Below are positions 1-64,000 of a DNA stretch of 64,000 nucleotides, one piece after another (positions within the stretch are counted from its first letter, which is position 1; each line of letters starts with the position of its first letter). Origin of the DNA: Patescibacteria group bacterium. GTDB lineage: Bacteria; Patescibacteriota; Patescibacteriia; SG8-24; DYFX01. Under the pieces are notes generated by a model. That model was not told the origin of the DNA. It searched no databases and was given only the letters and a program-made list of their open reading frames with translations. The translations under genes were made by a program, and so were the position numbers. The stretch is taken from contig JBAZZB010000002.1 of the NCBI GenBank assembly GCA_041659045.1, positions 21,427 to 85,426 of the forward strand, given 5' to 3'.

Positions 1-918
1 CTCCGACAGCCACTTCTCGAAGAGCGCCATCAGGAACCGCTCCACCGTCTGCGGCCCGCGATTGCGGGCGATCAGGAAGAGCAAGGCGTTGCCCGTGATC
101 CGCATGCGGTGATCATCGCTCCGGATCGCCGAGAGATCGATGAGGTCGTAGGCGACACGCTCCGGCTTCAGGAACTTGGGCTGGAGCGCGGAATGGTTCT
201 TGTCGGCGCCGCAGCCGATCACGGTGAAGCGACTGTAGGTCTGCTCGACACGGGCGAGCGAATCGCGCCAATCGCGACGATCAGGACAGCCGTTGTCGCC
301 GCGCATCCCCATCCCGTGCGCGACCACGTCGGTCACGAGATAGAGCGAGCGCTGCGCCTTGGGCACGTGAGCGAAGTCGATGTCGCAGGCGCGCCAGAGC
401 GCGCACTCGATCGCTTCGGGAGCGTCGCCGCCATCGGCGCCACGCACGTGACGGAGCGTCGAGAGCATCGTCTTGTCACCCGCCTCGTTCGGCTGGATGA
501 AGTCGATCTCCTGCATGATGTCGGCGCCGTCGCTGTGGTCACTGAAGTAGACCCAGGCCGCCTCGGACGCGGCATCGATACCACGGAGCATCGGAAGCAG
601 GTAGCCGGAGCTTGCCCGCAGATGGCTCGCGATCGCCTCGTTGGACCCAGAGTTGTCGACCAGAATGATGTGGACGCTCTGCGCCGCCGTCGATGGCTTG
701 GTGATCACGTTCTTCACGGCGGCAGGATCGTAGACCTGGCGCTCGTCGCGCGCGACCGGCTTCGCGATGTGGCCGGCGCCGATGTCGCTGCGGGCGCTCG
801 CGATTCGAGCGCGGCGGGACTCCTCGGCGCGTCGACGTGCCTCGGGGTCGTCGGTCGACAGGCTTCTGAGCGCGCCACCGTACCGAGCATCGTTGTCTCT
901 ATAGCTGCTGCTACTCAA
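1..918 (-). CDS. von Willebrand factor A (vWA) domain protein, 3' part beyond window edge; TTG start
   Basis: Minus-strand frame open from TTG at 916-918 to the window start (~305 codons, no stop). A perfect RBS GAGGAGG sits 5 nt upstream. It contains the MIDAS motif HIILVDNSGSNEAIA (DxSxS) and reads protein-like throughout (…IGCGADKNHSALQPKFLKPERVAYDLIDL…). It is absent from the ORF track because it has no stop in the window. Confidence 0.7.
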   Translation of the reverse strand, partial: MSSSSYRDNDARYGGALRSLSTDDPEARRRAEESRRARIASARSDIGAGHIAKPVARDERQVYDPAAVKNVITKPSTAAQSVHIILVDNSGSNEAIASHLRASSGYLLPMLRGIDAASEAAWVYFSDHSDGADIMQEIDFIQPNEAGDKTMLSTLRHVRGADGGDAPEAIECALWRACDIDFAHVPKAQRSLYLVTDVVAHGMGMRGDNGCPDRRDWRDSLARVEQTYSRFTVIGCGADKNHSALQPKFLKPERVAYDLIDLSAIRSDDHRMRITGNALLFLIARNRGPQTVERFLMALFEKWLSE

Positions 919-1026
919 GGTAGCCTCCTCATTGGTGAGAGTCGTTCCTCTTCCAAGTTCTCGACCGACGCGGTCGAGGCCTGGGATAAAGAGCGGAACG
1001 CAGGGCGTTCCGCAACGGAGAAAGGG

Positions 1027-2265
1027 CTAGAAGCGCTGGCGATCGGTCGGGACCGGCGCGCCGTCGCGCAGGGCGCGTCCCGAGGCGGCGGTCGCGCGGA
1101 CGCCGTTGCCACTGGCGAGCTTGCTCCAGGGCAAGGTCGTGCCGAGCTGCTGCAGCGCCGTGATGTACATCGGCAGCTGCAGGGAGTCGACGTCGGGGAG
1201 CTTCATCACCGACAGCACGTACTGCGTGATGGCGCGTTCGCCACGCACGATGTCGCCGCCGACGCCGATGCGGAGCTTCCGGAGCATCTCCTCGCGCGTC
1301 CCGGCACCGACGGCCGAGACCAGCTCGGGATTCTCGAGCAGCTGCCGCAACTGGACGGCATCGGCCGCCAGCGCGCGCGCCACCGGGATACCCGGACCAG
1401 CGAAGATCTTGTTGAGCGCGTCGATGACCGAGCGGGCAGCATCGACGGTCGGCTGCGTGTCCGGAGCATCGTTGATGCCGGCGAGCGGCGTGGCCGCGTT
1501 GCCGTTCGCCATCGTCGCGAACATGCCGATCAGGAGCGCGGGGTTGTTCATCTTGGCCTGCCAGCTGGCGAACCAGCTGTCGATGCCCTGCTGGAACGCC
1601 GAGAGCGTGCCCCAGAGCCCCTTCATGCGCTCGACGAAGGCCGTCTTGCGCGTACCGCTGGCGAAGGTGCCGGGGACGCCGAGCGCCTTGAGCACCTCAC
1701 CGTGCGCCTTGCGGCCGATCTGCTTCTGGAGCGTGTAGTAGATCTCGGGGCAGGGCTCGTCGATCGACAGCGACCGCTGCTCGATCATCCCCAGGATCTC
1801 GTTGTCGATGTCGAAGACGCCGATCTCGCTGGCGAAGAGCACGCGGATCGCCGACATGACGTCCTGCGGCTCCATCTTGGCGACGCCGCCGATCTGGAGC
1901 ATCGCCAGGAAGTCGTCGTCGCTCGGAACCTGCGGCAGGAGCGAGGTGAACGAGGCGTTCGTGGCGGACGGACTGCTGCTGACCTGGGTGGCCGGCGGCG
2001 GAGCGGCCGCAGCGCGGAACTCCTTGACGGCGCGCTTGACCTTGGCCTTGGGCACATCGGAGAAAGCGGCCACGAGATCATCGTCGCTGGCGCAGTCCGG
2101 ATCGGCGAGCGTGGCGACGTTGTCGTCGCTCGGATCGCCGATGAGCGCCTTGAGCTTCTCGTTGACGACGTCGAGCGTCAGGCCGAGCGTCTTGGCGAAG
2201 GCGCCGACGCGCTCGGTCCAGAGCTTCGTCTCGGGCAGAATCGGGGTTTCCGTGGAGGTGGTCAT
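1027..2265 (-). CDS. hypothetical protein (412 aa), directly upstream of the vWA gene
   Basis: ORF 1027..2373. The internal ATG at 2263-2265 is preceded by AAAGAGG plus a 6-nt spacer. Protein starts MTTSTETPILPETKLW… and has non-shadow composition; no family recognised. Confidence 0.6.
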   Translation of the reverse strand: MTTSTETPILPETKLWTERVGAFAKTLGLTLDVVNEKLKALIGDPSDDNVATLADPDCASDDDLVAAFSDVPKAKVKRAVKEFRAAAAPPPATQVSSSPSATNASFTSLLPQVPSDDDFLAMLQIGGVAKMEPQDVMSAIRVLFASEIGVFDIDNEILGMIEQRSLSIDEPCPEIYYTLQKQIGRKAHGEVLKALGVPGTFASGTRKTAFVERMKGLWGTLSAFQQGIDSWFASWQAKMNNPALLIGMFATMANGNAATPLAGINDAPDTQPTVDAARSVIDALNKIFAGPGIPVARALAADAVQLRQLLENPELVSAVGAGTREEMLRKLRIGVGGDIVRGERAITQYVLSVMKLPDVDSLQLPMYITALQQLGTTLPWSKLASGNGVRATAASGRALRDGAPVPTDRQRF

Positions 2266-2617
2266 TCGTTGCCTCTTTGAAGGTGCGTATCGTGTGGATT
2301 GGGTGGGTGTTCGGACGGGCAAGCCACACCTTGTCCGACGCCAGAAGGTAGCAAGTTTCTGCTGGGTTGTCAATGAAAACCCCCTGCTCAGAAAGCTTGC
2401 CTGGCGTCTTTCCCCATGATAAGGTCAAAACAGCTCAACATTATCCGCCCGATCCTCTCTGAACCGGTTGAGTACGAACGTTGCGCCCCACCTATGAGAT
2501 TTTGGTCCGCCTTTCCGGTTGAAACGTCAGAACCAGCGCGCCACGCCAGGAAAGCGTAAGCTTTCCGTTTTTTCGTACACACAACACATCGGTCCAGCGA
2601 GGCTGGCTTACCTTATT

Positions 2618-4147
2618 ATGCCCGCCAACGTTGCGTTATTCGCCTTCGCCGCGCTCGCGTTCGGCCTCGGCGCCGGCTACTTCATCCAGAAGAAGCTCTC
2701 GGCCGACAAGATCGCATCCGCCAACGCCCGCGCCGAAGACACCATCAATCAAGCCAGAGCCAAAGCCCAGGAACTCGAACTCCAGGCCAAGAAGAAGTCC
2801 GTTCAGATGCTCGATGAGGCCAAGCGCGACGAAGCCGAACGCCGCCGCGAACTCACCTCGTTCCAGCAGCGCCTCGAGAAGCGCGAATCTTTGTTCGACA
2901 AACAACTCCTCGAACTCCAAGAGAAAAGCAAGAAGAGTGATGACCGCGCCAAAGAGCTCGAAGCGGCCAAGCTCGACATCGATCAGTTGAAAACTTCGAT
3001 CCGCGACCGTCTCGAGAAAGTCGCTGAACTCCCCCGCGAAGCCGCCAAGGAACAGCTCTTCAAGGCGATCGAAGAGGAAGCTCAAGACGAAATCCTCTCT
3101 CGCATCCGCAAGATTGAACGCGCCGGCACCGAAGAGTACGAAGTCAAAGCGCGCAACATTCTTTCGACCGTGATCTCGCGCGTTGCCTCTTCGCACTGCG
3201 CCGAAACGACCACGACCCAAGTCCAGCTTCCGAGCGACGACATGAAGGGTCGCATCATCGGCAAGGAAGGCCGCAACATCAAGTCGCTTGAAACTTTGAC
3301 CGGCACCGAAATCATCGTCGACGACACGCCGAACATCATCACCGTTTCCGGCTTCTCCCCCATCCGCCGCCAAGTCGCGCGCCTCGCTCTCGAGTCGCTC
3401 ATCAAGGACGGGCGCATCCAGCCGACGAAAATTGAAGAAGCGATTGAGGAAGCAAAACGCACGCTCGCGCTCGACATCAAGAAAGCCGGAGAAGACGCCA
3501 TGATCGAATGCGGCATTCCGCTCGGTTCCGTCGATCCGAAACTGATCTCGATTCTTGGTCGTTTGAAATACCGCACCTCCTACGGACAAAACGTCCTGCG
3601 CCACTCGATTGAAGTCGCCTTGATCGGCAACTACCTCGGCAAGGAACTCGGCGCCAACGCAGCCGAACTCCTGAAGGGCGGTCTCTTCCACGACATCGGC
3701 AAGGCTGTTGATCATGACGTCCCCGGTGCCCACCCTGAGATTGGCTACAACATCATGAAGAAGTTCGGCTTCCCAGAAGAAGTCGCCTATCACTCGCTCT
3801 CGCACCACGAAGACAAGCCGCGCAACGTCGAAGGCTACATCTGCAAAGCCGCTGACGCGATCTCGGGTTCTCGCCCGGGTGCCCGCAAGGACACGCTTGA
3901 GAACTACGTCCGTCGCCTCGAAGACCTCGAGAAGGTCGCAACCTCCTTCCCCGCCGTCGAGCACGCCTACGCCATTCAGGCCGGACGCGAAATGCGCGTC
4001 TTCGTCTCACCTCAGAAGATCGACGACTTGGGCGCCTGGCAGCTTGCCAAAGACATCGCCAAGAAATGCGAGCAAGAGCTCCAGTATCCTGGCGAAATCA
4101 AGATCAACGTCATCCGCGAAATGCGGGCGATTGAATACGCACGTTGA
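2618..4147 (+). CDS. rny: ribonuclease Y
   Basis: N-terminal TM (ALFAFAALAFGLGAGYFI), coiled coil, KH domain (GRIIGKEGRNIKSLETLTG) and HD domain (LFHDIGKAVDHD…HH). ATG at 2618 is in frame inside ORF 2519..4147, so an alternative upstream start at 2519 is possible. Confidence 0.9.
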   Translation: MPANVALFAFAALAFGLGAGYFIQKKLSADKIASANARAEDTINQARAKAQELELQAKKKSVQMLDEAKRDEAERRRELTSFQQRLEKRESLFDKQLLELQEKSKKSDDRAKELEAAKLDIDQLKTSIRDRLEKVAELPREAAKEQLFKAIEEEAQDEILSRIRKIERAGTEEYEVKARNILSTVISRVASSHCAETTTTQVQLPSDDMKGRIIGKEGRNIKSLETLTGTEIIVDDTPNIITVSGFSPIRRQVARLALESLIKDGRIQPTKIEEAIEEAKRTLALDIKKAGEDAMIECGIPLGSVDPKLISILGRLKYRTSYGQNVLRHSIEVALIGNYLGKELGANAAELLKGGLFHDIGKAVDHDVPGAHPEIGYNIMKKFGFPEEVAYHSLSHHEDKPRNVEGYICKAADAISGSRPGARKDTLENYVRRLEDLEKVATSFPAVEHAYAIQAGREMRVFVSPQKIDDLGAWQLAKDIAKKCEQELQYPGEIKINVIREMRAIEYAR

Positions 4148-4947
4148 TGCTCACCGTACTTATTTTCGGAGACGTCGTCGGCAAGATCGGACGCACAGCG
4201 CTTCTCAAGGCGCTTCCGGAATTGAAGGCGACGTATCATCCGGACCTCACGATCGTCAACGGCGAGAACCTGGCACACGGGAAAGGCGTCACGCATCCGA
4301 TTGTCTCGGAACTCAAAAAAGGCGGTGTCGACTTCTTCACCTCGGGCAATCACATCTTCGCCAACCCGAAAGGCGTGCATGAAATCTGGGCCGACCCCGA
4401 ACTCAAGGATCTCCTGATCCGTCCTGCCAACTTTCCGGAAGGCACGGCCGGTGAGGGAGAGAAAATTCTTGATGTTGCCGGTAAAAAAGTACTGGTGGTA
4501 AACTTGATCTGCCAGGTCTTCATGAAAGAGCCATACGGCAACGCCTTCGACGCGATGGAAGCAATTCTTGAACGGCATAAGGATAAAAAGCTCGACGCGA
4601 TTCTCGTCGACCTCCACGGGGAGGCCAGCTCGGAACGCATCGCTTTCGGCTTCCACTTCGATGGCCGCGTCTCGTCGATCACGGGAACGCACACGCACGT
4701 GCCGACAGCTGACGCCCGCATCCTCCCCAAGAAGACGGCTTATCTCACCGACATCGGCATGACCGGCGCACGACTCTCCGTTCTCGGCGTCAAACCCGAA
4801 GGTCCGATCAGTCGGTTTATCCCCGGCGAAGCGATCCCCTTCGAAATCCCTGAGACGGGCGAGGTCGACTTGAACGCCGTGCTTCTCACGATCAACGGCG
4901 ATGGCACTGCCGCGAGCATTCTACAAATTCAAAAGATCATCGAGTAA
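4144..4947 (+). CDS. ymdB: YmdB-family metallophosphoesterase (2',3'-cyclic-nucleotide phosphodiesterase)
   Basis: MMLTVLIFGDVVGKIGR…TSGNH…DLHGE…GTHTHV metallophosphoesterase motifs. Overlaps the rny stop by 4 nt, preserving the conserved rny-ymdB synteny. Confidence 0.85.
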   Translation: MMLTVLIFGDVVGKIGRTALLKALPELKATYHPDLTIVNGENLAHGKGVTHPIVSELKKGGVDFFTSGNHIFANPKGVHEIWADPELKDLLIRPANFPEGTAGEGEKILDVAGKKVLVVNLICQVFMKEPYGNAFDAMEAILERHKDKKLDAILVDLHGEASSERIAFGFHFDGRVSSITGTHTHVPTADARILPKKTAYLTDIGMTGARLSVLGVKPEGPISRFIPGEAIPFEIPETGEVDLNAVLLTINGDGTAASILQIQKIIE

Positions 4948-4953
4948 CAACAT

Positions 4954-5238
4954 ATGAACAAGGCCGAATTGGCGCTGAAGCTCACCGAGAGGATCGACTT
5001 GCCGAAAAAGCGCGCCGAAGAAATCATCGAGACGCTTGCCGACATTGTGATTCAAGAGCTGAAAAAAGGAGGAGAGGTCACGGTCGCCGGATTCGGAGCC
5101 TTCTCCGCCCGCACCCGCGCCTCACGCATGGGCGTGAATCCCCAAAAGCCGACCGAACGCATCACCATCCCAGAAGTCCGCGTGCCGAAATTCAAAGCCG
5201 GAAAGACACTGAAGGATTCGCTGAAAGGAAAAGCGTAA
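4954..5238 (+). CDS. hup: DNA-binding protein HU
   Basis: MNKAELALKL…RTRASRMGVNPQKPTERITIPEVRVPKFKAGKTLKD is a typical HU/IHF fold, 94 aa. Confidence 0.9.
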   Translation: MNKAELALKLTERIDLPKKRAEEIIETLADIVIQELKKGGEVTVAGFGAFSARTRASRMGVNPQKPTERITIPEVRVPKFKAGKTLKDSLKGKA

Positions 5239-5246
5239 AAGAAAAG

Positions 5247-5278
5247 ACCCTCCGACGAGTTCGGAGGGTTTGTCGTTT
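5247..5278. terminator. bidirectional rho-independent terminator (hup / convergent small ORF)
   Basis: Hairpin ACCCTCCGAC-GAGT-TCGGAGGGT followed by TTTGTCGTTT; the complementary strand also ends in a T-run. Confidence 0.7.
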
Positions 5279-5583
5279 CACTTGTTCTGATCTTGCTCTT
5301 GCCGAGCGCGCTGTGCCTCGACGAGCGTGCGCCAACGTTCGGTGTTGCGCTTGCGACGCGCCTGCGTCACACGCCTACGAGCCTCGCGTTCCTCGTCGGT
5401 GACGCGCGCGAGGCGATCGAGCACCTTGAGAAAACAGAACATCGTCAGACTCATCATACCGAAACAGACGGACCAGCCCTGGCTGACGTGCGTCCACATC
5501 AACTCGAAGATGATGGCGAGGGTCAGAAGAAAGAGCGCGGGACGCGCCCAACCCGTGAAAAGCCAAACGGCGAATCTCTGCAC
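5278..5583 (-). CDS. small basic membrane protein (hypothetical)
   Basis: ORF 5278..5625. A hydrophobic stretch (FAVWLFTGWARPALFLLTLAIIFELMW) precedes an R/K-rich tail. The stop sits immediately before the terminator hairpin. The start is uncertain (GTG ~5583 or ATG ~5499) and the ORF-track start overlaps the proS 3' end. Confidence 0.35.
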   Translation of the reverse strand: MQRFAVWLFTGWARPALFLLTLAIIFELMWTHVSQGWSVCFGMMSLTMFCFLKVLDRLARVTDEEREARRRVTQARRKRNTERWRTLVEAQRARQEQDQNK

Positions 5584-5609
5584 GGTAAGCCTCCTTCGAA
5601 CAGTTGGGG

Positions 5610-6878
5610 TTACGCCTTCCGCCACTCCATCACAAGAGCGGTCAAACGATCAAGAGGGACGGATTCAGCTTCCGCTTTGGAGCGCTCCTTCCACTCGACA
5701 GCGTTGGCTGCAAGCGTTTTTTCGGAAACGACAAGGCGGAGCGGGACACCGATCAAATCGGCATCGGCGAATTTTTCGCCAGCGCCCTTGTCACGATCAT
5801 CAACCAGCACTTCGACGCGCTGCGCAGAAAGTTCCCGTTCGATTGCAGAAACGGCGGCGTCGATCAGTTTTTGAGTTTCCTCGTCCTTCGACTTGAGCGC
5901 GACGACATGCACGTCGAACGGCGCGACGCTCTTGGGCCACACGATGCCTTTGGCGTCGTTGTAGGCTTCGACGATCGCGCCAACGAGACGCGAGGTGCCA
6001 ATGCCGTAGCAACCCATGAGAACGCGCTGCTGTTTACCCTCGGCGTCCATGAAATTGAAGTCGAACGCGTCGGTGTACTTGGTGCCGAGGTCGAAAATGT
6101 TGCCAACCTCGATCCCCTTCATCTTCTTCAACGTGCCGCCGCATGACGGGCAAGCATCGCCTTCTTTCAATGTGGCGATCTCGCTGTTCTGTCCGAACGA
6201 ACACTTTTCACAAGCGATGATGACGTCTTCGCCGGATTCCGTCAGTGCCTGAAACTCGTGCGAAACTTTGCTGGTAAAAATGCCGCCCGAAGCCTGCACG
6301 ACTTTGACGTCGAGGCCGCAACGCTTGAAGACTTTCACATATGCTTCGAGTGCCGTGGCATAGAACGCTTCCAAGTCTGCCTGGTTCGTATGGAAGCTGT
6401 ACATGTCCTTCATGCGGAACTCGCGACCACGGAGAACGCCCGACTTGGCGCGCAGTTCGTCACGGAACTTGGTGTTGATCTGGTAGACGGCAAACGGCAG
6501 CTCCTTGTAGGAGCGCGTGAATTTCTGTGCGAGAGGCGTCACAACTTCTTCGTGCGTGCACCCGAGTGCGTATTCCTTTTCCGTTTGTGATTTCAATTTG
6601 AAAAGCACGTCGACGCCTTCCCAGCGCTTGGTCGCCAACCAGTATTCCTTCGGCTGGAGCGACGGCATGAAAATCTCCTGAGCACCCAGGACGTTCATTT
6701 CCTCGCGCACGATCTGTTCAACCTTGCGCAGCACCGAGAGGCCGAGCGGCAGCCACGAATAGACGCCGGCCATGACGTGCTCGACGAAACCGCCCTGCTC
6801 TAGCAAGCGGGCGTTCGGGGAATCAGCGTCCGAAGGGGAATTTTTGGAGGTCTTTCCGAAGAGTTGGGAGTATCGCAT
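5610..6878 (-). CDS. proS: prolyl-tRNA synthetase, short (archaeal/eukaryotic-type) form
   Basis: MRYSQLFGKT…class II motifs (FRDELR…GREFRMKDMYSFH…GCYGIGTSR) and a C-terminal anticodon-binding domain; 422 aa. Confidence 0.9.
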   Translation of the reverse strand: MRYSQLFGKTSKNSPSDADSPNARLLEQGGFVEHVMAGVYSWLPLGLSVLRKVEQIVREEMNVLGAQEIFMPSLQPKEYWLATKRWEGVDVLFKLKSQTEKEYALGCTHEEVVTPLAQKFTRSYKELPFAVYQINTKFRDELRAKSGVLRGREFRMKDMYSFHTNQADLEAFYATALEAYVKVFKRCGLDVKVVQASGGIFTSKVSHEFQALTESGEDVIIACEKCSFGQNSEIATLKEGDACPSCGGTLKKMKGIEVGNIFDLGTKYTDAFDFNFMDAEGKQQRVLMGCYGIGTSRLVGAIVEAYNDAKGIVWPKSVAPFDVHVVALKSKDEETQKLIDAAVSAIERELSAQRVEVLVDDRDKGAGEKFADADLIGVPLRLVVSEKTLAANAVEWKERSKAEAESVPLDRLTALVMEWRKA

Positions 6879-6956
6879 ATCAGGCTCAGCTTAGCGATCG
6901 AACCGCGCGTGGTCAAGCTAAAAGAAAACGCCTCGACCGGAGTCGAGGCGCTCTCC

Positions 6957-8765
<1,809 letters not shown>

Positions 8766-8804
8766 AAAAAATAACCGACAAAGTCGGAGTTCAATCGTGG
8801 GCTG

Positions 8805-8833
8805 AGCCTACCCCTTTTTATTAGGACTGTCAA
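8805..8833 (-). promoter_or_regulatory. sigma70-like promoter upstream of typA
   Basis: On the minus strand: TTGACA, 17-nt spacer, TAGGCT, about 40 nt upstream of the typA ATG and just downstream of the dut terminator. Confidence 0.4.
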
Positions 8834-8858
8834 GAAAAAAACCCCGCATGGGCGGGGC
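8834..8858 (-). terminator. rho-independent terminator after dut
   Basis: Minus-strand hairpin CCCCGCCCATGCGGGG followed by TTTTTTT. Confidence 0.6.
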
Positions 8859-8871
8859 GGGCCAGAAAGGG

Positions 8872-9345
8872 TCACTTTCCGGTCGAGCCGTATCGGGCAG
8901 CACCACGAGCGGTCTCGGGGAGAGACTCAACTTCGAGGGTTTCCGGAACGATGAGGCGATAGAGGACAAGCTGGACCAACGACTCCCCCGCTGGAATGAT
9001 GATCTTCTTGCGACCACGGTTACGGAAACGCGGTCCAAGCGGCCCGGTGTACCCGTTATCGATCGGAGCCGAGCAAAGCTCGAGGGTCGGATACCGCTGG
9101 TAGAAACTGCTGCGCGGCTCGATACGCGCAAAGCAACCCTTCGGCAACTTTACGCGGAGACCGGTCGGCATATCGACGGGTGGACGCAGTCCTGGCAGAA
9201 CGACCGTCTCTTCGATGCTATAGAGGTTGAACCCGGCATCTCCGAGTTTCGAGGGGCGGAACTCCTCCTGGAGCTTCTTGGAGCGGGGGTCGCGTACGAT
9301 CTGGAGAACGTCCTCCAGACCCGAAAACGTCTCGGATGGGGACAT
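8872..9345 (-). CDS. dut: dUTP diphosphatase (dUTPase/dCTP-deaminase fold)
   Basis: 157 aa with GFNLYS…RIEPRSSF…IDNGYTGPLG, matching the dUTPase motif pattern. Confidence 0.75.
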   Translation of the reverse strand: MSPSETFSGLEDVLQIVRDPRSKKLQEEFRPSKLGDAGFNLYSIEETVVLPGLRPPVDMPTGLRVKLPKGCFARIEPRSSFYQRYPTLELCSAPIDNGYTGPLGPRFRNRGRKKIIIPAGESLVQLVLYRLIVPETLEVESLPETARGAARYGSTGK

Positions 9346-9408
9346 GCTCGCCTCCTATGGAATGAGCCTGATGAACGTAGCACAGATGCCAAAGAAAGTT
9401 ATTCACAC

Positions 9409-9440
9409 AACAAAAAAACTCCACATGCGTGGAGATTTTT
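9409..9440 (-). terminator. terminator downstream of tRNA-Lys
   Basis: Minus-strand hairpin CTCCACGCATGTGGAG followed by TTTTTTTG. The same hairpin family recurs at 23340..23372. Confidence 0.5.
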
Positions 9441-9516
9441 TGGTGCGTCGGCTGGGGGTCGAACCCAGGACCTTAGGCTTAAGAGGCCTCTGCTCTACCG
9501 GCTGAGCTACCGACGC
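9441..9516 (-). tRNA. tRNA-Lys (anticodon CTT), CCA encoded
   Basis: The reverse complement folds as a cloverleaf: acceptor GCGTCGG/CCGACGC, D-arm GCTCAGCCGGTAGAGC, anticodon loop CTCTTAA (U33, CTT, A37), T-arm CTGGGTTCGACCCCCAG, then ACCA. Confidence 0.8.
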
Positions 9517-9626
9517 CCGGTCTTTTCTACAGACAGGACGATACAGGAAAGCGGAAAAACTATCAAGAGCAAATCGATTGGACGAGAGGGATTCGAAACG
9601 CTTCGAACCCCTCTCGCTCCTCTTGC

Positions 9627-12600
9627 TTACGGAAGATCCGCGCTCGTGATCGGAGCGATGATCGTGTAGTCCGTGAAGAATCCAACCGGCAGGTCATCAA
9701 TCTTCGTGTTCCAGGTCGTGCCGTAGAGACTGATCGCGATGGCTTCAGTCGTCACGTGACGGAGCTGGCCGCCACGAGAAACGACGTACGTTTTCGGATC
9801 GGATTCCACCTTGATCATCCGGCTGCCCGGCTTGTAGGTGACGTTGCCGCCGATCTGGATCGAGGCCATCGTTTCGTCGCTCACGACGGTCACCGTCGAA
9901 AAGTCCGCGTACCACGAGAAGTAGATCTTCTCGTTCGGGAAGACATAGCGCTTACCGTTGGCGCCGCAGTAGTACACGGCGTTCTGGGATGCGGTGCGGA
10001 TCAAGCTCTCGTTGACGCACGGGGTCGAGGACGTCGAGGCAACGATCCCCTTGTCTTCATTGATGCTCGCGCTCGAAATGAAGATCGGAGCGGTTCCGGT
10101 ACCCGAACCGCTGCGCGGAAGGTCGCCGGCGTCAGTACCAAGCAGCATGAACGTCGCGTCGCTCACATCCGTTGCTACGGGTGAACCGAAGTACAGAAGT
10201 TGCGCGCGAAGTTTGGCCGAAAGCACCGTCTTATCCGGAATCGTCCAGAGATACGAACCTGTTCCCGGTGCCGAAGCCACGACTTCATCGCTGTACGTCA
10301 GGCCGTTGTCGGTCGACAAATCGAGACGGACGGTGTGGTTCGAATCACCCTGGTAGCTCCACAGCACGAGCTTCGTCGTTCCAACGTTCAGAACTTCGCC
10401 GCCGTTCGGCGTGCTAAGCGTAATTGCGGGCTGGGGCGCTCCACCGCCACCACCACCGCCGCCACCGCTGGCGACATCGTTGTCGGTCACGGAAGCGGAA
10501 ACGGTGCCGGAAGAAACGGCATCATACTCATCAGTGGACGACGCCGCGTTAACAGCAATCGTGATCGTGGCAGTTTGCGTGCCATCAACACCCGCGTCGT
10601 CAACGCCGGTCACCGTCACTGCTTGAGGCGTGTTCCAGTTCGCGTTCGTGAAGGTGAGCGTCGCGGGCGAAACCGTCGCTTCGGTTGTATCGCCGGAGCT
10701 CACGTTCAAGACAACGTCCGAAATCGGAGTGGCGTTCAGTACAACAGAGAAGGTATCCGTGCTACCGCTCTCGGAAACCGAAGTGGCGCCGGAAGTTTCG
10801 GAGATGCTGATACCCGCCGAGGCCAAGCTGCCTTCAACACGCGCCAGGTTGTTGCGAATGAGGCCATCGACTGACATGAAGGATCCGCCGAAGAGGACGT
10901 TCCCGTCGGTTTGAATCTTCATGGCGTATACGACGAAGTTGGCGCCGGTACCAGGATCGAATCCCGTATCAACCGAACCGTCCGCGTTCAAACGCGCCAC
11001 GGCACCGCGGGAGGTTCCGTTTACCGAGGTGAACACACCGCCAATTGAAAGTTTGTTGTCTGCGGAGGAGGCAACGGCGTACACCGATGAGCTAGCACCG
11101 GTACCGGGATCAAACGTCGTATCGAGCGTGCCGTTCGCATTCATACGAGCGACGAAGTTGCGAGAAGTGCCGTTCACGGAGGTGAAATCACCGCCCAGCA
11201 CGACCTTGCCGTCCAGCTGAAGATCAACTGCATTCACCGCACCGTTCGCGCCGGTGCCGGGGTCAAACGAGGTATCAAGCGAACCGTCCGCGTTCAAACG
11301 GGCAATGTGGTTACGCGCAACGCCGTCAGCAGTCGTAAATTCGCCACCGACGGCAATCGTACCGTCAGAGTGAACGCGCAACGCGAGAACGCGACCGTTG
11401 AAGCCAGCGCCCGGATCGAACGTCGCGTCGAGCGTGCCATCGGTATTCAAGCGCGCGATGGAGAAACGTGTAGTACCGTCAAAGACGGTGAAATCGCCGC
11501 CGATCACAAGCTTGCCGTCGGACTGAAGCGCCGAAGTATACACGCCGAGGTTCGCGCCGGTACCGGGGTCGAAATCGGTATCCAAACTTCCGTCCGCGTT
11601 CAGGCGAGCGACTTTGTTGCGGCTCACGCCGGCAACCTGGGAAAACTCACCCACGATCAACACATCACCGTTCGACAAGGCGTGTACTTTACGCACAGTG
11701 CCATTCGCTCCGACACTTGCATCAAAAGCCGCATCAAGAGTGCCGTCTGCGTTCAGACGAGCAACGCGATTGCGTGCGACACCGCTCACGGCGCGGAATT
11801 CTCCACCAATCAGCACATCGCCGTCGGCTTGCTGGTCAATGGCCCAGAGGTAGCTGTTCGGACCAGATCCGTCATAACTCGTAAAGCTGCCAGCCAACAC
11901 AATCTTGCCATCCCCTTGAACGAGAATCGCGCTGACCGTGCTGTTTGTGCCATTACCGGCATCGTACGTCGTATCAAGAGCACCCGTCGCTTCCAACCGG
12001 AAAATGTTGGCTTGCAGAGTACCAGTGACGCTGGAGAAGTTGCCGCCAACGAGAATCTTGCCATCAGCTTGCAGAGCAATAGCGTTTCCGCCGCCGTTGT
12101 TTGCCGGGGGCACAAATGTCGCGTCGACTGCTCCGGTGGTCTCAAGGCGAGCAACGCTCGGACGTGACGCACCGTTGAAGTTTATGAATGAGCCCGTGAT
12201 GACAATCTTTTGGTCGGGCTGAATGACGAGGCCGTTTACGCCTCCATTGCCTCCTGTACCGATGTCGAACGTCTCATCCAGTACGCCCGTCGTTTCAAGA
12301 CGAGCGACGCGGTTGCGTGAAACGCCGCCGACGTTCGAAAAGTCGCCGCCGATGACGATTTTGCCGTCGGTCTGAATCCCGAGCGCGTAGATGCTGTTGT
12401 TCGGACCGTCCGCCGGATCGAAGGTCTCGTCGAGCAAGCCGTTCGTTTCCAAACGAGCGACGCGATTGCGCGTCGTGTCGTTAAAGGAGGTGAAACTGCC
12501 GGCAATCACGATTTTGTTGTCGGACTGCAAAGCGATTTTGTAGACACCGCCGTTGGCGGCCGTTCCCGTTGCGTTGAACGTCGCGTCGATCGTGCCGTCG

Positions 12601-13043
12601 GCTTCGAGACGCGTGAGGCGGTTCACCGACGTGCCGTTAAACGTCGTAAACGTTCCGCCGACAACAATCTTGTCGTCCGACTGAATCGCGATTGCCATGA
12701 CAGCGCTGTCCGCGCCCGTACCAGGATCAAACGTCGCGTCGAACGAACCGTCGGCATTCAAACGGGCAATACGGTTGCGCGTCGTGCCGTTCACAGACGT
12801 GAAGTGTCCAGCAACGATCACTTTGCCGTCGGACTGGGTGCCTACAGCTACAACGTTGCTGTTTGCGCCGGTACCGGGGTTGAAGCCCGCGTCGACAGTG
12901 CCGTTCGCTTCCGTACGAACGACGCGGTTGTATGCCGTGCTCGCGTTAAAGGTAAGATCAACATCGCCAGGGGCGGCGAAAGCCGGAACTGCGGCGCTCA
13001 GCATCGAAAGGCAGAGCAAGGCCGCCAAAACGGACTTTTTCAT
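9627..13043 (-). CDS. giant secreted repeat protein: ~19 delta-60-like beta-propeller repeats, poly-Gly hinge, C-terminal conserved ~110-aa module
   Basis: Signal peptide MKKSVLAALLCLSMLSAAVPAFA. About 50-aa units (RNxxARLNADGSLDTSFDPGTGANGAVNAVxLQxDGKxVxGGxFTSVNGTSRN) repeat roughly 19 times (cf. delta-60 repeat TIGR02608). G10 run, Thr/Ser-rich segment, and the C-terminal module YYCGANGKRYVFPNEKIYFSWY…IGGNVTYKPGSRMIKVESDPKTY… shared with three other proteins in this window. Confidence 0.85.
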   Translation of the reverse strand: MKKSVLAALLCLSMLSAAVPAFAAPGDVDLTFNASTAYNRVVRTEANGTVDAGFNPGTGANSNVVAVGTQSDGKVIVAGHFTSVNGTTRNRIARLNADGSFDATFDPGTGADSAVMAIAIQSDDKIVVGGTFTTFNGTSVNRLTRLEADGTIDATFNATGTAANGGVYKIALQSDNKIVIAGSFTSFNDTTRNRVARLETNGLLDETFDPADGPNNSIYALGIQTDGKIVIGGDFSNVGGVSRNRVARLETTGVLDETFDIGTGGNGGVNGLVIQPDQKIVITGSFINFNGASRPSVARLETTGAVDATFVPPANNGGGNAIALQADGKILVGGNFSSVTGTLQANIFRLEATGALDTTYDAGNGTNSTVSAILVQGDGKIVLAGSFTSYDGSGPNSYLWAIDQQADGDVLIGGEFRAVSGVARNRVARLNADGTLDAAFDASVGANGTVRKVHALSNGDVLIVGEFSQVAGVSRNKVARLNADGSLDTDFDPGTGANLGVYTSALQSDGKLVIGGDFTVFDGTTRFSIARLNTDGTLDATFDPGAGFNGRVLALRVHSDGTIAVGGEFTTADGVARNHIARLNADGSLDTSFDPGTGANGAVNAVDLQLDGKVVLGGDFTSVNGTSRNFVARMNANGTLDTTFDPGTGASSSVYAVASSADNKLSIGGVFTSVNGTSRGAVARLNADGSVDTGFDPGTGANFVVYAMKIQTDGNVLFGGSFMSVDGLIRNNLARVEGSLASAGISISETSGATSVSESGSTDTFSVVLNATPISDVVLNVSSGDTTEATVSPATLTFTNANWNTPQAVTVTGVDDAGVDGTQTATITIAVNAASSTDEYDAVSSGTVSASVTDNDVASGGGGGGGGGAPQPAITLSTPNGGEVLNVGTTKLVLWSYQGDSNHTVRLDLSTDNGLTYSDEVVASAPGTGSYLWTIPDKTVLSAKLRAQLLYFGSPVATDVSDATFMLLGTDAGDLPRSGSGTGTAPIFISSASINEDKGIVASTSSTPCVNESLIRTASQNAVYYCGANGKRYVFPNEKIYFSWYADFSTVTVVSDETMASIQIGGNVTYKPGSRMIKVESDPKTYVVSRGGQLRHVTTEAIAISLYGTTWNTKIDDLPVGFFTDYTIIAPITSADLP

Positions 13044-13141
13044 ACGTAAAAGGAATTTTTTCCTTTAATAACTGTTGAAAAGTAGCAGAGTTCGCTCAAA
13101 ATGTCAAAGGTCAAAAAGACCCCACTTTCGTGAGGTCTTTA

Positions 13142-13216
13142 TGGTGCGGGCGAAGGGAATCGAACCCCTATCACTGGTTCCGAAGACCAGCGCTCTATCC
13201 GTTGAGCTACGCCCGC
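13142..13216 (-). tRNA. tRNA-Arg (anticodon TCG), CCA encoded
   Basis: Reverse complement: acceptor GCGGGCG/CGCCCGC, D-arm TAGCTCAACGGATAGAGC, anticodon stem CTGGT/ACCAG with loop CTTCGGA, T-arm GGGGTTCGATTCCC, then ACCA. A hairpin plus T-run terminator follows at ~13108..13140. Confidence 0.8.
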
Positions 13217-13319
13217 AGACCGTTCGAGTGTAGAAGAAAACGCCCTTTCTTTCAAGGTGGCTGCCTTGACATGACACGGCTTTGTATCGACAATACGCTC
13301 ATCGCACCTGGAGGACACG

Positions 13320-13940
13320 ATGTTCAATCCGTTGAAGTGGTTACAGAACCGCCGGTCGAAACGCTCGGGCGCCAAGGCTCCGCAGGCGCCGAAGACGCGC
13401 CTCGAGTACTTCATCAATAGGCTTCCGCCGCCGAAGTTGCTTCCATCCGATCAGTCGCTCGGGCTCGTGAGGCGAAGCGCCAGTCAATGCCAGATCTTGC
13501 CCTGCGCGCATCCCGAGATGCCTCGAGCGGTCACGTATCAGGTCTACGGCGTCGAGTTCCGCTTCCCACTCGTGGCGCGCTGCAGCGACTGCACGCAAAC
13601 GCTGTTCGAGATCCTTTTCGAACGCTGCGCGGCCTGCGGCCTCGGCATCCCGCTCACGCAACAGGTCGCGATCGCCTGGGTTGGAGCGCCGCACCCGTAC
13701 ACGCACCTTGCCTGCGCGGAAGTCTCTACACTCTTCTGCGGCCTGTGGGGCTGGGGTCAGCTCGTGCCGCTCAACGACATCGGCGATCAGTTCAACCCCG
13801 GCGTCGCAACCGTGATGCAGGATTCGCTCATCGACCAGCACCGCGAGTTCAGCGCTGATCCGAGCGCGAACGACAACGCCGACGAGACGCAGGACGATGA
13901 CACGCCTCCGGACGGCACGCCGAAGCCCGGCACCAACTAG
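13320..13940 (+). CDS. Cys-rich hypothetical protein (206 aa)
   Basis: GGAGG RBS 5 nt before the ATG. Ten Cys (CQILPC…CSDCTQ…CAACG…LACAEVSTLFCGLWGW) and an acidic C-terminal tail. The overlapping minus-strand ORF 13341..13841 is R/A-rich shadow. Confidence 0.6.
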   Translation: MFNPLKWLQNRRSKRSGAKAPQAPKTRLEYFINRLPPPKLLPSDQSLGLVRRSASQCQILPCAHPEMPRAVTYQVYGVEFRFPLVARCSDCTQTLFEILFERCAACGLGIPLTQQVAIAWVGAPHPYTHLACAEVSTLFCGLWGWGQLVPLNDIGDQFNPGVATVMQDSLIDQHREFSADPSANDNADETQDDDTPPDGTPKPGTN

Positions 13941-13953
13941 CAGCTTTTCATGA

Positions 13954-13980
13954 GCTGCTTTTTTTCATACCGAAAACCCG
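13954..13980 (+). terminator. rho-independent terminator
   Basis: AACCCGCCGAAGCGGGTTT hairpin followed by ACTTTTG. Confidence 0.5.
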
Positions 13981-13991
13981 CCGAAGCGGGT

Positions 13992-15035
13992 TTACTTTTG
14001 CGCGTCCGCTGATGAGATCAAGTAATTCTCAGCGACTTCTTCGGTGAGGAGGCCTTCTTTGACGAGGCGTTTCAAGTCTTGCGCGTAGGAGGTCATGCCG
14101 ATCGCGGCGCCTGTTTGAATGACGTTCTTGATTTGTTCCACTTTATTCTCGCGAATCAGGTTGGCGCAGGCGGGTGTATTCACCAGGATTTCGCGCGTCG
14201 CAACCAAACCGCCGCCGAGACGCGGCAAGAGCTGTTGCGAAATGACACCGCGCAGCGTCATCGCGAGCTGCAAGCGAATTTGCGTCTGCTGGTGCGGCGG
14301 GAAAACGTCGATGATACGTGAGACCGTTTGCGGCGCGTTGAAGGTGTGGAGCGTGGCGAAAACGAGGTGACCGGTTTCAGCCAAGGTCAGCGTGGTCGCG
14401 ATGGTATCGAGGTCGCGCATTTCGCCGACCATGACGACGTCCGGGTCTTGTCGCAGCACGTGCTTCAAACCTTCGGCGAACGACACCATGTCGCTCTCAA
14501 GCTGGCGCTGGCGGATGATGCTCTGCTTCGGTTCGAACAGGAATTCGACCGGATCTTCCAGCGTGATGATGTTGAGACGGCGCTTGGAATTGATGTCGTC
14601 GATCATCGCCGCGAGCGTCGTCGACTTACCGGCGCTAGTCGGTCCGGTGACGAGAATGAGTCCGTGCGTCAATTCGGTGAACCCTTGCACGACCGTCGGC
14701 AGCTCGAGCTGATCCATCGTCGGAATCACCTGCGGAATGGTACGCGCGGCCAAGCTGATGTGTCCTTTCTCCCACGAAAGGTTCACGCGGAAACGCGTGC
14801 CTTCGTTTGAAAAGGCCATGTCGAATTCCTTTTCGATGCGGAACCGCTCGAACTGTTGCGGCGTCACGATTTGGCTCAAAATCTTCTCCATCGAGGCGTC
14901 CGTTAGGACTTCCTCTTTATCGAGATCGTACAAATCACCAGAGACGCGCAAAACCGGCCGGTGACCGACGATTAAGTGCAAGTCTGACGCGTTTTTTTCA
15001 GCGGCTGTACCGAAGAGCGACTGTGCAGTGAGCAT
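13992..15035 (-). CDS. pilT: type IV pilus retraction ATPase PilT
   Basis: MLTAQSLFGTAAEKNASDLHL…Walker A GPTSAGKSTT, Asp box and His box (RQDPDVVMVGEMRD…ATLHT). The ORF-track start at 15089 (TTG) runs through the rnc terminator hairpin; the ATG at 15033-15035 is the likely start. Confidence 0.9.
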   Translation of the reverse strand: MLTAQSLFGTAAEKNASDLHLIVGHRPVLRVSGDLYDLDKEEVLTDASMEKILSQIVTPQQFERFRIEKEFDMAFSNEGTRFRVNLSWEKGHISLAARTIPQVIPTMDQLELPTVVQGFTELTHGLILVTGPTSAGKSTTLAAMIDDINSKRRLNIITLEDPVEFLFEPKQSIIRQRQLESDMVSFAEGLKHVLRQDPDVVMVGEMRDLDTIATTLTLAETGHLVFATLHTFNAPQTVSRIIDVFPPHQQTQIRLQLAMTLRGVISQQLLPRLGGGLVATREILVNTPACANLIRENKVEQIKNVIQTGAAIGMTSYAQDLKRLVKEGLLTEEVAENYLISSADAQK

Positions 15036-15061
15036 AATGCTTTCAGTATACACGAAAACGA

Positions 15062-15086
15062 AAAGAGCCGGGATGCCCGGCTCTAC
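15062..15086 (-). terminator. rnc terminator (stop codon inside the stem)
   Basis: Perfect palindrome GAGCCGGG-CAT-CCCGGCTC followed by TTTTCGTTTTCG on the minus strand; the rnc TAG lies within the stem. Confidence 0.6.
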
Positions 15087-15775
15087 CAACCCTTCGCTTC
15101 AAGCGCTTTTCTAGCGGCTTCAATTTGCGCGTCCTGCTTGGAAGAACCTTTACCCGAAGCGACGAGTTCGGAACCGAGATACACGCCGACTTCGAATTCC
15201 TTGGCGTGGTCGGGGCCGACTTCGGAGAGCACTTTGTAGTTCGGGGTGACGCCGGCGGTTTCCTGCGAGGCTTCCTGAAAACGGCTTTTCGGATCGACGT
15301 AGAGTTTGTGCTCGAGAATATGTTCGAGCTTCGAAAGCACGAAGCGCCCGATAAACTCGCTGACAACTTCCCAGCCGCGATCGAGATACATCGAACCGAT
15401 CAACGCTTCGATAGCATTGGCGAGAATGTACTGACGCGCTTTTGAACCCGCGTCTTTCGCTTCGCCGCGCGAGAGATACAGGTACTCGTCCATGCCAAGA
15501 TCATCCTGTGCAATCAGGGCGAGCGTGTTGGCGTTTACCAGCGAGGCGCGCCAGTTGGTGAGCTCCCCTTCCGGGTTCTCGTACCGCTTGTACAAATATT
15601 CCGTCACGACGAGTTCGATGACGGCGTCGCCGAGGAATTCCAAACGTTCGTTGTGGCCGAGGTGGAAATCGGGGTGCTCGTTCAGATACGAACGATGCAC
15701 AAAGGCCTGAACGAGAAGATCCTTGTTGACGAACTGCACGCCGATCTTCTCCTCGAATTTCGAGAAGTCTTTCAT
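15083..15775 (-). CDS. rnc: ribonuclease III
   Basis: RNase III signature NERLEFLGDAVIELVVTEYLY plus a C-terminal dsRBD; 230 aa. Confidence 0.9.
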   Translation of the reverse strand: MKDFSKFEEKIGVQFVNKDLLVQAFVHRSYLNEHPDFHLGHNERLEFLGDAVIELVVTEYLYKRYENPEGELTNWRASLVNANTLALIAQDDLGMDEYLYLSRGEAKDAGSKARQYILANAIEALIGSMYLDRGWEVVSEFIGRFVLSKLEHILEHKLYVDPKSRFQEASQETAGVTPNYKVLSEVGPDHAKEFEVGVYLGSELVASGKGSSKQDAQIEAARKALEAKGW

Positions 15776-15880
15776 GTTGCGCTTTTGCGCCTTTCAGTCG
15801 CGGCACATGCCGGGAGCCGGACGTCGCTTGCGAGCGACATTCCGAGCGGCAGGTATCGCGGCTGAAACGCTGATCAATGA

Positions 15881-16390
15881 TTATGTTTCTTCCGGCGGAG
15901 AAGGTTTTTCCTTCTCGTCCTCTTCACTCTCTTTCTTTTTCGGTTCCTGCTTGTCGACTTCCTTGATAGAGCCTGCCGCGATCATGTCTTTGAAGATCGC
16001 GCCGAGGACGCCGTTTACGAACTTACCGGACGACTCGCCGCCGTACGTCTTGGCGAGCTCGATGGCTTCGTTGATCGCGACCTTCGACGGAACGTTCTCC
16101 GAATGCTTGAGTTCAAAAACGCCGATCCGAAGAATATTCCGATCGACGATCGTGATCTGCGCGAGCGGCCACGCAGGAGCATACTTTGTGATGATCGCGT
16201 CGATGTCCTTTTGATGCTTGAGCACGCCGTCAACGAGTTCCTTGGAGAACCCCTTGTCGTCAAGACCGGGCGCGAACTCTTCTAAGTTGCGATCGGTCAG
16301 CGCAGTCATATCCTCGACCTTTCCATCATGAAAATCGCGTTCGTAAAGCGATTGCATGGCGACGGTTCGGGCGAGATGTCGATTCGACAT
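15881..16390 (-). CDS. nusB: transcription antitermination factor NusB
   Basis: [20 protein letters not shown]… NusB fold with a C-terminal Lys/Glu-rich tail. The ATG at 16388-16390 is chosen over the longer ORF-track start at 16516. Confidence 0.85.
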
Positions 16391-16425
16391 AAAAGGGCGG
16401 GCTAACGTTCTTCCTCCAAAGAATG

Positions 16426-16611
16426 TTATTTCGAGGCTTTGGCCTTCGTCACTTGGCGACCCTTGTAGGTGCCGCAGAATGCGCAGGCTTTGTGAGGCTG
16501 AACCGGCTTTTTGCACTTTTCGCAGACGGCAAGTTGCTTCTTGTCGAGAGCAAAATGCGAGGCGCGGCGGCGTTTATGCGAGCTAGTCCGGCGATGTCCG
16601 GGAAGACCCAT
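16426..16611 (-). CDS. rpmF: 50S ribosomal protein L32
   Basis: [54 protein letters not shown], a zinc-ribbon L32. The long N-terminal extension in the ORF track (to 17178) is R-rich junk. Confidence 0.85.
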
Positions 16612-16639
16612 ATCTAGAATATCACTTAAAGGTAGACAC

Positions 16640-16668
16640 AGTATAGCGAGAAGCGTTGTGTTTGGCAA
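16640..16668 (-). promoter_or_regulatory. sigma70-like promoter for rpmF
   Basis: Minus strand: TTGCCA, 17 nt, TATACT, about 25 nt upstream of the rpmF ATG. Confidence 0.45.
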
Positions 16669-16704
16669 GAGCGGCCGGTTGACGCGGCCTTCATTCGGCC
16701 TTTC

Positions 16705-16739
16705 CGGACAAAAAAAGACCCCCCGACGCCGTCGGAGGA
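16705..16739 (-). terminator. terminator after the lipid kinase gene
   Basis: Minus-strand CCUCCGAC-GGC-GUCGGGGG hairpin followed by a U7 run. Confidence 0.5.
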
Positions 16740-17780
16740 TCAGGATCTGATGAATTCGAGCGTCGGCCCGCGTTCGATCGTGAGCGAGGTACCGACCTTT
16801 TCGGCGGAGTACATCTCGCCGTCGATCATGAGCGCGGTCGGCTCTTTGAAGCGCAGGACAACCTTGGTGACGACCTCGCTCATGGAGTTGCCCATGATCG
16901 GGGCGCCAAGGAACATGTTGGGCGCGTTGAACAGTGTGCGCACAATGCCCATGCGCGAAAGAACGGCGTGAAAGTGATCCGGTTCTTCGAGCGCGCGGTA
17001 CGTCAGCTTGCAGCCGAGACCGATTTGCTCGACAGACGACATCACGATGCCGGCGAAGCGATCGTCGCCTTCGACGACCAGTGTGTCGTCTCTCCAGAGC
17101 TCGTAGCGCATCGGATAGCGATGCGCGAGCGAGCGGCGACGCCACGGCGGCAAGAACCGCGCGACTTCGTTCCAGCACGACCAGATCACGGTTTGTAGCG
17201 CTCGCCAGAAACCGCGCGGAGGTTCGTGCTGATAGTAGCGCTCGAGAAAGCGCACGGGCAGACCGAGTCCGACGATGAAGCCATGCTCGAGAAAACCGTG
17301 CGCGCCGCTGATCTTCAGCACGTCGCGATGGATGATATCGAGCGGGCGACCGCGGCGGATCTTCTCGAAAACCTTGTTGCGACCCTTGTCGGGATCGGAA
17401 CCGAGGAGTTCGAGTGCGCCACGGACGGCGTTCACCGTACCAGCGCCAAGAATCATGATCATCGGCACGGACGTGCCCGCGGCGACGAACTTCTTGATGA
17501 TGCGATCGATCGTCTTCTGCGCCGTGCCGTCTCCCCCGATGACGATGATCATCTTCGGAGGATTCGGCACCATCTCGTCGATCACGCGATCGAGATGCCC
17601 CAGGTCTTTCGTCTCGCGGTGGCGGACTTCGACCTCGGAACCTGACAGCAGGAAGACTTCCTCAAGCTTCGTCAGCGTATCGGCGGCGATCGTACGATTC
17701 TTGCCTTTGCCGGCATTCGGGTTCGAGAGCACATCGATGCGATCGACGGGTTTCCGCCTCAAGCGTGGGAATCTGGACAC
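16740..17780 (-). CDS. DAGK-catalytic-domain lipid kinase (YegS/DgkA-like)
   Basis: GTG start at 17778-17780 with GGAGG RBS and a 5-nt spacer. NPNAGKGK…IIVIGGDGT… are diacylglycerol-kinase catalytic motifs. The upstream part of ORF 16740..17993 is spurious. Confidence 0.75.
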   Translation of the reverse strand: MSRFPRLRRKPVDRIDVLSNPNAGKGKNRTIAADTLTKLEEVFLLSGSEVEVRHRETKDLGHLDRVIDEMVPNPPKMIIVIGGDGTAQKTIDRIIKKFVAAGTSVPMIMILGAGTVNAVRGALELLGSDPDKGRNKVFEKIRRGRPLDIIHRDVLKISGAHGFLEHGFIVGLGLPVRFLERYYQHEPPRGFWRALQTVIWSCWNEVARFLPPWRRRSLAHRYPMRYELWRDDTLVVEGDDRFAGIVMSSVEQIGLGCKLTYRALEEPDHFHAVLSRMGIVRTLFNAPNMFLGAPIMGNSMSEVVTKVVLRFKEPTALMIDGEMYSAEKVGTSLTIERGPTLEFIRS

Positions 17781-17895
17781 GGTGTCCTCCTTCTGCGGGA
17801 AGTTCCTTTGGGACGCGCTTACCCTAGAAGAAAAAAGCCCGTCTCGCAAGCCTCGTCGTTTGGAACGACTGGCTGCGTGACGGGCTCTGGCGCGC

Positions 17896-18156
17896 TCAAA
17901 CCTGACCGGCAAAGAACAGAACGCATCGCGTGCGCGATGAGGGAAGCTTTGACGGATCAGCGTCGATGCTTCCTTGCCGCAGGATACCGACAATCTTTCG
18001 CGAGAATTCTTCGATGATCAGATACGAGTCGTCGCTCTTGACCTTCGAGGCGTCGAGATGCTCGATTCCTAAGTTGTACCGGGCATCAACGGTCAGGAAC
18101 ATCGTAAGCGGGCTTCGACCAAGGCTGTAGGCCCAGTTCGAAAGCTGCTGAAACAT
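17896..18156 (-). CDS. small hypothetical protein (~86 aa)
   Basis: ORF 17896..18264 with the internal ATG at 18154-18156 just after the stop of the upstream gene. No recognisable domain; it fills a 390-nt gap. Confidence 0.3.
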   Translation of the reverse strand: MFQQLSNWAYSLGRSPLTMFLTVDARYNLGIEHLDASKVKSDDSYLIIEEFSRKIVGILRQGSIDADPSKLPSSRTRCVLFFAGQV

Positions 18157-18172
18157 CCCTTCCAAGACGCGT

Positions 18173-19030
18173 TCACTGACCGCCAGAAGAGCGGTCGACG
18201 GCTTTTTCGGCTTGTGCATCGCCTCCGCCCTTTCCCGGAGCTGGCGCGCTCCGCGTAATCGCATCGTACGCGATCCAGATCAGAATAAGCCAGTACCAGA
18301 TATTCGAGATCACGCTTAGGTTCAGTCCAGCGGCACTCAGGAGCGCGTTAAGCGCGATCGGTCCTGTCGCGGCATAGGCCGAGGCCACGAGCGCGCGTTT
18401 CCACGGCCAGGTGCGTTTACCAATCTTGAGCGCGAGCCACAAGACGAAGCCGTGAAGCGCGACGCTCAAGAGGAAGCCGATCCAGATCGCGCCGAAGACG
18501 GCGATCGACATCAAGATTGCGCCAAGGAACAGCGCGAGCGGCGTCCAGCGTGCGATCGACTCGAGCATGTTCTCGCGCGTCCATCGGAAATCCGGAGCAC
18601 TAGCGAACGACATCTTTTGTTCGCGAAGAGGATCGCGTTGCAGGACGCCGGAAGCGCTCACGATGAGGCCGCTCTCCCCTTCTTGCAAGGCAAGCGTGCT
18701 CGAAGCGTTGTTGACGATGACTTTGAATTCCTTGTCGCCGAAGACGAGCGGTTCGGAAAGCGTGTTGGAGAAGGCACCCTTCTTCATTTCGAAGATGGTG
18801 CCGGCCGGCACGTGCACGCGCAAGCCTTCCATGAGCGACTTCGTAGCACGACTCGCGTCAACGAAGAAAACGATCACGAACGGCAGCGTCCAGAGGAACA
18901 CCGACAGGAGCGCAAGGTGCGCCACAGCCTCGCCGGGCTTGCGCTCGTCGAGGCGGCGATAAAAATCCGTGCGGGTCGCGGCAGCGACAGCCGTGTTGAT
19001 CCAGTGGCGAAGCCAGGCGAAGAAACGCAT
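18173..19030 (-). CDS. multi-pass membrane protein (hypothetical)
   Basis: 285 aa with several hydrophobic helices. Its ATG overlaps the gyrA stop (TAATG), implying translational coupling. Confidence 0.6.
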   Translation of the reverse strand: MRFFAWLRHWINTAVAAATRTDFYRRLDERKPGEAVAHLALLSVFLWTLPFVIVFFVDASRATKSLMEGLRVHVPAGTIFEMKKGAFSNTLSEPLVFGDKEFKVIVNNASSTLALQEGESGLIVSASGVLQRDPLREQKMSFASAPDFRWTRENMLESIARWTPLALFLGAILMSIAVFGAIWIGFLLSVALHGFVLWLALKIGKRTWPWKRALVASAYAATGPIALNALLSAAGLNLSVISNIWYWLILIWIAYDAITRSAPAPGKGGGDAQAEKAVDRSSGGQ

Positions 19031-21501
19031 TAGACGAGGGTTACGCTCGAGACGGAATCTTTCTCCGCCTTGAAGCGCATGACGCGCACGCCCTGGGTCT
19101 GGCGACCGAGTTGCGGCACGGTCGCGAGCGAGAAGCGAATGACCTGTCCCTTTTCAGAGATGACGATCACGTCGCGATCATCCTTCGAGTTGATGAGCAT
19201 TGCTTGGACAATCGAACCGGTCTTGGCGGTGACTTCAGCCGTTTTGATGCCGGAGCCAGCGCGACCTTGCACCTTGTACTCGCTCAGGTTGGTGCGCTTG
19301 CCGTAGCCGTGCTCCATGACGACCATAAGATCGAAGGCGCCCTTGTCGACAGACTTGCCGTCGACGACGTCCATACCGACGATCGCGTCTTTCCCCTTCA
19401 TGCGCATACCCGTCACGCCAGCGGCCGAACGACCCATGGCGCGCACATCTTTTTCGTTGAAGCGGATCGACTGACCGTGCGCGGTGATGACGATAATATC
19501 GTCATTGCCGCTGGACGGTTTCACCCATTCGAGATTGTCTTCGGGACGAATCTTGATAGCAATGAGGCCTGAACGGCGCACGTCTTTAAATTCGGAAATT
19601 TCCGTCTTCTTGATGACGCCGTTGCGCGTCACCATCACAAGGAACTTCGCGTCGGCGAGCTCAGAGGCCGTCATCGAAGACGAAACCTTCTCGTTCGGCG
19701 CGAGTTGCAAGAAGTTGACGATCGCCTGGCCCTTCGAGGTGCGCGAAGCCTGCGGTACATCGTAGGCTTTGAGTTGGAAGACGCGTCCGCGCGTCGTGAA
19801 GAAGAGGAGGTCGGCGTGCGTGTTCGTGGTGAACATCTGGCTCACGATGTCTTCTTCCTTCGTAGCGATGCCGGCGACGCCTTTGCCACCGCGCGTCTGC
19901 TGCTTGAAGGTGTCGGGGTGCACGCGCTTGATGTAGCCGTCGGCCGTGAGCATGACGATCGTCGGCTCGTTGGCGACGAAATCTTCGGCGGAGAATTCCT
20001 TCACGCCATGCGCGACGATCTGCGTCTTGCGATCGGTGGAGTGCTTGTCGCGAATTGCCTGAACTTCATCCTTGATGATGCCAAGAATACGCTTCGGAGA
20101 TTCCAAAATCGCTTCGAGCTCTTTGATGAGTTCGAGTTTTTCTTTGAGTTCGTCGGTGATCTTTTTGGCTTCGAGGTTGGCGAGCTGCTGGAGGCGCATG
20201 TCGAGCACGGCCTGCGCTTGGATATCGTCCAACTTGAACTTGGATTTCAAGTTCGTTTTCGCTTCGTCCTTATCCTTCGAGGCCTTGATCGTCTTGATGA
20301 CAGCGTCGAGATTATCGAGCGCGATCTTCAAGCCCTTCAAAATGTGGGCGCGTTCTTTGGCACGCGCGAGGTCGTAGGCGGTGCGGCGGCGGACGACTTC
20401 CTGGCGATGCTTCACGTAGGCTTCGAGCACCGCTTTCAAGTTCATGATGCGCGGCTGGATACCACCATCAAGCGCCAACATGTTGACGTGGAAGGTTTCC
20501 TGCAGCTGTGTCAGGTTGAAGAGACGGTTCAAGACCTTCTTCGGATAGGCGTCGCGCTTGAGTTCGATCACGACACGCACGCCTTCCTTGTTCGATTCGT
20601 CGCGGAGGTCTTTGATGCCTTCGATTTTCTTTTCGCGCACGAGGTCGGCGATTTTCTCAAGAAGCTGTGCCTTGTTCACCTGGTACGGAACTTCGTTGAC
20701 GATGATGTTGAAACCGCCCTTGGTTTCGACGATGTCCGTTTTCGCGCGCATGACGATGCCGCCCTTGCCCGTGGCGTAGGCCTTCTTGATTTCCTTGGCG
20801 TCGTAAATGATGCCGCCGGTCGGGAAGTCGGGGCCTTTGACGAACTTGAAGAGGTCGTCGACGGAGCAATCTTTGTCTCCGATCAAATGAATGACCGCGT
20901 CGCAAATTTCGCCGACGTTGTGCGGCGGAATGTTGGTGGCCATACCGACGGCAATACCGAGCGTGCCGTTGATGAGCAGGTTCGGGAGCTTGGCGGGAAG
21001 TACCGTTGGTTCTTTGTGCGCGCCGTCGTAGTTCGGAACGAAATCGACCGTGTCGCGATCGATGTCCTGAAGCATCTCCTCGGAAATGGAGTGAAGCTTG
21101 GCTTCCGTGTAGCGCATGGCCGCGGCCGAGTCGCCGTCCATCGAGCCGAAGTTGCCTTGGCCGTGAACAAGCGGAGCGCGCATCGCGAAATCCTGCGCCA
21201 TGCGAACCATGGAGTCGTAGATGGCAGAGTCGCCGTGCGGGTGGTATTTGGCCATGACTTCACCGACCACGTTCGCCGATTTGCGGAACTTGGCGCTGGG
21301 GCGCAGGCCGATCGACCACATCGCGTACAAAATACGACGGTGCACGGGCTTGAGGCCGTCGCGCACGTCCGGCAAAGCACGGCTCACGATGACGGACATC
21401 GCGTAGTCCAAATACGAATCCTGCACCTCGTCGACAATCGAGCGAGGTTCGAGGCGGCCAACGTTGAGTTCGTCGATGGAAGTCTGTTCAGGCGGCTTCA
21501 T
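19030..21501 (-). CDS. gyrA: DNA gyrase subunit A
   Basis: [28 protein letters not shown]…[10 protein letters not shown] (QRDR region), the GyrA box and a C-terminal beta-pinwheel; 823 aa. Confidence 0.95.
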
Positions 21502-21507
21502 AGAGGT

Positions 21508-21861
21508 TCAGGGAGTTTCCGTTTCAGGAGTCGTGGTAGCGGGAGCGGTTTCACCGGAGAGAATCTTGGCTTTCAAATTTTCGACGGCTTGGCTTTGCGC
21601 ATCGTGCGCCGTAGAGACGACCGAAAGCGTATTCGCGACGTCGAGGAGTACGGCTTTGATCGGAGCGGCTCGCGTGATCACTCCGTCAGTGAGCACGGAC
21701 CAACGCGGAACGTCGTCAGGATGCGTCCCAATGTCTTGATACCGCAGCGTCAGCGCATAGAGACCCGTGATGCCGAGCATCGAAACGCCAACCAAGAATC
21801 CGAGCAGGAGTTCCTGCTGAGCTTTGGTGCGCGGGGCCTTTTTGTGCGCAATGTGCGGCAT
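21508..21861 (-). CDS. small membrane protein (hypothetical)
   Basis: MPHIAHKKAPRTKAQQELLLGFLVGVSMLGITGLYALTL… has one TM. Its start overlaps the upstream stop (TGATG coupling). Confidence 0.55.
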   Translation of the reverse strand: MPHIAHKKAPRTKAQQELLLGFLVGVSMLGITGLYALTLRYQDIGTHPDDVPRWSVLTDGVITRAAPIKAVLLDVANTLSVVSTAHDAQSQAVENLKAKILSGETAPATTTPETETP

Positions 21862-22511
21862 CAGGCTTTCGAGAGAAGAACGATGAATGTTTCGTCTTGC
21901 GGCAGGTCTTTCTTCATGACCTTCCATTTGTCGCTTTCGATCGTCTTGGCGCCGAGCTCTTTTGCGAAGGGGGCAACGTCACCGGCGGTGAGATCGATCT
22001 CCTTCATCTTATAATGCATCGGAATGACGACGCGCGGTTCCATGCGGGTCACGAGGTCAGCCGCGGCCTGAGCCGAGAGCACGTCTCCCCCGCCGACGGG
22101 GATCATGAGCACGTCGACTTCGCCGATCTGCGCGAGCTGCTCGTCAGTCAGCGGCTTGTCGAGTCCGCCGAGGTGCACGACGCGCATGTCATCGACGAGG
22201 AAATGATAGATCGTGTTGCGATGATAGTCTTTCGATTCGCCCTTCTCGTGCCCTGCGGGCGTGCCGTAGATCGGAATGCCGCGGACTTCGTATTCGCCGG
22301 GGTGCTCGACGAGAAACGCCTTCTCGCCCGCCGCTTCGATGTTGTTGTGATGCTCGTGCGTGCGGCGGCTGATGGTTAGGACATCAGCATTCAAATTGCG
22401 AGGGAGCTTGCCGATGCTCTCCGAATACGGATCGGTGACGAGACTGATTTCTTCATTGCCGATTTTGGTCGTGATCTTGAAGCAGGAAACCCCGAAAAAC
22501 TGGATGGTCAT
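21861..22511 (-). CDS. MBL-fold metal-dependent hydrolase (UPF0173-like)
   Basis: MTIQFFGVSCFKITT…LVTDPY…HEHHNN…metal-binding His motifs of the beta-lactamase fold. The internal ATG (~22509-22511 by ORF frame) is preferred over the GTG at 22673. Confidence 0.8.
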   Translation of the reverse strand: MTIQFFGVSCFKITTKIGNEEISLVTDPYSESIGKLPRNLNADVLTISRRTHEHHNNIEAAGEKAFLVEHPGEYEVRGIPIYGTPAGHEKGESKDYHRNTIYHFLVDDMRVVHLGGLDKPLTDEQLAQIGEVDVLMIPVGGGDVLSAQAAADLVTRMEPRVVIPMHYKMKEIDLTAGDVAPFAKELGAKTIESDKWKVMKKDLPQDETFIVLLSKA

Positions 22512-22609
22512 GCGCGTCTGATTTACAGCCTTTTTACGAGGGCAGTTTAGCATTCGACCACTGCCGAGGCAAGGGGGTTCTTGGAACGAAAAAGACCCCG
22601 TAGGAGGGG

Positions 22610-22909
22610 TCAGAGGCCGGATGAAACGTGCCAGAAGAGGAAGAAGGCGATCAGTGCTGCGACGCCACAGCACAGGCGCGAGAACCGCGACGCCGACTCC
22701 ATCTCAAGCATGGCATACCGGCAGGCGAAGCCAAGCGTCAGCCCAAGCATGGCGATGCTGTAGACGCTCATACGACCGCGCAGATTGAGCTGCGGATCGA
22801 TTCCTGTTCCGACGAACACGCCGCCGACAAACACTATGAAGCCGATGGCACTGACAATGAACAAGAGCAGTTGAACCACGTTCACACGAACGACTTTTTC
22901 CTGAGACAC
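22610..22909 (-). CDS. small membrane protein (99 aa), GTG start
   Basis: GGGAGG RBS plus a 5-nt spacer before GTG at 22907-22909. Two or three TM helices. The ORF-track N-terminal extension overlaps the next gene and is spurious. Confidence 0.55.
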   Translation of the reverse strand: MSQEKVVRVNVVQLLLFIVSAIGFIVFVGGVFVGTGIDPQLNLRGRMSVYSIAMLGLTLGFACRYAMLEMESASRFSRLCCGVAALIAFFLFWHVSSGL

Positions 22910-22991
22910 GAGAACCTCCCGGTTGGATGTCTGGACGATAGGTGGAAGGGCGGGCAGCGTCAAGGACTCGGCGGAACAAAAATGACGCCCT

Positions 22992-23276
22992 TTATGTAAA
23001 AGGCGTCCAAGCGATGATTGGGGCCAAGCCCGCAAGACAGACCGCGATCTGCAGGAGAGACATCGCGCAAAGCGCGAGACCCAAGAGCGCGTACTTCCGT
23101 TGCGACGGCGAGCGGAGGTAGTGGAGGAATTCAAGACCGCACAAGCCCTCGAAGATTCCAAAAGTCAGCATCGGTAGAATGAGGGTCAGCGGCACGGTCA
23201 TGATGCCGATGAGCACGAACGTTGATCGGCGCGGACGAGGGCGCGTTTGAGAAGCGACACTGCCGGTACTGCGCAT
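22992..23276 (-). CDS. small membrane protein (94 aa)
   Basis: AAAGGAGG RBS plus a 5-nt spacer before the ATG; three hydrophobic helices. Confidence 0.6.
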   Translation of the reverse strand: MRSTGSVASQTRPRPRRSTFVLIGIMTVPLTLILPMLTFGIFEGLCGLEFLHYLRSPSQRKYALLGLALCAMSLLQIAVCLAGLAPIIAWTPFT

Positions 23277-23339
23277 GTGCGCCTCCTTTCACTTCGTGGA
23301 TATACGATAGGGCCAGCGTCACGCGAAGTCAAAGAAAAA

Positions 23340-23372
23340 CTCCACATCAGATGATGTGGAGTTTTTGTCGCG
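23340..23372 (-). terminator. terminator after the cyt-b5 lipoprotein gene
   Basis: Minus strand CTCCACATCATCTGATGTGGAG followed by TTTTTC. Confidence 0.55.
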
Positions 23373-23915
23373 CTATTTTAGGACGCCGATCTTGAACGTG
23401 GCGAGACGGCTTTCTTGCGGAGCTGATCCGCCGTGCTGCTCGTTGAAATCCTTACTGCCATCGCGCCCGCAGAGCAGGCTGATAGCGACTGCGCCGCCCG
23501 GGTGCTTGCCGATCCAGGTCGTGAGGTCGTAGACCGAGCCGTTTACGACGGACCAGCAGCTCGTCGCGTTTTTGTGTACGGCGACCTCGGACATCGAGTA
23601 CGTCTTGAGACTGTCCGACGCGCCTGTTGAAGGTGTCGGCGTTGGGGCCGGCGTCACACGATCGTCATCGTCGGATTCTTTTTCATCCTCGTCCTCGCTC
23701 TCGTTCTCAACTTCACCCCTTTTCGTGTCATCACCATCTTCGAGTTTGCTGTCGTCTTCCTTCTTCACATCATCGGAAGATCCTCCGTCGCGCTGGTCGT
23801 TATCATCGGTCTCCTGGGTTTCAGAAGCCGAGCGCGTTGCGTCTTCGAGACTCTTTTCGCAGCCGGCTCCAATCAAAAGCAGCACGGAAGCGAGAATAAC
23901 AAGTGACTTCTTCAT
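23373..23915 (-). CDS. lipoprotein with cytochrome b5-like heme-binding domain
   Basis: Lipobox LLLIGAGC, a long acidic low-complexity linker, then a C-terminal cyt-b5 domain (YSMSEVAVH…CWSVVNGSVYDLTTWIGKHPGG…DFNEQH). Confidence 0.7.
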   Translation of the reverse strand: MKKSLVILASVLLLIGAGCEKSLEDATRSASETQETDDNDQRDGGSSDDVKKEDDSKLEDGDDTKRGEVENESEDEDEKESDDDDRVTPAPTPTPSTGASDSLKTYSMSEVAVHKNATSCWSVVNGSVYDLTTWIGKHPGGAVAISLLCGRDGSKDFNEQHGGSAPQESRLATFKIGVLK

Positions 23916-24001
23916 AGTAGACGAAGTATATACCCTGCAAAAAATAAAAGAAGCGTCACAGAATCATGACGCCGCTAGGGCTGAACTCTTACGCATTCCC
24001 G

Positions 24002-24430
24002 TTAGACAGTCTTTGCCTGCGGGAGAGTCTTCCCCCGATGACGCTCCAACTCGTCGCGTCCTTTCGGGGTCAGCGTGTACCGGCAGATGTCGACTCGAAG
24101 CTGTCCGCCGGAAGGATGCTGCGCATACTCCTGCCGCCAGACCTGCTCGAGGTGGCCGCTCTCGACCAGGTTCTCCAGAAAGACGTGCGGCGCAGTGAGG
24201 TGCACCACCCTGCCCAACTCTCTTCCGGACACCCCTTCCGTGCTGGTATCGAGGATCTCGAGAACCCGCACGCGACAGGTCGCTGCTCGCCACCTCCAAA
24301 GCAGGGTGACGAGACCCGCGCTCACGGCGAGGCCGACGAACAGCCCCATGAAGCCGAAGACGGCTCTGAAGACATGCATCAGAATGATGGGGGCAAGGAA
24401 CGTCACGAGCAAAACGTGTCTCTTTTTCAC
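24002..24430 (-). CDS. membrane-anchored winged-helix protein (putative regulator)
   Basis: Two N-terminal TM helices, then VLEILDTSTEGVSGRELGRVV…LENLVESGHLEQV, a wHTH-like segment (PadR/MarR-like). Confidence 0.5.
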   Translation of the reverse strand: MKKRHVLLVTFLAPIILMHVFRAVFGFMGLFVGLAVSAGLVTLLWRWRAATCRVRVLEILDTSTEGVSGRELGRVVHLTAPHVFLENLVESGHLEQVWRQEYAQHPSGGQLRVDICRYTLTPKGRDELERHRGKTLPQAKTV

Positions 24431-24477
24431 GGTTTTACCTCCTTTGGACCCTGCTTTTGTAGCTTAAATTGGGGGTC

Positions 24478-24506
24478 TTGTCAATTCTCCTCTTTTCCTC
24501 TATAGT
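24478..24506 (+). promoter_or_regulatory. sigma70-like promoter for rpsA-ftsH
   Basis: TTGTCA, 17 nt, TATAGT, about 90 nt upstream of rpsA. Confidence 0.5.
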
Positions 24507-24598
24507 CCGAGCGGACAAAACTGGGCCAACGGGCGGCCCTTCTTAATTCTTTATCCAGCCCGAATTTATTTAGGTAAAACTTTATTCTTAACGTTCCT

Positions 24599-25721
24599 AT
24601 GTCAGAAACAAAAACCACCAAGCTCGACCTTAAAGCGCTGCTCGAAGACAAGAGCTGGCTCAAGATTCCGAAGGTCGGCGACGTCGTCAAAGGCGTCATT
24701 ATCTCGCTCTCCAAGAACGAAATCCGCATCGACATCGAAGGTTATAAAACGGGCGTCGTCCGCGGCCGCGAATTGTTCGCGGAAGCCGTCGAATACGCCG
24801 ACCTCGCTGTTGCCCAGGACGTCGAAGCCACCGTCATCGATCTCGAAAACGAGATGGGTGAAGTTGAATTGTCGTTCCGCTATGCCGGTCAGCAGAAAGC
24901 CTGGGAAGTCCTCCGCAAGCTCATGGACTCGGGCGAACTCATCGACGCCAAGATCATCGAAGCCAACAAGGGCGGCCTTCTCGCCAACGTCAACCACGTG
25001 AACGGCTTCTTGCCGGTCTCGCAGCTCTCCCCCGACAACTACCCGCGCGTCTCCGGCGGCGACAAGATCAAGATTCTCGAGAAGCTCAAGAGCTTCGTCG
25101 GCACCACGATGAAAGTCAAAGTCATCGATGTGAACGAACGCGAAGAGAAGCTGATTGTCTCCGAGAAGTCCGTGTGGGAAGAAGCTCAGAAGGGCGTGCT
25201 CGATAAGTACAAGCTCGGCGATCTCGTCGAGGGTGCGATCACCGCGATTGCCGACTTCGGCGTCTTCGTGAAGTTCGACAACCTCGAAGGCCTCGTCCAC
25301 ATCTCCGAAATCGCCTGGCAGCGCATCGATCACCCGCGCGACCTCGTGAAGGTCGGTGAAGTCGTCAAAGCTGAAATCATCGGCATCGAAGGTTCCAAGA
25401 TCTTCCTCTCGATGAAGAAGCTCATCCAGGATCCGTGGAAGACGGTCAACGACAAGTACAAGATCGGCGACAAAGTCGAAGGCAAGATCTTGAAGATCAA
25501 CCCCTTTGGTTTCTTCGTTGAACTCGACCGCGACATCCACGGCCTCGCCCACATCTCCGAACTCTCGAAAAAACCGGTCAAAAACGTCACCGATATCGCG
25601 AAGATCGGCGACACGATGACCTTCAAAATCGTCTCGATCGAGCCGGAACAGCATCGCCTGGGCCTCTCGCTGAAGGCTATGGAAGAAGGCGGTTCCAGTG
25701 AGGCCGAGGCTCCCAAAGCCA

Positions 25722-25729
<8 letters not shown>
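24599..25729 (+). CDS. rpsA: 30S ribosomal protein S1 (short, 4 S1 domains)
   Basis: Four S1 domains (GDVVKGVII…, GELIDAKIIE…, GDLVEGAITA…, GDKVEGKILK…); 376 aa. Confidence 0.9.
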
Positions 25730-27539
<1,810 letters not shown>

Positions 27540-27542
27540 TAA

Positions 27543-27570
27543 AAAGAGAGCCTCACGGCTCTCTTTTTAT
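27543..27570 (+). terminator. ftsH rho-independent terminator
   Basis: GAGAGCC-TCAC-GGCTCTC followed by TTTTT. Confidence 0.7.
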
Positions 27571-27580
27571 GTCATTTCTT

Positions 27581-27610
27581 TTTTGTCATCCCGAGCGAAG
27601 TCGAGGGATC
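27581..27610. repeat. inverted repeat, left arm (TTTTGTCATCCCGAGCGAAGTCGAGGGATC)
   Basis: Exact reverse complement of 27908..27937. Confidence 0.85.
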
Positions 27611-27906
27611 TATTGGCCGGTGATCTCCGCACCCCAGTCTTCCCATTTCGGATTGAGACTTTCAATCAGTTTTAACTTTTTCCCTCGATTCCAATTCTTC
27701 AATTGTTTCTCTCTTTCCAACGCTCTGTCGATGTATTGAAATTCTTCATAGTAGACGAGTTGATGGTAACAATATTTTTTTGTGAACCCATCCACCGACG
27801 CCTCCTTGTGCTCTTGAACCCGACGTTCTAAATCACCTGTTATTCCAACGTAAAGAACGCCGCTCAAACTCGACAGGATATAGACATAATACTTCCGTGA
27901 TTCCAT
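27610..27906 (-). CDS. GIY-YIG nuclease family protein (98 aa)
   Basis: YYVYILSSLSGVLYVGITGDLERRVQEH…NRGKKLKLIE is the GIY-YIG motif; UPF0213/homing-endonuclease-like. Confidence 0.85.
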   Translation of the reverse strand: MESRKYYVYILSSLSGVLYVGITGDLERRVQEHKEASVDGFTKKYCYHQLVYYEEFQYIDRALEREKQLKNWNRGKKLKLIESLNPKWEDWGAEITGQ

Positions 27907-27907
27907 A

Positions 27908-27937
27908 GATCCCTCGACTTCGCTCGGGATGACAAAA
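27908..27937. repeat. inverted repeat, right arm
   Basis: GATCCCTCGACTTCGCTCGGGATGACAAAA, the reverse complement of 27581..27610. Confidence 0.85.
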
Positions 27938-27985
27938 ATACAGCTGCGTACTGGGTACCGAATCGTAATACTTCATGTCAACACC

Positions 27986-28030
27986 AAAAGAAAAAGAACC
28001 GGCTCCCGAACGGGGCCGATTCTGCGTTTG
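27986..28030 (-). repeat. terminator module copy 1 (hairpin plus T-run)
   Basis: AAAAGAAAAAGAACCGGCTCCCGAACGGGGCCGA…TTCTGCG is about 90% identical to 28750..28790. On the minus strand it folds as a CGGCCCCG/CGGGAGCCG stem plus a T-run. Coordinates are ±3. Confidence 0.5.
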
Positions 28031-28041
28031 AGGCATACTCG

Positions 28042-28713
28042 TTATCGCCAGCGTGTTTCCGAGGGCGGCTTCAAAATTGTCTCCCGCTTTCTCAAGTTGA
28101 GGATGCCGCGCGGAGCGACAAGTGGAGGATCGACTTCGTGAATGATCTGCACGCCGTTGCCGAAGCCGGGGGCGCGCAGAAACATTGCTGTGCCAGGTTC
28201 GGTCAGAAACGCATCGATCTCGCGAAGGCGATCGTAACGCGGCGGATTGGTCTCCGGAGCGTGAACCCGAACGTGAGCGGAGCCGAACAACGTGAACGTC
28301 ACGCTCAACGTTTGGTCGCTGACACGATCGCGATGCGGCGAGATGCGATCATGCGTGTCGCGGTAGCGCTGATAGCCGATCTCGCTCGGTTGCCAACCTT
28401 GCAACTCGGGGTACTCGTGCAACAGAGGCGTAACCAATTCCGTCAGCGCGCGGCACAGCTCGGAACCGATCGGCACGTCTTCGTGACCAAGCGGACGATA
28501 GGCACGCTCATGCAGCTGACGCACTTGGTTGGGCGAGTCCTGATTGATCGGATACCGTTCGTGATCGCCGACCTCAAGAGGCAGGCGGGACAACTCTTCC
28601 ACCAGAGCAGCTCTGAGGTCTTCGGTGATTGCCGAGGCGACGAATGCGTATCCTACGACACGCGTTCGTTCAAGCACGTCGCGCAGATCGAACGTATCGC
28701 GGAATACGAGCAT
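28042..28713 (-). CDS. hypothetical protein (223 aa)
   Basis: The internal ATG at ~28713 starts MLVFRDTFDLRDVLE…; an HxD…H segment (ISPHRD…AHVRVH) hints at a cupin/2OG-oxygenase-like fold with low certainty. The N-terminal 133 codons of ORF 28042..29112 are R-rich and overlap the next gene. Confidence 0.5.
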   Translation of the reverse strand: MLVFRDTFDLRDVLERTRVVGYAFVASAITEDLRAALVEELSRLPLEVGDHERYPINQDSPNQVRQLHERAYRPLGHEDVPIGSELCRALTELVTPLLHEYPELQGWQPSEIGYQRYRDTHDRISPHRDRVSDQTLSVTFTLFGSAHVRVHAPETNPPRYDRLREIDAFLTEPGTAMFLRAPGFGNGVQIIHEVDPPLVAPRGILNLRKRETILKPPSETRWR

Positions 28714-28749
28714 GGTTCCCTCCGGGCCTGGTTGTACCGCATCTCCAAG

Positions 28750-28790
28750 AAAAGAAAAAGAACCGGCTCCCGAAAGGGGCCAGTTCTGCG
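28750..28790 (-). repeat. terminator module copy 2
   Basis: AAAAGAAAAAGAACCGGCTCCCGAAAGGGGCCAGTTCTGCG immediately 3' of the gene at 28791. Confidence 0.5.
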
Positions 28791-29444
28791 CTAGGCGTCG
28801 TCTCCGCTCATTCGTTCCAGTCGCTCCTGGTGGCAGAAGATGATGGCAACGAGGATGCCGCCCAAGCCGCCGCTGATGCAGACCATCTCGCGCTCGCCGT
28901 CTTCTTCCAGAAGCGGGCTCGTTTCGAGATCTGCGAGACAGGCCTCGTTCAACCCATCGCTCGCGTGACCGCGAACGCTCGCGAGTTTGTGCCGAGCGGC
29001 AGCGCGCGAGGGTAGAACCCAGACGCGGTTGCCGGTCTCGTCGAACTCGGAGAGAAGGGCTTCCGTTCCGCTTCCTTCCTCCGGTACGACGAAATTGTAG
29101 CCAGACACACAATCACAGAACGTGTCGAGATCTTCTTCTGCGATGGCGCGATCTTCTCCGACGAACTGTTCCATGATGTACGCGGCGGTCCAGCCGCGCA
29201 TCACAGAGCCTTCCAGATCGGACGTTTCCGGCAGCAGGCAGCTCTCCAAGAGATCGTGCGACGTGGTACGCATGTCCTGAGACGTGCCTTCCGCGCGCCC
29301 GACGAGCGCTCGCACCTCCGCGCGAGCGTAGCACGCGTGGAGTCGATGCTCGCCGTCTGCTGCTTCGATGTAGACGAAAGCTCCGGGCGGTGAAGGAAGG
29401 TCATCGGGTGAAAAGAACAGCCAGCTTACCCGGTCGTTCGACAT
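28791..29444 (-). CDS. hypothetical acidic protein (217 aa)
   Basis: ORF with protein-like composition; no domain recognised. Confidence 0.5.
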   Translation of the reverse strand: MSNDRVSWLFFSPDDLPSPPGAFVYIEAADGEHRLHACYARAEVRALVGRAEGTSQDMRTTSHDLLESCLLPETSDLEGSVMRGWTAAYIMEQFVGEDRAIAEEDLDTFCDCVSGYNFVVPEEGSGTEALLSEFDETGNRVWVLPSRAAARHKLASVRGHASDGLNEACLADLETSPLLEEDGEREMVCISGGLGGILVAIIFCHQERLERMSGDDA

Positions 29445-29533
29445 GGGTTCTCCTGTGGTATGCCGAAAGACTAGGCGGATTTTCTTCGGTTGTCAATGCT
29501 TGACGTAACCGCATTTTCTTTTAAGATGTCGCT

Positions 29534-30058
29534 ATGAAGATTTACGTCGGATCGCTCAATCCCGCCAAAGTCGAGGCCGTGCGCGAAGCACTGTCCGACT
29601 ATCCCCTCTTCGCCAACTGCGAAGTCGTCGGCTTTGAGGCATCCTCCGGCGTGTCGGAACAACCTAAATCGCTCGATGAGACGATGCGCGGCGCGATCAC
29701 ACGAGCCAAGCATGCCTGGCAGGAAGGTGGCGTCGGTTTCGGACTCGAATCCGGACTCATGCAGGTGCCGCACACTGAAACCGGCCACATGGACGTCTGC
29801 GTCTGCGCGATCTGGGACGGCCAGAAGCACGTCACCGGCATCTCCTCGGCCTGGGAATGTCCGCCGGAAATCACGAAGATGATGATCGAGGACGGCATGG
29901 ACATGCAGGAAGCCTTCTACCGATCCGGACGCACCGACGATCCAAAGATCGGCTCCTCGATCGGCGCGATCGGCCTCTTAACCGAAGGCCGCATCGACCG
30001 CAAAGCCTACACTAAGCAAGCGATCCACATGGCGATGATCCATTTGAAGAAGCCGTAA
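29534..30058 (+). CDS. yjjX: inosine/xanthosine triphosphatase (YjjX/NTPase_I-T family)
   Basis: MKIYVGSLNPAKVEAVREAL…SSGVSEQPKSLDETMRGAITRA matches the YjjX motif pattern; 174 aa. Confidence 0.75.
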   Translation: MKIYVGSLNPAKVEAVREALSDYPLFANCEVVGFEASSGVSEQPKSLDETMRGAITRAKHAWQEGGVGFGLESGLMQVPHTETGHMDVCVCAIWDGQKHVTGISSAWECPPEITKMMIEDGMDMQEAFYRSGRTDDPKIGSSIGAIGLLTEGRIDRKAYTKQAIHMAMIHLKKP

Positions 30059-30111
30059 GGCTTCTTTTCTGTTATACTGAAAGCACTATGTTCGACTTAT
30101 TTGGAGGAGGT

Positions 30112-31110
30112 ATGACCAAAAAACCGTCCGGCACGTTTTATCGTCACATTCTCGCCGACGCTTGGCGCACCGTGCGCGCCAACAAAGCGCTCTGGCTCTT
30201 GGGTTTTTTCGTCTCATTCCTTGGAAACGGCGGCGTCTATGAGCTTCTGGTGCAAGGCACTGGGCGTCTCGGGCTGCGCGAAGATTTCGGACAGTTCGCC
30301 TCGCTCGGCCTTTTGCCCGGTTGGGGCAGACTCTCGTCGAGCTTGGAGAGCCTGAACGCCGGAAACATCGTCATCGTACTCCTCGTCGCACTGACGGCGA
30401 TCACCCTAACCGTCGTCGCCTTCTGGGTCGTCATCTCGGCGCAGGGTGGACTCATCGTCGGTGCCCGCGACGGCGGGCGTGAACGCAAAACAACTTTCGG
30501 TTCCCTCTTCGCCGCTGGCAACGAGATGTTCGCACCGCTCTTCGCCCTGAACATCCTTTCGCGCTTAGCGATCATGGCGTTTTTCTACCTCCTCTTGGCG
30601 CTGACGGTGCTCTATCTTGCCGACGCCAATATCTGGAGCGTACTCGCCTATCTCTCAGGATTCATCTTCCTGATTCCGATCACGCTCATCATCGGCTTCG
30701 TCACGATCTACGCCGCCTGCTACATCGCGCTGCAGCGCTTGTCGTTTGTCGCGGCGATCGAATCAGCCATCGCCCTCTTCCGTAAATACTGGCTGATCAG
30801 CATTGAAACGGCTTTCATCTTGTTCGGCGTGAATTTACTCGCCGCAGCCGGTATCGGTCTCGTGACTGGCGCCGCCGGTATCGCGCTCATCCCCTTCTTG
30901 ATCGGCGCTACGCTGCTCAAGAGCAGCATTGCGCTTTCGCTTGTCGCCGCATTGGCCGCGCTTGTCGGCGTCATCTTCCTGGCTTTTGTCGGGGCCTTCT
31001 TGGCCGCCTTCCAATACGCCGTCTGGGTTTCTCTCTTCACCAAGCTGCACGTACGAGGGCACGGCAGCACGTCCAAACTCGCTCGCTGGTTCCAGCACTT
31101 GCTGAAATAA
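30112..31110 (+). CDS. multi-pass membrane protein (DUF975/YciC-like)
   Basis: GGAGGAGG RBS directly before the ATG at 30112; 7-8 TM helices. The ORF-track start at 30088 would place the RBS inside the coding region. Confidence 0.6.
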   Translation: MTKKPSGTFYRHILADAWRTVRANKALWLLGFFVSFLGNGGVYELLVQGTGRLGLREDFGQFASLGLLPGWGRLSSSLESLNAGNIVIVLLVALTAITLTVVAFWVVISAQGGLIVGARDGGRERKTTFGSLFAAGNEMFAPLFALNILSRLAIMAFFYLLLALTVLYLADANIWSVLAYLSGFIFLIPITLIIGFVTIYAACYIALQRLSFVAAIESAIALFRKYWLISIETAFILFGVNLLAAAGIGLVTGAAGIALIPFLIGATLLKSSIALSLVAALAALVGVIFLAFVGAFLAAFQYAVWVSLFTKLHVRGHGSTSKLARWFQHLLK

Positions 31111-31146
31111 GGTACTGCTCGCCCCTTTGCGGGAGCGACACTTCTG

Positions 31147-32859
31147 ATGTCTGGTGCAAACGCCTCAATTGAAGACCTGTTGAAAAAAAACAGGTTACCG
31201 AGTGTCACGACTCCCGACGCTCAATCCAAGTTCGCCGCAAAAATGCGCGAGCTCGAATTGCAGGCCAAAGAACGCGAGACGGCCAAGCGCGGCGCTGTGA
31301 TCGGCGCTTCATACATCAATTTGAAAGGTTTTCCGATTTCTCCGGAAGCCCTCGTTCTTTTGTCGCAAGAGCAATCGGAAACGTTGCAAGCAGTCGTGTT
31401 TTTGCAGACGGGCGACGAAGTACGCGTCGGCGCCATTGATCCTTCACGCAAGGATGTCCAAGAAGCGATCTATCAAGTCGGCGAGCGCGCACACGCGAAT
31501 GTTGGCACCTATATCATTTCGGAAGAGAGCTTCAGGCATGCCGTGAAGCTGTACGACGCATTGCCGAAGGCTCGCAAAATCGTAAAAGGCATCGAGATTA
31601 CCGAGACGGAGCTCAAGAAACAACAGGATCGGATGCAGACGTACAAAGACCTCGACGCTTTGATGAAAGGCGCCGATGTGACGGACGCCGTGACGATCAT
31701 CATGGCTGGCGCGCTCAAAGGAGACGCCTCCGACATCCACGTCGAAGCCGAGGAAAAAGATGTTGTCGTGCGCTATCGCATCGACGGTGTACTCCAAGAC
31801 GCGGCGCGTCTTGAACGCTCGATCTGGCCGCGCATCATCTCGCGCATCAAATTGTTTTCTAGTCTCAAAATCAACGTTGCCAACATCCCGCAAGACGGTC
31901 GCTTCACCATTTTTGTCAGCGGTAAGAAAACCGAAGTCCGCGTTTCAACAGTCCCGACATCGTACGGCGAGTCGGTCGTCATGCGTCTTCTTCGTCCGTC
32001 GACGATTGGACTTGGTTTTGATCAGCTCGGCATCCGCGGCAAAGCCTTCGAGCAGCTGAAGCGCGAAATCGATCGCCCGAACGGCATGATCATTACGACC
32101 GGTCCTACCGGTTCCGGTAAAACCACCACGCTCTACGCCGTTTTGAAAAAACTGAACACGTCGGACACCAAAATCATCACCTTGGAAGATCCGGTCGAAT
32201 ACAGTCTCGAGGGCATCAACCAGTCGCCGATTGATCTTTCCAAAGACTACACATTCGCCAAGGGGCTCCGCGCAATTCTGCGCCAAGATCCGGACGTCAT
32301 CATGGTCGGCGAAATCCGCGATCTTGAAACGGCTGAAACGGCAATTCAAGCGGCGCTCACCGGACACTTGATGGTCTCGACGATTCACACCAACAGCGCG
32401 GCGGGTGCTATCCCCCGCTTCTTGTCGATGGGCGTGAAGCCGTTCCTGCTCGCTCCCGCACTGAACGCCGTCATCGGCCAACGTCTCGTGCGCCGCGTCC
32501 ACGAAGCGTGCAAAGTCCAGGCAGAACCTGATGCTGAACAGTTGAAGAAAATACAGGAGATCCTCGGCGCGCTCTCGCCTGAGAGCGGAGAAAAACCGGA
32601 TCTTGAGAAGCTTGTGTTCTGGAAAGGTAAGGGCTGCGACGTTTGCGGAGGCTCCGGCTACAAGGGCCGCGTCGGTATCTACGAAATTTTCACCATGAGT
32701 CCGGAGATCGAAAAAGTCATTCTTTCCGGCAACGTCTCGGAGTATCAGATGCAAGAGATCGCCGTGAAGCAAGGCATGATTACGATGGCGCAAGACGGTT
32801 TGCTCAAGGCGCTTGATGGCCTGACAACGTTCGAAGAAGTCCTGGCAGCAGCGGAATGA
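31147..32859 (+). CDS. pilB: type IV pilus assembly ATPase PilB (GspE family)
   Basis: N-terminal GspE_N, Walker A GPTGSGKTTT, Asp/His boxes, and a tetracysteine motif CDVCGGSGYKGR; 570 aa. Confidence 0.9.
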   Translation: MSGANASIEDLLKKNRLPSVTTPDAQSKFAAKMRELELQAKERETAKRGAVIGASYINLKGFPISPEALVLLSQEQSETLQAVVFLQTGDEVRVGAIDPSRKDVQEAIYQVGERAHANVGTYIISEESFRHAVKLYDALPKARKIVKGIEITETELKKQQDRMQTYKDLDALMKGADVTDAVTIIMAGALKGDASDIHVEAEEKDVVVRYRIDGVLQDAARLERSIWPRIISRIKLFSSLKINVANIPQDGRFTIFVSGKKTEVRVSTVPTSYGESVVMRLLRPSTIGLGFDQLGIRGKAFEQLKREIDRPNGMIITTGPTGSGKTTTLYAVLKKLNTSDTKIITLEDPVEYSLEGINQSPIDLSKDYTFAKGLRAILRQDPDVIMVGEIRDLETAETAIQAALTGHLMVSTIHTNSAAGAIPRFLSMGVKPFLLAPALNAVIGQRLVRRVHEACKVQAEPDAEQLKKIQEILGALSPESGEKPDLEKLVFWKGKGCDVCGGSGYKGRVGIYEIFTMSPEIEKVILSGNVSEYQMQEIAVKQGMITMAQDGLLKALDGLTTFEEVLAAAE

Positions 32860-32910
32860 GTAAATGAAAAAGCCTCGCGGTAGCGCGAGGCTTTGTGTTT
32901 TGGCAGCGCT

Positions 32911-33699
32911 CTAGGCGCAAGCGAGCTGCTGGTTCGCCACGTAGGCGAGAATCTGCTCACGCGCGGCGTGCGACAGGCTTTCGGGAAGCTCCTGACCGTT
33001 CGCCAGCGATTCGGCGTACAGACGGATCTGTCCCATCCGGAGCGGTCCGGGTGGCACGTAGGCGCTCTTGTTCGGAAGCAGCTTCATCGGTGAAACCGGC
33101 GTCGGCGCGGCCACTTCCGGTGGCGCTTGGCGCGGTTGAGCAAAGAGCGTCAGGACGTTGATCGGTTCGATCTCCTTCGGAGCGACCGGCTTCTCGTCGG
33201 CCCAGACCTCCTCCCACCGCGCGCGTTCCGCATCGTGAGAAGTGTCTTTCGCGTTCGTATTCTCGTTCGCGTTTGCCAGGTCGCGAAGCGCGTTCTTGAG
33301 ATCTGTGCCGTCCGTTTCGAGCACGTGGTCCATGACCTCCTCGAGAGGGCGCACGTGTCCGGATGCCCGGAATGCGGCGTGGAACAGCTTCTCGGGATAT
33401 TCGCGCTCCACCACCTGCTCGCCTCGGAAGCACAGCGTCAGTCGCACACGCGCGTGCGCTCCGCGAGAAATCGCGAGGCTGATGTCGTGGCGCCGAGTCG
33501 GCTGAAGCTTGTCGAACAGGAACTCGCCGATCGCCGAGAGCGGCACGTCGAGGTGATCCCAGTGATTGGGCCCCCCTGCCTCCTGCAGAAGCTCACGCTC
33601 GTAGGTGCTCAAGATCAGTTGCAAGCGCGGCCTCCGCGCGACTTCCCACATCAGATGAAGATCGTTCGCGAGCTCGAGGCACAACAGCTGCACACTCAT
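32911..33699 (-). CDS. hypothetical protein (262 aa), downstream partner of the HExxH protein
   Basis: GGGAG RBS plus 6 nt before the ATG at 33697-33699. The ORF-track start at 33777 is an upstream extension. No family recognised. Confidence 0.55.
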   Translation of the reverse strand: MSVQLLCLELANDLHLMWEVARRPRLQLILSTYERELLQEAGGPNHWDHLDVPLSAIGEFLFDKLQPTRRHDISLAISRGAHARVRLTLCFRGEQVVEREYPEKLFHAAFRASGHVRPLEEVMDHVLETDGTDLKNALRDLANANENTNAKDTSHDAERARWEEVWADEKPVAPKEIEPINVLTLFAQPRQAPPEVAAPTPVSPMKLLPNKSAYVPPGPLRMGQIRLYAESLANGQELPESLSHAAREQILAYVANQQLACA

Positions 33700-33814
33700 A
33701 TGAGACTCCCTTGCAAATACCAATTTGTCTCGTAACGGGTTGATTCGGAAGCTACCAGAAAAAAGGCTATACGTCAAGGTGCAGGATAAGAAAAACCCTC
33801 GCCGCGCGGCGGGG

Positions 33815-35344
33815 TTATGGAGTTGTCAGGACATCGATACTGAGCTCTTCGAGAGCCAAGTCGACGTCGCTTGGCGTATCGTCTTGAATCCCGTGCTTCT
33901 TGAGCAGTAGGAGACCTTCGTCTTGATCGGCGCATTCTTCGAACGGCTTCGAGAAGTCGGCCGCGTTCGTGCGCGCGTGGCGGTATTCGTGGTTCACGAC
34001 CACCATGAGCCAGCGCGTCGAACGATACATCTTTTTCTTGATGTAGATTCCGAGCGAGGTGCCGTCACCGGTCTTGAGCAAGAAGCCTTCGATCATGGCA
34101 AGTTCGCCAACAAGCGACTCGAACGGGTAGATAGGTAGCGACACGTCAGGATGCTCGAGCCGCATGGCGTCGAACACCAATCGCGCGCGAGCCTTCTCTG
34201 CTTCGTCGAGTTCAACGACCTTGAAGGTCGTGCCTTCGATCATCTTCGGCGCAAAGTCGTTCGCTTCCGCCACGCCGCAGCGCTTGAGAAAGCTGCGGAG
34301 CGTCGGAGAGGTCACGATGATCGGCTTCTTGCCGAGCGAGGAACGCACGTACTCGTCGCCGAAGCCGGGATTCGACATGACAGCTTCAGCGCCGTACATC
34401 GCGTGCCAAGCCGCGCGCCACGTCTCCTCGCCAATGATCTCGTCGAGATACAGGGCATAGGAAAGCGCGTGCTCTTCGAACGGCGCTTTGCCGTCCTGGA
34501 TCGCGCCGAGAATCGGCAGAAGCACGCCCTGATCGAGCTTGGAGCTGAGCATGGTGCCCATCCACTGATAGATCTCGGACATGTTGGCGAAGACGCGCTC
34601 TTCCGTCAGCAGCCCCTCGGTATCGAAGCTGTAGTCGAAATGCGAAGCGTCGGCGCCGTCCTTCGAACAGTAGGCCAGGGTGCCGTGCGCAAAGAGCCGC
34701 GTGGCTCCCTCTTCCGACTTCGGAAAGACGCGCATGACGATTCCTTGCTGACCACTGACCACGCGATGCACCGCGGGCGTACCGGAGAGCCACTTGAAGT
34801 AGCGAGCCGGGTGCCGCATGAGCACTTCGTAGTCGGCGGTCTTGCGGATGTAGACCGCATGCTGTCCTGCCGGCATCCAATACAACTTCTCGCACTCGGT
34901 CATCTCCGGACCCTTCGGGTCGTTCCCGCGGGCATTGTTCATGTACTCGCGCCAGATCGGAAACTCGGTGAGAGGATCGTCACCGATCGCGTTACTCCAG
35001 TTCTTGTAGGTCGTGTCAACGCTAAACGGCATCGGCACGTCGGTCTCAACACCATCCTTCGGATGGATCACGATCACGTACTGATTGAACCCTTCATCGA
35101 TGCTCGAGGGACGCGCTTCGTAGCGCAGGCAGTATTGACCCGCCTGGTCAGAAGAGACCACTCGTACGTCGATACCGGCCCGCAGCGCGACCAACGGCGC
35201 GATTTTTGCGCCAGACTTGAAGATGCTGTGCGGGTTCGTGCGATCGACGTCGGAACCCTCATCGGAAAGACCGAAAACAAGTAGGCGATTTCGCGGGCAG
35301 AACCCGCTGTTCGCGATGCGAATCCAGACGGTTTCCTTGCCCAT
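33815..35344 (-). CDS. large cytoplasmic protein with C-terminal HExxH motif (putative zinc metallopeptidase)
   Basis: AAGGAG RBS plus 6 nt before the ATG at 35344. 509 aa with no signal peptide; a single HEYRH within LMVVVNHEYRHARTNAADF near the C-terminus and an acidic tail. Confidence 0.55.
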   Translation of the reverse strand: MGKETVWIRIANSGFCPRNRLLVFGLSDEGSDVDRTNPHSIFKSGAKIAPLVALRAGIDVRVVSSDQAGQYCLRYEARPSSIDEGFNQYVIVIHPKDGVETDVPMPFSVDTTYKNWSNAIGDDPLTEFPIWREYMNNARGNDPKGPEMTECEKLYWMPAGQHAVYIRKTADYEVLMRHPARYFKWLSGTPAVHRVVSGQQGIVMRVFPKSEEGATRLFAHGTLAYCSKDGADASHFDYSFDTEGLLTEERVFANMSEIYQWMGTMLSSKLDQGVLLPILGAIQDGKAPFEEHALSYALYLDEIIGEETWRAAWHAMYGAEAVMSNPGFGDEYVRSSLGKKPIIVTSPTLRSFLKRCGVAEANDFAPKMIEGTTFKVVELDEAEKARARLVFDAMRLEHPDVSLPIYPFESLVGELAMIEGFLLKTGDGTSLGIYIKKKMYRSTRWLMVVVNHEYRHARTNAADFSKPFEECADQDEGLLLLKKHGIQDDTPSDVDLALEELSIDVLTTP

Positions 35345-35412
35345 GACGTACTCCTTGTGTCGTGGTGGTGGAAAGGCCTACGTATTGACGCTAGCATTCC
35401 TCCTAAAAACCA

Positions 35413-35841
35413 TCAACCAGCGACCGTAATAGCGCGTGCATCAGCACCACGGTGCGTCATGCGTACCGTAATCATCTTTTTGGGAAGCATCGTTTGAATG
35501 CGATCGGCCCACTCAACAAGTACAACCGTGTCTGGGCGACCGAGGTATTCCGTGAGACCAACAGCGCTCAGTTGCGCGACATCACCGCGATAGGCATCGA
35601 CGTGTAAAAAAGCTTTAAGTGCTCCGCGTTTCGTGAGCGGATATTCTTGCATCAAAATGAAGGTCGGGCTCTGCACCCGCTTCTTGATACCGAGTGCCTT
35701 GGCAAGCGCTTGCGCAAACGTCGTTTTGCCAGCGCCAAGGTTTCCATAGAGGGCGATCACCTCTCCCCCGCGCAGCCGGGTGGCAAGTTGCTTGGCGACC
35801 TCAGCCGTTTCTTTCGGCGACGTTGTGACAAACTTTTTCAT
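35413..35841 (-). CDS. tsaE: tRNA t6A biosynthesis ATPase TsaE
   Basis: P-loop GNLGAGKTTF and the YjeE fold; 142 aa. Confidence 0.85.
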   Translation of the reverse strand: MKKFVTTSPKETAEVAKQLATRLRGGEVIALYGNLGAGKTTFAQALAKALGIKKRVQSPTFILMQEYPLTKRGALKAFLHVDAYRGDVAQLSAVGLTEYLGRPDTVVLVEWADRIQTMLPKKMITVRMTHRGADARAITVAG

Positions 35842-35842
35842 A

Positions 35843-36865
35843 TCACTTCAAACCGAGTTCCCACACAGGGTCGGCCAACATGCCTTTCCAGGGGTCCGAC
35901 TTCTTTTTCGACAAGCGGAAATACCCGGCCATGGCAATCATCGCCGAATTATCGGTGCAGTACTCAAGGCCGGGAATGACAGCTTCTGTCTTCGGCAATT
36001 CTTTTTTAACCGCAGCTGCGAGGTGTTCGCGAAGCATCGTGTTGGCCGCGACTCCGCCCGCCAAAAAAACGGTTTTTGCTTTCTTCGCCTTGGCGGCTCG
36101 AATTGTTTTCACGACGAGCGTTTCAACGACAGCGGCTTGAAAGGACGCGCAAACGTCGTTCACATCCTGCGCAGACCACTCCTTCTTGCGTTGAAGCGTG
36201 TAGAGAACGGCGGTTTTGAGCCCCGAGAAACTAAAATCAAAATTCGCTTGGTTGAGAAGCGGGCGCGGAAACGCGAACTTCGTGGGGTCGCCGAGTTCGG
36301 CGCGTTTCGAAACGGCCGGGCCTCCTGGATAACCGAGCTCAAGCATCTTCGCGACCTTATCGAACGCCTCCCCCGCTGCGTCGTCGAGCGTCGAACCGAT
36401 GCGTTCGTATTTGCCGAATCCCTTCATCACGACGAGCTCCGTGTGACCGCCCGAAACAACCAGCACCAGTGCCGGGAACGCATACGCGGAGGTGATCTTT
36501 TTATTGATCCAGTTGGCGGCGATGTGTCCCTCGATATGATTCACTCCTACAATCGGTAATTCCCAACCATACGCCAACGCGCGTGCGAAGTCGGTACCGA
36601 CGCGCAGCGAGGTAATGAGTCCGGGTCCGCGCGTGACAGCAATGCCGTCCAAATTTTTCCGTGTCACGCCGAGTTCATCGATTAAAAGAGGTAGGGTTTC
36701 AACATGCAGACGAGCGGCAACTTCTGGCACGACACCTCCGTACTCGGCGTGCTTCAGGATTTGCGTGGCCGTCAGGTGCTTTTCAATCCGAGCAATGCCC
36801 TTGCTCACATTGAGCAGGGCAACCGAGGTTTCGTCGCAGGATGTTTCGATACCGAGGATGCGCAT
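35843..36865 (-). CDS. tsaD: tRNA N6-adenosine threonylcarbamoyltransferase TsaD
   Basis: MRILGIETSCDETSVALL… Kae1/TsaD family with HxxxH metal site; the stop is 1 nt before the tsaE start. Confidence 0.95.
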   Translation of the reverse strand: MRILGIETSCDETSVALLNVSKGIARIEKHLTATQILKHAEYGGVVPEVAARLHVETLPLLIDELGVTRKNLDGIAVTRGPGLITSLRVGTDFARALAYGWELPIVGVNHIEGHIAANWINKKITSAYAFPALVLVVSGGHTELVVMKGFGKYERIGSTLDDAAGEAFDKVAKMLELGYPGGPAVSKRAELGDPTKFAFPRPLLNQANFDFSFSGLKTAVLYTLQRKKEWSAQDVNDVCASFQAAVVETLVVKTIRAAKAKKAKTVFLAGGVAANTMLREHLAAAVKKELPKTEAVIPGLEYCTDNSAMIAMAGYFRLSKKKSDPWKGMLADPVWELGLK

Positions 36866-36967
36866 GGAGATTGATGTCTTCGATCCTTGATACTAGACCA
36901 AAATCGTAAAGCCTTCAAGGGCGGGAGCCTTAGGCGGCCAGCGTGTTTTATTGTTACACTGAGACAT

Positions 36968-37399
36968 ATGACCTCATCCTGGCTTTGGCTTCCGCTCGCA
37001 CTCTTGTCTGCTTTTTTCGCGGCGCTCATTGCGATCTTCGGCAAGATCGGCCTTTCACGCGTCGACACGACCACCGCCACGATGCTGCGCGCCATGATCA
37101 TGTTTTTGGTGCTCCTTGCCGTCGTGCTGTTCAGCGGAAAACTTTCTTCCGTGAACGCTTTTACCGGCAAGCAGTTTTTTTGGATCGTGCTGGCCGGCAT
37201 CGCCGGAGCGTTGTCGTGGCTCTTCTACTTCTGGGCGCTCAAAGTCGGTAAAGCTTCCCAAGTCGCACCCGTCGATCGCCTTTCTGCTATATTCGTCGTC
37301 ATCTTTGCAGCGCTCTTCTTAAGCGAGGCTGTCGGTTGGAAAACCGTTGTTGGCAGCGCCCTCATGGTACTTGGTGCCATCTTCGTCGCGCTTGGATAA
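36968..37399 (+). CDS. small EamA-like (DMT superfamily) membrane transporter
   Basis: MTSSWLWLPLALLSAFFAALIAIFGK… has four TM helices, one EamA half. The first 27 codons of ORF 36887.. are unlikely to be translated. Confidence 0.7.
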   Translation: MTSSWLWLPLALLSAFFAALIAIFGKIGLSRVDTTTATMLRAMIMFLVLLAVVLFSGKLSSVNAFTGKQFFWIVLAGIAGALSWLFYFWALKVGKASQVAPVDRLSAIFVVIFAALFLSEAVGWKTVVGSALMVLGAIFVALG

Positions 37400-37722
37400 A
37401 AAAGGCGTCCCGAAAGTTCGGGACGCTTGTCATTCCGTCGCATCAAGGAGACGCGGGTTGCTTTGCGCGAGCTTGTAAGCCGCACGCTTGGACGCAGGAT
37501 AGCGACGCATGATCTCTTCTGCGCCCACCACTCGCCAGACATCCTCTCACGCGTGTAGTCCCAGACCTCCTGGTTGTAGCCGCGGAGAATCTCCTCCCTT
37601 TCGAGATCGACAGTTTCGGCGTCGGGCACGAGCCCGCCGTCGGGTGAACCCGGCTGATCGTCAGCCGGAACGCACGCGAAAAGCGTGAGGAAGAAGAGAA
37701 TGAAAAGAAAACGGTACGGCAT
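37225..37722 (-). pseudogene. possible degenerate secreted/lipoprotein gene overlapping EamA 3' end antisense
   Basis: MPYRFLFILFFLTLFACVPADD… looks like a signal/lipobox, but the frame then runs 175 nt antisense through the convergent EamA gene and its terminator with shadow-like composition. It is either a short real N-terminal peptide followed by read-through, or a decayed gene. Confidence 0.25.
37403..37430 (+). terminator. rho-independent terminator
   Basis: GGCGTCCCGAAAGTTCGGGACGC hairpin followed by TTGTCATT. Confidence 0.55.
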
Positions 37723-37809
37723 CAGTGCCTCCCTGTTGGCCAAGCCAACGGTTCAGGATAGGCGTAAATAAGCGAAAAGTCAATGTAGTCCAGTCGCGAC
37801 CGACGTGGC

Positions 37810-37838
37810 TTGACGAATACCGGCTTTTCCTCTAAATT
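37810..37838 (+). promoter_or_regulatory. sigma70-like promoter for tRNA-Glu
   Basis: TTGACG, 17 nt, TAAATT, about 75 nt upstream of the tRNA 5' end. Confidence 0.45.
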
Positions 37839-37912
37839 AGCCATGTTCAATATACGAGGCCTCATCCTTCTTCGCTAAAGCTACGAAGGACACGTCGTCT
37901 CAAAAAGTACTT

Positions 37913-37987
37913 GGCCTCATCGTCTAACGGTTAGGACGGCTCCCTTTCACGGAGCAAATAGGGGTTCGATTCCCCTTGGGGCTACCA
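37913..37987 (+). tRNA. tRNA-Glu (anticodon TTC), CCA encoded
   Basis: Acceptor GGCCTCA/TGGGGCT (two G-U pairs), D-arm GTCTAACGGTTAGGAC, anticodon stem GCTCC/GGAGC with loop CTTTCAC, T-arm AGGGGTTCGATTCCCCT, then ACCA. The layout matches canonical tRNA-Glu. Confidence 0.8.
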
Positions 37988-38024
37988 TCAAAACACCCGC
38001 CGAATAGGCGGGTGTTTTGTATTC
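37980..38024 (+). repeat. direct repeat L: last 8 nt of tRNA-Glu plus its terminator hairpin (GGCTACCATCAAAACACCCGCCGAATAGGCGGGTGTTTTGTATTC)
   Basis: Exact 45-bp identity with 40612..40656. The hairpin ACACCCGCC-GAAT-AGGCGGGTGT plus T-run also serves as the tRNA terminator. Confidence 0.8.
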
Positions 38025-38130
38025 CGAAGTCTGCCTGTCCCTTTGGTACCAGGTACCGTTATCCGATAATTATGGTGCGTAAATATGTCCCATAAATTGC
38101 TATTCTGTCCCGACACCCACACGCATCATG

Positions 38131-38193
38131 CAGATATTCTGCTAGTGGGACTCGGGGGTACCATCCCAAAATCCGCCCAAATGGCGGATTTTG
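38131..38193 (+). repeat. intergenic repeat family copy A (CAGATATTCTGCTAGTGGGACTCGGGGGTACCATC plus hairpin)
   Basis: Shares CAGATATTCTGCTAATGGGACTCGGGGTCTACCAT plus a GC hairpin and T-run with copies at 39942..40007 and 41465..41534. Confidence 0.6.
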
Positions 38194-38291
38194 TGTTTCA
38201 TGGTAGCTGCGATAGTTGACGTGAATTCAGCACACCTGTAAGTTTGCGCTGGCTCAAACAAACAACCCGGGCCATGAAAAGGAAGTGGTAG

Positions 38292-39122
38292 ATGCGTTTT
38301 TCCCTACGGATTCTATTCGTCGTTCTTCTGGGAAGCGTGCCGCAGGCTTGTGTACTCGAATCAGACGATGATGCTGCCGCGAACGATGATCTCGGAAGTA
38401 CGGAGCAGGCACTGTCGAGCGATCCGCGTACACGAGTCGTTGAGGAGGCATCCTTCGCAATGACGGGCAACTACGCCGCGTACACAAGCAGTAACTGGCC
38501 GACGGCGACAACCCTCGCCGGGTACTACTACACATCGACGGACACTGGCGCGTGGAGCTCTTTGATCAACTCCTCGAGCTATTCCGCGTATGGCTACACG
38601 GGCTTCTACGTGTCGTGCATGCGGTATCGTTCTGAAGGGCACCTGCCCTCACCCTATACCAATTGCTATCTATCGACATCGAACGGGTACGGATCGTTCG
38701 AGATGCCCTATTACACCTGCCAAGGATACTGCCCGAGCACGAAGATGCGTGGCGGCCAGTGCAAGCCATTCATGAACCTCATTGCGTACCGCTCCGGCCA
38801 GTACCATGGAGCGAACTGGTCTTTCAAGGCATTGCCGTCCGATAGTGCCATTTCAAACTGGAGCACAGCAGCGGATCAGATGCCGTACGCAACGTACTCC
38901 AACATCCTTCCCGGCGATCTCCTTCGCCGCCCCTATGGCCACGCAGCCATTGTGGTACGGAAGGTCAGCAGTTCACAAATCGTCGTCTTCGACTCGAACT
39001 GGGTCGGCAACGGTGACGGCGACGAGGTTGTTGGATCGCATACACTCGGCTTCTCCGGAACCGGGAACAGCAACTTGGGTAACTATCGGGTACTCAAGTG
39101 CGTGTATAACGGCGGTTGCTAG
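38292..39122 (+). CDS. secreted CHAP-domain peptidoglycan hydrolase
   Basis: Signal peptide MRFSLRILFVVLLGSVP, a Tyr/Ser/Thr-rich middle, and a C-terminal CHAP-like Cys…His pair (GGQCKPFMNLIAYRSG … PGDLLRRPYGHAAIVV). Confidence 0.7.
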   Translation: MRFSLRILFVVLLGSVPQACVLESDDDAAANDDLGSTEQALSSDPRTRVVEEASFAMTGNYAAYTSSNWPTATTLAGYYYTSTDTGAWSSLINSSSYSAYGYTGFYVSCMRYRSEGHLPSPYTNCYLSTSNGYGSFEMPYYTCQGYCPSTKMRGGQCKPFMNLIAYRSGQYHGANWSFKALPSDSAISNWSTAADQMPYATYSNILPGDLLRRPYGHAAIVVRKVSSSQIVVFDSNWVGNGDGDEVVGSHTLGFSGTGNSNLGNYRVLKCVYNGGC

Positions 39123-39218
39123 CTGGCAGCGCTGTATGATTCTGTGGGGAGGGTCTGTGCCCTCCCCCTCTTTTTTCTCTACTGCTATACTTCTTTACGA
39201 AGAAACCTTACATATCCT

Positions 39219-39878
39219 ATGAAAAAAACGATTCCGGTAACACAAGCAGTGACTGCCCTCGCCCTACTTGGTATCGGCATTCTTGTTGGTGTGTATTTTG
39301 CATCAAAAAATTCAGTTTCGACGGGCGGCGCAGAGGCGGGCACGAACTCTTTTGAAGTCGCCAACTTGCCGAACAACAGTTTTGACGCGACGGAATCTAT
39401 CCCCGAAACCTCTGTAAAAGTTTCTTACCCAAAAAATGGCTTTTACGGACTAGGCGTAAAGACCGTGCAAGAAGGCGCGACTCCCAACGAAGCTATCCCT
39501 TTTCTCGGAGGAGTCGCTATTCTTCCGAATGTCAGTTCTTTGGAAGACCGGCCTTTCTCTTTAAGTGTCGGTGCCTATAAAAAGAGTGGCGCTGACACGT
39601 TGGAAGGATCGATCGTTAAAGGCGAGGTGAGCGGGGTTAAGATCGGTAAGCAGGAAATGAATGGAACATACCTGACCGTAAATAACCACCGGTACTTCGT
39701 TTATAAAGTTTTGGGGAGTCCGACACAGACTGCCTGGCATGCCGTATCATTCGGCAAAAAGGAGGTCATCATTGTGAGTTTCGAGTTTGTGCCCGGTAGT
39801 GATTCGGATTCTTACACCGCCTTCCGCAACAACGACCAACTTTTCTTTCAGATCCTTTCCCACATTTCCTTTGAGTAG
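39219..39878 (+). CDS. membrane-anchored hypothetical protein
   Basis: The ATG at 39219 starts MKKTIPVTQAVTALALLGIGILVGVYFA (N-terminal TM anchor), followed by an extracytoplasmic domain of unknown family. The ORF-track start at 39144 is less likely. Confidence 0.55.
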   Translation: MKKTIPVTQAVTALALLGIGILVGVYFASKNSVSTGGAEAGTNSFEVANLPNNSFDATESIPETSVKVSYPKNGFYGLGVKTVQEGATPNEAIPFLGGVAILPNVSSLEDRPFSLSVGAYKKSGADTLEGSIVKGEVSGVKIGKQEMNGTYLTVNNHRYFVYKVLGSPTQTAWHAVSFGKKEVIIVSFEFVPGSDSDSYTAFRNNDQLFFQILSHISFE

Positions 39879-39941
39879 GCAGGGTGCTGTGGGCTTGCAG
39901 CCAACAGCCAAAGCAGCTCACCTCCCCGCATCCATGCTCCG

Positions 39942-40007
39942 GAGATATTCTGCTAATGAGACCCGGGGTCTACCATCGCCGAATCCGCCCAACAGGCGGA
40001 TTTTGCG
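39942..40007 (+). repeat. intergenic repeat family copy B
   Basis: GAGATATTCTGCTAATGAGACCCGGGGTCTACCATC plus hairpin AATCCGCC-CAACA-GGCGGATT plus T-run. Extended similarity to copy C begins ~45 nt upstream (from 39897). Confidence 0.6.
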
Positions 40008-40060
40008 TTTTGTCGTTTGGTTCTATTTCATCCATACTATCTTTATAGAAACCCCTGAAC

Positions 40061-40609
40061 ATGAAAAAACCTTTTGCCATCATCGGCTGTGCCGTCGTCA
40101 TCGTTGCCACCTACTTCTTTGGCTACTTCTCCTCCAAAGAAGCATCTCGTATCGAGTTTGCCCAAATAGACTGCACCCCGGGCAGAGCCGCCACCGGCTC
40201 CTCCAAACTTTTCGGAAAAATCGTGAAGATCAACGAAAACAGTGTAGCGTTGCGCTTAGTCGAGTGGGTGGAGGGTGAAGATAATCAAGAGCAGGCTGCG
40301 CTTGAAACTGAGCGCTGCACGCTTGAGCGCATCGAAAAGGATGAGTGCGTGCCGAATAATTTCTTCTTGCGCGAAACGCAAAAAACTTTGCAGCTGCCGA
40401 TTGCTGCAAATCTGTCTGTCCAGGTTCTCTCGAATGGGGCAAATGGAGAGTTCAAGCAAGATGAGCAACAGAACACACTTCCTCGTGAGGTTAGTCTGAC
40501 TGATCTGCAGAAGATGTTGGAGATTGGCGAGTTCGCTATCTATACGCCCTTCGTCTTTACTACTACGAATGGAGCCATTACCAAGATTCAGGAGCAGTAC
40601 ATTCCGTAA
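40061..40609 (+). CDS. membrane-anchored/secreted hypothetical protein (182 aa)
   Basis: N-terminal hydrophobic anchor MKKPFAIIGCAVVIVATYFFGYF; low-GC codon usage; no domain recognised. Confidence 0.55.
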   Translation: MKKPFAIIGCAVVIVATYFFGYFSSKEASRIEFAQIDCTPGRAATGSSKLFGKIVKINENSVALRLVEWVEGEDNQEQAALETERCTLERIEKDECVPNNFFLRETQKTLQLPIAANLSVQVLSNGANGEFKQDEQQNTLPREVSLTDLQKMLEIGEFAIYTPFVFTTTNGAITKIQEQYIP

Positions 40610-40611
40610 CC

Positions 40612-40656
40612 AGGCTACCATCAAAACACCCGCCGAATAGGCGGGTGTTTTGTATT
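40612..40656 (+). repeat. direct repeat R (exact copy of the tRNA-Glu 3' end plus terminator)
   Basis: GGCTACCATCAAAACACCCGCCGAATAGGCGGGTGTTTTGTATTC is identical to 37980..38024. Confidence 0.8.
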
Positions 40657-40748
40657 CAGAATTGTTACCTGGCACTTAGGTACCAAGTGCCGTTTTTTTT
40701 GGATGATTATGCTACCATTACGGTCATAAACACTGAGAACAAGGTCAT

Positions 40749-41360
40749 ATGGCCCTCTCTGCATATCATCAGAAATACGCCTCAAAGCCGGACGAAGAAA
40801 TCGCCCGCCGCGCAAAAGCGAAGGAGGAAGAACTCCGGCGCATTTTTGATACCGCCCCGCTCCGTTCATCGGTAACGCCCATACGCGTGGCCATCATGGG
40901 ATGCGGTGAAAAACGGTTTATCCAACACCACCGCGACATCTTCCAAACACTTCTTGCTCGCCCCGTTGAAATCACGACGTTCGATCTTGTCACTGAGCAC
41001 CTTGCCGGTGAAACCCGCGTCTTTCAACACGACGTAACTCAACCGCTCCCCGATGCGCCCTACGACGTCACCTACGCGCATGTCCTTTTGAAGTTCATCC
41101 CGACGGACAAGCAGCTCGATGTGCTTCTGAACTCTTATACTGCATTGCGCGAAGGAGGCGTGGCTATCCATGTCTTTGATACCGAGGAGCTTTCAGCAAC
41201 ATCAACAACGCTTCCTGACGAGCTATACGCTGTTCCGCTCGAACGCTGGAAGAAGGAACTAGACGAACGCGGCATCAAACACGCAGAGGTTGCTTGGGAA
41301 ATCGAGGGTGTCCTACCGATGCCGCTCGAAGGCAGCGCACTGATGCTGTTGAAGGAGTGA
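40749..41360 (+). CDS. class I SAM-dependent methyltransferase (putative)
   Basis: VAIMGCGEKRF resembles the glycine-rich motif I, and the downstream acidic motif II-like FDLVTEH fits a Rossmann-fold methyltransferase; 203 aa. Confidence 0.55.
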   Translation: MALSAYHQKYASKPDEEIARRAKAKEEELRRIFDTAPLRSSVTPIRVAIMGCGEKRFIQHHRDIFQTLLARPVEITTFDLVTEHLAGETRVFQHDVTQPLPDAPYDVTYAHVLLKFIPTDKQLDVLLNSYTALREGGVAIHVFDTEELSATSTTLPDELYAVPLERWKKELDERGIKHAEVAWEIEGVLPMPLEGSALMLLKE

Positions 41361-41464
41361 ACGAATATCCATCTCATCCGACCATCTTCGTTCCCCATTG
41401 GCACCTAGGTACTAGGCACCAACACAGCAGCCAAGGCAGTCCACCTGCCCGCGTCCAAACCACG

Positions 41465-41534
41465 CAGATATTCTGCTAATGGGACTCGGGGTCTACCATA
41501 AAACGACACCGCTAAAAGGCGGTGTTTTCGTTTT
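41465..41534 (+). repeat. intergenic repeat family copy C
   Basis: CAGATATTCTGCTAATGGGACTCGGGGTCTACCAT plus hairpin AAAACGACACCGC-TAAAAG-GCGGTGTTTTCGTTTT. Confidence 0.6.
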
Positions 41535-41621
41535 GAAATGACCCCTCTGCACCTTGACATTTCTTTTTTTTCTGCCATACTGCAGATCCTCATCGCGTCC
41601 CAACATCGTACGGAGGCTGTC

Positions 41622-42611
41622 GTGGACAATAACGTCGTGGTCTTTCCAAGAGACTTCACCCCAGCGCACACCCTACTGAACCTCGATACTCGGATCATCT
41701 GCGGTGATCTGACTTCGATGGAAACCGCCGGCGACGATGTCGCTGAGGTTGCCATGGGTTCTGACCAACTGCGTCTCAGCTTGCGAGGCTTCAAGGTCAT
41801 GAACCCACCGAGGCCCGCCCGATCGAGCGGCTCCAGCGCCTTGTACCTGGCGAGCGGCAAGGAAAAGCGGGACGGACTCCTGCTGCAGTACCTGCCGCCG
41901 CACAGCACAACGTCACTGCACTACCACGCCTGTACCCTCGAGACGTTCCACTTGCTGGCAGGCCGCGCCGCCGTCAGGACACCATGGGGAACGGAAGAGC
42001 ACCTCGACGATGGTCGCAGGAGCTTCACCAATCCGATGTTCGTGCCGCACCAGGTCGTGACCGGCGAATCCGCGTCGATCATCTTGCTCGAGATGGGTCT
42101 GCCCACCGAGTCCACGGGTATGAAGGATCACTTCTACGTGGACACGGACACGGCGATCGACATCCACTCCAAGGGCGAGTATCCGTCGTCGGCGTTGAGC
42201 AACTTCGGCGCACACGCCTTCTCGCTCGACGGGATCGAGTGCGCGTCGATGGAGGGATTCCTCCAAGCACTCAAGGAGCGTGACCAGGATGTGCAGCCCG
42301 GCATCTGCGCACTCACTGGCGGCGCAGCCAAGCGACGTGGTGAGGAGCTGAGCCAAGCGCGTGGGCCTTCGGACCCGCTCTACTGGCAAGGCCAACCCAT
42401 CAATCGCCTTTCGGCGACGTACCAAGAACTCCTGGATCGAGCCTATGCGGAGCTGGCCAGGAACAGCAACTTCCAGGCGGCGCTGCGGGCCACGGGCGAC
42501 GCCTTGCTGGTCCACAGCATCGGCAAGAAGACGCCGGAAACCACCATCCTGACGGAGCTGGAACTCTGCTCACGCCTGATGCGGATCCGCCATTCCTTGC
42601 CGCAGTCATGA
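41622..42611 (+). CDS. cupin - NADAR (YbiA-like N-glycosidase/DUF1768) fusion protein
   Basis: GGAGG plus a 5-nt spacer before GTG at 41622. A TTGACA/17/ATACTG promoter lies inside the ORF-track N-terminal extension (41538..). Cupin motif SLHYHACTLETFHLL. The C-terminal NADAR signature is LSNFGAHAFSLDGIECASMEGFLQALKE. Confidence 0.65.
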   Translation: MDNNVVVFPRDFTPAHTLLNLDTRIICGDLTSMETAGDDVAEVAMGSDQLRLSLRGFKVMNPPRPARSSGSSALYLASGKEKRDGLLLQYLPPHSTTSLHYHACTLETFHLLAGRAAVRTPWGTEEHLDDGRRSFTNPMFVPHQVVTGESASIILLEMGLPTESTGMKDHFYVDTDTAIDIHSKGEYPSSALSNFGAHAFSLDGIECASMEGFLQALKERDQDVQPGICALTGGAAKRRGEELSQARGPSDPLYWQGQPINRLSATYQELLDRAYAELARNSNFQAALRATGDALLVHSIGKKTPETTILTELELCSRLMRIRHSLPQS

Positions 42612-42618
42612 ACACCTT

Positions 42619-42652
42619 GAAACCGGTCTGACTCATCAGATCGGTCTTTTAT
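42619..42652 (+). terminator. rho-independent terminator
   Basis: GACCGGTCTGA-CTCA-TCAGATCGGTC followed by TTTTATT. Confidence 0.5.
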
Positions 42653-42844
42653 TATGCGCTGCAGACGGTTGTAAAAATTCATACACGGCCCCATTGCTCC
42701 ACCTATCGTGGCCGTTGACGCTTTTCGTTGACCAATGGGCCTGCCTACTGTTGAAAGTATTGACAAAAAGGCGGAAGCGTAGTACTTTCCGCGTCTGGGT
42801 TTGGACAAACCGACCTGGTCGGAGACTTACCCATGGAGGACCTC

Positions 42845-43291
42845 ATGCGTAGCACCTTCGTTAGCGGTTCCCTTGCGTTCCTGTTCGGCCTGGCCTGCAT
42901 CCTCGGCAACGCCGGCGCAGACAGCAACCACAGCGCCCCGAGCAACCACTCGGGCACCTTCCTCGCCGATCCGGCGAGTCTGATCTACGACGGCACGTCC
43001 GTCGTCATGATCGGGATCATGAACTCGCCGAGCTGCGGCCAGTTCACGACCGAAGACCAGACCTGCAGCGGCGACGCCGTCGACTCCGACGGGGACGGCA
43101 TCTTCGATGCCAGTTCCTCGGAGCGTCGCATGGGCGAGCTCGACTGCTCGGACCCCCGGCTCACGGGTTGCGAGGAGTGCCTGGGCACGGTGCGCATCTG
43201 CTGCCCGTCGCAGGAGTGCACCGTCAGCAACTGCCCCGGCAAGAGCGGGTACTGTCCCAACGACAAGGGCGGAGGCAGTCACTGCTGCTGA
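42845..43291 (+). CDS. Cys-rich secreted small protein (148 aa, 14 Cys)
   Basis: GGAGG plus 5 nt before the ATG at 42845. Signal peptide MRSTFVSGSLAFLFGLACILGNAGA. C-terminal CxxC-rich segment (CSDPRLTGCEECLGTVRICCPSQECTVSNCPGKSGYCPNDKGGGSHCC). A TTGACA/17/TACTTT promoter lies upstream. Confidence 0.6.
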   Translation: MRSTFVSGSLAFLFGLACILGNAGADSNHSAPSNHSGTFLADPASLIYDGTSVVMIGIMNSPSCGQFTTEDQTCSGDAVDSDGDGIFDASSSERRMGELDCSDPRLTGCEECLGTVRICCPSQECTVSNCPGKSGYCPNDKGGGSHCC

Positions 43292-43414
43292 TGCGCAGGC
43301 GGCCTCATCTATACCCCTTCCACATACGCCCCAGGCGTATTTTTTTTGTCTTCCTTTCAAAGTACAGTCGTGGTGTAATTGCCACGATGACTCTATTTGG
43401 CTAACTTCTGCGAT

Positions 43415-44935
43415 ATGCAGCCTCAAACGCACGCCGAGCAAGCACCGCTTACGCATCTGGACCGCACCAAGCTTCTTTGGAGCATCGGGCTGTCGCTCTT
43501 CTGGGTGATCTTCCTTTGGGGCTTTTTTGGCCACGGACCTTACGCGCTGGGCATGAACGCATTCCTCTACCTTGCAGGAATGGTGGCGCTCTTTTTGTGG
43601 AGCATGAAGCGTGAAGGGCTTTCTCTTAGGAAAAATGCCGCCTGGATCGCACCGATCTGCCTGATCGTGCTGAGCTACGCCATCTTCGACAACCCGTTCC
43701 TCAAAATGGTGAGCATCCTCGTGCTCCCGACGACATTCGCCCTCTTCTATAACGAGGCTTTCCTCACCGTGCACGGCCGAGCGCGCTGGAACAGTAAAAT
43801 GATCGAGGCTCTTGTTTGGCGCTCTCTTTCCATCATCACGCATATCCGCAAGGCAGGCAGCCTCATCGAAAGCTTGGTGATGCGGACGAGGAAAAATCCC
43901 AGCACGGCCAAGCGCATTACCCTTGGCGTCTTTCTTTTCCTGCTCATCGCCGTCGTCATCGTAATTCCTCTCCTTTCTTCGGCGGATGCGGAGTTCGCAG
44001 CCGCGATAGGATTCGTGAACGTTTGGATCCAAAAGCTGTTTTCCACGACCCTCTTCGGAAAAATCCTTCTCTTCTTCCTGCTTTCCATCGGCACGATTTC
44101 CGCCCTGCTTGCATGGACAAGGCCCTCGGCGCACGCGGCGACCGAAACGGAAACGAAACACGTCGATCCGATCGTCGCCGGCATCGTGCTCGGTGGCGTG
44201 CTCGCCCTTTACGTGCTTTTCCTCTGGATCCAGCTCGGCCACATGTGGGTCGGAAAGCTTCCAGTCGAGTTCAGCGAGACCGAGCGTCTGGTGAAAGACG
44301 GATTCTGGCAACTCTTCTGCCTGACCATCATCAACATCCTCTTCGCCTTCACGACCTACCGGAAAACCGTGCCGGCGGTGCAACGCCTGCTGACCGTCTT
44401 CGTCGTCGCTTCTTTCCTGCTGCTTGTTTCCGCCGGTTACCGGATGGCGCTCTACGTGACGTATTACGGCTTGAGCTACGAAAAATTCTTCGCTTCGTAC
44501 ACGGTGGCGTTCTGCGCCATTCTGCTGCTCTGGCTCGTCTCTCGCCTCTTCACGCATGCCCGCGCTGATGTTGTGCGCTTCCCTGTGATGCTTTTCATCT
44601 GGATGTACGCCGTGCTGACCGTCATGCCGGTCGAGCAGATCATCCTCCGTTCCAACGTTGCCCTGTCGCAGCGAGAAGGTTCGCAGATCCGATTGTTTGA
44701 GCTCACGATGCTCTCTCCCGACGTGCTCGGCTTGGTGCAAAAATACCAGAAAGAAGGCGCGCTCGTAGAAAAAAACCCTTTCTACTCGCGCGAAATGGCC
44801 GAACTCGTACCCGAAGAGGGAGCCTATTCGAAGCCGAACTTCGACTGGAATCCATGGATCAAAGATCGTTCCGCGATTGTTTCGGAGAAAGCTTGGTATG
44901 AACTGAACCTCATGAACCTGATCACAAGACCTTGA
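43415..44935 (+). CDS. polytopic membrane protein (~10 TM, hypothetical)
   Basis: 506 aa dominated by hydrophobic helices. ATG at 43415; the ORF-track TTG at 43397 is an alternative start. The 707-aa minus-strand ORF 42827..44950 is its antisense shadow. Confidence 0.65.
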   Translation: MQPQTHAEQAPLTHLDRTKLLWSIGLSLFWVIFLWGFFGHGPYALGMNAFLYLAGMVALFLWSMKREGLSLRKNAAWIAPICLIVLSYAIFDNPFLKMVSILVLPTTFALFYNEAFLTVHGRARWNSKMIEALVWRSLSIITHIRKAGSLIESLVMRTRKNPSTAKRITLGVFLFLLIAVVIVIPLLSSADAEFAAAIGFVNVWIQKLFSTTLFGKILLFFLLSIGTISALLAWTRPSAHAATETETKHVDPIVAGIVLGGVLALYVLFLWIQLGHMWVGKLPVEFSETERLVKDGFWQLFCLTIINILFAFTTYRKTVPAVQRLLTVFVVASFLLLVSAGYRMALYVTYYGLSYEKFFASYTVAFCAILLLWLVSRLFTHARADVVRFPVMLFIWMYAVLTVMPVEQIILRSNVALSQREGSQIRLFELTMLSPDVLGLVQKYQKEGALVEKNPFYSREMAELVPEEGAYSKPNFDWNPWIKDRSAIVSEKAWYELNLMNLITRP

Positions 44936-45061
44936 CCGTTCGTCTCGCACAGCGTACGCTCCGCACGAACTTGTATCTCAGACGTTGAGCGCTGAACGGA
45001 ACGTCTTCGTTTTCGCTACCCGTCGACACTTCGATTTCAGAGGACAGGTGCAATCCCTGCC

Positions 45062-45098
45062 CGGTTCGCAAAAACACCCGCCGCAAGGCGAGTGTTTT
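45062..45098. terminator. bidirectional terminator
   Basis: AAAACACCCGCCGCAAGGCGAGTGTTTTTT, the same hairpin family as the tRNA-Glu terminator. Confidence 0.5.
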
Positions 45099-45120
45099 TT
45101 CTTGGAATTGCTCTCTCCTA

Positions 45121-45444
45121 TTACAAGGCGAGGAAATGCCAAAGGAAGTATCCCGTGAGCGCGGCGGCTCCTGCGAAGGAAGTCGCGACCAGGAGATGCA
45201 CGGAGCGCGCGGCTTGGTCGGCTCGTACAGGCGTGGCGCTTCGCGCGAAGAAGGCGAAGAGAAGCATGTAGATCAGAACCGAGGCAACGCTCTTCGTCAC
45301 CCAGTGGTGACCGGTCATCGAGGCGAGCGCGGTCTTGAGTGGAGCGGACATCTCGGCAGCAATCGTGATCGCAACGACGAAGACGATAACGAGTGTCGCG
45401 GCGCGCGCGGAGGCGCGGACGGTGTTTTCGGGAAGCATAGACAT
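45121..45444 (-). CDS. small membrane protein (107 aa)
   Basis: Three hydrophobic helices; starts 4 nt after the stop of 45449..45895 and looks operonic with it. Confidence 0.5.
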   Translation of the reverse strand: MSMLPENTVRASARAATLVIVFVVAITIAAEMSAPLKTALASMTGHHWVTKSVASVLIYMLLFAFFARSATPVRADQAARSVHLLVATSFAGAAALTGYFLWHFLAL

Positions 45445-45448
45445 GCGT

Positions 45449-45895
45449 TCAGACCGCGCCCCAGCGGGCGGCGGCGGAAATGATGTATCCCATCAAGCCG
45501 AGGAACAGGCCGAGCGCGGCAAGACTGCCGGTAAGCCACATCGTCGACTTGCGAAGCTCGGGCGAAGTCGCGCGCGCCGCCAAAATTGCGGTGAACGCCA
45601 TCGGGATCATGAAGAGGAAGATGTGCTCTTTCGCTTCCATGACGACAGCATGCGCCCATGGAGCCATGCCGGCCTTGATGATCGGCTTCACGGTCGGACC
45701 GTAGAAGACGACGTAATAATAACCACCGAGCAACCAACTGAGCGCAAAAGACACAAAACCGACAGTCGCGACAAAAGCGCGGCGACGCGCGTTTTCGACT
45801 TTCGCCGCCAACTCTCCGAGCAACCACAGGAACGCGTCGATGCCAATGATGGCAAAGGCGAGGTGTAAACCGACGAGGATGGGTTTAACAGGCAT
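45449..45895 (-). CDS. membrane protein (148 aa)
   Basis: Four hydrophobic helices (MPVKPILVGLHLAFAIIGIDAFLWLLGELAAK…); it may form a split membrane protein with the downstream ORF. Confidence 0.5.
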   Translation of the reverse strand: MPVKPILVGLHLAFAIIGIDAFLWLLGELAAKVENARRRAFVATVGFVSFALSWLLGGYYYVVFYGPTVKPIIKAGMAPWAHAVVMEAKEHIFLFMIPMAFTAILAARATSPELRKSTMWLTGSLAALGLFLGLMGYIISAAARWGAV

Positions 45896-46002
45896 ACGCC
45901 GTTACGAAATCTATAAAAACGATACTTTCATTTTACTCCCGTGCCCGCCTCCGCCGCAATCGCATTGACACGGCGTCGTTTTTCCGACACACTGGATCAA
46001 CT

Positions 46003-47238
46003 ATGCATAAGCGTCCTCTCCCCGTCATTCTCCTCACCGTCCTCGTCGACTTGATCGGCGTGGGTATTTTGATTCCGGTCATGCCGCAGCTTTTGGCGAA
46101 TCCGGATTCGTCGCACTACCTGCTCTCCGGCGTCGTCTCTGCCGGACAAGGCTTCGTGCTTCTCGGAGCGCTGACCGCCGTCTATCCTTTGATGTCTTTC
46201 CTGGCCGCGCCGATCCTGGGACAGCTCTCCGATCGCTACGGCCGCCGCAAAGTCTTGGCCGTCTGCCTAGCCGGCACGTCGATCGGTTACGGACTCTTCG
46301 CCATCGCTATTCTGCTCAAGAGCCTTCCTCTTCTCTTTTTGTCGCGCATTCTCGACGGCATCACGGGCGGCAACATTTCGGTCGCACAAGCGGCCATAGC
46401 CGACGTGACGAAGCCGGAAGATCGCGCCAAAAACTTCGGTATGATCGGCGCGGCGTTCGGCTTGGGCTTCATTCTCGGCCCCTTCATCGGCGGCAAGCTG
46501 GCCGACCCGACGTTCGTCTCCTGGTTCAACGCCACAACGCCGTTTTGGTTTGCCGCGATCTTAGCCGCGCTCAACTTCGCTTCGGTCATGATCTTCTTCC
46601 CGGAAACGCGGAAGCTTGATCCTGTCACGAAAGCATTCAACTGGATGCGCTCGCTTGGAGACATCGGTCGCGCCTGGCGCTGGAAGGAACTTCGTAGCTT
46701 GTTTATCACAGGATTCCTGTTCTACTCCGGTTTCTCTTTCTTTGTTTCCTTCTTCAACGTGTATCTGACGGATCGCTTCGGTTTCACAGAAGGACGCATT
46801 GGCGAGTACTTCGCGTACATTGGACTCTTTATCGTGCTCGCCCAGGCGCTCTTGATTCGCGTCGTCTCGAAGCGCTGGAGCGAGGCGCATATCCTGCGCG
46901 TCTCGATGCTCGGTACGGCGCTTTCGGTCTTCTCCATGCTGCTCGTGCGCGAAACGTGGCAGTTGCTCCTGATTCCGCCGTTTATGGCGGCTTCGAACGG
47001 ACTCACGGTCGCAAGCCTTTCGGCCGTCGTCAGCAAAACGGCCGGACCGGATCGTCAAGGAGAAATCCTTGGTCTGAACGCGAGTATCCAATCGCTTTCC
47101 AACGCGCTCCCTCCGCTCCTGGCCGGCCTCGTCGCCGCACGCCTTGCCCCGGAAGCCCCGATCGCAATTGGTGCTCTGATCTGCCTCTCCGCATGGATCA
47201 TGTTCGGTCTCACCACGCGCACGGCGAAACAAGCCTAA
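46003..47238 (+). CDS. MFS transporter (DHA1-like)
   Basis: 12 TM helices and the MFS motif GQLSDRYGRRKVL between TM2 and TM3; 411 aa. Confidence 0.85.
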   Translation: MHKRPLPVILLTVLVDLIGVGILIPVMPQLLANPDSSHYLLSGVVSAGQGFVLLGALTAVYPLMSFLAAPILGQLSDRYGRRKVLAVCLAGTSIGYGLFAIAILLKSLPLLFLSRILDGITGGNISVAQAAIADVTKPEDRAKNFGMIGAAFGLGFILGPFIGGKLADPTFVSWFNATTPFWFAAILAALNFASVMIFFPETRKLDPVTKAFNWMRSLGDIGRAWRWKELRSLFITGFLFYSGFSFFVSFFNVYLTDRFGFTEGRIGEYFAYIGLFIVLAQALLIRVVSKRWSEAHILRVSMLGTALSVFSMLLVRETWQLLLIPPFMAASNGLTVASLSAVVSKTAGPDRQGEILGLNASIQSLSNALPPLLAGLVAARLAPEAPIAIGALICLSAWIMFGLTTRTAKQA

Positions 47239-47240
47239 AG

Positions 47241-47275
47241 ACAAAAAACACCCCGACGTCGGGGTGTTTTTTTGT
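47241..47275. terminator. rho-independent terminator
   Basis: AAAAACACCCCGACGTCGGGGTGTTTTTTTGTT. Confidence 0.6.
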
Positions 47276-47319
47276 TACGCGACGAGGGGAGTATCGCGTA
47301 CGCTCTCGAGGAGTCTCGC

Positions 47320-48258
47320 TTACGGACAGGACTCGCTGTACGTACCTTGCGAAACCACCTCCCCTTCCTCAATCAAGGCGCAGTCGGCCAGCTGGCCTGT
47401 GCCTGTGACGTTACCTGGCGTTGCACTCATGGCGTATTCGCCGCAGGTTTCGCCCGCGACGCGGTTGCCCTTATAGAGATCATATCCTTCAACGTGTCCG
47501 TGATCTTTTACAAGCGCGTAGCCGTCGACAACGGCGCCACACTCGAGTCTCGCGTACCCGTCGACAACAGCATTCTCTCTCACGGCAGAGCCATACATGA
47601 CGACCGCGTTGCCTTTGACGACGGCGTTATCTTTCACTACTGATCCTTTTCGAATGACCGCATTTCCGAAGACGCGGGCATTGCCGAGGATCTGCACGCC
47701 TTCATCAATCACCGCGTTGCCATAGATCAACGCATCAGGACCGACGTAGGCATCGGGATTCACGAAGACTGTGTCTTCGCCGATGATGCCACAGCCGTTC
47801 AAATGACGCGTCGCGTAAATTGCCCCTTGTCCATCATCGGGGAAATCGTATTCCGCGATGTCGGGATACGCCGAGCACGGATACTCCGTAAAGGAGTCCG
47901 GCTCAAGCGTGAAGTCGAACGGGAACTTTGTTCCAGGTTCGATCCCATGTCCGCCATCGTCCTGTGTGTCAGTGCACATCAAGTCCATCAGCGAGTCGAC
48001 GTCGGGGTCTTGGTCGTCGATGCACCACGGTGATGACCAGACGAGTTCCGCTGGACCGATGCTGCCGCACATCCGCATGATTCTCGGACGGTAGCAGCCA
48101 TCGCCGTTGGAAGCGCACTCAACGGCGTATTCCATCCACGTCCGACAGCCCGGATCCTTGATACGGGCGTAAGCCGTGGCGGCTAAAAAAAGAGCGCTCA
48201 CGGATATGAGCGCGAAGACCGCGAATCGAACGATTCTGGAGGCCGCTATGGTGTACAT
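47320..48258 (-). CDS. secreted protein with hexapeptide (left-handed beta-helix) repeats
   Basis: Signal/TM MYTIAASRIVRFAVFALISVSALFLAATAYA, a Cys- and Asp-rich region, then about 10 tandem GNAVI/GNAVV/DGYA hexapeptide-like units. Confidence 0.6.
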   Translation of the reverse strand: MYTIAASRIVRFAVFALISVSALFLAATAYARIKDPGCRTWMEYAVECASNGDGCYRPRIMRMCGSIGPAELVWSSPWCIDDQDPDVDSLMDLMCTDTQDDGGHGIEPGTKFPFDFTLEPDSFTEYPCSAYPDIAEYDFPDDGQGAIYATRHLNGCGIIGEDTVFVNPDAYVGPDALIYGNAVIDEGVQILGNARVFGNAVIRKGSVVKDNAVVKGNAVVMYGSAVRENAVVDGYARLECGAVVDGYALVKDHGHVEGYDLYKGNRVAGETCGEYAMSATPGNVTGTGQLADCALIEEGEVVSQGTYSESCP

Positions 48259-48321
48259 AGGTTGCTCCTAAGAATAAACTCCCCCTCACTCATTTCAGTA
48301 TAGCGCGCTCACTTCAGTAAC

Positions 48322-48356
48322 AAAAACCCCCGACGTCACGTCGGGGGTTTTTTGCT
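48322..48356 (-). terminator. terminator of the giant secreted protein gene
   Basis: AAAAACCCCCGACGTCACGTCGGGGGTTTTTTGC palindrome plus T-run. Confidence 0.6.
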
Positions 48357-48360
48357 CTTT

Positions 48361-51300
48361 TTAGAGCGCGGTCAGGTCAACCGTGAACTCGCAGCCGGCG
48401 GGGTTCGAAAGTTCAACCCTCCAGCCGCTGTTGAAGTCCGTATCGGTCGAGCGCATCTCGACCAAGCGCGTCGTGTAACCGGCGCCGCCCTGGATTCGAA
48501 GGTTTCCGGCCCTGATGGAACCGTCGGCCTGAATCGTCGGTTGGGTCGGGACCTGCACCTGGAAGACAGCAGTGACGCCGGAGGCAACCTGGCAGGTGTC
48601 ATGCACGCGGAGCGTGTTGCCCTGGAAGCGCAGATCGCGCAGCCACGACTGAACCGCATCCGAGTTGCGCGAGTACGCCGGTGTCAGGTTCGCCTGAGCC
48701 GTCACGACATCGCCGGACTTCGCGTACGTCATTGAAGAGACGGATTCGTTCTGTTCGATGATCGAGCCGTTGCGGCTGAAGCGGACGACGTTATGTGCAC
48801 CGACCGAGAGCTGCAAGCCGCTGTGCGACCACATGTTGTTCGTCGCCGCGAGCCAACCATTGCGATAGAAGGTGAAGGCACCCTGATCGTGGTGGGCGTG
48901 CGATTCGTCATACGGACCAGCAACGAACGAGAGCCATGACGCGTTGGTGTTCCAAGAGCTGCGAGCGAAGAAGTGGCCGACGCCCGTGGCGTGGTATTCA
49001 AGCGCGGTCGGAGCCGTGGCAGCATCGGAAGTCGTCAGCAGCGACGGGCGCAGGTTAAAGCCCGTGAGCGACGTGACCGAGTTGTTGTTCAGCCACCACG
49101 TACCGCGGCGAGCCTGTTCGGTGCCTGTCACGAGAGAGACGGCTTCGCGAACGAGGTTCTCGTGGTAGTCGTAGAGTTCCGGCTGAGAAACGCGGGACTG
49201 GTCGCCGATCGGAGCGAAGCGATCCATCATCGGGACGGTCGCGTGGATCCAATAGTCGATCGTGTCTTTGGCGTGCGTGGAGAACCTCGAAAGGTCTTCA
49301 CCTGTCGACGCCTTCCACATGCGGTAGTCCTCGAAGAGGTTCTTCTGCGCGGTGCCGTAACCAGTACCTTCGCGTGAACCACCACCGTTGATGCGAGCGA
49401 AGTAGTCCACGAGCGGCGGATACTTGTTCTGCTGGAGGAAGCTCATCCACGTCGTGTTCTGCGAAGCGAGTGCCCAGAGCTGGGTCGCTTTCAAGAAGCT
49501 GAAGTGGTAGTTGTTACCCGGGTTATCAATCGACCAGCCGCTCCAAGGAGCGGAGCGCGTGCCCCAACGAGCGTTCGCGGGGTCCCAGACGTTGGCAATT
49601 GTACGATCAGCGAAGGCGGCCCAGCGTGTGCGCTGCGAGGCCGTGAGTCGGTCATATCCATGGTCGTACGTGAGTGCGACCTGTTCCATGACCCAACCCA
49701 CTTCAAGATACGAGTCGCCTGCAACCTCTGGGTTGCGACCTGCGGCGATATCCGCTTCCGCTTCAGCAACCAAGGCATCAACCCTGGCGATCGCGTGCGT
49801 GATATAGGAAGCTTGGTTCGTAAGAGCGTACATCACGACAGCGTCGCTCGGGGTATAGCCGTAGCCCGGGGAACCAGCGACTGCGGAGTCCACCCAGCTC
49901 CTAAAGCTGGCGTAGGTCGGCGCGGTTTGCTTGTAGTCTCGGAGTGAGATGAACGGACGGCTCGATGGGAAGCTATAGGTGTAGCCGGGGTAGATCGTAC
50001 TTGTTGGCGGCGGCGAGCACGTCTGTGTGGTGGCCGGGCTCGGGGTCGTAGCCGTCGAGCAATTGGTCGTCATCGTGCAGGTGCGCGTCTGGCTGCCGCT
50101 CGCGGAACAAGCGTTCCAAGCGGTACACGTCCAGGTATCGGCGGTACAAGCAGGCGGCGTTGTGGTAGTCGGAGTGCAGGACTGCGTCGTGGCCGGGCTC
50201 GGAGTCGTGACGCCGGTGCAATCCGTCGTCATGCTGCAAGAGCGCGTCTGGCCGCCACTTGCGGAACAGGCGTTCCAATCCGTGCAGGACCACGTATCGG
50301 CCGTGCAAGAAGGCGAAGTTGAAGGAGCCGTGCAAGACTGGGTCGTCGCCGGGCTCGGCGTCGTGACGCCGGCGCAGTCAGCGGTCATAAGGCAGCTGCG
50401 AGCCTGGTTTCCGCTGGTCGAGCACATGACCCAATCCGTGCAGGACCACGTATCGGCCGTGCAAGAGGTCGCTCCGCCACCTGTCGAGCTGCTGCCGGGC
50501 ACCACAACATACAGGTGCGCGTCATCAACCGTAGCGGTAATCGTTCCGCCGTCATCCAGTTTGAACTGGAAGAAGACGCGTTCAAGCTGCTGGTTATTGG
50601 TGTTGAGGTTCAAGTAGACATCGACGACCTGCGTGCTCACCGGATAGTCCTGGCAGGTCGAAATTGGATCGCTGGACGAAGACAGGTAGGCAAGCGAGCA
50701 GACCTGCAAGCGGAGACCCGCAGTGGACGCACTGTCGACGCGCACTTTCGCCTTGACCGACACGGAGCTACCAAGAGGGCCACCGTTATACGGATAGTTG
50801 TGAGCGAAGGCAACGCGACCATACGAGTTCACCGTCACACGAAGGCTGTTCGTGCCCTGGAGCGTGCTCGCGGTCGTGCGAGCGACCATGCCGTCGGCGG
50901 ATTCGTTCGGTTCGAAGCCGGCGACCGACGTTTCGAATCCGTTGTCAGTAATAAGGTCAACGAGCTGGTAACCGGAAGGTACCGTCGGCATCGTGCCGGT
51001 GCTCGGTGTCGGTGCAGGCGTCGTGGCCGGCGGAGTGCAGGTTTGCGTGGTCACCGGGCTCGGAGTCACAGTGCTTGCGCACGCATTCGTGATGATGCAA
51101 ATGCGCTGCTGGGTGCCACTCGCGGAACACGTATTCCAACCCGTGCAAGACCAAATGTCGGCCGTGCAGCTCGGAGTTGTTGGCGTCATGGTCGTTGGGG
51201 TGCAGGACTGTGTCGTGGCCGGGCTTGGAGTCGTAACACCAGCGCAGTCAGCGGTCATGGTGCAGACGCGCGTCTGGCTGCCACTCGTCGAACACGAGTT

Positions 51301-51972
51301 CCAATCGGTGCAAGACCACGTATCGGCCGTGCAGCTCGGGGTCGGTACTGGTGTCGGAGTGGGCGTCGGGGTCGGAGCCGGAGTTTCGCCTGTCGGAGGC
51401 GTCGGCAAAGGTGTCGTCGTGGCAACATCACCAAGACCCTTATCAGCGTTAATCGTGGTGGCCGAAGCGAGTTCGGCGTTGCGATCGTAGTCCGCGGCGG
51501 AAGCGATCGGCGAGCCGATCGTGTAGTTTACGAAGAAAGCGTCCGGGATATCATCAACGAGTGACGCCCAGCCCGCTCCAAAAAGCGTAGCGGCGACAGC
51601 CTCGGAGGCCACGTGACGCAAAACGCCTCCGCGGGAAATCGCGTAGACCTTAGGGTCCGTGTCGATTTTGATCATGCGGAAACCTGGGCGATACGTGACG
51701 TTGCCGCCAATGCGGCTCGCGGCCAGTTCAGCGGCGGTAACCGTCTGAACGCTGGAGAAGTCGACGTACCATGTGCGAAACACCCGTTCGTTCGGGAAGA
51801 CGTAACGCCGGCCGTTTGAACCGAAGTAGTAGACGGCGGGATTATCGGCGCGCTTGATGAGAGCACCCGGCGTCGGTGCGGCTTTTGCCGTAAGAGGCAT
51901 GCCGACGAACGACGTCGCGAGCGTAAGGAGGAGGATCAAGGCACGGAACGCGTTCGTCTTCTTCATAGGCAT
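48361..51972 (-). CDS. giant secreted protein: conserved N-terminal module, PT linker, 45-aa Cys-rich tandem repeats, CBM4/9-like domain, heparinase II/III-like (polysaccharide-lyase fold) C-terminal domain
   Basis: Signal peptide MPMKKTNAFRALILLLTLATSFVGMPLTAKA. Module YYFGSNGRRYVFPNERVFRTWY…IGGNVTYRPGFRMIKIDTDPKVY. Repeats SCTADTWSCTDWNxCSxSGxQTRxCxMTxDCAGVTTPSPATTQ in two plus four copies. CBM-like NGFETSVAGFEPNES…. C-terminal region …HHDQGAFTFYRNGWLAATN… Paralog of 57158..60580. Confidence 0.8.
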   Translation of the reverse strand: MPMKKTNAFRALILLLTLATSFVGMPLTAKAAPTPGALIKRADNPAVYYFGSNGRRYVFPNERVFRTWYVDFSSVQTVTAAELAASRIGGNVTYRPGFRMIKIDTDPKVYAISRGGVLRHVASEAVAATLFGAGWASLVDDIPDAFFVNYTIGSPIASAADYDRNAELASATTINADKGLGDVATTTPLPTPPTGETPAPTPTPTPTPVPTPSCTADTWSCTDWNSCSTSGSQTRVCTMTADCAGVTTPSPATTQSCTPTTMTPTTPSCTADIWSCTGWNTCSASGTQQRICIITNACASTVTPSPVTTQTCTPPATTPAPTPSTGTMPTVPSGYQLVDLITDNGFETSVAGFEPNESADGMVARTTASTLQGTNSLRVTVNSYGRVAFAHNYPYNGGPLGSSVSVKAKVRVDSASTAGLRLQVCSLAYLSSSSDPISTCQDYPVSTQVVDVYLNLNTNNQQLERVFFQFKLDDGGTITATVDDAHLYVVVPGSSSTGGGATSCTADTWSCTDWVMCSTSGNQARSCLMTADCAGVTTPSPATTQSCTAPSTSPSCTADTWSCTDWNACSASGGQTRSCSMTTDCTGVTTPSPATTQSCTPTTTTPPACTADTWTCTAWNACSASGSQTRTCTMTTNCSTATTPSPATTQTCSPPPTSTIYPGYTYSFPSSRPFISLRDYKQTAPTYASFRSWVDSAVAGSPGYGYTPSDAVVMYALTNQASYITHAIARVDALVAEAEADIAAGRNPEVAGDSYLEVGWVMEQVALTYDHGYDRLTASQRTRWAAFADRTIANVWDPANARWGTRSAPWSGWSIDNPGNNYHFSFLKATQLWALASQNTTWMSFLQQNKYPPLVDYFARINGGGSREGTGYGTAQKNLFEDYRMWKASTGEDLSRFSTHAKDTIDYWIHATVPMMDRFAPIGDQSRVSQPELYDYHENLVREAVSLVTGTEQARRGTWWLNNNSVTSLTGFNLRPSLLTTSDAATAPTALEYHATGVGHFFARSSWNTNASWLSFVAGPYDESHAHHDQGAFTFYRNGWLAATNNMWSHSGLQLSVGAHNVVRFSRNGSIIEQNESVSSMTYAKSGDVVTAQANLTPAYSRNSDAVQSWLRDLRFQGNTLRVHDTCQVASGVTAVFQVQVPTQPTIQADGSIRAGNLRIQGGAGYTTRLVEMRSTDTDFNSGWRVELSNPAGCEFTVDLTAL

Positions 51973-51989
51973 TTGGGTTTAAGAACTAT

Positions 51990-52018
51990 ATTGTATCAAA
52001 AAAACGTCAAGAGTTCAA
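51990..52018 (-). promoter_or_regulatory. sigma70-like promoter (TTGAAC, 17 nt, TACAAT), duplicated with 60597..60625
   Basis: Minus strand reads TTGAAC tcttgacgtttttttga TACAAT about 15 nt before the ATG. The ~50 bp upstream region is near-identical between the two paralogs. Confidence 0.45.
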
Positions 52019-52192
52019 GTCCACTTTTCCTCTTGTAGATGATTGAGCTGTTAAAGAAGTTGCCCACAGTCCCCACTTACCTGAAATTATGCTAGGATAA
52101 AAGTAATTGCTCACCTGCATGAGCGATGCCTGGTCGCTGTAATGACGCAGAACAACTAAGTTCTCGTCCATTACTGCGTCTAATAGACTGGC

Positions 52193-53998
52193 ATGAAAAA
52201 ATATGTGCGCGCGTCGAGCGGCTTTGCGGCTCTTTTTTTAGCTTTAATTCTTGCTCTACCGTTTAGTGCCAAGGCGGCAACGACGCCATCACTTGGTGCG
52301 GCGGCAGAGTATGCCATCTTGGCTAGCACCTACACCAACACGGTGGGTGGCACTACGGTCACTGGTAGTATCGGCTTCACAACACCTCCGGGTGTTGTCC
52401 CAGGTGGCGTCCACGCGAACTACGGTTCCGGCGCCCCGTATTCTACGGCCGGCACTGATCAAGGTACGGCACTTAGCGCTCTTGCGGCACAGGCCTGTAC
52501 ATTCACGTTCGCCCCAGGCGCAATTAACCTCTCAACCGACATCACGCACGGCCCGGTCGGTGTCTATACGCCTGGTGTCTATTGCAGCTCTGGAGCTATG
52601 AACGTCGGCGGTCCCCTGACCTTAAACGGCAGCGGCACCTACATCTTTAGAGCGGTCGGAGCGCTCACCTCGACGGCCGGCGCTGTCGTCACACTCTCTG
52701 GCGCTTCTGCTTGCGACGTCTTCTGGACGCCGACGCAAGCCACGACCTTGGCCGCCAACACGACATTTGCCGGTACCGTCATCGATAACGCAGGAGTGAC
52801 CGTGGGTGCCAACACCACATGGTCCGGTCGCGCTCTCGCCTTCGGAGGCACGGTTTCGACCGATACCGACACCATCAGCGTACCGACCTGCACGACGACG
52901 ACAACCACGACGTCGAGCAGCCCAAACCGCGGATCCATCGCTGTCATCAAGCGGGTTATCAACGATAACGGCGGTACCAGCACGATTGCGAACTTCCCCT
53001 TGTATGTGAACGGAACGCCGGTCGCTTCCGGTGTGAGCAATGATTTTTCGGCTCCGGCGGGCGTCTATACGGTAACGGAGAGAACGGATGAGCGTTATAC
53101 GCAAATCTTTTCCGGCGATTGCGACGCAAGCGGGCGTTTGAACCTGAACCCAGGCGATGTCCGTATCTGTATCGTCACGAACGACGACATTGGAGCGCCT
53201 GTGGCTGTTCCGCCCGTGCCGCCGCTGATCGATGTCGTGAAGGTTCCGAGTCCCCTCTCGTTGCCGAACGGCCCTGGTTTGGTGGAATACACCTACACCC
53301 TTCGCAACATCGGAACCGTTCCGGTCACGGACGTCACAATGGTCGGTGACACGTGCGTGCCGATCGTTCTCATGTCCGGCGACACGGATGCCGACTCTCG
53401 CCTTGATACGTCTGAAACGTGGGTCTATCGCTGCACGACACAGCTCAACGAAACGCATACGAATACCGTTGTCGCCACGGGTTGGGCAAACGGCATTAGC
53501 GCCGTTGATATCGCAAGCGCCTCGGTCGTCGTCGGCTTGCCGATCGTGCCGCCGCTGATTCACGTGACGAAGATTCCGAGCCCGCTCACGCTCGCCGCTG
53601 GAGGCGGAGTGGTCACCTACACCAAGAAAGTCACGAACCCAGGCATCGTAGCGCTGAGCAACGTCTACCTCACGGATGATATGTGCAGCTCTGTCGTGTA
53701 TGTGTCCGGCGATGCCAACAGCGATACGAAACTCGATACGTCGGAAACGTGGACCTATACCTGCCAAACAACGTTATTGAAAACTACGACGAATACCGTC
53801 ACGGCCAGCGGTGAAGCAAATGGTTTGACCGCAAGAGATTTCGCGGTCGCGACCGTTGTTGTCGCGGCTCTCGTGCCGAAACTGCCAAACACCGGATTCG
53901 CAAGCGCAAACATGGTCTTTGCCTGGAGCGCCTTCGCGGCAGCTCTGGTCATCAGCGCGGCACTCTGGGCAGTCCGTCGCAAAAGCCAGGTTCAATAA
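52193..53998 (+). CDS. LPXTG-anchored surface protein: DUF3494 (ice-binding-like) N-domain, prealbumin-like domain, two DUF11 repeats
   Basis: Signal peptide MKKYVRASSGFAALFLALILALPFSAKA. C-terminal sorting signal LPNTG plus hydrophobic helix plus RRKSQ. Internal modules are shared with 54743..57118. Confidence 0.8.
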   Translation: MKKYVRASSGFAALFLALILALPFSAKAATTPSLGAAAEYAILASTYTNTVGGTTVTGSIGFTTPPGVVPGGVHANYGSGAPYSTAGTDQGTALSALAAQACTFTFAPGAINLSTDITHGPVGVYTPGVYCSSGAMNVGGPLTLNGSGTYIFRAVGALTSTAGAVVTLSGASACDVFWTPTQATTLAANTTFAGTVIDNAGVTVGANTTWSGRALAFGGTVSTDTDTISVPTCTTTTTTTSSSPNRGSIAVIKRVINDNGGTSTIANFPLYVNGTPVASGVSNDFSAPAGVYTVTERTDERYTQIFSGDCDASGRLNLNPGDVRICIVTNDDIGAPVAVPPVPPLIDVVKVPSPLSLPNGPGLVEYTYTLRNIGTVPVTDVTMVGDTCVPIVLMSGDTDADSRLDTSETWVYRCTTQLNETHTNTVVATGWANGISAVDIASASVVVGLPIVPPLIHVTKIPSPLTLAAGGGVVTYTKKVTNPGIVALSNVYLTDDMCSSVVYVSGDANSDTKLDTSETWTYTCQTTLLKTTTNTVTASGEANGLTARDFAVATVVVAALVPKLPNTGFASANMVFAWSAFAAALVISAALWAVRRKSQVQ

Positions 53999-54089
53999 AC
54001 AGGAAACTCATTGCCGCGCTCATATTTTTGAGCGCGGCACCTGTTTTTTGTGGAAGATGAACATTTCTGAGAGCTGACTTGCAGAATCA

Positions 54090-54722
54090 ATGTCCCAAGT
54101 GCCACGCGAATTGAAAATCCGAGAGGAGCTAAGAACGTTTGCTGTTGTCTTGGCGGCAGGCAGCTTCTTGTTCGCGTACAACCTCTTGACGCGCGGAAGC
54201 GTCGTGCTTCCGGCGCGCGCAAGCGAGGCGGTCCAGACAGCAAACGTGTTGGCTGCCGCTGCGCCCACAAAGTACGTCGAGCAGCCGGCTCGTATCAGGA
54301 TCCCGCACATCGCGGTGAATGCGGCCATCGAACACGTCGCGCTCGCCAAAGACGGTTCTATGGACATACCGAAGCGTCCGATGAACGCCGCCTGGTACGA
54401 ACTTGGGCCGCGTCCCGGCGAGATCGGAAGCGCCGTACTCGCGGGCCACATCAATTGGTACAACGGCGCGCGAGGCGTCTTCAGGAATCTCCACAAGTTG
54501 AAACCTGGTCACACGATCCAAATCCAGGACACGAACGGAGTCGTTATGGTGTTTGTCATCAAAAACATCCAAGTCCTTCCCGCCGAGACGGATGCGACCA
54601 ACGTTTTTCATTCGGAAGACGGCAAAGCGCATCTGAATATCGTTACGTGCGGCGGCGTCTGGGACAAGCGAACGAAGCGGTATACGAAACGTCTTGTCGT
54701 GTTCGCAGATAAACAAGAATAA
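54090..54722 (+). CDS. sortase family transpeptidase
   Basis: N-terminal TM, catalytic His (AVLAGH) and the active-site Cys in LNIVTCGG; it sits directly downstream of the LPXTG substrate gene. Confidence 0.8.
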   Translation: MSQVPRELKIREELRTFAVVLAAGSFLFAYNLLTRGSVVLPARASEAVQTANVLAAAAPTKYVEQPARIRIPHIAVNAAIEHVALAKDGSMDIPKRPMNAAWYELGPRPGEIGSAVLAGHINWYNGARGVFRNLHKLKPGHTIQIQDTNGVVMVFVIKNIQVLPAETDATNVFHSEDGKAHLNIVTCGGVWDKRTKRYTKRLVVFADKQE

Positions 54723-54742
54723 CTCACGCGCACCGTCCGACT

Positions 54743-57118
54743 ATGCAAACGACTATGATACCTCGCACCAGAATCCGTGCGGTGCTGATTGGAGTCTCCG
54801 CCTTTTTCGGCCTGTTCTGTCTCGCATCGGCGACAAAAGCTGAGTCCCTGGTCCTCAACGCCGCCGCTGACTCGTACGTCCAAAGCGGGTCGCCAAACGC
54901 GAACAATGGCACCCAAAACATCATGGACCTGACCGACAATAAGCACGGTGTCATTCGTTTTGATCTCAGCGCGATTCCACCTGGGTCGACGATCACGTCG
55001 GCAATCTTGACGCTCCGAGCGACAGCCGTCGGCAATTCCGGATCGATTAAAAACTTCGGAATGCACCGAATCCTATCGGACTGGGTCGAAAACACCGTGA
55101 CATGGAACCTCCCGGGAAGCGCTGCGGGCACGCACTACGCGTCTGCGCCGATCCAGACGATCGCGGTCACAAACATCGGCCTTTATACCTGGAACGTTAC
55201 TTCCGACGTCGTGAGTTTTTCGAGCGGCTCTGAGGCGAATCGCGGCTGGCGCATTATCTGGTCGTCGAACACGAGCGGCGCAAGCAAGCAAGTCGACTTC
55301 GGATCGAAGGAAAATACCACGTCTACGAATCGTCCCAGTCTGACCGTCACCTATACACCGCCCGTTTCCGGATTGCAGCGCCAAGGAACGATCACCGTCT
55401 TGAAAGTCGTCATCAACGACAATGGCGGCCTAAAGGTTCCGGAGGATTTTCCAATTTTTGTCAATACGGAGCCGGTGACTTCCGGTATTTCGCATACCTT
55501 CCCCGCTCCGGCCGGTGTCTATGAAGTCAGTGAGCTCGGCGATCCAAACTATGTACGGTCGTTTTCGGGCGATTGCGATGCGGCCGGTCGATTAAACCTC
55601 AATCCCGGCGACGTGCGGTTTTGTATCATCAAGAACGACGATATCGGCCCACCCGTGCTGACCCCACCCCCCATCCCGCCACTGATCGGTGCCCTGCTGA
55701 CCGCGAATCCATTGGCGCTGCCGGACGGTCCCGGACGGGTTTCCTACGCGTACACGTTAAAGAATATCGGCTCAACCCCGATCACGGGAGTAACGATCGT
55801 CAGCGATACTTGTACGCCGACATTCTTGGGTTCGGGTGACACGAACAAAGACGCCAAACTTGATACAACGGAAACATGGGTCTATCAATGCGAAACGCAG
55901 ATTGAAGAAACGCGCACGAATACGACCATCACGACAGGGTGGGCCAACGGTCTGGTGACGGCCGATATTGAAGCATTGACGACCCTGGTCGGAACCTCGC
56001 TCGTAGCACCTATCATTCACGTGACGAAGGTTCCGAGTCCACTCGCCCTGAGCGCTGCCGGCGGCATCGTGACCTACACGCAGCAAATCACGAATCCCGG
56101 CACAGTCGCGCTCAGCAATGTACGCATCTCGGACGACGTTTGCGCGCCACTGCAGTACATTTCCGGCGACTCCAACGACGACGGTTTGCTCAACACGACC
56201 GAAACTTGGACGTACATCTGCCGGAAGGTGCTGACCAAGACCACGACCAACACCGTCGTCGTGAGCGGAGAAGCGAACGGTATGGTGGCAAGAGATTTTG
56301 CGCTGGCCACCGTTGTCCTGTCGGACGTGATGGATACGCACTACTACGGCGCCACAGAGGCAACAGCATCCGCGATGAGCATCAGCGCCAACAACGGTAT
56401 GCTGCTACCCCCTCTTGGCCAACCCGCATTATGTGCTGACGGCAGTCTCATGACATTGCCAGATGACGGCAATGCTTCCACACAGTCCGACTCCGCGCTC
56501 TATGTGTGTGGCATGGACGGAAAACGTTACGTCTTTCCGGATGTGGGAACGTATTACAGCTGGTACAAGGACTTTCAAGGCGTGAGCGTCGTCTCCGCAG
56601 AGTTTCTAGCGACTCTCCCGCTTGCCGGAAACGTCACCTACCGTCCAGGCCAGCGTTTATTGAAGATCGAGTCGGATCCAAAAACCTATGCTGTCGCGCA
56701 AGGTGGCGTGCTGCGCTGGGTCGTCGACGAATCGACGGCACAAGCCCTTTACGGAGCGCAGTGGAATACGTTCGTCTCAGACATTCCTGTTTCACTCTTC
56801 AGCGACTACCGCATCGGCGATCCTATTACGACGCAGGACGTGCTTCCGGATTCGATTCCTCCGCGCTCGGTTTGCATCGCGACTGCTGATTTTACCAAGT
56901 ATCTTTCGTTCGAAAGTGTGGACGCTGAGGTACGACCACTTCAGGAGCTGCTGCAGTGCCTTGGATACTTCCGAGCCGATGTGGCGCCAAACGGCTACTT
57001 CGGAGTTCAAACCAAGGTTGCCGTGGAGAAATTCCAAACCGCGCGCGGTATCGCGTCTGTCGGCTACGTTGGGCCAGCCACGCGTGCGGCTCTGAATACC
57101 TACGTCGAAGGTCGATAA
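54743..57118 (+). CDS. surface protein: DNRLRE-like N-domain, prealbumin-like plus two DUF11 repeats, conserved ~110-aa module, PG_binding_1 domain
   Basis: Signal peptide …SAFFGLFCLASATKA. DNRLRE-like segment LVLNAAADSYVQSGSPNANNG…FDLSAIPPGSTITSAILTL. Conserved module YVCGMDGKRYVFPDVGTYYSWY…AGNVTYRPGQRLLKIESDPKTY. C-terminal LQELLQCLGYFRADVAPNGYFGVQTKVAVEKFQTARG is a peptidoglycan-binding domain. Confidence 0.8.
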   Translation: MQTTMIPRTRIRAVLIGVSAFFGLFCLASATKAESLVLNAAADSYVQSGSPNANNGTQNIMDLTDNKHGVIRFDLSAIPPGSTITSAILTLRATAVGNSGSIKNFGMHRILSDWVENTVTWNLPGSAAGTHYASAPIQTIAVTNIGLYTWNVTSDVVSFSSGSEANRGWRIIWSSNTSGASKQVDFGSKENTTSTNRPSLTVTYTPPVSGLQRQGTITVLKVVINDNGGLKVPEDFPIFVNTEPVTSGISHTFPAPAGVYEVSELGDPNYVRSFSGDCDAAGRLNLNPGDVRFCIIKNDDIGPPVLTPPPIPPLIGALLTANPLALPDGPGRVSYAYTLKNIGSTPITGVTIVSDTCTPTFLGSGDTNKDAKLDTTETWVYQCETQIEETRTNTTITTGWANGLVTADIEALTTLVGTSLVAPIIHVTKVPSPLALSAAGGIVTYTQQITNPGTVALSNVRISDDVCAPLQYISGDSNDDGLLNTTETWTYICRKVLTKTTTNTVVVSGEANGMVARDFALATVVLSDVMDTHYYGATEATASAMSISANNGMLLPPLGQPALCADGSLMTLPDDGNASTQSDSALYVCGMDGKRYVFPDVGTYYSWYKDFQGVSVVSAEFLATLPLAGNVTYRPGQRLLKIESDPKTYAVAQGGVLRWVVDESTAQALYGAQWNTFVSDIPVSLFSDYRIGDPITTQDVLPDSIPPRSVCIATADFTKYLSFESVDAEVRPLQELLQCLGYFRADVAPNGYFGVQTKVAVEKFQTARGIASVGYVGPATRAALNTYVEGR

Positions 57119-57120
57119 GA

Positions 57121-57155
57121 AAAACACCCCGCATGCGCGGGGTGTTTTTTTGTCC
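57121..57155. terminator. bidirectional terminator
   Basis: AAAACACCCCGCATGCGCGGGGTGTTTTTTTG palindrome. Confidence 0.6.
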
Positions 57156-57157
57156 GA

Positions 57158-60100
57158 TTACCACATGCTCCGGCCGCCGAGCGCCCAACCAATGACGGGG
57201 GCGTTCTTGTACTGCCAGAGGAATTTGCGGGGCGGAACCGTGCGGTAGACAGCGCGGCCAGCAGCGCGCGTTGCGTCGCTGTTGCGGGTCCAATAAGCAA
57301 TGGACTCGTCGTGCGTCAGAAGCAGCTGCTTAGCAATATTCTGAAGCGAGGTGCGCTGTGTCATGTCGGTCGTGAAGTAGGCACCGAGGGCGACGACACT
57401 GCTCACGTCGAGCGAGTGTTCGAAGCCGTTGGCCGGATCCGGATCAGCATCACCCTTCGCACCGAAGCTGTAGGCGATGTAGTACGGGTAGTAGCGGCCA
57501 ACCGACATCGGTCCGTCTTCTCCGGCTTGAAGCGTCGTGATACCGCGGTTCACTTCGCACTGTGCGAGATCAACCAAGGCGGCGGGCACGGACGAGTGAC
57601 CAGTGGCTTGGTAACCGCGGAGGAAACCATAGGCCAAGAGACTCGACATCCACGGTGAGAAGGTATTGTTCTCCCCTTCCGGCGGATAGTTGAAGCAGCC
57701 GTTCGGCGCGTTGCCGTTCAAGCTCGAAGTCTGGCGTGCGCGCATCGTATTGATGGCGTTCGTGACCATCGCGCGCTGGTGGGCGCTACCCGTCAACTCG
57801 GCGTCGACAGCGTGCGCGAGCAAGGCGTAACCGCGATGGCGTTCCGTTTCACCGGTTCCCATCAAGTTGATGTGGAACTCCATGGCCCAAGAGATGTAGC
57901 CGATCTTCTTGAGGTGCGTCGTGTCACCTGTCAGGAGGTAGTTCGAGAGAAGACCTTCGCTGTACGAATACTTGAGGTCGTGGAAGGAGCCGGCGGCGTC
58001 GGGATTCTTCAGGCGGAAGCTGCCGACGCAGTACGGATAGTACGTACCTGAGCAGTTTTCCGGCCCATAGATGTTCTGCGCGTAGTGATCCGCAGCGCGC
58101 TGCGCTTCACGGAGCATGTCGGCGTTGCCGGTACGGAAGTAGCCGTTATAGAAGGTCTGCGTGCGGTCGTAGAGCCACGGTTCTGCGTCGGTGTAGAAGT
58201 CGATGAGGTCATCGGCATAGGTCACCGGCCACGACTGCTTCACCGAGTGCTGGTTGGTGAGCGAGTAGAAGAAGTCATCGGTGGCTTTGTCCGTGGCGGC
58301 GAGATACGTCTGGGTGCCGGTCGGGTTCACCATCGGGAAGATGGCCGTGCAGTCCAAGTAGCGGTTATCGATTGCGGCGAGCACGCGCGGTTCGCGAATC
58401 GTGAGGCCGCTCGTGTTTACGGACGGCGCATACGTGCCGTCATTCACGACGCGATACGTGTCGCGCACCGGGGTTTCGCTCGTAAGGTTCTGCGTGCGAG
58501 CGCGGTTCAAGCCGACCGTGACGGTCACCGGGCTGGTACTCGAGAAGTTCATGTCGAACTGGACGAGCACGCTGCGGATACCGGGGTTACCGGAAGCCGT
58601 GAGGCCGTTGCAGAGCAAACGCTGATCCGGCATCTGTTCCCAAGCGCCGAGACTGCGGACGAAAGCCGGGAGTTCCTGGCCGGCAGCGTTCGTCACGCGG
58701 ATATTATTGGTATTCACGAGCGTGCTCGGCGGGAGCGGGAAGCCGAACGAAACGCGGCGCGTCTGGCCGACGGAGTCGGCAGCCGGGATCAAGCGGACCG
58801 TGACGTCCTTCGGCGTGGTGTTGACCGCGGCGCCGTTCGAGGAGAGGTCGTTACGCAAGTCCATTTCGGCGGTCATCGAACGGAACGTGGTCGGACGGCT
58901 GTTATAGCCAGACAATTCAAGGTTGGTCGAATCCGAGGCCGGGGGCGGCACCGTGCAAGATTGCGACGTGGCCGGGCTCGGCGTGGTGACGCCAGCGCAA
59001 TCCGTCGTCATGCTGCAGGAGCGCGTCTGGCTGCCGCTGGCAGAACAGGCGTTCCAGTCAGTACATGTCCAGGTATCGGCCGTACAGCTCGGAGACGGCG
59101 TCGGCGCAGGTGCGGGCGTCGGGGTCGTGGTTGAACACGACTGTGAAGTCGCCGGGCTCGGCGTCGTGACGCCGGCGCAGTCAGACGTCATGCTGCAAAG
59201 ACGCGTCTGGTTGCCGCTTGTCGAGCACGCATTCCAATCCGTGCAGGACCACGTGTCGGCCGTACAGGTCGGAGCTGGCGTTGAAGCAGCCCTCTGCTCA
59301 ACAACATAGAGGTGCGCGTCATCAACCGTAGCCGTAATCGTGCCCGCATCGTCCAGTTTGAACTGGAAGAAGACGCGCTCGAGACGTTGGTTATTGGTGT
59401 TGAGGTTCAAGTAGACATCAGTGGACTGCGTGCTCACCGGGTAATCCTGGCAGCTCGAGATCGGCTGACCCGAAGAAGCGAGATACGCGATCGAGCAGAT
59501 CTGCATGCGCAAACCGGCTGCGGAAGCGCTGTCGACTCGGACCTTGGCTTTCACCGTCACCGAGCTCGCGAGCGGACCGCCGTTATAGGGGTAGTTGTGC
59601 GCGAAGGAGACGCGGCCATAGGAGTTCGTGGTCACGCGAAGGCTGCTCGTACCTTGAATCGGGCTTGCAGTGATACGAGAAACCGTACCATCGGACGATT
59701 CGTTCGGCTCGAAACCACCAACGGATGATTCGAAACCATTGTCCGTGATGTAGTCAGCGAGCGCGGAGCCGGAAGGAACCGTCGGCATCTGTCCGGTGGT
59801 CGGCGTCGGAGTGGGCGCGGGGGTCGTGACCGGCGGCGTGCAGGACTGTGTGGTAGCCGGGCTCGGCGTCGTGACGCCGGCGCAGTCGGTTGTCATGCTG
59901 CAAAGGCGCGTCTGGCTGCCGCTGGCAGAGCAGGCGTTCCAATCGGTGCAAGACCACACGTCAGCCGTGCAGCTCGGGGTCGGAGTGGGCGTCGGGGTAG
60001 GGGTCGGCGCCGGCGGAGGCGTCGGAGTGGCAATATTGCCAAGACCCTTATCCCCATTAATACTGGTCGCCGAAGCAAGTTCAGCCGTGCGATCGTAGTC

Positions 60101-60580
60101 GGCGGCGGAATTGATGGGCGAACCGTCGGTGTAGTTTACGAAGAAGGCGTCCGGAATATCGTCGATAAGCGACGCCCAGCCGGAGCCAAAGATGGCGGCA
60201 GCGACGGCTTCAGACGAAACAAAGCGCAAAATGCCGCCACGCGAGATCGCGTAGACGCTGGGATCGGTATCGATTTTGATCATGCGAGAACCCGGGCGAT
60301 ACGTGACGTTGCCGCCAATCGTGATCGCGGCGAGTTCATCGGCCGTGACGGTTTGAACGCTGGAAAAATCGGAGTACCAGGTTCGGAAAACGTTTTCGTT
60401 CGGGAAGACGTAACGCCGGCCGTTGGAGGCGAAGTAATAGACGGCAGGATGATCGGCGCGCTTGATGAGGGCACCCGGAGTCGGTGCGGCTTTTGCCGTA
60501 AACGGCATGCCGACGAAGGACGTCGCGAGCGTAAGGAGGAGGATCAAGGCACGGAACGCGTTCGTCTTCTTCATAGGCAT
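57158..60580 (-). CDS. giant secreted protein, paralog of 48361..51972, with a different (alpha/alpha)-toroid-like C-terminal domain
   Basis: N-terminal ~180 aa are >90% identical to the paralog, including the signal peptide and module. One plus two Cys-rich repeats and a CBM-like domain follow. The C-terminal 600 aa are distinct (…YYPYCVGSFRLKNPDAAGSFHDLKYSYSEGLLSNYLLTGD…), consistent with a glycoside hydrolase/lyase-like toroid; this call is low certainty. Confidence 0.8.
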   Translation of the reverse strand: MPMKKTNAFRALILLLTLATSFVGMPFTAKAAPTPGALIKRADHPAVYYFASNGRRYVFPNENVFRTWYSDFSSVQTVTADELAAITIGGNVTYRPGSRMIKIDTDPSVYAISRGGILRFVSSEAVAAAIFGSGWASLIDDIPDAFFVNYTDGSPINSAADYDRTAELASATSINGDKGLGNIATPTPPPAPTPTPTPTPTPSCTADVWSCTDWNACSASGSQTRLCSMTTDCAGVTTPSPATTQSCTPPVTTPAPTPTPTTGQMPTVPSGSALADYITDNGFESSVGGFEPNESSDGTVSRITASPIQGTSSLRVTTNSYGRVSFAHNYPYNGGPLASSVTVKAKVRVDSASAAGLRMQICSIAYLASSGQPISSCQDYPVSTQSTDVYLNLNTNNQRLERVFFQFKLDDAGTITATVDDAHLYVVEQRAASTPAPTCTADTWSCTDWNACSTSGNQTRLCSMTSDCAGVTTPSPATSQSCSTTTPTPAPAPTPSPSCTADTWTCTDWNACSASGSQTRSCSMTTDCAGVTTPSPATSQSCTVPPPASDSTNLELSGYNSRPTTFRSMTAEMDLRNDLSSNGAAVNTTPKDVTVRLIPAADSVGQTRRVSFGFPLPPSTLVNTNNIRVTNAAGQELPAFVRSLGAWEQMPDQRLLCNGLTASGNPGIRSVLVQFDMNFSSTSPVTVTVGLNRARTQNLTSETPVRDTYRVVNDGTYAPSVNTSGLTIREPRVLAAIDNRYLDCTAIFPMVNPTGTQTYLAATDKATDDFFYSLTNQHSVKQSWPVTYADDLIDFYTDAEPWLYDRTQTFYNGYFRTGNADMLREAQRAADHYAQNIYGPENCSGTYYPYCVGSFRLKNPDAAGSFHDLKYSYSEGLLSNYLLTGDTTHLKKIGYISWAMEFHINLMGTGETERHRGYALLAHAVDAELTGSAHQRAMVTNAINTMRARQTSSLNGNAPNGCFNYPPEGENNTFSPWMSSLLAYGFLRGYQATGHSSVPAALVDLAQCEVNRGITTLQAGEDGPMSVGRYYPYYIAYSFGAKGDADPDPANGFEHSLDVSSVVALGAYFTTDMTQRTSLQNIAKQLLLTHDESIAYWTRNSDATRAAGRAVYRTVPPRKFLWQYKNAPVIGWALGGRSMW

Positions 60581-60596
60581 TTGGGTTTAAGAACTA

Positions 60597-60625
60597 CATT
60601 GTATCAAAAAAACGTCAAGAGTTCA
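60597..60625 (-). promoter_or_regulatory. duplicated sigma70-like promoter (copy 2)
   Basis: Same TTGAAC/17/TACAAT arrangement as 51990..52018. Confidence 0.45.
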
Positions 60626-60659
60626 AGACCTCTTTGACGTTTTCCTGTAATTTTAGCGA

Positions 60660-61046
60660 TTACGCGCGCGTGGCAGTCGGTGGATGGAGCAAAATTTCTT
60701 TCACTTTCTCCACGACTTCCTTAATAGGGTGCTGGGCTTTGACGAAATAATCGGTCGCTCCAAGCTTGAGAGCGCGCTTGATGTCTTCGTCCTGACCAAG
60801 ATTTGAGAGAATGATGACCGGGACGACTTTTGTCACTTGATCGGCTTGCAGCGCTTCGAGAACTTCGAAGCCGCTCTTCTTCGGCAACATGAGGTCGAGG
60901 AGAATGAGGTCCATTTGCGCAGCCTTTGCCTTCATCAAGGCCTCTTCGCCGTCTTGAGCCGTTTCAACAAGAAAGTGATGGTGCTCGAACTCGTCGCGCA
61001 ACACCTCACGCAGCGTTTTTTCGTCTTCGGCGATGAGGATCTTCAT
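60660..61046 (-). CDS. stand-alone response regulator receiver (CheY-like)
   Basis: MKILIAEDEKTLREVL…DLILLDLMLPKKSGFEVLEAL…VPVIILS…KLGATDYFVK: phospho-acceptor Asp and the T/K signature present, no output domain. The ATG at 61046 is preferred over the ORF-track start at 61082. Confidence 0.8.
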   Translation of the reverse strand: MKILIAEDEKTLREVLRDEFEHHHFLVETAQDGEEALMKAKAAQMDLILLDLMLPKKSGFEVLEALQADQVTKVVPVIILSNLGQDEDIKRALKLGATDYFVKAQHPIKEVVEKVKEILLHPPTATRA

Positions 61047-61062
61047 ACGGTGGATGCGGTAT

Positions 61063-62760
61063 TTATTTGTTGATGTCTTCAATGCTATCCGAAATATACT
61101 TGCTGAGCTCCTTCGCTCGTTTTTTCCAACGCTCCAGAAGCGTCAGCGTTTCTTTCGTTTCCGATTCCGCGAGCGTCGCCTGCTTCCCGTACTTCTTGAG
61201 CAGATACCCGAAGTCTTTCTCCATTTGATCTCCCGCCGAGAGTAAATCGCGCTGCGCGATCACTTGGCGATTTCTCCGCTTCCGTCCGCGCACCTGGCTC
61301 ATCCTCCAACCCACGACGTACCCGCCAAGGAGCAGCGCGATGATAGAGAGGAAGAAAACCGCTTGGGAAACTTCAATGCCCGCCAAGACGAGGAAGGGGC
61401 GCGCTCGTACGGTGAACGGGGCCGTACGGACCGGAAGACTGAGAGCGCCGCGCTCGTCGCGAGCGACGGCCTCAACCATATACTGACCCTTTTGGAGCGG
61501 ATGCTCAATATGAGCGTTCCACACCCCATTTTCATCCGGAGCGATGGTCGTGGTTGCAACCGTTTCGCCATTGATCCGTCTGAGCGTCACCAAGACGCTT
61601 GCTCCCGGCATCACTGTACCAGCAATGGTCAGCTCGCCCTCGTCGACGAAAATATCCCTGGGGATCGCGCTGATCGTCGGAGACACGATCGGTACGATCG
61701 TGAGATCGACGGAAGCTTCCGTACGGTTGCCCGCCTGGTCGATCGCGAAGATCTTTACGACGTGCTCGCCAGGAGGAAGCGGCTGAAGCGCTTGCTCGCT
61801 TTCCGTTTGAATTTCCTCACCGGCGTCGATCCGCATGCGGTAGGCGCGGAGCCCGGAAAGCTGGTCGGCACTGGCGTAGGAAAGCTTCGGATTCGGCACG
61901 TCGGAGATCGCTCCTTGTGGAACAAGCACTTCAAACGGCGTCGGCGGAAGCGTGTCGATGGCGATACGGTAGTGCGTCGTTTCGCTCCAACCGACGTTGT
62001 TTCGGAAGCGCACGTGTAGATACCAGATCCCATCTTTTGTGACACGGAAGAGCTTGTTATCGAACAACCCTTCTGATTTCGACGGATTCGTTTGCGGATC
62101 CTGGTTCAATGCTGTCGCGACCGCACTTACGTCGGAAGGAAGATTCCACTTCGCGATAAACGTCGAGAGGATGTTGTACCAATCGCTCGAATTTGGATAG
62201 AGCGGAATTTCAACTTTTGGGGCGTCAGGATTTTTTTCCGCCGGAGTCGGCTCGCGCGTAATCTGCGTCGGCTTTTCCTCGAGCGGCGCAGTGTTCGCAA
62301 TACTGATGCCGTGCATGGCCGTGAGCACGTTGGTGCCGGCTCCATCGCTCGCCGCGACGGCTCCATCGACAAACTGAAAGTCTGCCGTACCGATTTTTTT
62401 GATCTTGAACGTCACGCGTACGATCGGCAGCGACTGCCCGACAAAACCGTTGGTTGAACCGCCCGTGAAGACGATGCGGCCTGTTTCATTCGAATAACTC
62501 GGGCCCTCGACCCAAAAGTTAAACACGGAGTCGTTCGTATCGACGCCAACAGCTTCGACAAGGTCGATCGGGTACTGAAGCGACGCTTCGGCAGCGTTGA
62601 TACCGGCGTTTTCCGTATTGATCGTGAGCGTGAGCGTGACGTTTTCGCCAACCTTGGCAGAACTCTTATCGAGAAGCGCATCGAGCGTGGCAGCGGAGAC
62701 ATGGCTACCGATGAGCACTCCTGCGAGCACCAACGGCGCGTACAGATATGTGAGGCGCAT
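61063..62760 (-). CDS. membrane-anchored surface protein with N-terminal cohesin-like domain
   Basis: Signal peptide MRLTYLYAPLVLAGVLIGSHVSAA. Cohesin-like beta-sandwich GENVTLTLTINTENAGINAAEASLQYPIDLVEAVGV…GRIVFTGG…FVGQSLPIVRVTFKIKKIG. Ig-like domains, C-terminal TM helix, cytoplasmic coiled-coil tail. Confidence 0.6.
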   Translation of the reverse strand: MRLTYLYAPLVLAGVLIGSHVSAATLDALLDKSSAKVGENVTLTLTINTENAGINAAEASLQYPIDLVEAVGVDTNDSVFNFWVEGPSYSNETGRIVFTGGSTNGFVGQSLPIVRVTFKIKKIGTADFQFVDGAVAASDGAGTNVLTAMHGISIANTAPLEEKPTQITREPTPAEKNPDAPKVEIPLYPNSSDWYNILSTFIAKWNLPSDVSAVATALNQDPQTNPSKSEGLFDNKLFRVTKDGIWYLHVRFRNNVGWSETTHYRIAIDTLPPTPFEVLVPQGAISDVPNPKLSYASADQLSGLRAYRMRIDAGEEIQTESEQALQPLPPGEHVVKIFAIDQAGNRTEASVDLTIVPIVSPTISAIPRDIFVDEGELTIAGTVMPGASVLVTLRRINGETVATTTIAPDENGVWNAHIEHPLQKGQYMVEAVARDERGALSLPVRTAPFTVRARPFLVLAGIEVSQAVFFLSIIALLLGGYVVGWRMSQVRGRKRRNRQVIAQRDLLSAGDQMEKDFGYLLKKYGKQATLAESETKETLTLLERWKKRAKELSKYISDSIEDINK

Positions 62761-62765
62761 ACGGC

Positions 62766-64000
62766 TTATTTACGAATCGTTCGAATAAAGATGCTGAAGT
62801 CTGACACGTCGACCTCTCCGTCACTATTCATATCAAGCAGCGCGCGTAGGCTTTCGTCGGCTGATCGCCACCGATAGAGGAAGATGCTCCAATCGGCGAT
62901 ATCGACCTTCGTATCCTCGTTGAGATCCGTCCGCGCGTTCAGGACCCTGGAGACGTTTAAGGTTTTTGGTACCGAGTCCCCGCTCTTCACGCCGTCTGCC
63001 GCAACCTGTCGCGTGCGAATGGCGTGTTTGCCGTATTCCAGCTGCAGCGTCGGCAAGAGGAGTTTGTAGGTACCGTCCTCTTCAACGATCACTTTTTGAA
63101 ACGCCTCATCATCGATGACGACTTCCACGTGATATCCAGGCGTTCCGTAGCCGAACACGAGAATTTGGTTTCCTCGCAAGATCGAGGCACGCGAGAGGTT
63201 GATCGTCGGTGCTGGGAAAATTATCCGCTCGGTAACCGCGTTCAATTCAACTTCGTCCGTGAACGGAATGGATGGACTTACTTGCCCTTGCTTGTCCGTC
63301 ACGCTGACTTCGTAGGAGGCGATCTCTTCAAACGGTCCGGCGTATTCCAGCTGGAAGCTGCCGTCTGCCGACGAGACGACGGCTTCCGACAGCACCAAAT
63401 TCGTTTTCTCGTTCTTGCCGTTGAGCGCCAAGCGCGCACCCGGATACGCCCGGCCGACGAAGCGAAGAATCGTCTGTGCCGGCAACGGCGAGGCGGAACC
63501 AGAACCGCCATAGGAAACGGACGCTTCCTCACCAACGGCTCTGAAAACCGCTTGCTGCATCGAAGACACGTTTAGTCCCGTTGATTCGACGTCTGTCAGC
63601 GTGAGCGTGACCGTTTCAGCAACAGCACTCGTGAGCGTCGCGGTGCCGACGCCGTTTACGACATCAATCACACCGTCGCCTGTCGCGGAGCCATCCGCGT
63701 TCAACCGAACATCCGTTTGATAGGACGTGTCGACGTTTCCGCTTGCGTCCTCTGCCCTGACAACAACAGTCATGTTACCGCCAACGACGACATCTTCCGG
63801 ATCAAGAATAGCGAACCGTGTCGCAACAATCGGCGCGGCACTCACAGCAACAGTATCCGCTGCGTCCGCGACGCCGGCTGCGCCATCCGGACCCGATGCG
63901 TTATCCGAAACCGTAATTATCCTGCTCCCCTCTCCTTCGTCGTAATACCAGAACGCGCCAGTGGACTGACCCGCCGCGATCACGAGCGACGTTATTTGCG
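62766..64000 (-). CDS. dockerin-containing secreted protein (5' end probably beyond window)
   Basis: C-terminal duplicated Ca-binding dockerin segments DLNEDTKVDIADWSIFLYRW … DMNSDGEVDVSDFSIFIRTI, preceded by beta-sandwich/Ig-like repeats. The frame continues to the window edge beyond the ORF-track Met at 63983. Confidence 0.6.
   Translation of the reverse strand, partial: QITSLVIAAGQSTGAFWYYDEGEGSRIITVSDNASGPDGAAGVADAADTVAVSAAPIVATRFAILDPEDVVVGGNMTVVVRAEDASGNVDTSYQTDVRLNADGSATGDGVIDVVNGVGTATLTSAVAETVTLTLTDVESTGLNVSSMQQAVFRAVGEEASVSYGGSGSASPLPAQTILRFVGRAYPGARLALNGKNEKTNLVLSEAVVSSADGSFQLEYAGPFEEIASYEVSVTDKQGQVSPSIPFTDEVELNAVTERIIFPAPTINLSRASILRGNQILVFGYGTPGYHVEVVIDDEAFQKVIVEEDGTYKLLLPTLQLEYGKHAIRTRQVAADGVKSGDSVPKTLNVSRVLNARTDLNEDTKVDIADWSIFLYRWRSADESLRALLDMNSDGEVDVSDFSIFIRTIRK

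Follow-up and report, generated by a model that had tools for sequence, protein, structure and literature searches.

The AT-rich block downstream of ftsH on contig JBAZZB010000002.1 of a Patescibacteria group bacterium (GCA_041659045.1) is very probably an ssn-type nuclease gene with two flanking copies of its cognate recognition hairpin, which together form an accessory cassette variably present in this Patescibacteria lineage. The analyzed stretch of DNA, from now on called the window, comprises 64,000 nt (positions 21,427-85,426 of the contig). The Ssn family consists of single-domain GIY-YIG nucleases of ~94 aa (CDD cd10448) and includes SsnA of N. meningitidis (NMV_0044/NMB0047) (Chenal et al. 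2025, Nat Commun 16:2388, PMC11893778). NTS, CGTCATTCCCGCGMAVGCGGGAATCYRG, is the oriented form of dRS3, and its relatives, the SRMs, are tied to SsnA across phyla; an SRM was reported at 71% of the ssn homolog loci and on both sides of the gene at 42% (PMC11893778). The Ssn enzymes tested, from three Neisseria species and Wolbachia, bind the hairpin solely as ssDNA. They cut a few nucleotides upstream of the hairpin on one strand only and act neither on duplex DNA nor on RNA (PMC11893778). SsnA lowers the transformation of N. meningitidis by NTS-bearing DNA (PMC11893778). The arrangement NTS-ssnA-NTS was likened to an insertion sequence and to RAYT/REP by the Ssn authors, who left the question open (PMC11893778). 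A literature search revealed no follow-up paper to this study. The architecture, which the initial annotation of the window had found untypical of free-standing homing endonuclease genes and of IS elements, was already known as the Ssn nuclease/SRM hairpin system. The locus appears to fit this kind of element, published in 2025, and would not represent a new one.

The initial annotation had described a perfect inverted repeat of 30 nt around a GIY-YIG open reading frame, an AT-rich block in surroundings of ~60% GC, and a position between the ftsH terminator and hypothetical genes. All of this was seen again (Table 1). The repeat is real and slightly longer than noted: its arms are 34 nt long, 100% complementary and 291 nt apart, with a minus-strand open reading frame for a 98-aa GIY-YIG protein between them. 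The block is bordered by the ftsH stop (27539) with its hairpin on one side and by small minus-strand hypothetical genes on the other. The stop codon TAG (CTA on the plus strand, 27610-27612) lies within the left arm, and the right arm covers the first two bases of the ATG.

Table 1: Features of the cassette and its surroundings (positions in the window).
Feature	Position	Strand	Evidence
ssn-like gene, 98-aa single-domain GIY-YIG nuclease	27610..27906	-	open reading frame listing, PF01541, alignment, L075 homolog
Upstream arm: TGTC tag, hairpin, ATC tail	27905..27938	-	repeat search, homolog layout, stem covariation
Downstream arm: same tagged hairpin, tag outward, holds the stop codon of the gene	27580..27613	+	repeat search, layout counts
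Hairpin with 14-bp stem, A-run and T-run; probable bidirectional terminator of ftsH (+) and ssn (-)	27539..27570		
47-nt spacer upstream of the cassette, TTGACA at 27981..27976 of the minus strand	27939..27985	-	
Empty alternative site, 29-nt spacer between the NTPase_I-T gene and a 340-aa gene	30059..30087		

The GC content was 0.42-0.43 throughout the block versus about 0.60 on both sides; the values for the ssn-like gene and for the whole window were 0.424 and 0.576, respectively. In all relatives examined, including those sharing the site, the ssn gene was lower in GC than its surroundings (0.44-0.55 vs 0.57-0.66). Since the low GC recurs in every relative examined, the dip is a property of the cassette and no sign of a very recent arrival. 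Recent horizontal transfer was considered as its cause and rejected on this ground. The hairpin next to the ftsH stop, which probably terminates both convergent genes, is confined to genomes with ssn at the ftsH site. The 47-nt spacer on the other side of the cassette is missing in the relatives with an empty site. Its TTGACA suggests a putative promoter role; a promoter scan upstream of the cassette gave no convincing or full match. A gene for a PilB-like ATPase lies ~3 kb from the cassette, which may be coincidence. Patescibacteria are thought to take up DNA.

The 98-aa protein matched the Pfam model GIY-YIG (PF01541) with E=8e-15 over residues 5-77. The sole other Pfam match was an overlapping weak one to T5orf172, and no extra DNA-binding domain was found. 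All catalytic positions of the GIY-YIG nucleases, Tyr, Tyr, Arg, His, Glu and Asn, are occupied (Y9, Y19, R29, H33, E66 and N85), and these residues as well as G21 are invariant in an alignment of 31 sequences. By domain and catalytic residues the protein is thus a member of the GIY-YIG superfamily. It also has the size of a single-domain Ssn protein, its homologs being mostly 93-100 aa long, and it possesses the oriented flanking repeats. For homology to SsnA, which the Ssn paper drew at tblastn E<1e-10, the identity to one homolog and the spacing between tyrosine and glutamate served as proxies. The homolog, from a Methylomonas MAG (L075), is 55% identical (E=7e-35), and its gene has the exact NTS consensus on both sides, in plus orientation upstream and in minus orientation downstream. 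The spacing from Y19 to E66 (47) equals that from Y17 to E64 in N. meningitidis SsnA, where mutants of both residues lose cutting activity (PMC11893778). A conserved C-terminal NPxWxD motif characterizes the family of the window protein.

From its outer end inward (5' to 3'), each arm has the structure TTTT-TGTC-AT-CCC-GAGCGAAGTCGA-GGG-AT-C-TAT. An unpaired TGTC tag is followed by a stem that opens with AT and then by a short tail with C as its first base. The tags of both arms point outward and are located on opposite strands. On the sense strand of the gene the upstream arm reads TTTTTGTCAT-CCCGAGCGAAGTCGAGGG-ATCTAT, and its 3' half supplies a GAGG 5-6 nt ahead of the ATG. The stem is interrupted: 5 bp are followed by G.A/A.G, 1 bp and a 6-nt loop, and tandem G.A pairs may form at the central GA..GA. 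With nearest-neighbour energies the arm hairpin reached -2.4 kcal/mol, no better than shuffles, compared with -9.0 for the canonical NTS. Consequently, thermodynamics alone gives the arm hairpin no support; the covariation described below does support it.

The 27-nt core of the arm occurred at no further place in the window at up to 3 mismatches (≤3), and 0 of 100 shuffles matched. A search with Rfam 15 at the gathering score returned only the tRNAs of the window; at E≤1 it gave sub-threshold matches to two terminator hairpins and none to the arms. The published SRM pattern, HGTCWYN(0-2)YYVSBRHN(0-5)WNVSBRGN(0-2)RNCYNB, matched neither arm, and its two other matches in the window look like chance. 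Both arms possess the tag, a paired stem with AT at its start, and the ATC tail. Therefore, the arm is an SRM variant outside the published pattern and no different kind of repeat. A looser descriptor (GTC before a stem of ≥5 bp, with a C after it) found 11 matches in the window versus 3.6 in shuffles, of which only the two arms were short-looped. Because it gives chance matches in the window, this descriptor was used solely to compare the enrichment near to and far from the gene.

For this comparison 80 GTDB loci encoding relatives of the protein were used, from Acidobacteriota, Patescibacteria, Clostridia, Bacteroidota, Proteobacteria, Chloroflexota and others. Tagged hairpins were 20-fold denser within 150 nt of the gene (≤150 nt; 2.62 per kb) than farther away (0.128 per kb). 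The SRM pattern had matches near 13 of the 80 loci and the simple descriptor near 37. The commonest layout, seen at 17 of the 26 two-sided loci, was an upstream '+' with a downstream '-' hairpin, the tags out, as in the window. The hairpin beside the homologs was often TGTCATTCCCGCGAAAGCGGGAATCCAG. The hairpin variant of the window itself lay beside homologs in L030 (Parcubacteria), L055 (Clostridia) and L068.

Fifteen distinct copies with the same loop context were aligned, and 5 of the 6 stem pairs proved to have changed on both sides. The stems included ATCCC/GGGAT, ATTCC/GGAAT, ATCTC/GAGAT, ACCCC/GGGGT, ATGTC/GACAT, ATGGC/GCCAT and GTTTC/GAAAC, and ten distinct fully paired 5-bp stems occurred in this loop context. 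Overall 97.8% of the alignment cells were paired, a value reached by 0 of 500 shuffles, while slid registers gave at most 59%. The hairpin stem is thus maintained by compensatory change. The arms are not private terminal repeats; they are members of a widespread family of tagged, REP-like hairpins which is linked to the GIY-YIG gene family across phyla. A REP-like family unrelated to GIY-YIG genes had been named as a finding that would speak against the initial annotation; the family is indeed dispersed, yet it is related to these genes.

The initial annotation had also proposed a comparison of the regions downstream of ftsH, and this revealed both filled and empty sites. The site is filled in the window and in L081, L084 and L085. 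Their ssn proteins are 68-79% identical to that of the window (tblastx), their FtsH proteins 88-93%, and in all three the cassette occupies the corresponding position and runs convergently to ftsH. No cassette is present there in L207, L208, L209 and L210, four closer relatives located through FtsH similarity (95-98% identical) that share 89-93% nucleotide identity with the window across S1-ftsH. Thus, the same arrangement with normal GC in all relatives, which would have argued against an inserted element, was not observed; the relatives differ. In L207, L209 and L210 the palindrome AAGAACCGGCTCCCGAAAGGGGCCGGTTCT follows directly after the ftsH stop codon; in the window it lies beyond the cassette (27994-28023). 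Compared with the empty allele, the window carries an insert of ~440 bp, which reaches past the repeat by ~40 nt on one side and 47 nt on the other and is thereby ~87 nt longer than the repeat-bounded unit. The ~40 nt on the ftsH side correspond to the additional terminator hairpin. No clear target-site duplication was found at the insert. The region after ftsH is hypervariable in gene content among the relatives and contains repeated terminator palindromes.

In L208 (same contig as L082) an ssn gene of the same clade, with its hairpins, lies between the NTPase_I-T gene and a 332-aa gene. Its product shares 73-74% amino acid identity with those of L084 and L085. At this second site the window possesses just the 29-nt spacer listed in Table 1, and the complete sister genome CP129476.1 has ssn at neither site. 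Similarity between the cassettes of the window and L208 runs from TTTTGTCAT to ATGACAAAAA (window 27581-27938), and the flanks are unrelated. At the second site L207 carries a different GIY-YIG gene (38-45% identical), surrounded by the inverted hairpins GGTTCGAGCG...GTCGAGAACC, which have no GTC tag. This suggests that the cassette may have been replaced and that nuclease and hairpin may co-evolve. Cassette-sized duplications were detected elsewhere, with 545 bp at 96.7% identity in L003 and 533 bp at 89.5% in L056, and others in L013 and L061. Since the same block is found at a second site in one sister genome and the homology between the copies stops at the repeat ends, the data support the view of a discrete accessory cassette that is bounded by the repeats and relocatable.

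The hairpin also occurs apart from the gene. The variant of the window (TGTCAYCCCGAGCGMAGYCGAGGGRTCT) was detected at no fewer than 120 metagenome loci (at least 120), with hosts of 34-71% GC. Among the matches listed, the fetched DNA contained an ssn gene at about 6 of 120 loci, and at some loci the hairpin was single. Palindromic dimers of 89 bp with the tags out were found in L176 and L206, and dimers of ~170 bp with the tags in and extended repeats in L106, L122, L134 and L153. Arrays were present in L131 and L143 and, among the GTDB loci, in L053. In the lineage studied here no hairpin expansion was observed: the 64 kb of the window contain two copies, and three sister loci without ssn (~27 kb) contain none. 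The only other copies among the sister loci examined lie beside ssn in L208. Viral contigs gave 9 clear ssn matches and 16 contigs with the hairpin, and among them there was no sign of a phage association of either.

The following course of events is proposed by analogy to the Neisseria and Wolbachia enzymes. Each arm would fold whenever the DNA is single-stranded, whether at the locus itself or in incoming DNA that bears the hairpin. The 98-aa protein would then bind the folded hairpin, only in ssDNA and only on the TGTCAT strand, and nick ~3 nt upstream (5') of the tag; duplex DNA and RNA would not be attacked. Since the tags point outward on opposite strands, each nick is predicted in the T-run that borders the repeat on its outside, at about 27580 for the top strand and about 27938 for the bottom strand. 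These predicted positions coincide with the outer end of the repeat identity. One possible outcome is the restriction of incoming motif-bearing ssDNA as in Neisseria; another would be breaks through which the cassette is more readily gained, lost or replaced. Cleavage of ssDNA and the nick positions are predictions, and any role in restricting incoming ssDNA or in moving the cassette is putative.

The 358-bp unit might go further and be an autonomous selfish mini-transposon that moves itself, with nicks at both outer tags and completion by host repair or replication. Solitary dispersed hairpins would then be its non-autonomous relatives, as in RAYT/REPIN and IS200/IS605. We regard this as possible though rather doubtful. 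It agrees with the same-clade cassette at two intergenic sites of sister genomes, with homology bounded by the repeat ends, with the empty ftsH site in four close relatives and with the cassette-sized duplications in other genomes. The dispersal of the hairpin variant over at least 120 metagenome loci, about 6 of the 120 listed having ssn, and its dimers and arrays point in the same direction. So does the predicted nick at the outer end of the repeat identity, and the analogy to insertion sequences had been raised by the Ssn authors (PMC11893778). On the other hand, the ends of the ~440-bp indel differ from the repeat ends, the window holds one copy of the cassette in 64 kb, and solitary hairpins are absent from both the window and the sister loci that lack ssn. 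Four genomes whose FtsH proteins are 88-93% identical keep ssn at the same site, which fits a long residence, and the terminator palindromes of the hypervariable region could shuffle cassettes by ordinary recombination. GIY-YIG nucleases hydrolyse DNA, and to our knowledge none is known to perform strand transfer or joining. The earlier idea of a selfish mini-element is retained as far as a relocatable unit is concerned, which is reasonable given the variable presence and the homology that ends at the repeats; that its own nuclease moves the cassette is hypothesized. Both analyses agree that the block is no insertion sequence and its gene no classical homing endonuclease gene.

The arms could instead act as a regulatory palindrome which pairs in the mRNA or folds locally and so hides the ribosome binding site and start or creates an RNase III site, or they could serve inversion of the gene. 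The fold predicted for a transcript with both arms did contain the expected duplex, 34-36 bp over GAGG and AUG (MFE -134.8 kcal/mol, z = -6.4), and the arms overlap the start and stop codons. However, such long-range pairing is a trivial consequence of a perfect repeat, and it is not conserved in the family: at many loci (e.g. L043, L009 and L074) the hairpin on one side of the gene differs in sequence from that on the other, and the two would be unable to pair. What is conserved are tag, local stem and orientation, and N. meningitidis SsnA does not bind RNA (PMC11893778). Regulation by pairing of the mRNA ends, suggested in the initial annotation, thus keeps its predicted duplex and loses its generality. 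For an invertible unit there is no recombinase gene nearby, and the orientation relative to ftsH is the same in the window, L081, L084 and L085, constant in all relatives examined. Altogether, a regulatory or invertible palindrome is unlikely. Even less probable, and in our judgement close to negligible, is a free-standing GIY-YIG homing endonuclease or a UPF0213 (YhbQ-like) housekeeping nuclease inside a chance palindromic insertion. The GIY-YIG domain and the weak T5orf172 match would suit the former, but the protein has 98 aa and lacks the DNA-binding extension that homing enzymes of this class carry (PMC11893778). NCBIfam contains no model for this family; its sole match, to the group I intron endonuclease model, scored 16 bits versus a cut-off of 56. 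Sequence search of the PDB found no close homolog with a solved structure; the best matches were the UPF0213 proteins 1zg2 and 1ywl (BH0048 and EF2693; E=2.7e-6 and 9.5e-4). These matches are weak compared with thousands of 55-79% identical hairpin-flanked homologs, and the UPF0213 label given earlier was dropped.

The ssn cassette with its recognition hairpins is thus the preferred reading of the block. The Ssn family has been known only since 2025, and its role outside Neisseria and the mobility of the unit were left open in that description. The locus described here does not overturn the current understanding. It provides a clean, minimal Ssn example in a small-genome Patescibacteria lineage without repeat expansion. 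New is the observation that the ftsH site is empty in sister genomes and that the same block occupies a second site in one of them. Filled, empty and alternatively filled sites in sister genomes make mobility directly testable. Moreover, a common hairpin variant escapes the published SRM pattern, so the reported 71% association may be an underestimate.

The hairpins also establish an explicit tie to an earlier repeat class. In CGTC-tagged REPs the tag, CGTC or TGTC, precedes a stem whose first bases are AT, and a short tail follows (Di Nocera et al. 2013, PMC3733652). Neisseria dRS3 is listed among them as CGTC-1, and the class was concluded to be without a dedicated transposase or enzyme (PMC3733652). 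This paper is not cited in the Ssn paper (PMC11893778). Tentatively, and with more doubt than confidence, we propose that the ssn cassette may be mobile and that Ssn may be the long-missing mobilising enzyme of the CGTC/TGTC-tagged REPs, a hydrolytic GIY-YIG counterpart of RAYT/REPIN. The ssDNA would be nicked at the outward tags, and host replication or repair would copy or relocate the unit. If this were true, the two alternative insertion sites in the sister Patescibacteria would be a natural record of a move.

Among the known systems, Ssn/SRM is shared in most respects. Both comprise a single-domain GIY-YIG protein of about 94-98 aa, an association across phyla, and repeats on both sides with an oriented tag, hairpin and tail (xGTCAT..ATC). 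The TGTCAT..ATC of the window arm contains the same parts as NTS and the CGTC/TGTC-tagged REPs. The canonical hairpin has 8 bp and a 4-nt loop, whereas the stem of the window arm is interrupted. Furthermore, Neisseria contains hundreds of repeats and the window two copies in 64 kb with no sign of expansion. Since neither the window nor the sister loci without ssn contain a further hairpin, a genome-wide role of the Neisseria type is not obviously applicable here. The CGTC-tagged REPs agree with the arms in the unpaired CGTC/TGTC tag, the AT at the stem start, the short tail and the formation of dimers and clusters; they differ by stems of 8-9 bp and loops of 4-5 nt, and no dedicated enzyme was reported for them (PMC3733652).

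RAYT/REP(IN) and IS200/IS605 likewise combine one small nuclease gene with inverted tagged hairpins that are also dispersed in genomes. Their hairpins are recognised in single-stranded DNA, as is predicted for the window protein. Unlike the latter, a predicted hydrolytic GIY-YIG nuclease, they employ HUH/Y1 transposases with a covalent intermediate. The UPF0213 (YhbQ/BH0048/EF2693) and Slx1-type proteins are small GIY-YIG proteins as well and include the nearest solved structures by sequence, but the similarity is weak (E=2.7e-6) and they lack the C-terminal NPxWxD. We know of no hairpin association described for them. Finally, the GIY-YIG homing endonucleases (I-TevI, Seg) share the catalytic core and a selfish-gene flavour. 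They cleave their target genes as duplex DNA and have, besides the core, a linker and a DNA-binding domain, whereas the window protein has neither extra domain and is bracketed by its own predicted recognition repeats.

The genome closest to that of the window (L207, FtsH 98% identical) carries a divergent GIY-YIG gene at the second site, the spacer between the NTPase_I-T and 340-aa membrane protein genes. The insertion point of this gene is identical to that of the ssn cassette in the sister contig L082/L208. The gene is bracketed by different inverted hairpins, GGTTCGAGCG...GTCGAGAACC, which are devoid of the GTC tag. Positions of this and the other features are compiled in the table.

Features in the window and in related loci
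Feature	Locus	Position	Remarks
Divergent GIY-YIG gene, ~90 aa	L207	8429-8915	38-45% identical to ssn clade
Terminator-like palindrome AAGAACCGGCTCCCGAAAGGGGCCGGTTCT, 30 nt, two copies	window	27994-28023; 28758-28787	
Lone TGTCAT	window	27570-27575	14 nt outside left arm's tag
Pair of tandem, truncated repeat heads (TGTCACCCCGAGTGGCCTTTCT)	L085	near 2270-2330	reverse strand; ahead of full hairpin
Tags-out palindromes, 89 bp	L176; L206	2341-2429; 3246-3334	composite form
Tags-in dimers, ~170 bp	L106, L122, L134, L153		composite form; extended inverted repeats
Tandem arrays	L131, L143, L053		composite form; period ~110-160 nt
PilB/T2SSE-type ATPase gene	window; L082; L209	~31116 onward; 108-1820; 7946-9658	
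Repeat CGTCTTCTTCATAGGCATTTGGGTTTAAGAACTA, ~31 nt, two copies	window	51956-51986; 60564-60594	~8.6 kb apart

Immediately 3' of the ftsH stop codon, the sister genomes L207, L209 and L210 contain the AAGAACCGGCTCCCGAAAGGGGCCGGTTCT palindrome element, and a further occurrence was found at 7107-7150 of L207. The palindrome stands between small genes, and the set of genes in this region varies among genomes with 95-98% identical FtsH proteins. Therefore, it may be a marker of recombining gene cassettes.

The lone TGTCAT of the window and the truncated heads of L085, a relative with ssn at the ftsH site, may have been left by successive rounds of cutting and repair at the tag. Outside the vicinity of ssn genes, the hairpin variant of the window was found built into larger composite repeats of three forms.

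Some genomes of Acidobacteriota and Clostridia (L003, L013, L056, L061) possess two ssn cassettes a few kb apart. The paired cassettes exhibited 87-97% nucleotide identity across 430-545 bp, flanking repeats included. One copy in L061 was broken into two tblastn segments and may be a pseudogene.

Elsewhere in the window, the CGTCTTCTTCATAGGCATTTGGGTTTAAGAACTA pair probably indicates a more extended repeat or a duplication of genes. The PilB/T2SSE-type ATPase gene follows the 340-aa membrane protein gene, approximately 3 kb from the ssn cassette. This proximity might matter if the DNA on which Ssn acts is DNA taken up by the cell; it could equally be a coincidence.

Follow-up and report, generated by a model that had tools for sequence, protein, structure and literature searches.

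A putative zinc protease with an Hsp90-like module, probably of phage origin, at a chromosomal junction in Patescibacteria

In proteins of the GHKL class, such as Hsp90 and MutL, the characteristic sequence elements occur in the order N-box, G1 box and G2 box. The N-box provides a catalytic glutamate and a magnesium-binding asparagine, and the aspartate of the G1 box contacts N6 of adenine. In the zinc protease Wss1 the third metal ligand is a histidine, within the motif HExxHxxxxxH. FtsH and Lon unite a nucleotide-binding module of AAA+ fold with a protease in one polypeptide, FtsH also being an HExxH zinc enzyme. In phages and mobile elements, zincin-like metallopeptidase (MPTase) domains with a C-terminal HExxH are found in polyvalent proteins and ArdC, in the context of early genes (PMC5512222); GHKL or Hsp90 fusions are absent from that account, with 0 mentions of GHKL, HSP90 or HATPase. 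The rIIA-type proteins of phage T4 join an N-terminal GHKL ATPase to a variable C-terminal domain; for them, too, a role in conflict is suspected (PMC7824862).

We have analyzed a gene, termed X, in a window of 64,000 nucleotides from a Patescibacteria group bacterium. Its product and the family to which it belongs resemble each of these systems in part. They share with the polyvalent-protein and ArdC domains the habitat, the genetic context, the location of HExxH and the topology of the core, but X is a compact three-domain protein with a GHKL-like module. The rIIA type offers a parallel in its phage coding, its N-terminal module and its suspected function, but X has a protease at its C terminus and a swapped order of motifs; a relationship to T4 rIIA was considered and rejected, there being no sequence or PHROG link. 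The likeness to FtsH and Lon is conceptual. X has a GHKL-like rather than an AAA+ module, lacks a transmembrane anchor and is not homologous to either.

Gene organization between tsaE and pilB

The positions of the genes, domains and motifs are collected in Table 1. X and a second gene downstream, which we call the partner, lie between tsaD-tsaE and pilB. The flanking genes are identified clearly by their domain matches (pilB, T2SSE, 2.8e-121; tsaE, 4.8e-36; tsaD, 5.8e-91). A preliminary description of this DNA had reported two co-directional and uncharacterized reading frames with good ribosome binding sites, separated by 115 nt, the first of which contains the sequence HEYRH. All of this agrees with our coordinates. 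The AAGGAG of X lies 7 nt before its ATG. For the partner, the mechanical list of reading frames contains a longer version of 288 aa starting at TTG, while the NCBI annotation and the homologs favour 262 aa. Neither protein matches a model in Pfam, NCBIfam or PADLOC, and Rfam and tRNA scans of the region found nothing. Both are genuine coding genes, with dN/dS ratios under 1 (X, 0.12-0.28; partner, 0.35-0.52).

Table 1. Positions of genes, protein domains, motifs and transcription signals in the window
Feature	Position	Strand	Remarks
Gene X	33815..35344	-	509 aa, from the ORF list; HExxH protein
Partner gene	32911..33699	-	262 aa; ATG at 33699, preceded by AGGGAG
tsaD-tsaE	35413..36865	-	Upstream of X, co-directional; 68-nt gap, hairpin-free
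pilB	31147..32859	+	Type IV pilus ATPase; convergent; bounds the variable junction on its far side from tsaE
Hsp90/GHKL-like module	34595..35344	-	X residues 1-250; beta-sheet domain and second alpha/beta domain
G1-box-like first beta-strand	35303..35326	-	Residues 7-14 (WIRIANSG); N12 kept in 124/127
G2-box-like loop and helix	35198..35227	-	Residues 40-49 (SIFKSGAKIA); family consensus GQFGSGxKxA; aligned to HtpG
N-box-like helix	34925..34951	-	Residues 132-140 (REYMNNARG; family RExxxNAxD); aligns to HtpG LRELISNASDA
All-helical middle domain	34280..34582	-	Residues 255-355; DSSP of AF2 model
Minimal zincin metalloprotease domain	33887..34231	-	Residues 372-486; helix, three strands, HExxH helix, second helix
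HEYRH (H452, E453, H456)	33977..33991	-	Residues 452-456, on helix 443-459; predicted zinc site and catalytic base
D463 to D473	33926..33958	-	Candidate third zinc ligand(s)
Intrinsic-terminator-like hairpin and U-run	33788..33816	-	Begins at X stop codon; -14.2 kcal/mol, z -2.2
Promoter-like TTGACG, 17-nt spacer, TAGCTT	33749..33777	-	TG extended -10; upstream of partner; read from sequence
Bidirectional terminator	32869..32894	.	Common to partner and pilB; 11-bp stem, -18.5 kcal/mol, z -5.8

The same account regarded X and the partner as an operon, and proposed that they form a toxin-antitoxin or anti-phage module comprising a protease and its partner. The signals between the genes indicate a different arrangement. 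The hairpin after X has a 9-bp stem (seven G-C and two A-U pairs) with one bulged A, followed by UUUUUCUU; because of the bulge it is missed by a simple terminator scanner. An equivalent hairpin and T-run follows X in the related loci L003, L006 and L008, and a weaker one was read by hand in L001. The promoter-like element before the partner was unflagged by a consensus promoter scan, but a box of the form TTGACR-14nt-TGGTA(G/C)C is kept in all three loci compared (the window, L001 and L108). From these signals X and the partner are predicted to be separate transcription units. The likely source of the X transcript is tsaD-tsaE, with which X would probably be co-transcribed by read-through.

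Nor does the partner accompany X through the lineage. Homologs of the partner were found only in L021 (71% identity), L001/L002 (37-40%) and L108, so that with the window it is present in 4 of the approximately 15 X-bearing lineages examined; X stands without it in L003-5, L006-8, L010, L011, L018, L023, L110, L112-115 and L120. In L021, the closest relative, an IS256-type transposase sits between the two genes. The partner has no match in the PDB (profile search, E ≤ 10), Pfam, PHROG or PADLOC, and its AF2 model has a pLDDT of just 48. Members of the X family in phages have no partner homolog beside them, and their neighbor clusters differ.

A two-gene toxin-antitoxin or anti-phage module would account for adjacent, co-directional and unannotated genes with good ribosome binding sites, both evolving rapidly, at a junction whose contents vary and can include a transposase and other cargo. 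It is, however, highly improbable given the terminator and conserved promoter-like box between the genes, the many X-bearing genomes that lack the partner, the transposase in L021, the partner-less phage homologs and the lack of any PADLOC match. Neither the operon, nor the pair, nor the module thus survives from the preliminary description. We think it probable instead that the partner is an unrelated, fast-evolving and sporadic orphan, inserted downstream of X with its own promoter.

Domain structure of the X protein

X had been described as containing some 440 residues without a recognizable domain. Fold and profile comparisons point instead to an Hsp90/GHKL-like N-terminal half. The AF2 model of X is of high quality (pLDDT 93.4, pTM 0.84), and in a Foldseek search of the PDB the whole model most resembles full-length Hsp90; TRAP1 and Hsp90 head the list of matches (E 2.8e-5, prob 0.99), with the ATPase domain of MutL at rank 7. 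The module continues with a second alpha/beta domain, much as the middle domain follows in Hsp90. Profile matches of the N-terminal domain are confined to the N-terminal domains of Hsp90 and HtpG, and HHalign aligns the X family with residues 104-146 of E. coli HtpG with a probability of 93%. The family sequence 'LExLGxSTKR..TIGQFGSGxKxAPIAAL' aligns with HtpG in this comparison, and 'LRExxxNAxD' aligns with the HtpG N-box.

Among 127 diverse homologs the elements of the GHKL class are preserved to differing extents. In the N-box, which lies on a helix spanning residues 128-141 of the model, the pattern ExxxNxxD is present, with E133 in 126 and N137 in 125 of the sequences. The G2 region has the pattern GxxGxG followed by a helix; G40 and G45 are each found in 125, and S44, G45 and K47 are more than 90% conserved. 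By contrast, the DxGxG of a G1 box is lacking. The corresponding strand reads IxIxNxG, an aspartate occurs in only one of the 127 and the second glycine is unconserved. From its position we infer that residues 7-14 are equivalent to the strand 'LTISDNGVGM' of HtpG.

The order of the elements is not that of the class, since X has the G1-like strand first, then G2, then the N-box. In the HMMER comparison the N-box falls at positions 125-149 of the family profile and the G boxes fall at 18-62; their counterparts in HtpG are at 52-76 and 123-165, in the reverse order. A permuted construct with the N-box placed first becomes collinear with Hsp82, with an E-value 10 times better than that of the unpermuted sequence. 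As the stop codon of tsaE is only 68 nt before the ATG of X, there is no coding space upstream in which a further segment might lie. X differs from Hsp90, HtpG and TRAP1 also in a lid that is approximately 17 residues shorter, in the G1 aspartate replaced by asparagine, and in the lack of the C-terminal dimerization domain, in place of which it has the zincin protease. Pfam does not identify the module: a search with the N-terminal halves of five members gave no match to HATPase_c, HATPase_c_3 or HSP90 at E ≤ 10, the only match being to SACS (E 0.13).

In the clade that contains the window four near-invariant positions of the N-terminal domain are altered (G40S, D140G, K29E and E22L), so that a serine replaces the first glycine of the G2 box and a glycine the last aspartate of the N-box. 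With these losses, and N12 in place of the G1 aspartate, the binding of ATP by X is uncertain. The HExxH motif, D463, D473, E133, N137, S44, G45 and K47 are all retained.

No specific match was found for the helical middle domain. The C-terminal domain has the topology of the zincin MPTase core as defined previously (PMC5512222), comprising in the AF2 model helix 381-397, strands 405-410, 420-424 and 430-436, and helices 443-459 and 466-483. The preliminary description had called for an examination of the conservation of the motif and for a third ligand downstream. HExxH is invariant in all 127 homologs. As candidate ligands there are two conserved acidic residues, D463 (D or E in 124 of the 127) and D473, on the second helix (D or E in 123), one or both of which may bind the metal.

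The best profile matches of this domain in the PDB are Wss1p (1.2e-3 and 0.017), Spartan (0.023) and the S. pombe WLM protein (0.025-0.05), and the same proteins lead three independent profile searches. They have in common with X a minimal zincin core with the sequence pattern 'G...I.I(s)....(l)v.TL.HE..H'. They differ in that the third ligand of X is apparently aspartate (D463 and/or D473) and not histidine, the position six residues after the second histidine of HExxH being variable, and in that X lacks SHP, VIM, UBZ and Zn-ribbon DNA-binding appendages. The Pfam scores are below threshold (SprT-like, PF10263, 13.4 bits with a cut-off of 25.6; WLM, PF08325, 12.8 bits with a cut-off of 26). 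Membership of the SprT family was rejected, HHalign against E. coli SprT (YggI) giving a probability of 2.9%. Overall, X is linked only weakly by sequence to Hsp90 and Wss1/SprT, all of the E-values lying between 1e-3 and 0.05.

Distribution in phages and Patescibacteria

Besides 11 close homologs, X has distant ones that fall into 715 or more clusters at 50% identity. The proteins have lengths of 450-590 aa and three domains. Scans of ten distant homologs with Pfam, NCBIfam and PADLOC produced no significant match; PADLOC returned no family for X, the partner or the distant members P0010, P0035 and P0110, and for P0150 only a 13.8-bit match to TmtA. Distant members match the HMMs phrog_8203/phrog_6077 (P0150, 1.7e-26; P0130, 5.5e-18; P0110, 1.2e-15; P0035, 3.9e-08), while the window X, the partner and P0010 have no PHROG match (E ≤ 0.01 for X and P0010), so that the link from X to PHROG is transitive, via the family profile. 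A tblastn search with X of 50,697 phage records gave no match. The lack of PHROG and tblastn matches for X itself counts against the phage derivation proposed below. BFVD contains a full-length homolog (E 5e-28).

The family occurs in Yuavirus, including the Pseudomonas YuA/M6 group, and in Bordetella phages. The YuA member, gp29, is encoded between the primase and an exonuclease; it has EExxH, in contrast to P0150, a homolog with canonical motifs. In IMG/VR at least 85 contigs carry the family, with WhiB-like and ParB-like neighbors; one member lies in a terminase/ArdC context, with an ArdC-N/M78 gene adjacent. The phage loci have no tsaDE nearby. In all probability the family resides mainly in phages and mobile elements, where its genes lie in early or replication blocks.

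This setting, with phage homologs in replication modules or beside ParB-like genes, is what might be expected if X were a protease of DNA-protein crosslinks or DNA-bound proteins like Wss1, Spartan or SprT, in which the GHKL-like module would serve as a DNA clamp of the MutL/MORC type. The top sequence matches of the protease domain and the presence of MutL among the fold matches agree with such a role. On balance we consider it unlikely, since the matches have marginal E-values, HHalign misses E. coli SprT, no DNA-binding domain was found in X, and the closest fold is that of Hsp90, which acts on protein clients, rather than of MutL, GyrB or MORC.

On the chromosome, X is found between tsaD-tsaE and the convergent pilB in one sublineage of the ultra-small Patescibacteria (Minisyncoccota/Parcubacteria). 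In the close clade it directly follows tsaE, co-directionally, with a hairpin-free gap of 63-80 nt, and this position is kept down to 22-27% identity. In L011 and L120 inserted genes separate X from tsaE. The tsaE-pilB junction of related genomes is empty or holds other cargo; L146/L148, L149, L174, L111 and L119 possess tsaD-tsaE and the convergent pilB but have no X. Relatives also encode a copy of FtsH a few genes from X. X evolves rapidly, with a dN four to six times that of its neighbors (approximately 5-fold faster evolution). Between the window and L003 it is 34% identical, compared with 82% for TsaD.

As an alternative to the module, the preliminary description had allowed for a housekeeping role, of which universal conservation beside tsaE would have been the sign. 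The adjacency is certainly long-lasting, in partial agreement with that sign; it is not universal, tsaE directly abutting pilB in L146/L148, and given also the pace of evolution and the phage distribution of the family, the housekeeping reading is only half supported. More specifically, X might be a lineage-specific factor coupled to the t6A genes tsaD-tsaE, as a chaperone, protease or substitute subunit. The hairpin-free adjacency and the purifying selection on X would fit such a factor, which the X-less genomes, the inserted genes, the tsaDE-free phage loci, a divergence far exceeding that of TsaD and TsaE, and a fold that is not ASKHA/TsaB-like together make improbable. A replacement of TsaB in particular was rejected on the basis of the fold and the lack of X from relatives that keep tsaD-tsaE. 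The persistent adjacency to tsaE without a terminator could still reflect a functional link, although we discount this in our preferred explanation. As X is non-universal, fast-evolving and from a mainly phage family, an origin in conflict is plausible for X alone, and not for the pair.

The window clade lies on a long branch, and with its raised dN and its four substitutions might be viewed as a degenerate relic in which the ATPase-like site has eroded, leaving a protease-only or structural protein of little function. There is little probability of this. Selection on X is clearly purifying, a full-length reading frame is kept in every X-bearing genome examined, and the key residues of both domains listed above are intact.

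A proposed function for X

The explanation that we prefer, and judge to be probably correct, is that X is a single-gene unit encoding a phage-derived, possibly nucleotide-gated zinc protease with an Hsp90-like module; its function is a proposal drawn from the sequence and the predicted structure. The family would combine a GHKL-like module of Hsp90/MutL type, with swapped motifs, a helical linker domain and a minimal zincin with conserved candidate aspartate ligands. In one Patescibacteria sublineage a phage-type copy appears to have become fixed at the junction of tsaD-tsaE and pilB, probably read through from the former. The GHKL-like module may bind nucleotide and/or a client, and so gate or position the C-terminal zinc protease, which would cleave specific protein targets. 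For the phage version these might be host or DNA-bound proteins, attacked early in infection, and the copy in the bacterial lineage may be a domesticated or exclusion-type version. Dependence on nucleotide may be weakened in the window clade because several of the ATPase-type residues are substituted, with the protease site remaining intact.

A more ambitious proposal, tentative and rather doubtful as a whole, is that the family constitutes a novel class of nucleotide-gated proteases, whose clients would be captured for the fused zincin by a circularly permuted module of Hsp90/GHKL type and not by an AAA+ one. Phages would use it early in infection to destroy host proteins, possibly DNA-bound or involved in defence, and one lineage of Patescibacteria would have acquired it as a resident gene that evolves rapidly, serving for example to exclude related phages or to turn over specific proteins.

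The analysis revises the view of this locus, in that X and the partner do not appear to be a toxin-antitoxin or defence pair, and the supposedly domain-less residues of X resemble an Hsp90 module. X opens a large family for which Pfam, NCBIfam and PADLOC have no model, covering cultured and tractable phages, i.e., the Pseudomonas YuA and M6 group and those of Bordetella. Two well-understood catalytic folds are combined in an arrangement of which we found no description in literature searches on the architecture, YuA gp29 and permuted GHKL proteins. As a permutation of the Bergerat fold, the swap in motif order would be a rare one. If the GHKL-like module does control the protease, this would be ATP-dependent proteolysis of a non-AAA+ kind, and a new early-gene activity of phages. 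In the Patescibacteria, the copies of X would represent a phage-type gene that has been kept at one chromosomal junction, where it has diverged several times faster than the genes on either side.

The two genes and their transcription units

We have analyzed the gene of a 509-aa HExxH protein together with its 262-aa downstream partner, which the preliminary description had paired as an operon and a candidate toxin-antitoxin or anti-phage module. The window comes from a Patescibacteria (Minisyncoccota) MAG. Both open reading frames and their ribosome binding sites were confirmed in position and length, as were the 115 nt gap between them and the flanking pilB (T2SSE), tsaE and tsaD genes. Public annotation and homologs give 262 aa for the partner, against a 288-aa version starting at TTG in the mechanical ORF list. 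Neither protein matched Pfam, NCBIfam or PADLOC. Values of dN/dS of 0.12–0.28 for the HExxH protein and 0.35–0.52 for the partner indicate that both are real genes; TsaD and PilB gave 0.016–0.07 in the same genome pairs.

Features of the window and of homologous loci (L)
Feature	Position	Strand	Detail
HExxH gene	33815–35344	-	509 aa; AAGGAG 7 nt before ATG
HEYRH motif	33977–33991		residues 452–456
G40S	35225–35227		window-clade substitution
D140G	34925–34927		window-clade substitution
K29E	35258–35260		window-clade substitution
E22L	35279–35281		window-clade substitution
Hairpin + UUUUUCUU	33788–33816	-	begins at stop codon of HExxH gene
Promoter-like element	33749–33777		TTGACG, 17-nt spacer, TAGCTT, TG extended -10
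Partner	32911–33699	-	ATG at 33699; 262 aa; preceded by AGGGAG
Bidirectional terminator, strong	32869–32894		common to partner and pilB; partner ends there
340-aa multi-pass membrane gene	30088–31110	+	adjoins pilB
217-aa protein gene	28791–29444	-	near pilB
tRNA Lys-CTT	9441–9516	-
tRNA Arg-TCG	13142–13216	-
tRNA Glu-TTC	37913–37987	+
IS256-type transposase	L021:1255–2103
YuA gp29	L024:6998–8176		392 aa
P0025 contig region	L022:1112–7752
tsaE-pilB spacing without HExxH gene	L146:2063–2158		95 nt
RsmE-type RNA methyltransferase	L149:4177–4908
1381-aa ORF	L111:9841–13983
Four-gene insert, tsaE to HExxH gene	L120:3259–8482		all co-directional with HExxH gene

Is the pair transcribed as an operon? 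The hairpin after the HExxH gene (−14.2 kcal/mol) has 9 bp, 7 G-C and 2 A-U, plus a bulged A, and UUUUUCUU comes after it. Equivalents of the hairpin and T-run occur in L003, L006 and L008, with a weaker hairpin, read by hand, in L001, and they are found both with and without the partner downstream. Ahead of the partner, TTGACR and TGGTA(G/C)C boxes are kept in all three aligned partner-bearing loci (the window, L001 and L108). Given the hairpin and the conserved promoter boxes, the partner looks like a transcription unit of its own, and the operon is not upheld.

Relatives of the partner are scarce, comprising P0013 (71%), one protein of 243 aa in L001 and L002 (37–40%) and another in L108. 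The partner was unrecognised by the PDB or any profile library searched (Pfam, NCBIfam, PADLOC, PHROG), and its AlphaFold2 model (pLDDT 48) is unusable. Most loci lack it 3′ of the HExxH gene (L003–L005, L006/L007, L008, L010, L011, L018, L023, L110, L112–L115 and L120), and in L021, the closest relative, the transposase lies between the two genes. The separate transcription signals, patchy partner and transposase insertion leave the two-gene module unsupported; despite the adjacency of the genes, the toxin-antitoxin or defence pair is the least tenable of the readings considered.

Beyond the three tRNA genes, the 64-kb window has no Rfam family that reaches gathering score. The G+C content of its first 2 kb (0.67) is markedly above that of the remainder (0.52–0.63).

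An Hsp90/GHKL-like module and a predicted zincin

Homologs of the HExxH protein number 11 by word-indexed search and 715 cluster representatives by exhaustive profile search (97 below 1e-30; nearly all full-length, 450–590 aa). In an alignment of 127 members, reaching down to ~18% identity, only G25, H452, E453 and H456 are invariant, and the HExxH motif is strongly constrained; D463 and D473 are acidic in ~97%.

The AlphaFold2 model derived from this alignment has pLDDT 93.4 and pTM 0.84. Foldseek against the PDB placed full-length TRAP1 and Hsp90 top (E 2.8e-5 to 4.8e-4, probability 0.96–0.99), with the MutL ATPase domain ranking lower. Family profile positions 125–149 (LRExxxNAxD) resemble the N-box of HtpG (LRELISNASDA, 52–76), and 18–62 (LExLG..TIGQFGSGxKxAPIAA) resemble HtpG 123–165. 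The region earlier said to have no recognisable domain resembles Hsp90 in fold and motifs over the N-terminal half of the protein, with the motif order the reverse of that in canonical GHKL proteins. An N-terminal extension is impossible because the tsaE stop codon lies 68 nt upstream. When 21 N-domains were rearranged in silico with the N-box first, the permuted profile was collinear with Hsp82 residues 30–139 at E 0.004, compared with 0.041 for the native-order profile on the same chain; both match essentially only Hsp90s. HHalign against genuine E. coli HtpG gave 93% probability over the lid/G2 segment.

The G1 Asp is replaced by Asn (N12 in 124/127), and the window clade has lost G40, D140, K29 and E22, GHKL-type motif positions 81–98% conserved in the family, with all protease-site residues intact. 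This pattern suggests that nucleotide dependence may be altered or weakened in the clade; in the family nucleotide binding is plausible, but the Asn and these losses make it uncertain in the window protein. A rival reading, that the protein is a degenerate relic, could draw on the same losses, and has the intact protease site and the dN/dS values to set against it.

In the model the last 115 residues form a helix, three strands, the HExxH helix and a second helix, the element order by which PMC5512222 defines the zincin MPTase core. In three profile variants the best matches were Wss1p, Spartan and S. pombe WLM (E 1.2e-3 to 0.05). Pfam SprT-like and WLM matches to the domain were below threshold only, and HHalign of the domain did not detect E. 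coli SprT; membership of WLM/SprT was rejected on these grounds. Core topology and profile rankings together point to a predicted minimal zincin, closest to WLM/SprT and not a member. A Wss1-like DNA-protein-crosslink protease is a rival that the ranking of Wss1p would favor and the sub-threshold scores would not.

The tsaE-pilB junction as a variable site

The order tsaD, tsaE, HExxH gene, convergent pilB is kept in every close relative, and is still found at 25–27% identity of the HExxH protein (L011, with an SLT_2 gene inserted) and at 22–24% (L023). The gene is probably co-transcribed with tsaD-tsaE, an arrangement in keeping with the rival proposal of a functional link to t6A synthesis. 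Set against that link is a TsaD-bait survey of 80 metagenomic loci: the gene is present in 5/5 informative loci with TsaD identity of at least 80%, in some at 54–56% (L114, L115, L120) and in none below 52%. Some genomes retain tsaD-tsaE and convergent pilB with the gene missing. The genes tsaE and pilB are 95 nt apart in L146 and L148; an RsmE-type RNA methyltransferase occupies the site in L149 and L174, and an unannotated ORF in L111. Since the junction is empty or holds other cargo in related Patescibacteria, it is a variable site of which the HExxH gene is the commonest occupant in one sublineage, and a universal housekeeping gene is excluded.

In L120 (54% TsaD identity) the HExxH gene is preceded by SLT_2 (a lytic transglycosylase), a 526-aa unknown, a ThiF/E1-like gene (1e-12 to the E1-E2 models of PADLOC) and a gene for a 90-aa ubiquitin-fold protein resembling SAMP2; this set may be a cassette for ubiquitin-like conjugation beside the HExxH gene. 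Beside pilB, the membrane gene (332–340 aa) is kept in L001, L003, L006, L008 and L011, and the 217-aa gene keeps its synteny in L006/L007; neither has a Pfam match.

The HExxH protein has diverged disproportionately from its syntenic neighbors. Between the window and L003, identity is 82% for TsaD, 78% for PilB, 58% for TsaE and 34% for the HExxH protein, an extreme rate discrepancy; for L001 the values are 91, 90.5, 75 and 67%. The clade tree is star-like at 30–40% identity. Repeated in situ replacement by other family members and fast vertical evolution are both compatible with this divergence.

A phage-associated family

Distant members match phrog_8203 full-length, and also phrog_6077, both function-unassigned. 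In BFVD, an uncultured Caudovirales phage supplies a structural homolog over the full length (E 5e-28, TM 0.6), and Erwinia phage pEp_SNUABM_01 and Sphingobium phage Lacusarx supply further homologs. By tblastn, 68 phage records carry the family, most of them from Pseudomonas Yuavirus and Bordetella phages. In Pseudomonas phage YuA, gp29 is flanked by primase and exonuclease, and has EEFIH in place of HExxH. The G1, G2 and N-box motifs are present in the YuA/M6-group homolog, whose orthologs depositors variously named hypothetical protein, 'hydrolase, metallopeptidase' or 'ATP-binding protein'. One subgroup occurs on at least 85 IMG/VR contigs, beside WhiB-like, ParB-like and very acidic small proteins; another member adjoins a small terminase and an ArdC-N/M78 gene. 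The contig of family member P0025 (583 aa, 27–28% identical to the HExxH protein) carries purP-like DUF1246/DUF1297 and NTPase_1 genes that look archaeal in type, with tsaE and pilB not nearby, hinting that the family reaches beyond Patescibacteria and phages.

The best-supported reading is a stand-alone, phage-derived protein combining an Hsp90/GHKL-like module of swapped motif order with a zincin protease, which largely corrects the original claim. The component folds are already known; the libraries and literature searched gave no description of the way they are combined, of the swapped motif order or of the family itself. By analogy with GHKL machines, we infer a mechanism in which the N-terminal module, on binding nucleotide and/or a client, would gate the protease, and the phage contexts suggest that the targets of the phage homologs would be host or DNA-associated proteins, early in infection. 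What emerges is a large, experimentally tractable and unannotated family of phages and CPR bacteria.

What the first reader, a model, noticed from the sequence alone, without database searches (positions are those of the whole stretch)
37980..41540. tRNA-Glu 3' end is an insertion hotspot: exact 45-bp direct repeat brackets an integrase-less 2.6-kb islet; further tRNA-3'-end-like repeats punctuate a cassette array
The last 8 nt of tRNA-Glu (GGCTACCA) plus its entire terminator hairpin (45 bp) recur exactly at 40612..40656, forming att-like direct repeats around 38025..40611. The bracketed genes (CHAP peptidoglycan hydrolase and two membrane-anchored hypotheticals) have lower GC than the backbone. 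The element has no integrase.

Downstream, a degenerate copy of the tRNA T-arm/acceptor (TTCGTTCCCCATTGG at ~41387) and three copies of a ~70-115-bp intergenic repeat (38131..38193, 39942..40007, 41465..41534) separate further single-gene cassettes. Each repeat is CAGATATTCTGCTAATGGGACTCGGGGTCTACCAT plus a terminator-like hairpin resembling 'tRNA end plus terminator'. Those cassettes encode a methyltransferase and a cupin-NADAR fusion.

This looks like serial capture of small cargo cassettes at one tRNA, or a satellite-type element mobilised in trans, rather than a classical integrase-bearing island.
Basis: seen in the sequence. Interest (0 to 1): 0.8.

Follow-up and report, generated by a model that had tools for sequence, protein, structure and literature searches.

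The report
Recombinase-less gene-cassette array at tRNA-Glu
Just downstream of a tRNA-Glu gene in an uncultured Patescibacteria genome sits a string of four small gene cassettes, each closed by the scar of a serine-integrase attachment site, which marks this tRNA end as a place where relatives stack and swap cassettes even though no integrase is encoded in this 64-kb window.

Summary
An exact 45-bp repeat lies at 37980-38024 and 40613-40657, and three copies of a ~80-nt repeat (R1) end at 38163, 39975 and 41498. The "2.6-kb islet" is not one element. The region holds five junctions of one design: left arm, CTACCA, then a terminator hairpin. They delimit cassettes of 176, 1812, 645 and 878 bp.

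In relatives, the same tRNA-Glu CCA end is the attachment site of islands encoding a large serine recombinase (LSR). That gene reads antisense into the tRNA. The island's far end (R2) encodes the ~33-aa tail the LSR would carry when excised. R1 looks like a diverged relic of such a tail.

Across 16 loci, left and right arms reassort exactly at the core: identity is 0.12-0.47 to the left and 0.69-1.00 to the right. The 45-bp repeat is two copies of a conserved terminator module (T45) that recurs at junctions in six other contigs.

No recombinase is encoded in the 64-kb window. The window's R1 copies carry a core deletion, a stop codon or an altered end. Current mobility is therefore unproven. 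The closest analogue is the staphylococcal SCC/ψSCC composite island. Verdict: real, a new variant of a known kind, moderately interesting.

The parts
37913..37987 (+). tRNA-Glu(UUC). Its 3' end ...GGGGCTACCA is the left arm and core of junction j0.
   Evidence: ARAGORN; Rfam tRNA 61 bits; conserved in 12 relatives.
37980..38024 (+). 45-bp repeat copy 1: core GGCTACCA plus terminator module T45.
   Evidence: Exact repeat. T45 recurs after tRNA-Glu, R1, R2 or partial-tRNA arms in L002, L089 (twice), L091, L099, L100 and L101.
38025..38084 (+). Remainder of the T45-type cassette head, including CCCTTTGGTACCAGGTACC (a degenerate acceptor-like or palindromic relic). This cassette carries no gene.
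   Evidence: The same 24-nt string follows T45 in L091, and a variant follows it in L089.
38085..38163 (+). R1-A, right end of the empty 176-bp cassette. Its core GGGTACCA has lost one base.
   Evidence: nhmmer E 1e-13; alignment.
38164..38291 (+). T_A module: terminator hairpin 38167-38193 plus a conserved leader containing TTGACG-N17-TAAGTT.
   Evidence: Terminator scan; 82% identical to the L001 module that precedes a non-homologous hydrolase gene.
38292..39122 (+). 276-aa putative lipoprotein with a weak CHAP-like C-terminal region (cargo).
   Evidence: Pfam CHAP E 0.0046 and NCBIfam PcsB CHAP region E 0.004, both below cut-off; no PDB sequence match.
39219..39878 (+). gene2: 219-aa protein with an N-terminal membrane anchor, no family assignment (cargo).
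   Evidence: No Pfam, PADLOC or NCBIfam hit. Two paralogues lie next to a gene3 homologue in the distant locus L087.
39897..39975 (+). R1-B, right end of the 1812-bp CHAP-like plus gene2 cassette. Core GTCTACCA.
   Evidence: Its minus-strand tail frame is interrupted by a stop.
39976..40060 (+). T_B module: hairpin 39981-40003 plus the leader of gene3.
   Evidence: 97-100% identical over 32 nt to the module that directly follows tRNA-Glu in L008 and L089 and follows R1 in L001; 88-91% to the copy that follows R2 in L091.
40061..40609 (+). gene3: 182-aa membrane-anchored protein of a family widespread in Patescibacteria (cargo).
   Evidence: 28 homologues. AF2 model pLDDT 76 with no PDB fold match. 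Found in non-tRNA contexts in L084, L087, L088, L102 and L105.
40613..40657 (+). 45-bp repeat copy 2: junction j3. Its left arm has been reduced to CCAGGCTACCA (R1 deleted), followed by T45.
   Evidence: Orthologous gene3 cassettes in L001, L008, L089 and L091 keep a full ~140-nt R1 here.
40670..40692 (+). Second hairpin (TGGCACTTAGGTACCAAGTGCC) plus T-run of the T45-type cassette head.
   Evidence: Terminator scan. The flank after the 45-mer is about 85% like that of copy 1.
40749..41360 (+). 203-aa putative SAM-methyltransferase (cargo; weak assignment).
   Evidence: Pfam Methyltransf_11 E 0.0038, below cut-off. No homologue in any fetched locus other than the same-sample contig.
41420..41498 (+). 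R1-D, right end of the 878-bp methyltransferase cassette. Core GTCTACCA.
   Evidence: Tail peptide ...PLAEYLRGLDAGRWTALAAVLVPST*.
41499..41537 (+). T_D module: hairpin 41505-41526. It is a T45-family variant and occupies the position that T45 holds in front of the NADAR gene in L002.
41622..42611 (+). NADAR-domain protein. The longest ORF starts at 41538, but the L002 orthologue begins at the equivalent of GTG 41622. This is the first gene shared with the backbone of relative L002.
   Evidence: Pfam Phage_30_3 E 7.8e-48; 73% identical orthologue directly after R2|T45 in L002.

Best explanation
Positions 37,980-41,540 are the tRNA-proximal part of a tandem array of recombinase-less gene cassettes. 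The array was assembled by site-specific recombination at the CCA end of tRNA-Glu.

Anatomy. Every unit begins immediately after a CTACCA core with a terminator hairpin (T module: T45, T_A, T_B or T_D). It then carries zero to two genes. It ends with an R1 module that again finishes in CTACCA. This gives five junctions, j0 to j4, at 37987, 38163, 39975, 40620 and 41498.

What relatives show. The same core is the crossover site of 6-8-kb islands that encode a large serine recombinase (LSR):
- The LSR gene lies head-on against the tRNA. Its last 12 codons are the antisense of the tRNA T-arm and acceptor.
- The ~11 codons before them double as the tRNA's terminator hairpin.
- The island's far end (R2) carries the ~33 codons that complete the LSR reading frame when the element is excised.

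Inferred. R1 is a diverged relic of such a tail, and each R1|T junction is therefore an attP-like or attR-like scar. New units probably enter at the tRNA core and push older ones distally. Units can probably be lost or exchanged by recombination between any two cores.

Status in this genome. No recombinase is encoded within 64 kb. One R1 has a 1-nt core deletion, one has a stop codon and one has an altered C-terminus. The array is therefore either a fossil or mobilisable only in trans.

The 45-bp repeat. It exists because j0 and j3 both carry the conserved T45 module. RecA-mediated or recombinase-mediated exchange between them would loop out 2,633 bp (three cassettes) and leave tRNA-Glu|T45-methyltransferase.
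For: Shown:
1. Five junctions of identical design in the window, with start-to-start spacing 176/1812/645/878 bp.
2. In total 38 such junctions in 16 loci. Left arms (tRNA-Glu, R1, R2, partial tRNA) and right arms (T45, T_A, T_B, T_D, T_L1, LSR-P', others) occur in many combinations.
3. For junctions that share a right arm but differ in left arm, identity is 0.12-0.47 in the 32 nt left of CTACCA and 0.69-1.00 in the 32 nt right of CCA. The breakpoints therefore lie at the core.
4. The T_B-gene3-R1 cassette (in L089 headed by a T_A-like hairpin) lies directly after tRNA-Glu in L008, after R1 in the window and L001, and after R2 in L089 and L091. It has five different right neighbours.
5. LSRs of 509-510 aa (PF00239 + PF07508 + PF13408) abut tRNA-Glu in L002, L006 and L010. 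Remnants occur in L005 and L009, and displaced copies in L011 and L012.
6. In L002 the island is followed by GGGCTACCA plus a T45-type terminator plus the NADAR orthologue.
7. R2 reads as a ~33-codon ORF in the LSR frame. Seven copies show no indels, and codon-position divergence is 0.395/0.287/0.478.
8. Of 120 family members, 95 end in tRNA-antisense tails. Several (P0050, P0059, P0060, P0077, P0116, P0135) end in R2-like tails such as ...WNQI..ELKEW.LF....
9. R1 shows no stable conserved RNA fold (-3.2 kcal/mol). It does show strong minus-strand codon periodicity (264:118:90) and encodes the conserved peptide ...VSLSEYLRGLDTGRWAALAAGL(Q/R)VVA*. By eye this peptide aligns with the R2 tail; the alignment was not tested statistically.
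10. In L011 an R1-like arm directly abuts an LSR gene and supplies its tail.
Against: - No recombinase is encoded in the window. None has been shown to act on R1|T sites.
- In 8 of 10 R1 copies, the reading frame across the core (GGT AGA) is offset by 1 nt from the frame of the known LSRs (GTA GCC).
- No protein among 5.8 billion shares three 5-residue words with a chimeric query carrying the R1 tail. The owner of the R1 tail is therefore unknown, and the R1-R2 homology rests on position, length and a short peptide pattern.
- By textbook knowledge, canonical LSRs recombine only attP with attB. Building an array needs integration at attL-like sites.
- The right arms share little beyond being hairpins.
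- No empty-site allele, circular junction or within-population polymorphism was found.
- The same-sample Logan contigs (X 32294-37983, I 37995-40657, Y 40628-50304) are what a k=31 de Bruijn graph gives for any 45-bp repeat.
- Only about ten related genomes were available.
Confidence: 0.6

Rival explanations
1. 38025-40612 would be one integrase-less integrative element (a satellite or CIME-like unit). The 45-bp repeats would be its attL and attR, created when a circle carrying a copy of the tRNA end plus terminator integrated. A tyrosine integrase encoded elsewhere, or RecA acting through the 45-bp homology, would have done this.
For: - An exact 45-bp direct repeat includes the tRNA 3' end.
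- Interior GC is lower.
- The Logan contig L081 equals 2633 + 30 bp, as expected for a circle at k=31.
- L001 likewise has its own tRNA terminator repeated at the distal end of a syntenic block.
Against: - The interior contains two further complete junctions of the same design (38163 and 39975).
- Its three sub-units occur separately, and in other orders, in L001, L008, L089 and L091.
- T45 is nearly invariant between genomes and sits at internal junctions elsewhere, so exact identity needs no recent duplication.
- The left 8 nt of copy 2 can be the end of a deleted R1 (L089 has an R1 ending GGGGGGCTACCA).
- The Logan contig pattern is equally expected from graph branching.
- No tyrosine integrase is encoded in the window.
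Confidence: 0.15
2. R1 is conserved because it is expressed. It could be a small minus-strand ORF (about 40-47 aa, spanning terminator module and R1) or a 3'-UTR or regulatory element attached to these genes. On this view the cassette pattern reflects gene duplication and homologous recombination between such elements, not site-specific recombination.
For: - There is strong codon periodicity and a conserved peptide even among copies that lack any recombinase.
- T_A, T_B, T_D and T45 read as homologous peptides in the same frame (K-R-K-I-R-L-L-G-G-F-G-D-G and similar; and manual translation).
- In L001, L008 and L089, R1 mostly follows paralogues of one gene family, gene3.
Against: - There is no conserved start codon, and the upstream open length is variable.
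- In the window, R1-B has an in-frame stop, R1-D an altered end and R1-A a core deletion.
- R1 also follows unrelated genes (gene2, the methyltransferase) or no gene at all.
- The consensus RNA fold is negligible.
- Homologous recombination cannot create tRNA|T_B from R1|T_B with only ~10 nt of shared core.
- The R2 arms have the same placement and are demonstrably LSR gene ends.
Confidence: 0.1
3. This is ordinary local evolution. The tRNA terminator and a downstream intergenic segment were duplicated by slippage, unequal crossing-over or gene conversion. The repeats have no role in mobility.
For: - Every tRNA in the window is followed at once by a hairpin.
- A T45-like hairpin also closes an unrelated convergent gene pair at 45070-45100.
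- The flanks of the two 45-mers are about 85% alike, like diverged paralogues.
Against: - It does not explain the combinatorial reassortment of arms exactly at CTACCA across 16 loci.
- It does not explain the presence of LSR islands at the same core.
- It does not explain the coding-tail nature of R1 and R2.
Confidence: 0.08
4. This is an assembly artefact. On this view the islet was mis-joined into the contig through the shared 45-mer.
For: The window comes from a metagenome-assembled genome. In the short-read graph the islet is a separate contig bounded by the 45-mer.
Against: - L001, L089 and L091 are independent assemblies with the same architecture and partly syntenic cassettes.
- The Logan contigs are 100% identical to the window over 18 kb and compatible with its order.
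Confidence: 0.02

Closest known systems
Staphylococcal cassette chromosome composite islands (SCCmec, ACME, ψSCC) at the 3' end of rlmH/orfX
   Same: - Large serine recombinases (CcrAB/CcrC) insert elements at the 3' end of a conserved gene.
- Several elements stack in tandem, each demarcated by short direct repeats of the integration-site sequence.
- Some units lack recombinase genes and carry only cargo, for example ψSCC and the ars or CRISPR units bounded by direct repeats (PMC7029136).
   Different: - The target here is a tRNA CCA end, not a protein gene.
- Units are much smaller (0.18-1.8 kb against several kb or more).
- The recombinase family is a different LSR lineage, whose own 3' end spans attP.
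- No recombinase is encoded in this window.
- Mobility has not been demonstrated.
Tandem genomic-island arrays and cis-mobilisable elements (CIMEs) at tRNA/tmRNA genes
   Same: - Repeated integration at one tRNA 3' end gives arrays separated by att repeats.
- attP halves reassort (PMC9580842).
- Integrase-less derivatives flanked by att sites can be mobilised in trans (CIME concept; my own knowledge).
   Different: - Those systems are typically driven by tyrosine integrases, with identity blocks inside the tRNA.
- Here the only recombinases seen at the site are LSRs, and the shared core is ~6-10 nt at the very CCA end.
- Here each unit brings its own terminator for the tRNA.
Integrons (IntI, attI, attC cassettes)
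   Same: - An ordered array of mostly single-gene cassettes, each closed by a recombination-site-like repeat.
- There is one fixed entry point.
- The same cassette appears at different positions in different genomes.
   Different: - No IntI tyrosine recombinase is present.
- R1 does not fold into an attC-like hairpin.
- Cassettes appear to carry their own promoter-like leaders and terminators.
- The entry site is a tRNA end.
Integration-dependent immunity of mycobacteriophage BPs (attP inside a gene)
   Same: attP lies inside an open reading frame, so integration replaces the C-terminal ~33 residues. In BPs the virally encoded tail is an ssrA-like degradation tag (PMC4557955). Many R1 and R2 tails also end in hydrophobic-x-Ala.
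   Different: - In BPs the split gene is the repressor and the enzyme is a tyrosine integrase.
- Here the split gene is the serine recombinase itself, and the replacement tail is tRNA antisense.
- The degron function of the tail is only a guess.
- This feature is seen in relatives, not in the window.

Membership tests
LSR-delimited tandem cassette array (SCC-composite-island-like) | Units inserted at one conserved chromosomal site, each demarcated by direct repeats of the crossover core | tested here: met
   Five CTACCA-type cores at 37987, 38163, 39975, 40620 and 41498, all followed by a hairpin module.
LSR-delimited tandem cassette array (SCC-composite-island-like) | A large serine recombinase encoded in at least one unit of the array or genome | tested here: not met
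   No PF00239, PF07508 or PF13408 domain in the ~48 large window ORFs scanned, and no tblastn hit. The feature is met in relatives L002, L006 and L010 at the same tRNA. The rest of the 320-kb contig could not be read.
LSR-delimited tandem cassette array (SCC-composite-island-like) | Unit boundaries coincide with the recombinase crossover site across genomes | tested here: met
   Identity is 0.12-0.47 left of the core and 0.69-1.00 right of it for junctions sharing a right arm. The arms occur in many different combinations.
LSR-delimited tandem cassette array (SCC-composite-island-like) | Excision to a circle, or integration, actually occurs | not testable with these tools
   Only assembled contigs are available. 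The Logan contig boundaries are uninformative because an empty site or a circle shares all 31-mers with the filled site.
Integron | IntI-type tyrosine recombinase next to attI, with a common promoter | tested here: not met
   No Phage_integrase-type domain in the window.
Integron | attC sites: imperfect inverted repeats that fold as single-stranded hairpins | tested here: not met
   The R1 consensus fold is -3.2 kcal/mol, with 4 of 15 weak predicted pairs showing a compensatory change. Only the adjacent terminator is a hairpin.
Classical tRNA-integrated island (tyrosine integrase) | Integrase gene inside the element and a direct repeat that duplicates the tRNA 3' part | tested here: not met
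   The direct repeat is present but covers only 8 nt of the tRNA plus 37 nt of terminator. There is no integrase.
Integrase-less satellite / CIME mobilised in trans | att sites on both flanks recognised by a helper element's recombinase in the same cell | tested here: inconclusive
   att-like cores flank every unit, but no helper was identified. In the window R1-A has a core deletion, R1-B a stop and R1-D an altered end.
Structured RNA family (Rfam) | Match to a curated covariance model, or a conserved fold | tested here: not met
   Rfam finds only the three tRNAs at gathering score. R1 has no stable conserved fold.

The most novel reading that the evidence does not exclude
Patescibacteria of this clade may run an integron-like cassette system on a serine recombinase. 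The CCA end of tRNA-Glu would be the entry site. Recombinase-less cassettes would carry a portable attP made of the last ~42 codons of the recombinase gene (terminator hairpin, core and tail), and would be captured, stacked and shuffled in trans. The recombinase would sense its own state, because integration swaps its ~33-aa, possibly degron-like, tail for 12 tRNA-encoded residues.
Probability: 0.25. Interest if true: 0.85.

Novelty: new variant of a known kind. Interest (0 to 1): 0.6.

Why it matters
Patescibacteria (CPR) have tiny genomes and are thought to have few mobile elements, so how they acquire accessory genes is poorly understood. This locus shows a compact, rule-based way of stacking one- or two-gene cassettes at a tRNA end. 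The cargo is of the accessory kind:
- a secreted hydrolase-like lipoprotein and membrane-anchored proteins;
- putative methyltransferases;
- in relatives, deaminase, GNAT, NUDIX, YaaC-like and AbiEii proteins.

The locus also ties these cassettes to a large family of tRNA-targeting serine recombinases: 486 proteins with E <= 1e-30, of which the best 120 were examined. In this family the gene spans its own attP.

If the cassettes are mobilised in trans, this would be an integron-like system based on a serine recombinase. The tail swap would be a new example of integration-state sensing. LSRs with short, well-defined tRNA-end targets are also of practical interest as genome-engineering tools.

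If the array is only a fossil, it is still a clear record of serial integration that can be used to delimit islands in CPR genomes.

Tried and rejected
1. Circular-form evidence. The Logan contig carrying the three islet genes is 2663 bp, which equals 2633 + 30. The neighbouring contigs of the same run start and end at the same 30-mer or inside the tRNA, so this is ordinary k=31 branching. Rejected as proof.
2. Public-collection scans for the R1 core pattern gave 0 hits in JGI metagenome contigs and 0 in IMG/VR. A T45-junction pattern gave 3 metagenome contigs and 0 viral. An R2 pattern gave 0 viral. There is therefore no sign that these ends sit on known viral contigs.
3. R1 as a structured RNA. 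Rfam gave nothing, and RNAalifold gave -3.2 kcal/mol. Rejected.
4. R1 as a copy of the tRNA body. Only the last ~10 nt match, and no window site besides the tRNA matches the 25-nt tRNA 3' end with up to 3 mismatches. Rejected.
5. The T-arm relic at 41387 has p of about 0.02 uncorrected. Not relied on.
6. Search for an intact protein carrying the R1 tail. A chimeric 58-aa query found no candidate.
7. Defence-system annotation of the cargo with PADLOC gave no hits.
8. The gene3 fold has no PDB match at E <= 0.001. Its function remains unknown.
9. gene3 homologues in distant genomes (L084-L088, L102-L105) were examined for the repeat. None has it, so the repeat belongs to the locus and not to the gene family.
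10. A programmed frameshift to reconcile the R1 frame with the LSR frame was considered. There is no conserved slippery site, so it was not pursued.

Full report
1. THE OBSERVATION

tRNA-Glu(UUC) lies at 37913-37987. Its last 8 nt plus the following hairpin, 45 nt in all (37980-38024), recur exactly at 40613-40657.

Three copies of a longer repeat, here called R1, end at 38163, 39975 and 41498. They occur nowhere else in the 64 kb. Each R1 ends in G(G/T)(C)TACCA and is followed at once by a terminator-like hairpin.

Together with the tRNA end and the second 45-mer, this gives five junctions of one design: left arm, CTACCA, hairpin module. Their spacing is 176, 1812, 645 and 878 bp.

The bracketed 2.6 kb has lower GC, 0.514 against 0.576, rank 6 of 308. 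This is due to the two membrane-anchored genes.

No serine or tyrosine recombinase domain is found in about 48 large ORFs of the whole window. tblastn with the relatives' recombinase finds nothing either.

2. THE ORGANISM AND THE LOCUS IN RELATIVES

The flanking tsaD, tsaE and EamA genes identify relatives in Patescibacteria (Minisyncoccota/Paceibacteria) with 79-94% TsaD identity. The window's own proteins are listed as an NCBI MAG 'Patescibacteria group bacterium' on a 319,851-bp contig.

In all twelve relatives tRNA-Glu is conserved, but what follows it differs in every one.

- **L002, L006 and L010.** In L002 (a complete genome), L006 and L010, a 509-510-aa ORF starts at +34 inside the tRNA on the opposite strand. 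It carries the Resolvase, Recombinase and Zn_ribbon_recom domains of a large serine recombinase, LSR.
- **Other relatives.** L005 and L009 keep remnants of the LSR. L011 and L012 have it 7 kb downstream, behind a further CTACCA junction.
- **Right end in L002.** The L002 island ends 6.4 kb away at ...TTTCAGTGGTCCGGGCTACCA. A T45-type terminator and the orthologue of the window's NADAR gene follow directly.

The tRNA-Glu CCA end is therefore a true attachment site. The crossover lies within GGGCTACCA.

3. THE CASSETTE LOGIC

Further loci came from gene3 homologues and from a T45-junction scan.

**The richest example.** L089, a 12-kb contig, has tRNA-Glu followed by at least seven junctions of the same design. 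It has two kinds of left arm. One is R1, as in the window. The other, R2, is the same sequence type as the right end of the LSR islands.

**The junction table.** It lists 38 junctions in 16 loci. Left arms are tRNA-Glu, R1, R2 or a partial tRNA. Right arms are T45, T_A, T_B, T_D, T_L1, LSR-P' or others. They occur in many combinations.

**Position of the breakpoints.** For junctions that share a right arm but differ in left arm, identity is at background (0.12-0.47) in the 32 nt left of CTACCA. It is 0.69-1.00 in the 32 nt right of CCA.

**One cassette in several contexts.** The T_B-gene3-R1 cassette (in L089 headed by a T_A-like hairpin) illustrates this:
- it lies directly after the tRNA in L008;
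- it lies after R1 in the window and L001;
- it lies after R2 in L089 and L091;
- it has five different right neighbours.

Such precise, recurrent breakpoints with only ~6-10 nt of shared core are not what homologous recombination produces. They point to site-specific recombination.

4. WHAT THE REPEATS ARE

**R2.**
- Read on the minus strand in the frame NTG-GTA-GCC, R2 is a ~33-codon ORF (VARTTEIWNEIVADLKAWAAFAEDL...A*).
- Seven copies show no indels, and divergence is greatest at third codon positions (0.395/0.287/0.478).
- This is the same frame in which the integrated LSR reads ...SLL-VA-PRGIEPLSAP*, whose last 12 residues are tRNA antisense.
- In the excised form the LSR reading frame would therefore run through the core into R2.
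- The protein database agrees. Of 120 family members, 95 end in tRNA-antisense tails. Several others end in R2-like tails, such as P0060 ...LVPLIGKYWNEITADLKEWFLFGKDM...SVAA and P0077 ...LVPQVRNSWNQLIVELKEWQLF....

**R1.**
- It has no stable conserved RNA fold.
- It has an even stronger minus-strand codon periodicity, 264:118:90, which holds within subsets.
- It encodes G-R-(P/R)-(R/Q)-V-S-L-S-E-Y-L-R-G-L-D-T-G-R-W-A-A-L-A-A-G-L-(Q/R)-V-V-A*.
- By eye, this peptide aligns with the R2 tail: NEIVADLKA--WAAF against SEYLRSLDAGRWAAL. The alignment was not tested statistically.
- In L011 an R1-like arm directly supplies the tail of an LSR.
- In the R1 frame, my manual translation of the hairpin modules T_A, T_B, T_D and T45 also reads as related peptides, such as KRKIRLLGGFGDG (one search shows the open frames).
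- An R1|T junction thus looks like the last ~42 codons of a gene that contains an attP.

**What remains unexplained.**
- In 8 of 10 R1 copies the frame across the core is offset by one base from that of the known LSRs.
- There is no consistent start codon.
- No database protein carries such a tail.
- In the window, R1-A has lost a core base, R1-B has an in-frame stop and R1-D has an altered end.

5. THE 45-BP REPEAT RE-READ

T45 is not private to this genome. Versions of it, 72-100% identical over the first 32 nt, occur at the following places:
- after tRNA-Glu in L099;
- after R1 in L089 and L091;
- after R2 in L002, L089 and L101;
- after a partial tRNA end in L100.

The left 8 nt of copy 2 sit where the orthologous gene3 cassettes carry a full R1. 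The window's R1 has been deleted down to CCAGGCTACCA.

Beyond the 45 nt, the two flanks are only about 85% alike. The 'islet' is therefore three cassettes: an empty T45-R1 unit, T_A-CHAP-like-gene2-R1, and T_B-gene3.

These lie between two junctions that happen to carry the same conserved module. The block could still be looped out through them, but the exact repeat does not date an insertion.

6. CARGO

- The 276-aa protein is a probable lipoprotein with only sub-threshold CHAP similarity.
- gene2 and gene3 are membrane-anchored proteins of unknown function.
- gene3 belongs to a family widespread in Patescibacteria, twice next to nusA. gene2 paralogues sit beside a gene3 homologue in L087.
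- The gene3 AF2 model (pLDDT 76) has no PDB fold match.
- The methyltransferase call is weak. The NADAR domain is solid.
- In relatives, cassettes carry a deaminase, GNAT, YaaC-like protein, methyltransferase and NUDIX. The L002 LSR island carries AbiEii and an AAA_21/DUF4435 ATPase.
- PADLOC finds nothing in the window's cargo.

7. WHAT COULD NOT BE SHOWN

No empty site, circle or strain polymorphism was found. The same-sample Logan contigs break at the 45-mer exactly as a k=31 graph must. An empty site would share all k-mers with the filled one.

Scans of metagenome and viral collections yielded few or no additional copies.

8. COMPARISON WITH KNOWN SYSTEMS AND VERDICT

The nearest analogue is the staphylococcal SCC composite island. 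There, LSRs insert at the 3' end of a conserved gene, units stack in tandem separated by core repeats, and some units lack recombinase genes (PMC7029136).

Tandem island arrays with swapping of attP halves are also recognised (PMC9580842).

A gene that spans attP, so that integration changes its C-terminus, is known for the BPs repressor (PMC4557955). I found no description of this for a serine recombinase, or of such arrays in Patescibacteria. That library is incomplete, so absence of a paper is weak evidence.

The locus is not an integron: it has no IntI and no attC fold.

The mechanism is best described as a recombinase-less array of LSR-type att junctions at tRNA-Glu. This explanation has confidence about 0.6. 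Current mobility is unproven.

Noticed in passing
L002 7781-9307 (LSR), L006, L010; proteins P0029-P0148: A family of large serine recombinases was found: 486 proteins with E <= 1e-30, of which the best 120 were examined. The gene spans attP. Integrated copies end in about 12 residues encoded by the antisense of a tRNA T-arm and acceptor (...LVAPRGIEPLxxP and variants for other tRNAs). Non-integrated copies end in a ~33-aa tail (...WN(E/Q)I..(D/E)LK.W..F...), often finishing in hydrophobic-x-Ala. The terminator hairpin of the tRNA is itself coding sequence of the recombinase.
   Followed up: partly
window 38085-38163, 39897-39975, 41420-41498; L001, L008, L089, L091 R1 copies: R1 shows strong 3-nt substitution periodicity on the minus strand and encodes a conserved peptide. 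Its frame across the CTACCA core is 1 nt off the frame of the known LSRs. There is no conserved start codon, and no database protein carries the tail. Two copies (L089 at 2583, L091 at 3065) have different +1 insertions that restore the LSR/ATG frame.
   Followed up: partly
L081 (Logan SRR18595301_833841) = window 37995-40657: A 2,663-bp short-read contig equals the repeat period (2,633) plus k-1 (30), as a circular element would give. The neighbouring contigs show that this is also what plain graph branching gives.
   Followed up: yes
window 45070-45100: A T45-like hairpin (AAAACACCCGCCGCAAGGCGAGTGTTTT) lies between the convergent DUF4153 gene and a small minus-strand gene. It has no CTACCA core, and the surrounding stretch is conserved in L008 (85%). 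It may be an older junction or just a shared terminator type.
   Followed up: no
L100 (reverse complement) 1651-2110: Only about 345 bp separate tRNA-Glu from a displaced 15-nt tRNA end (CCCTTGGGGCTACCA) plus T45. The insert starts with an LSR-P'-like hairpin, so it looks like an almost completely deleted island.
   Followed up: no
L101 (reverse complement) 104-135 versus window 37988-38019: The loop of the T45 hairpin is inverted (TATTC instead of GAATA) while the stem is identical.
   Followed up: no
window 41538-42611: The annotated-length ORF (357 aa) probably starts later, at GTG 41622, as in the L002 orthologue (VNNDVVVFPRDF...). The N-terminal half has no Pfam match, so the 'cupin' label is unconfirmed. 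The C-terminal NADAR/Phage_30_3 domain is strong.
   Followed up: partly
L087 8566-10564; L105 8487-10869: In distant Patescibacteria, gene3 homologues sit just upstream of nusA. In L087 one is preceded by two gene2-family paralogues. This suggests that gene2 and gene3 form an old functional pair that this clade has copied into the tRNA-Glu array.
   Followed up: partly
L002 island (reverse-complement coordinates 13632-17635): The cargo of the LSR island is an AAA_21/AAA_15 + DUF4435 ATPase and an AbiEii-type nucleotidyltransferase. This is defence- or toxin-like content.
   Followed up: partly
window 9627-13043, 52193-57118, 61063-63983: Large surface-type proteins are encoded elsewhere in the window: a 1138-aa DUF5122 beta-propeller repeat protein, ice-binding-like and CBM96/PG-binding proteins flanking a sortase, and cohesin- and dockerin-domain proteins.
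   Followed up: no
window 9380-9445 and 13085-13145 (minus strand): tRNA-Lys and tRNA-Arg are also followed immediately after CCA by a terminator hairpin, but of unrelated sequence and without repeats. The hairpin-after-CCA design is general in this genome; the cassette array is specific to tRNA-Glu.
   Followed up: yes
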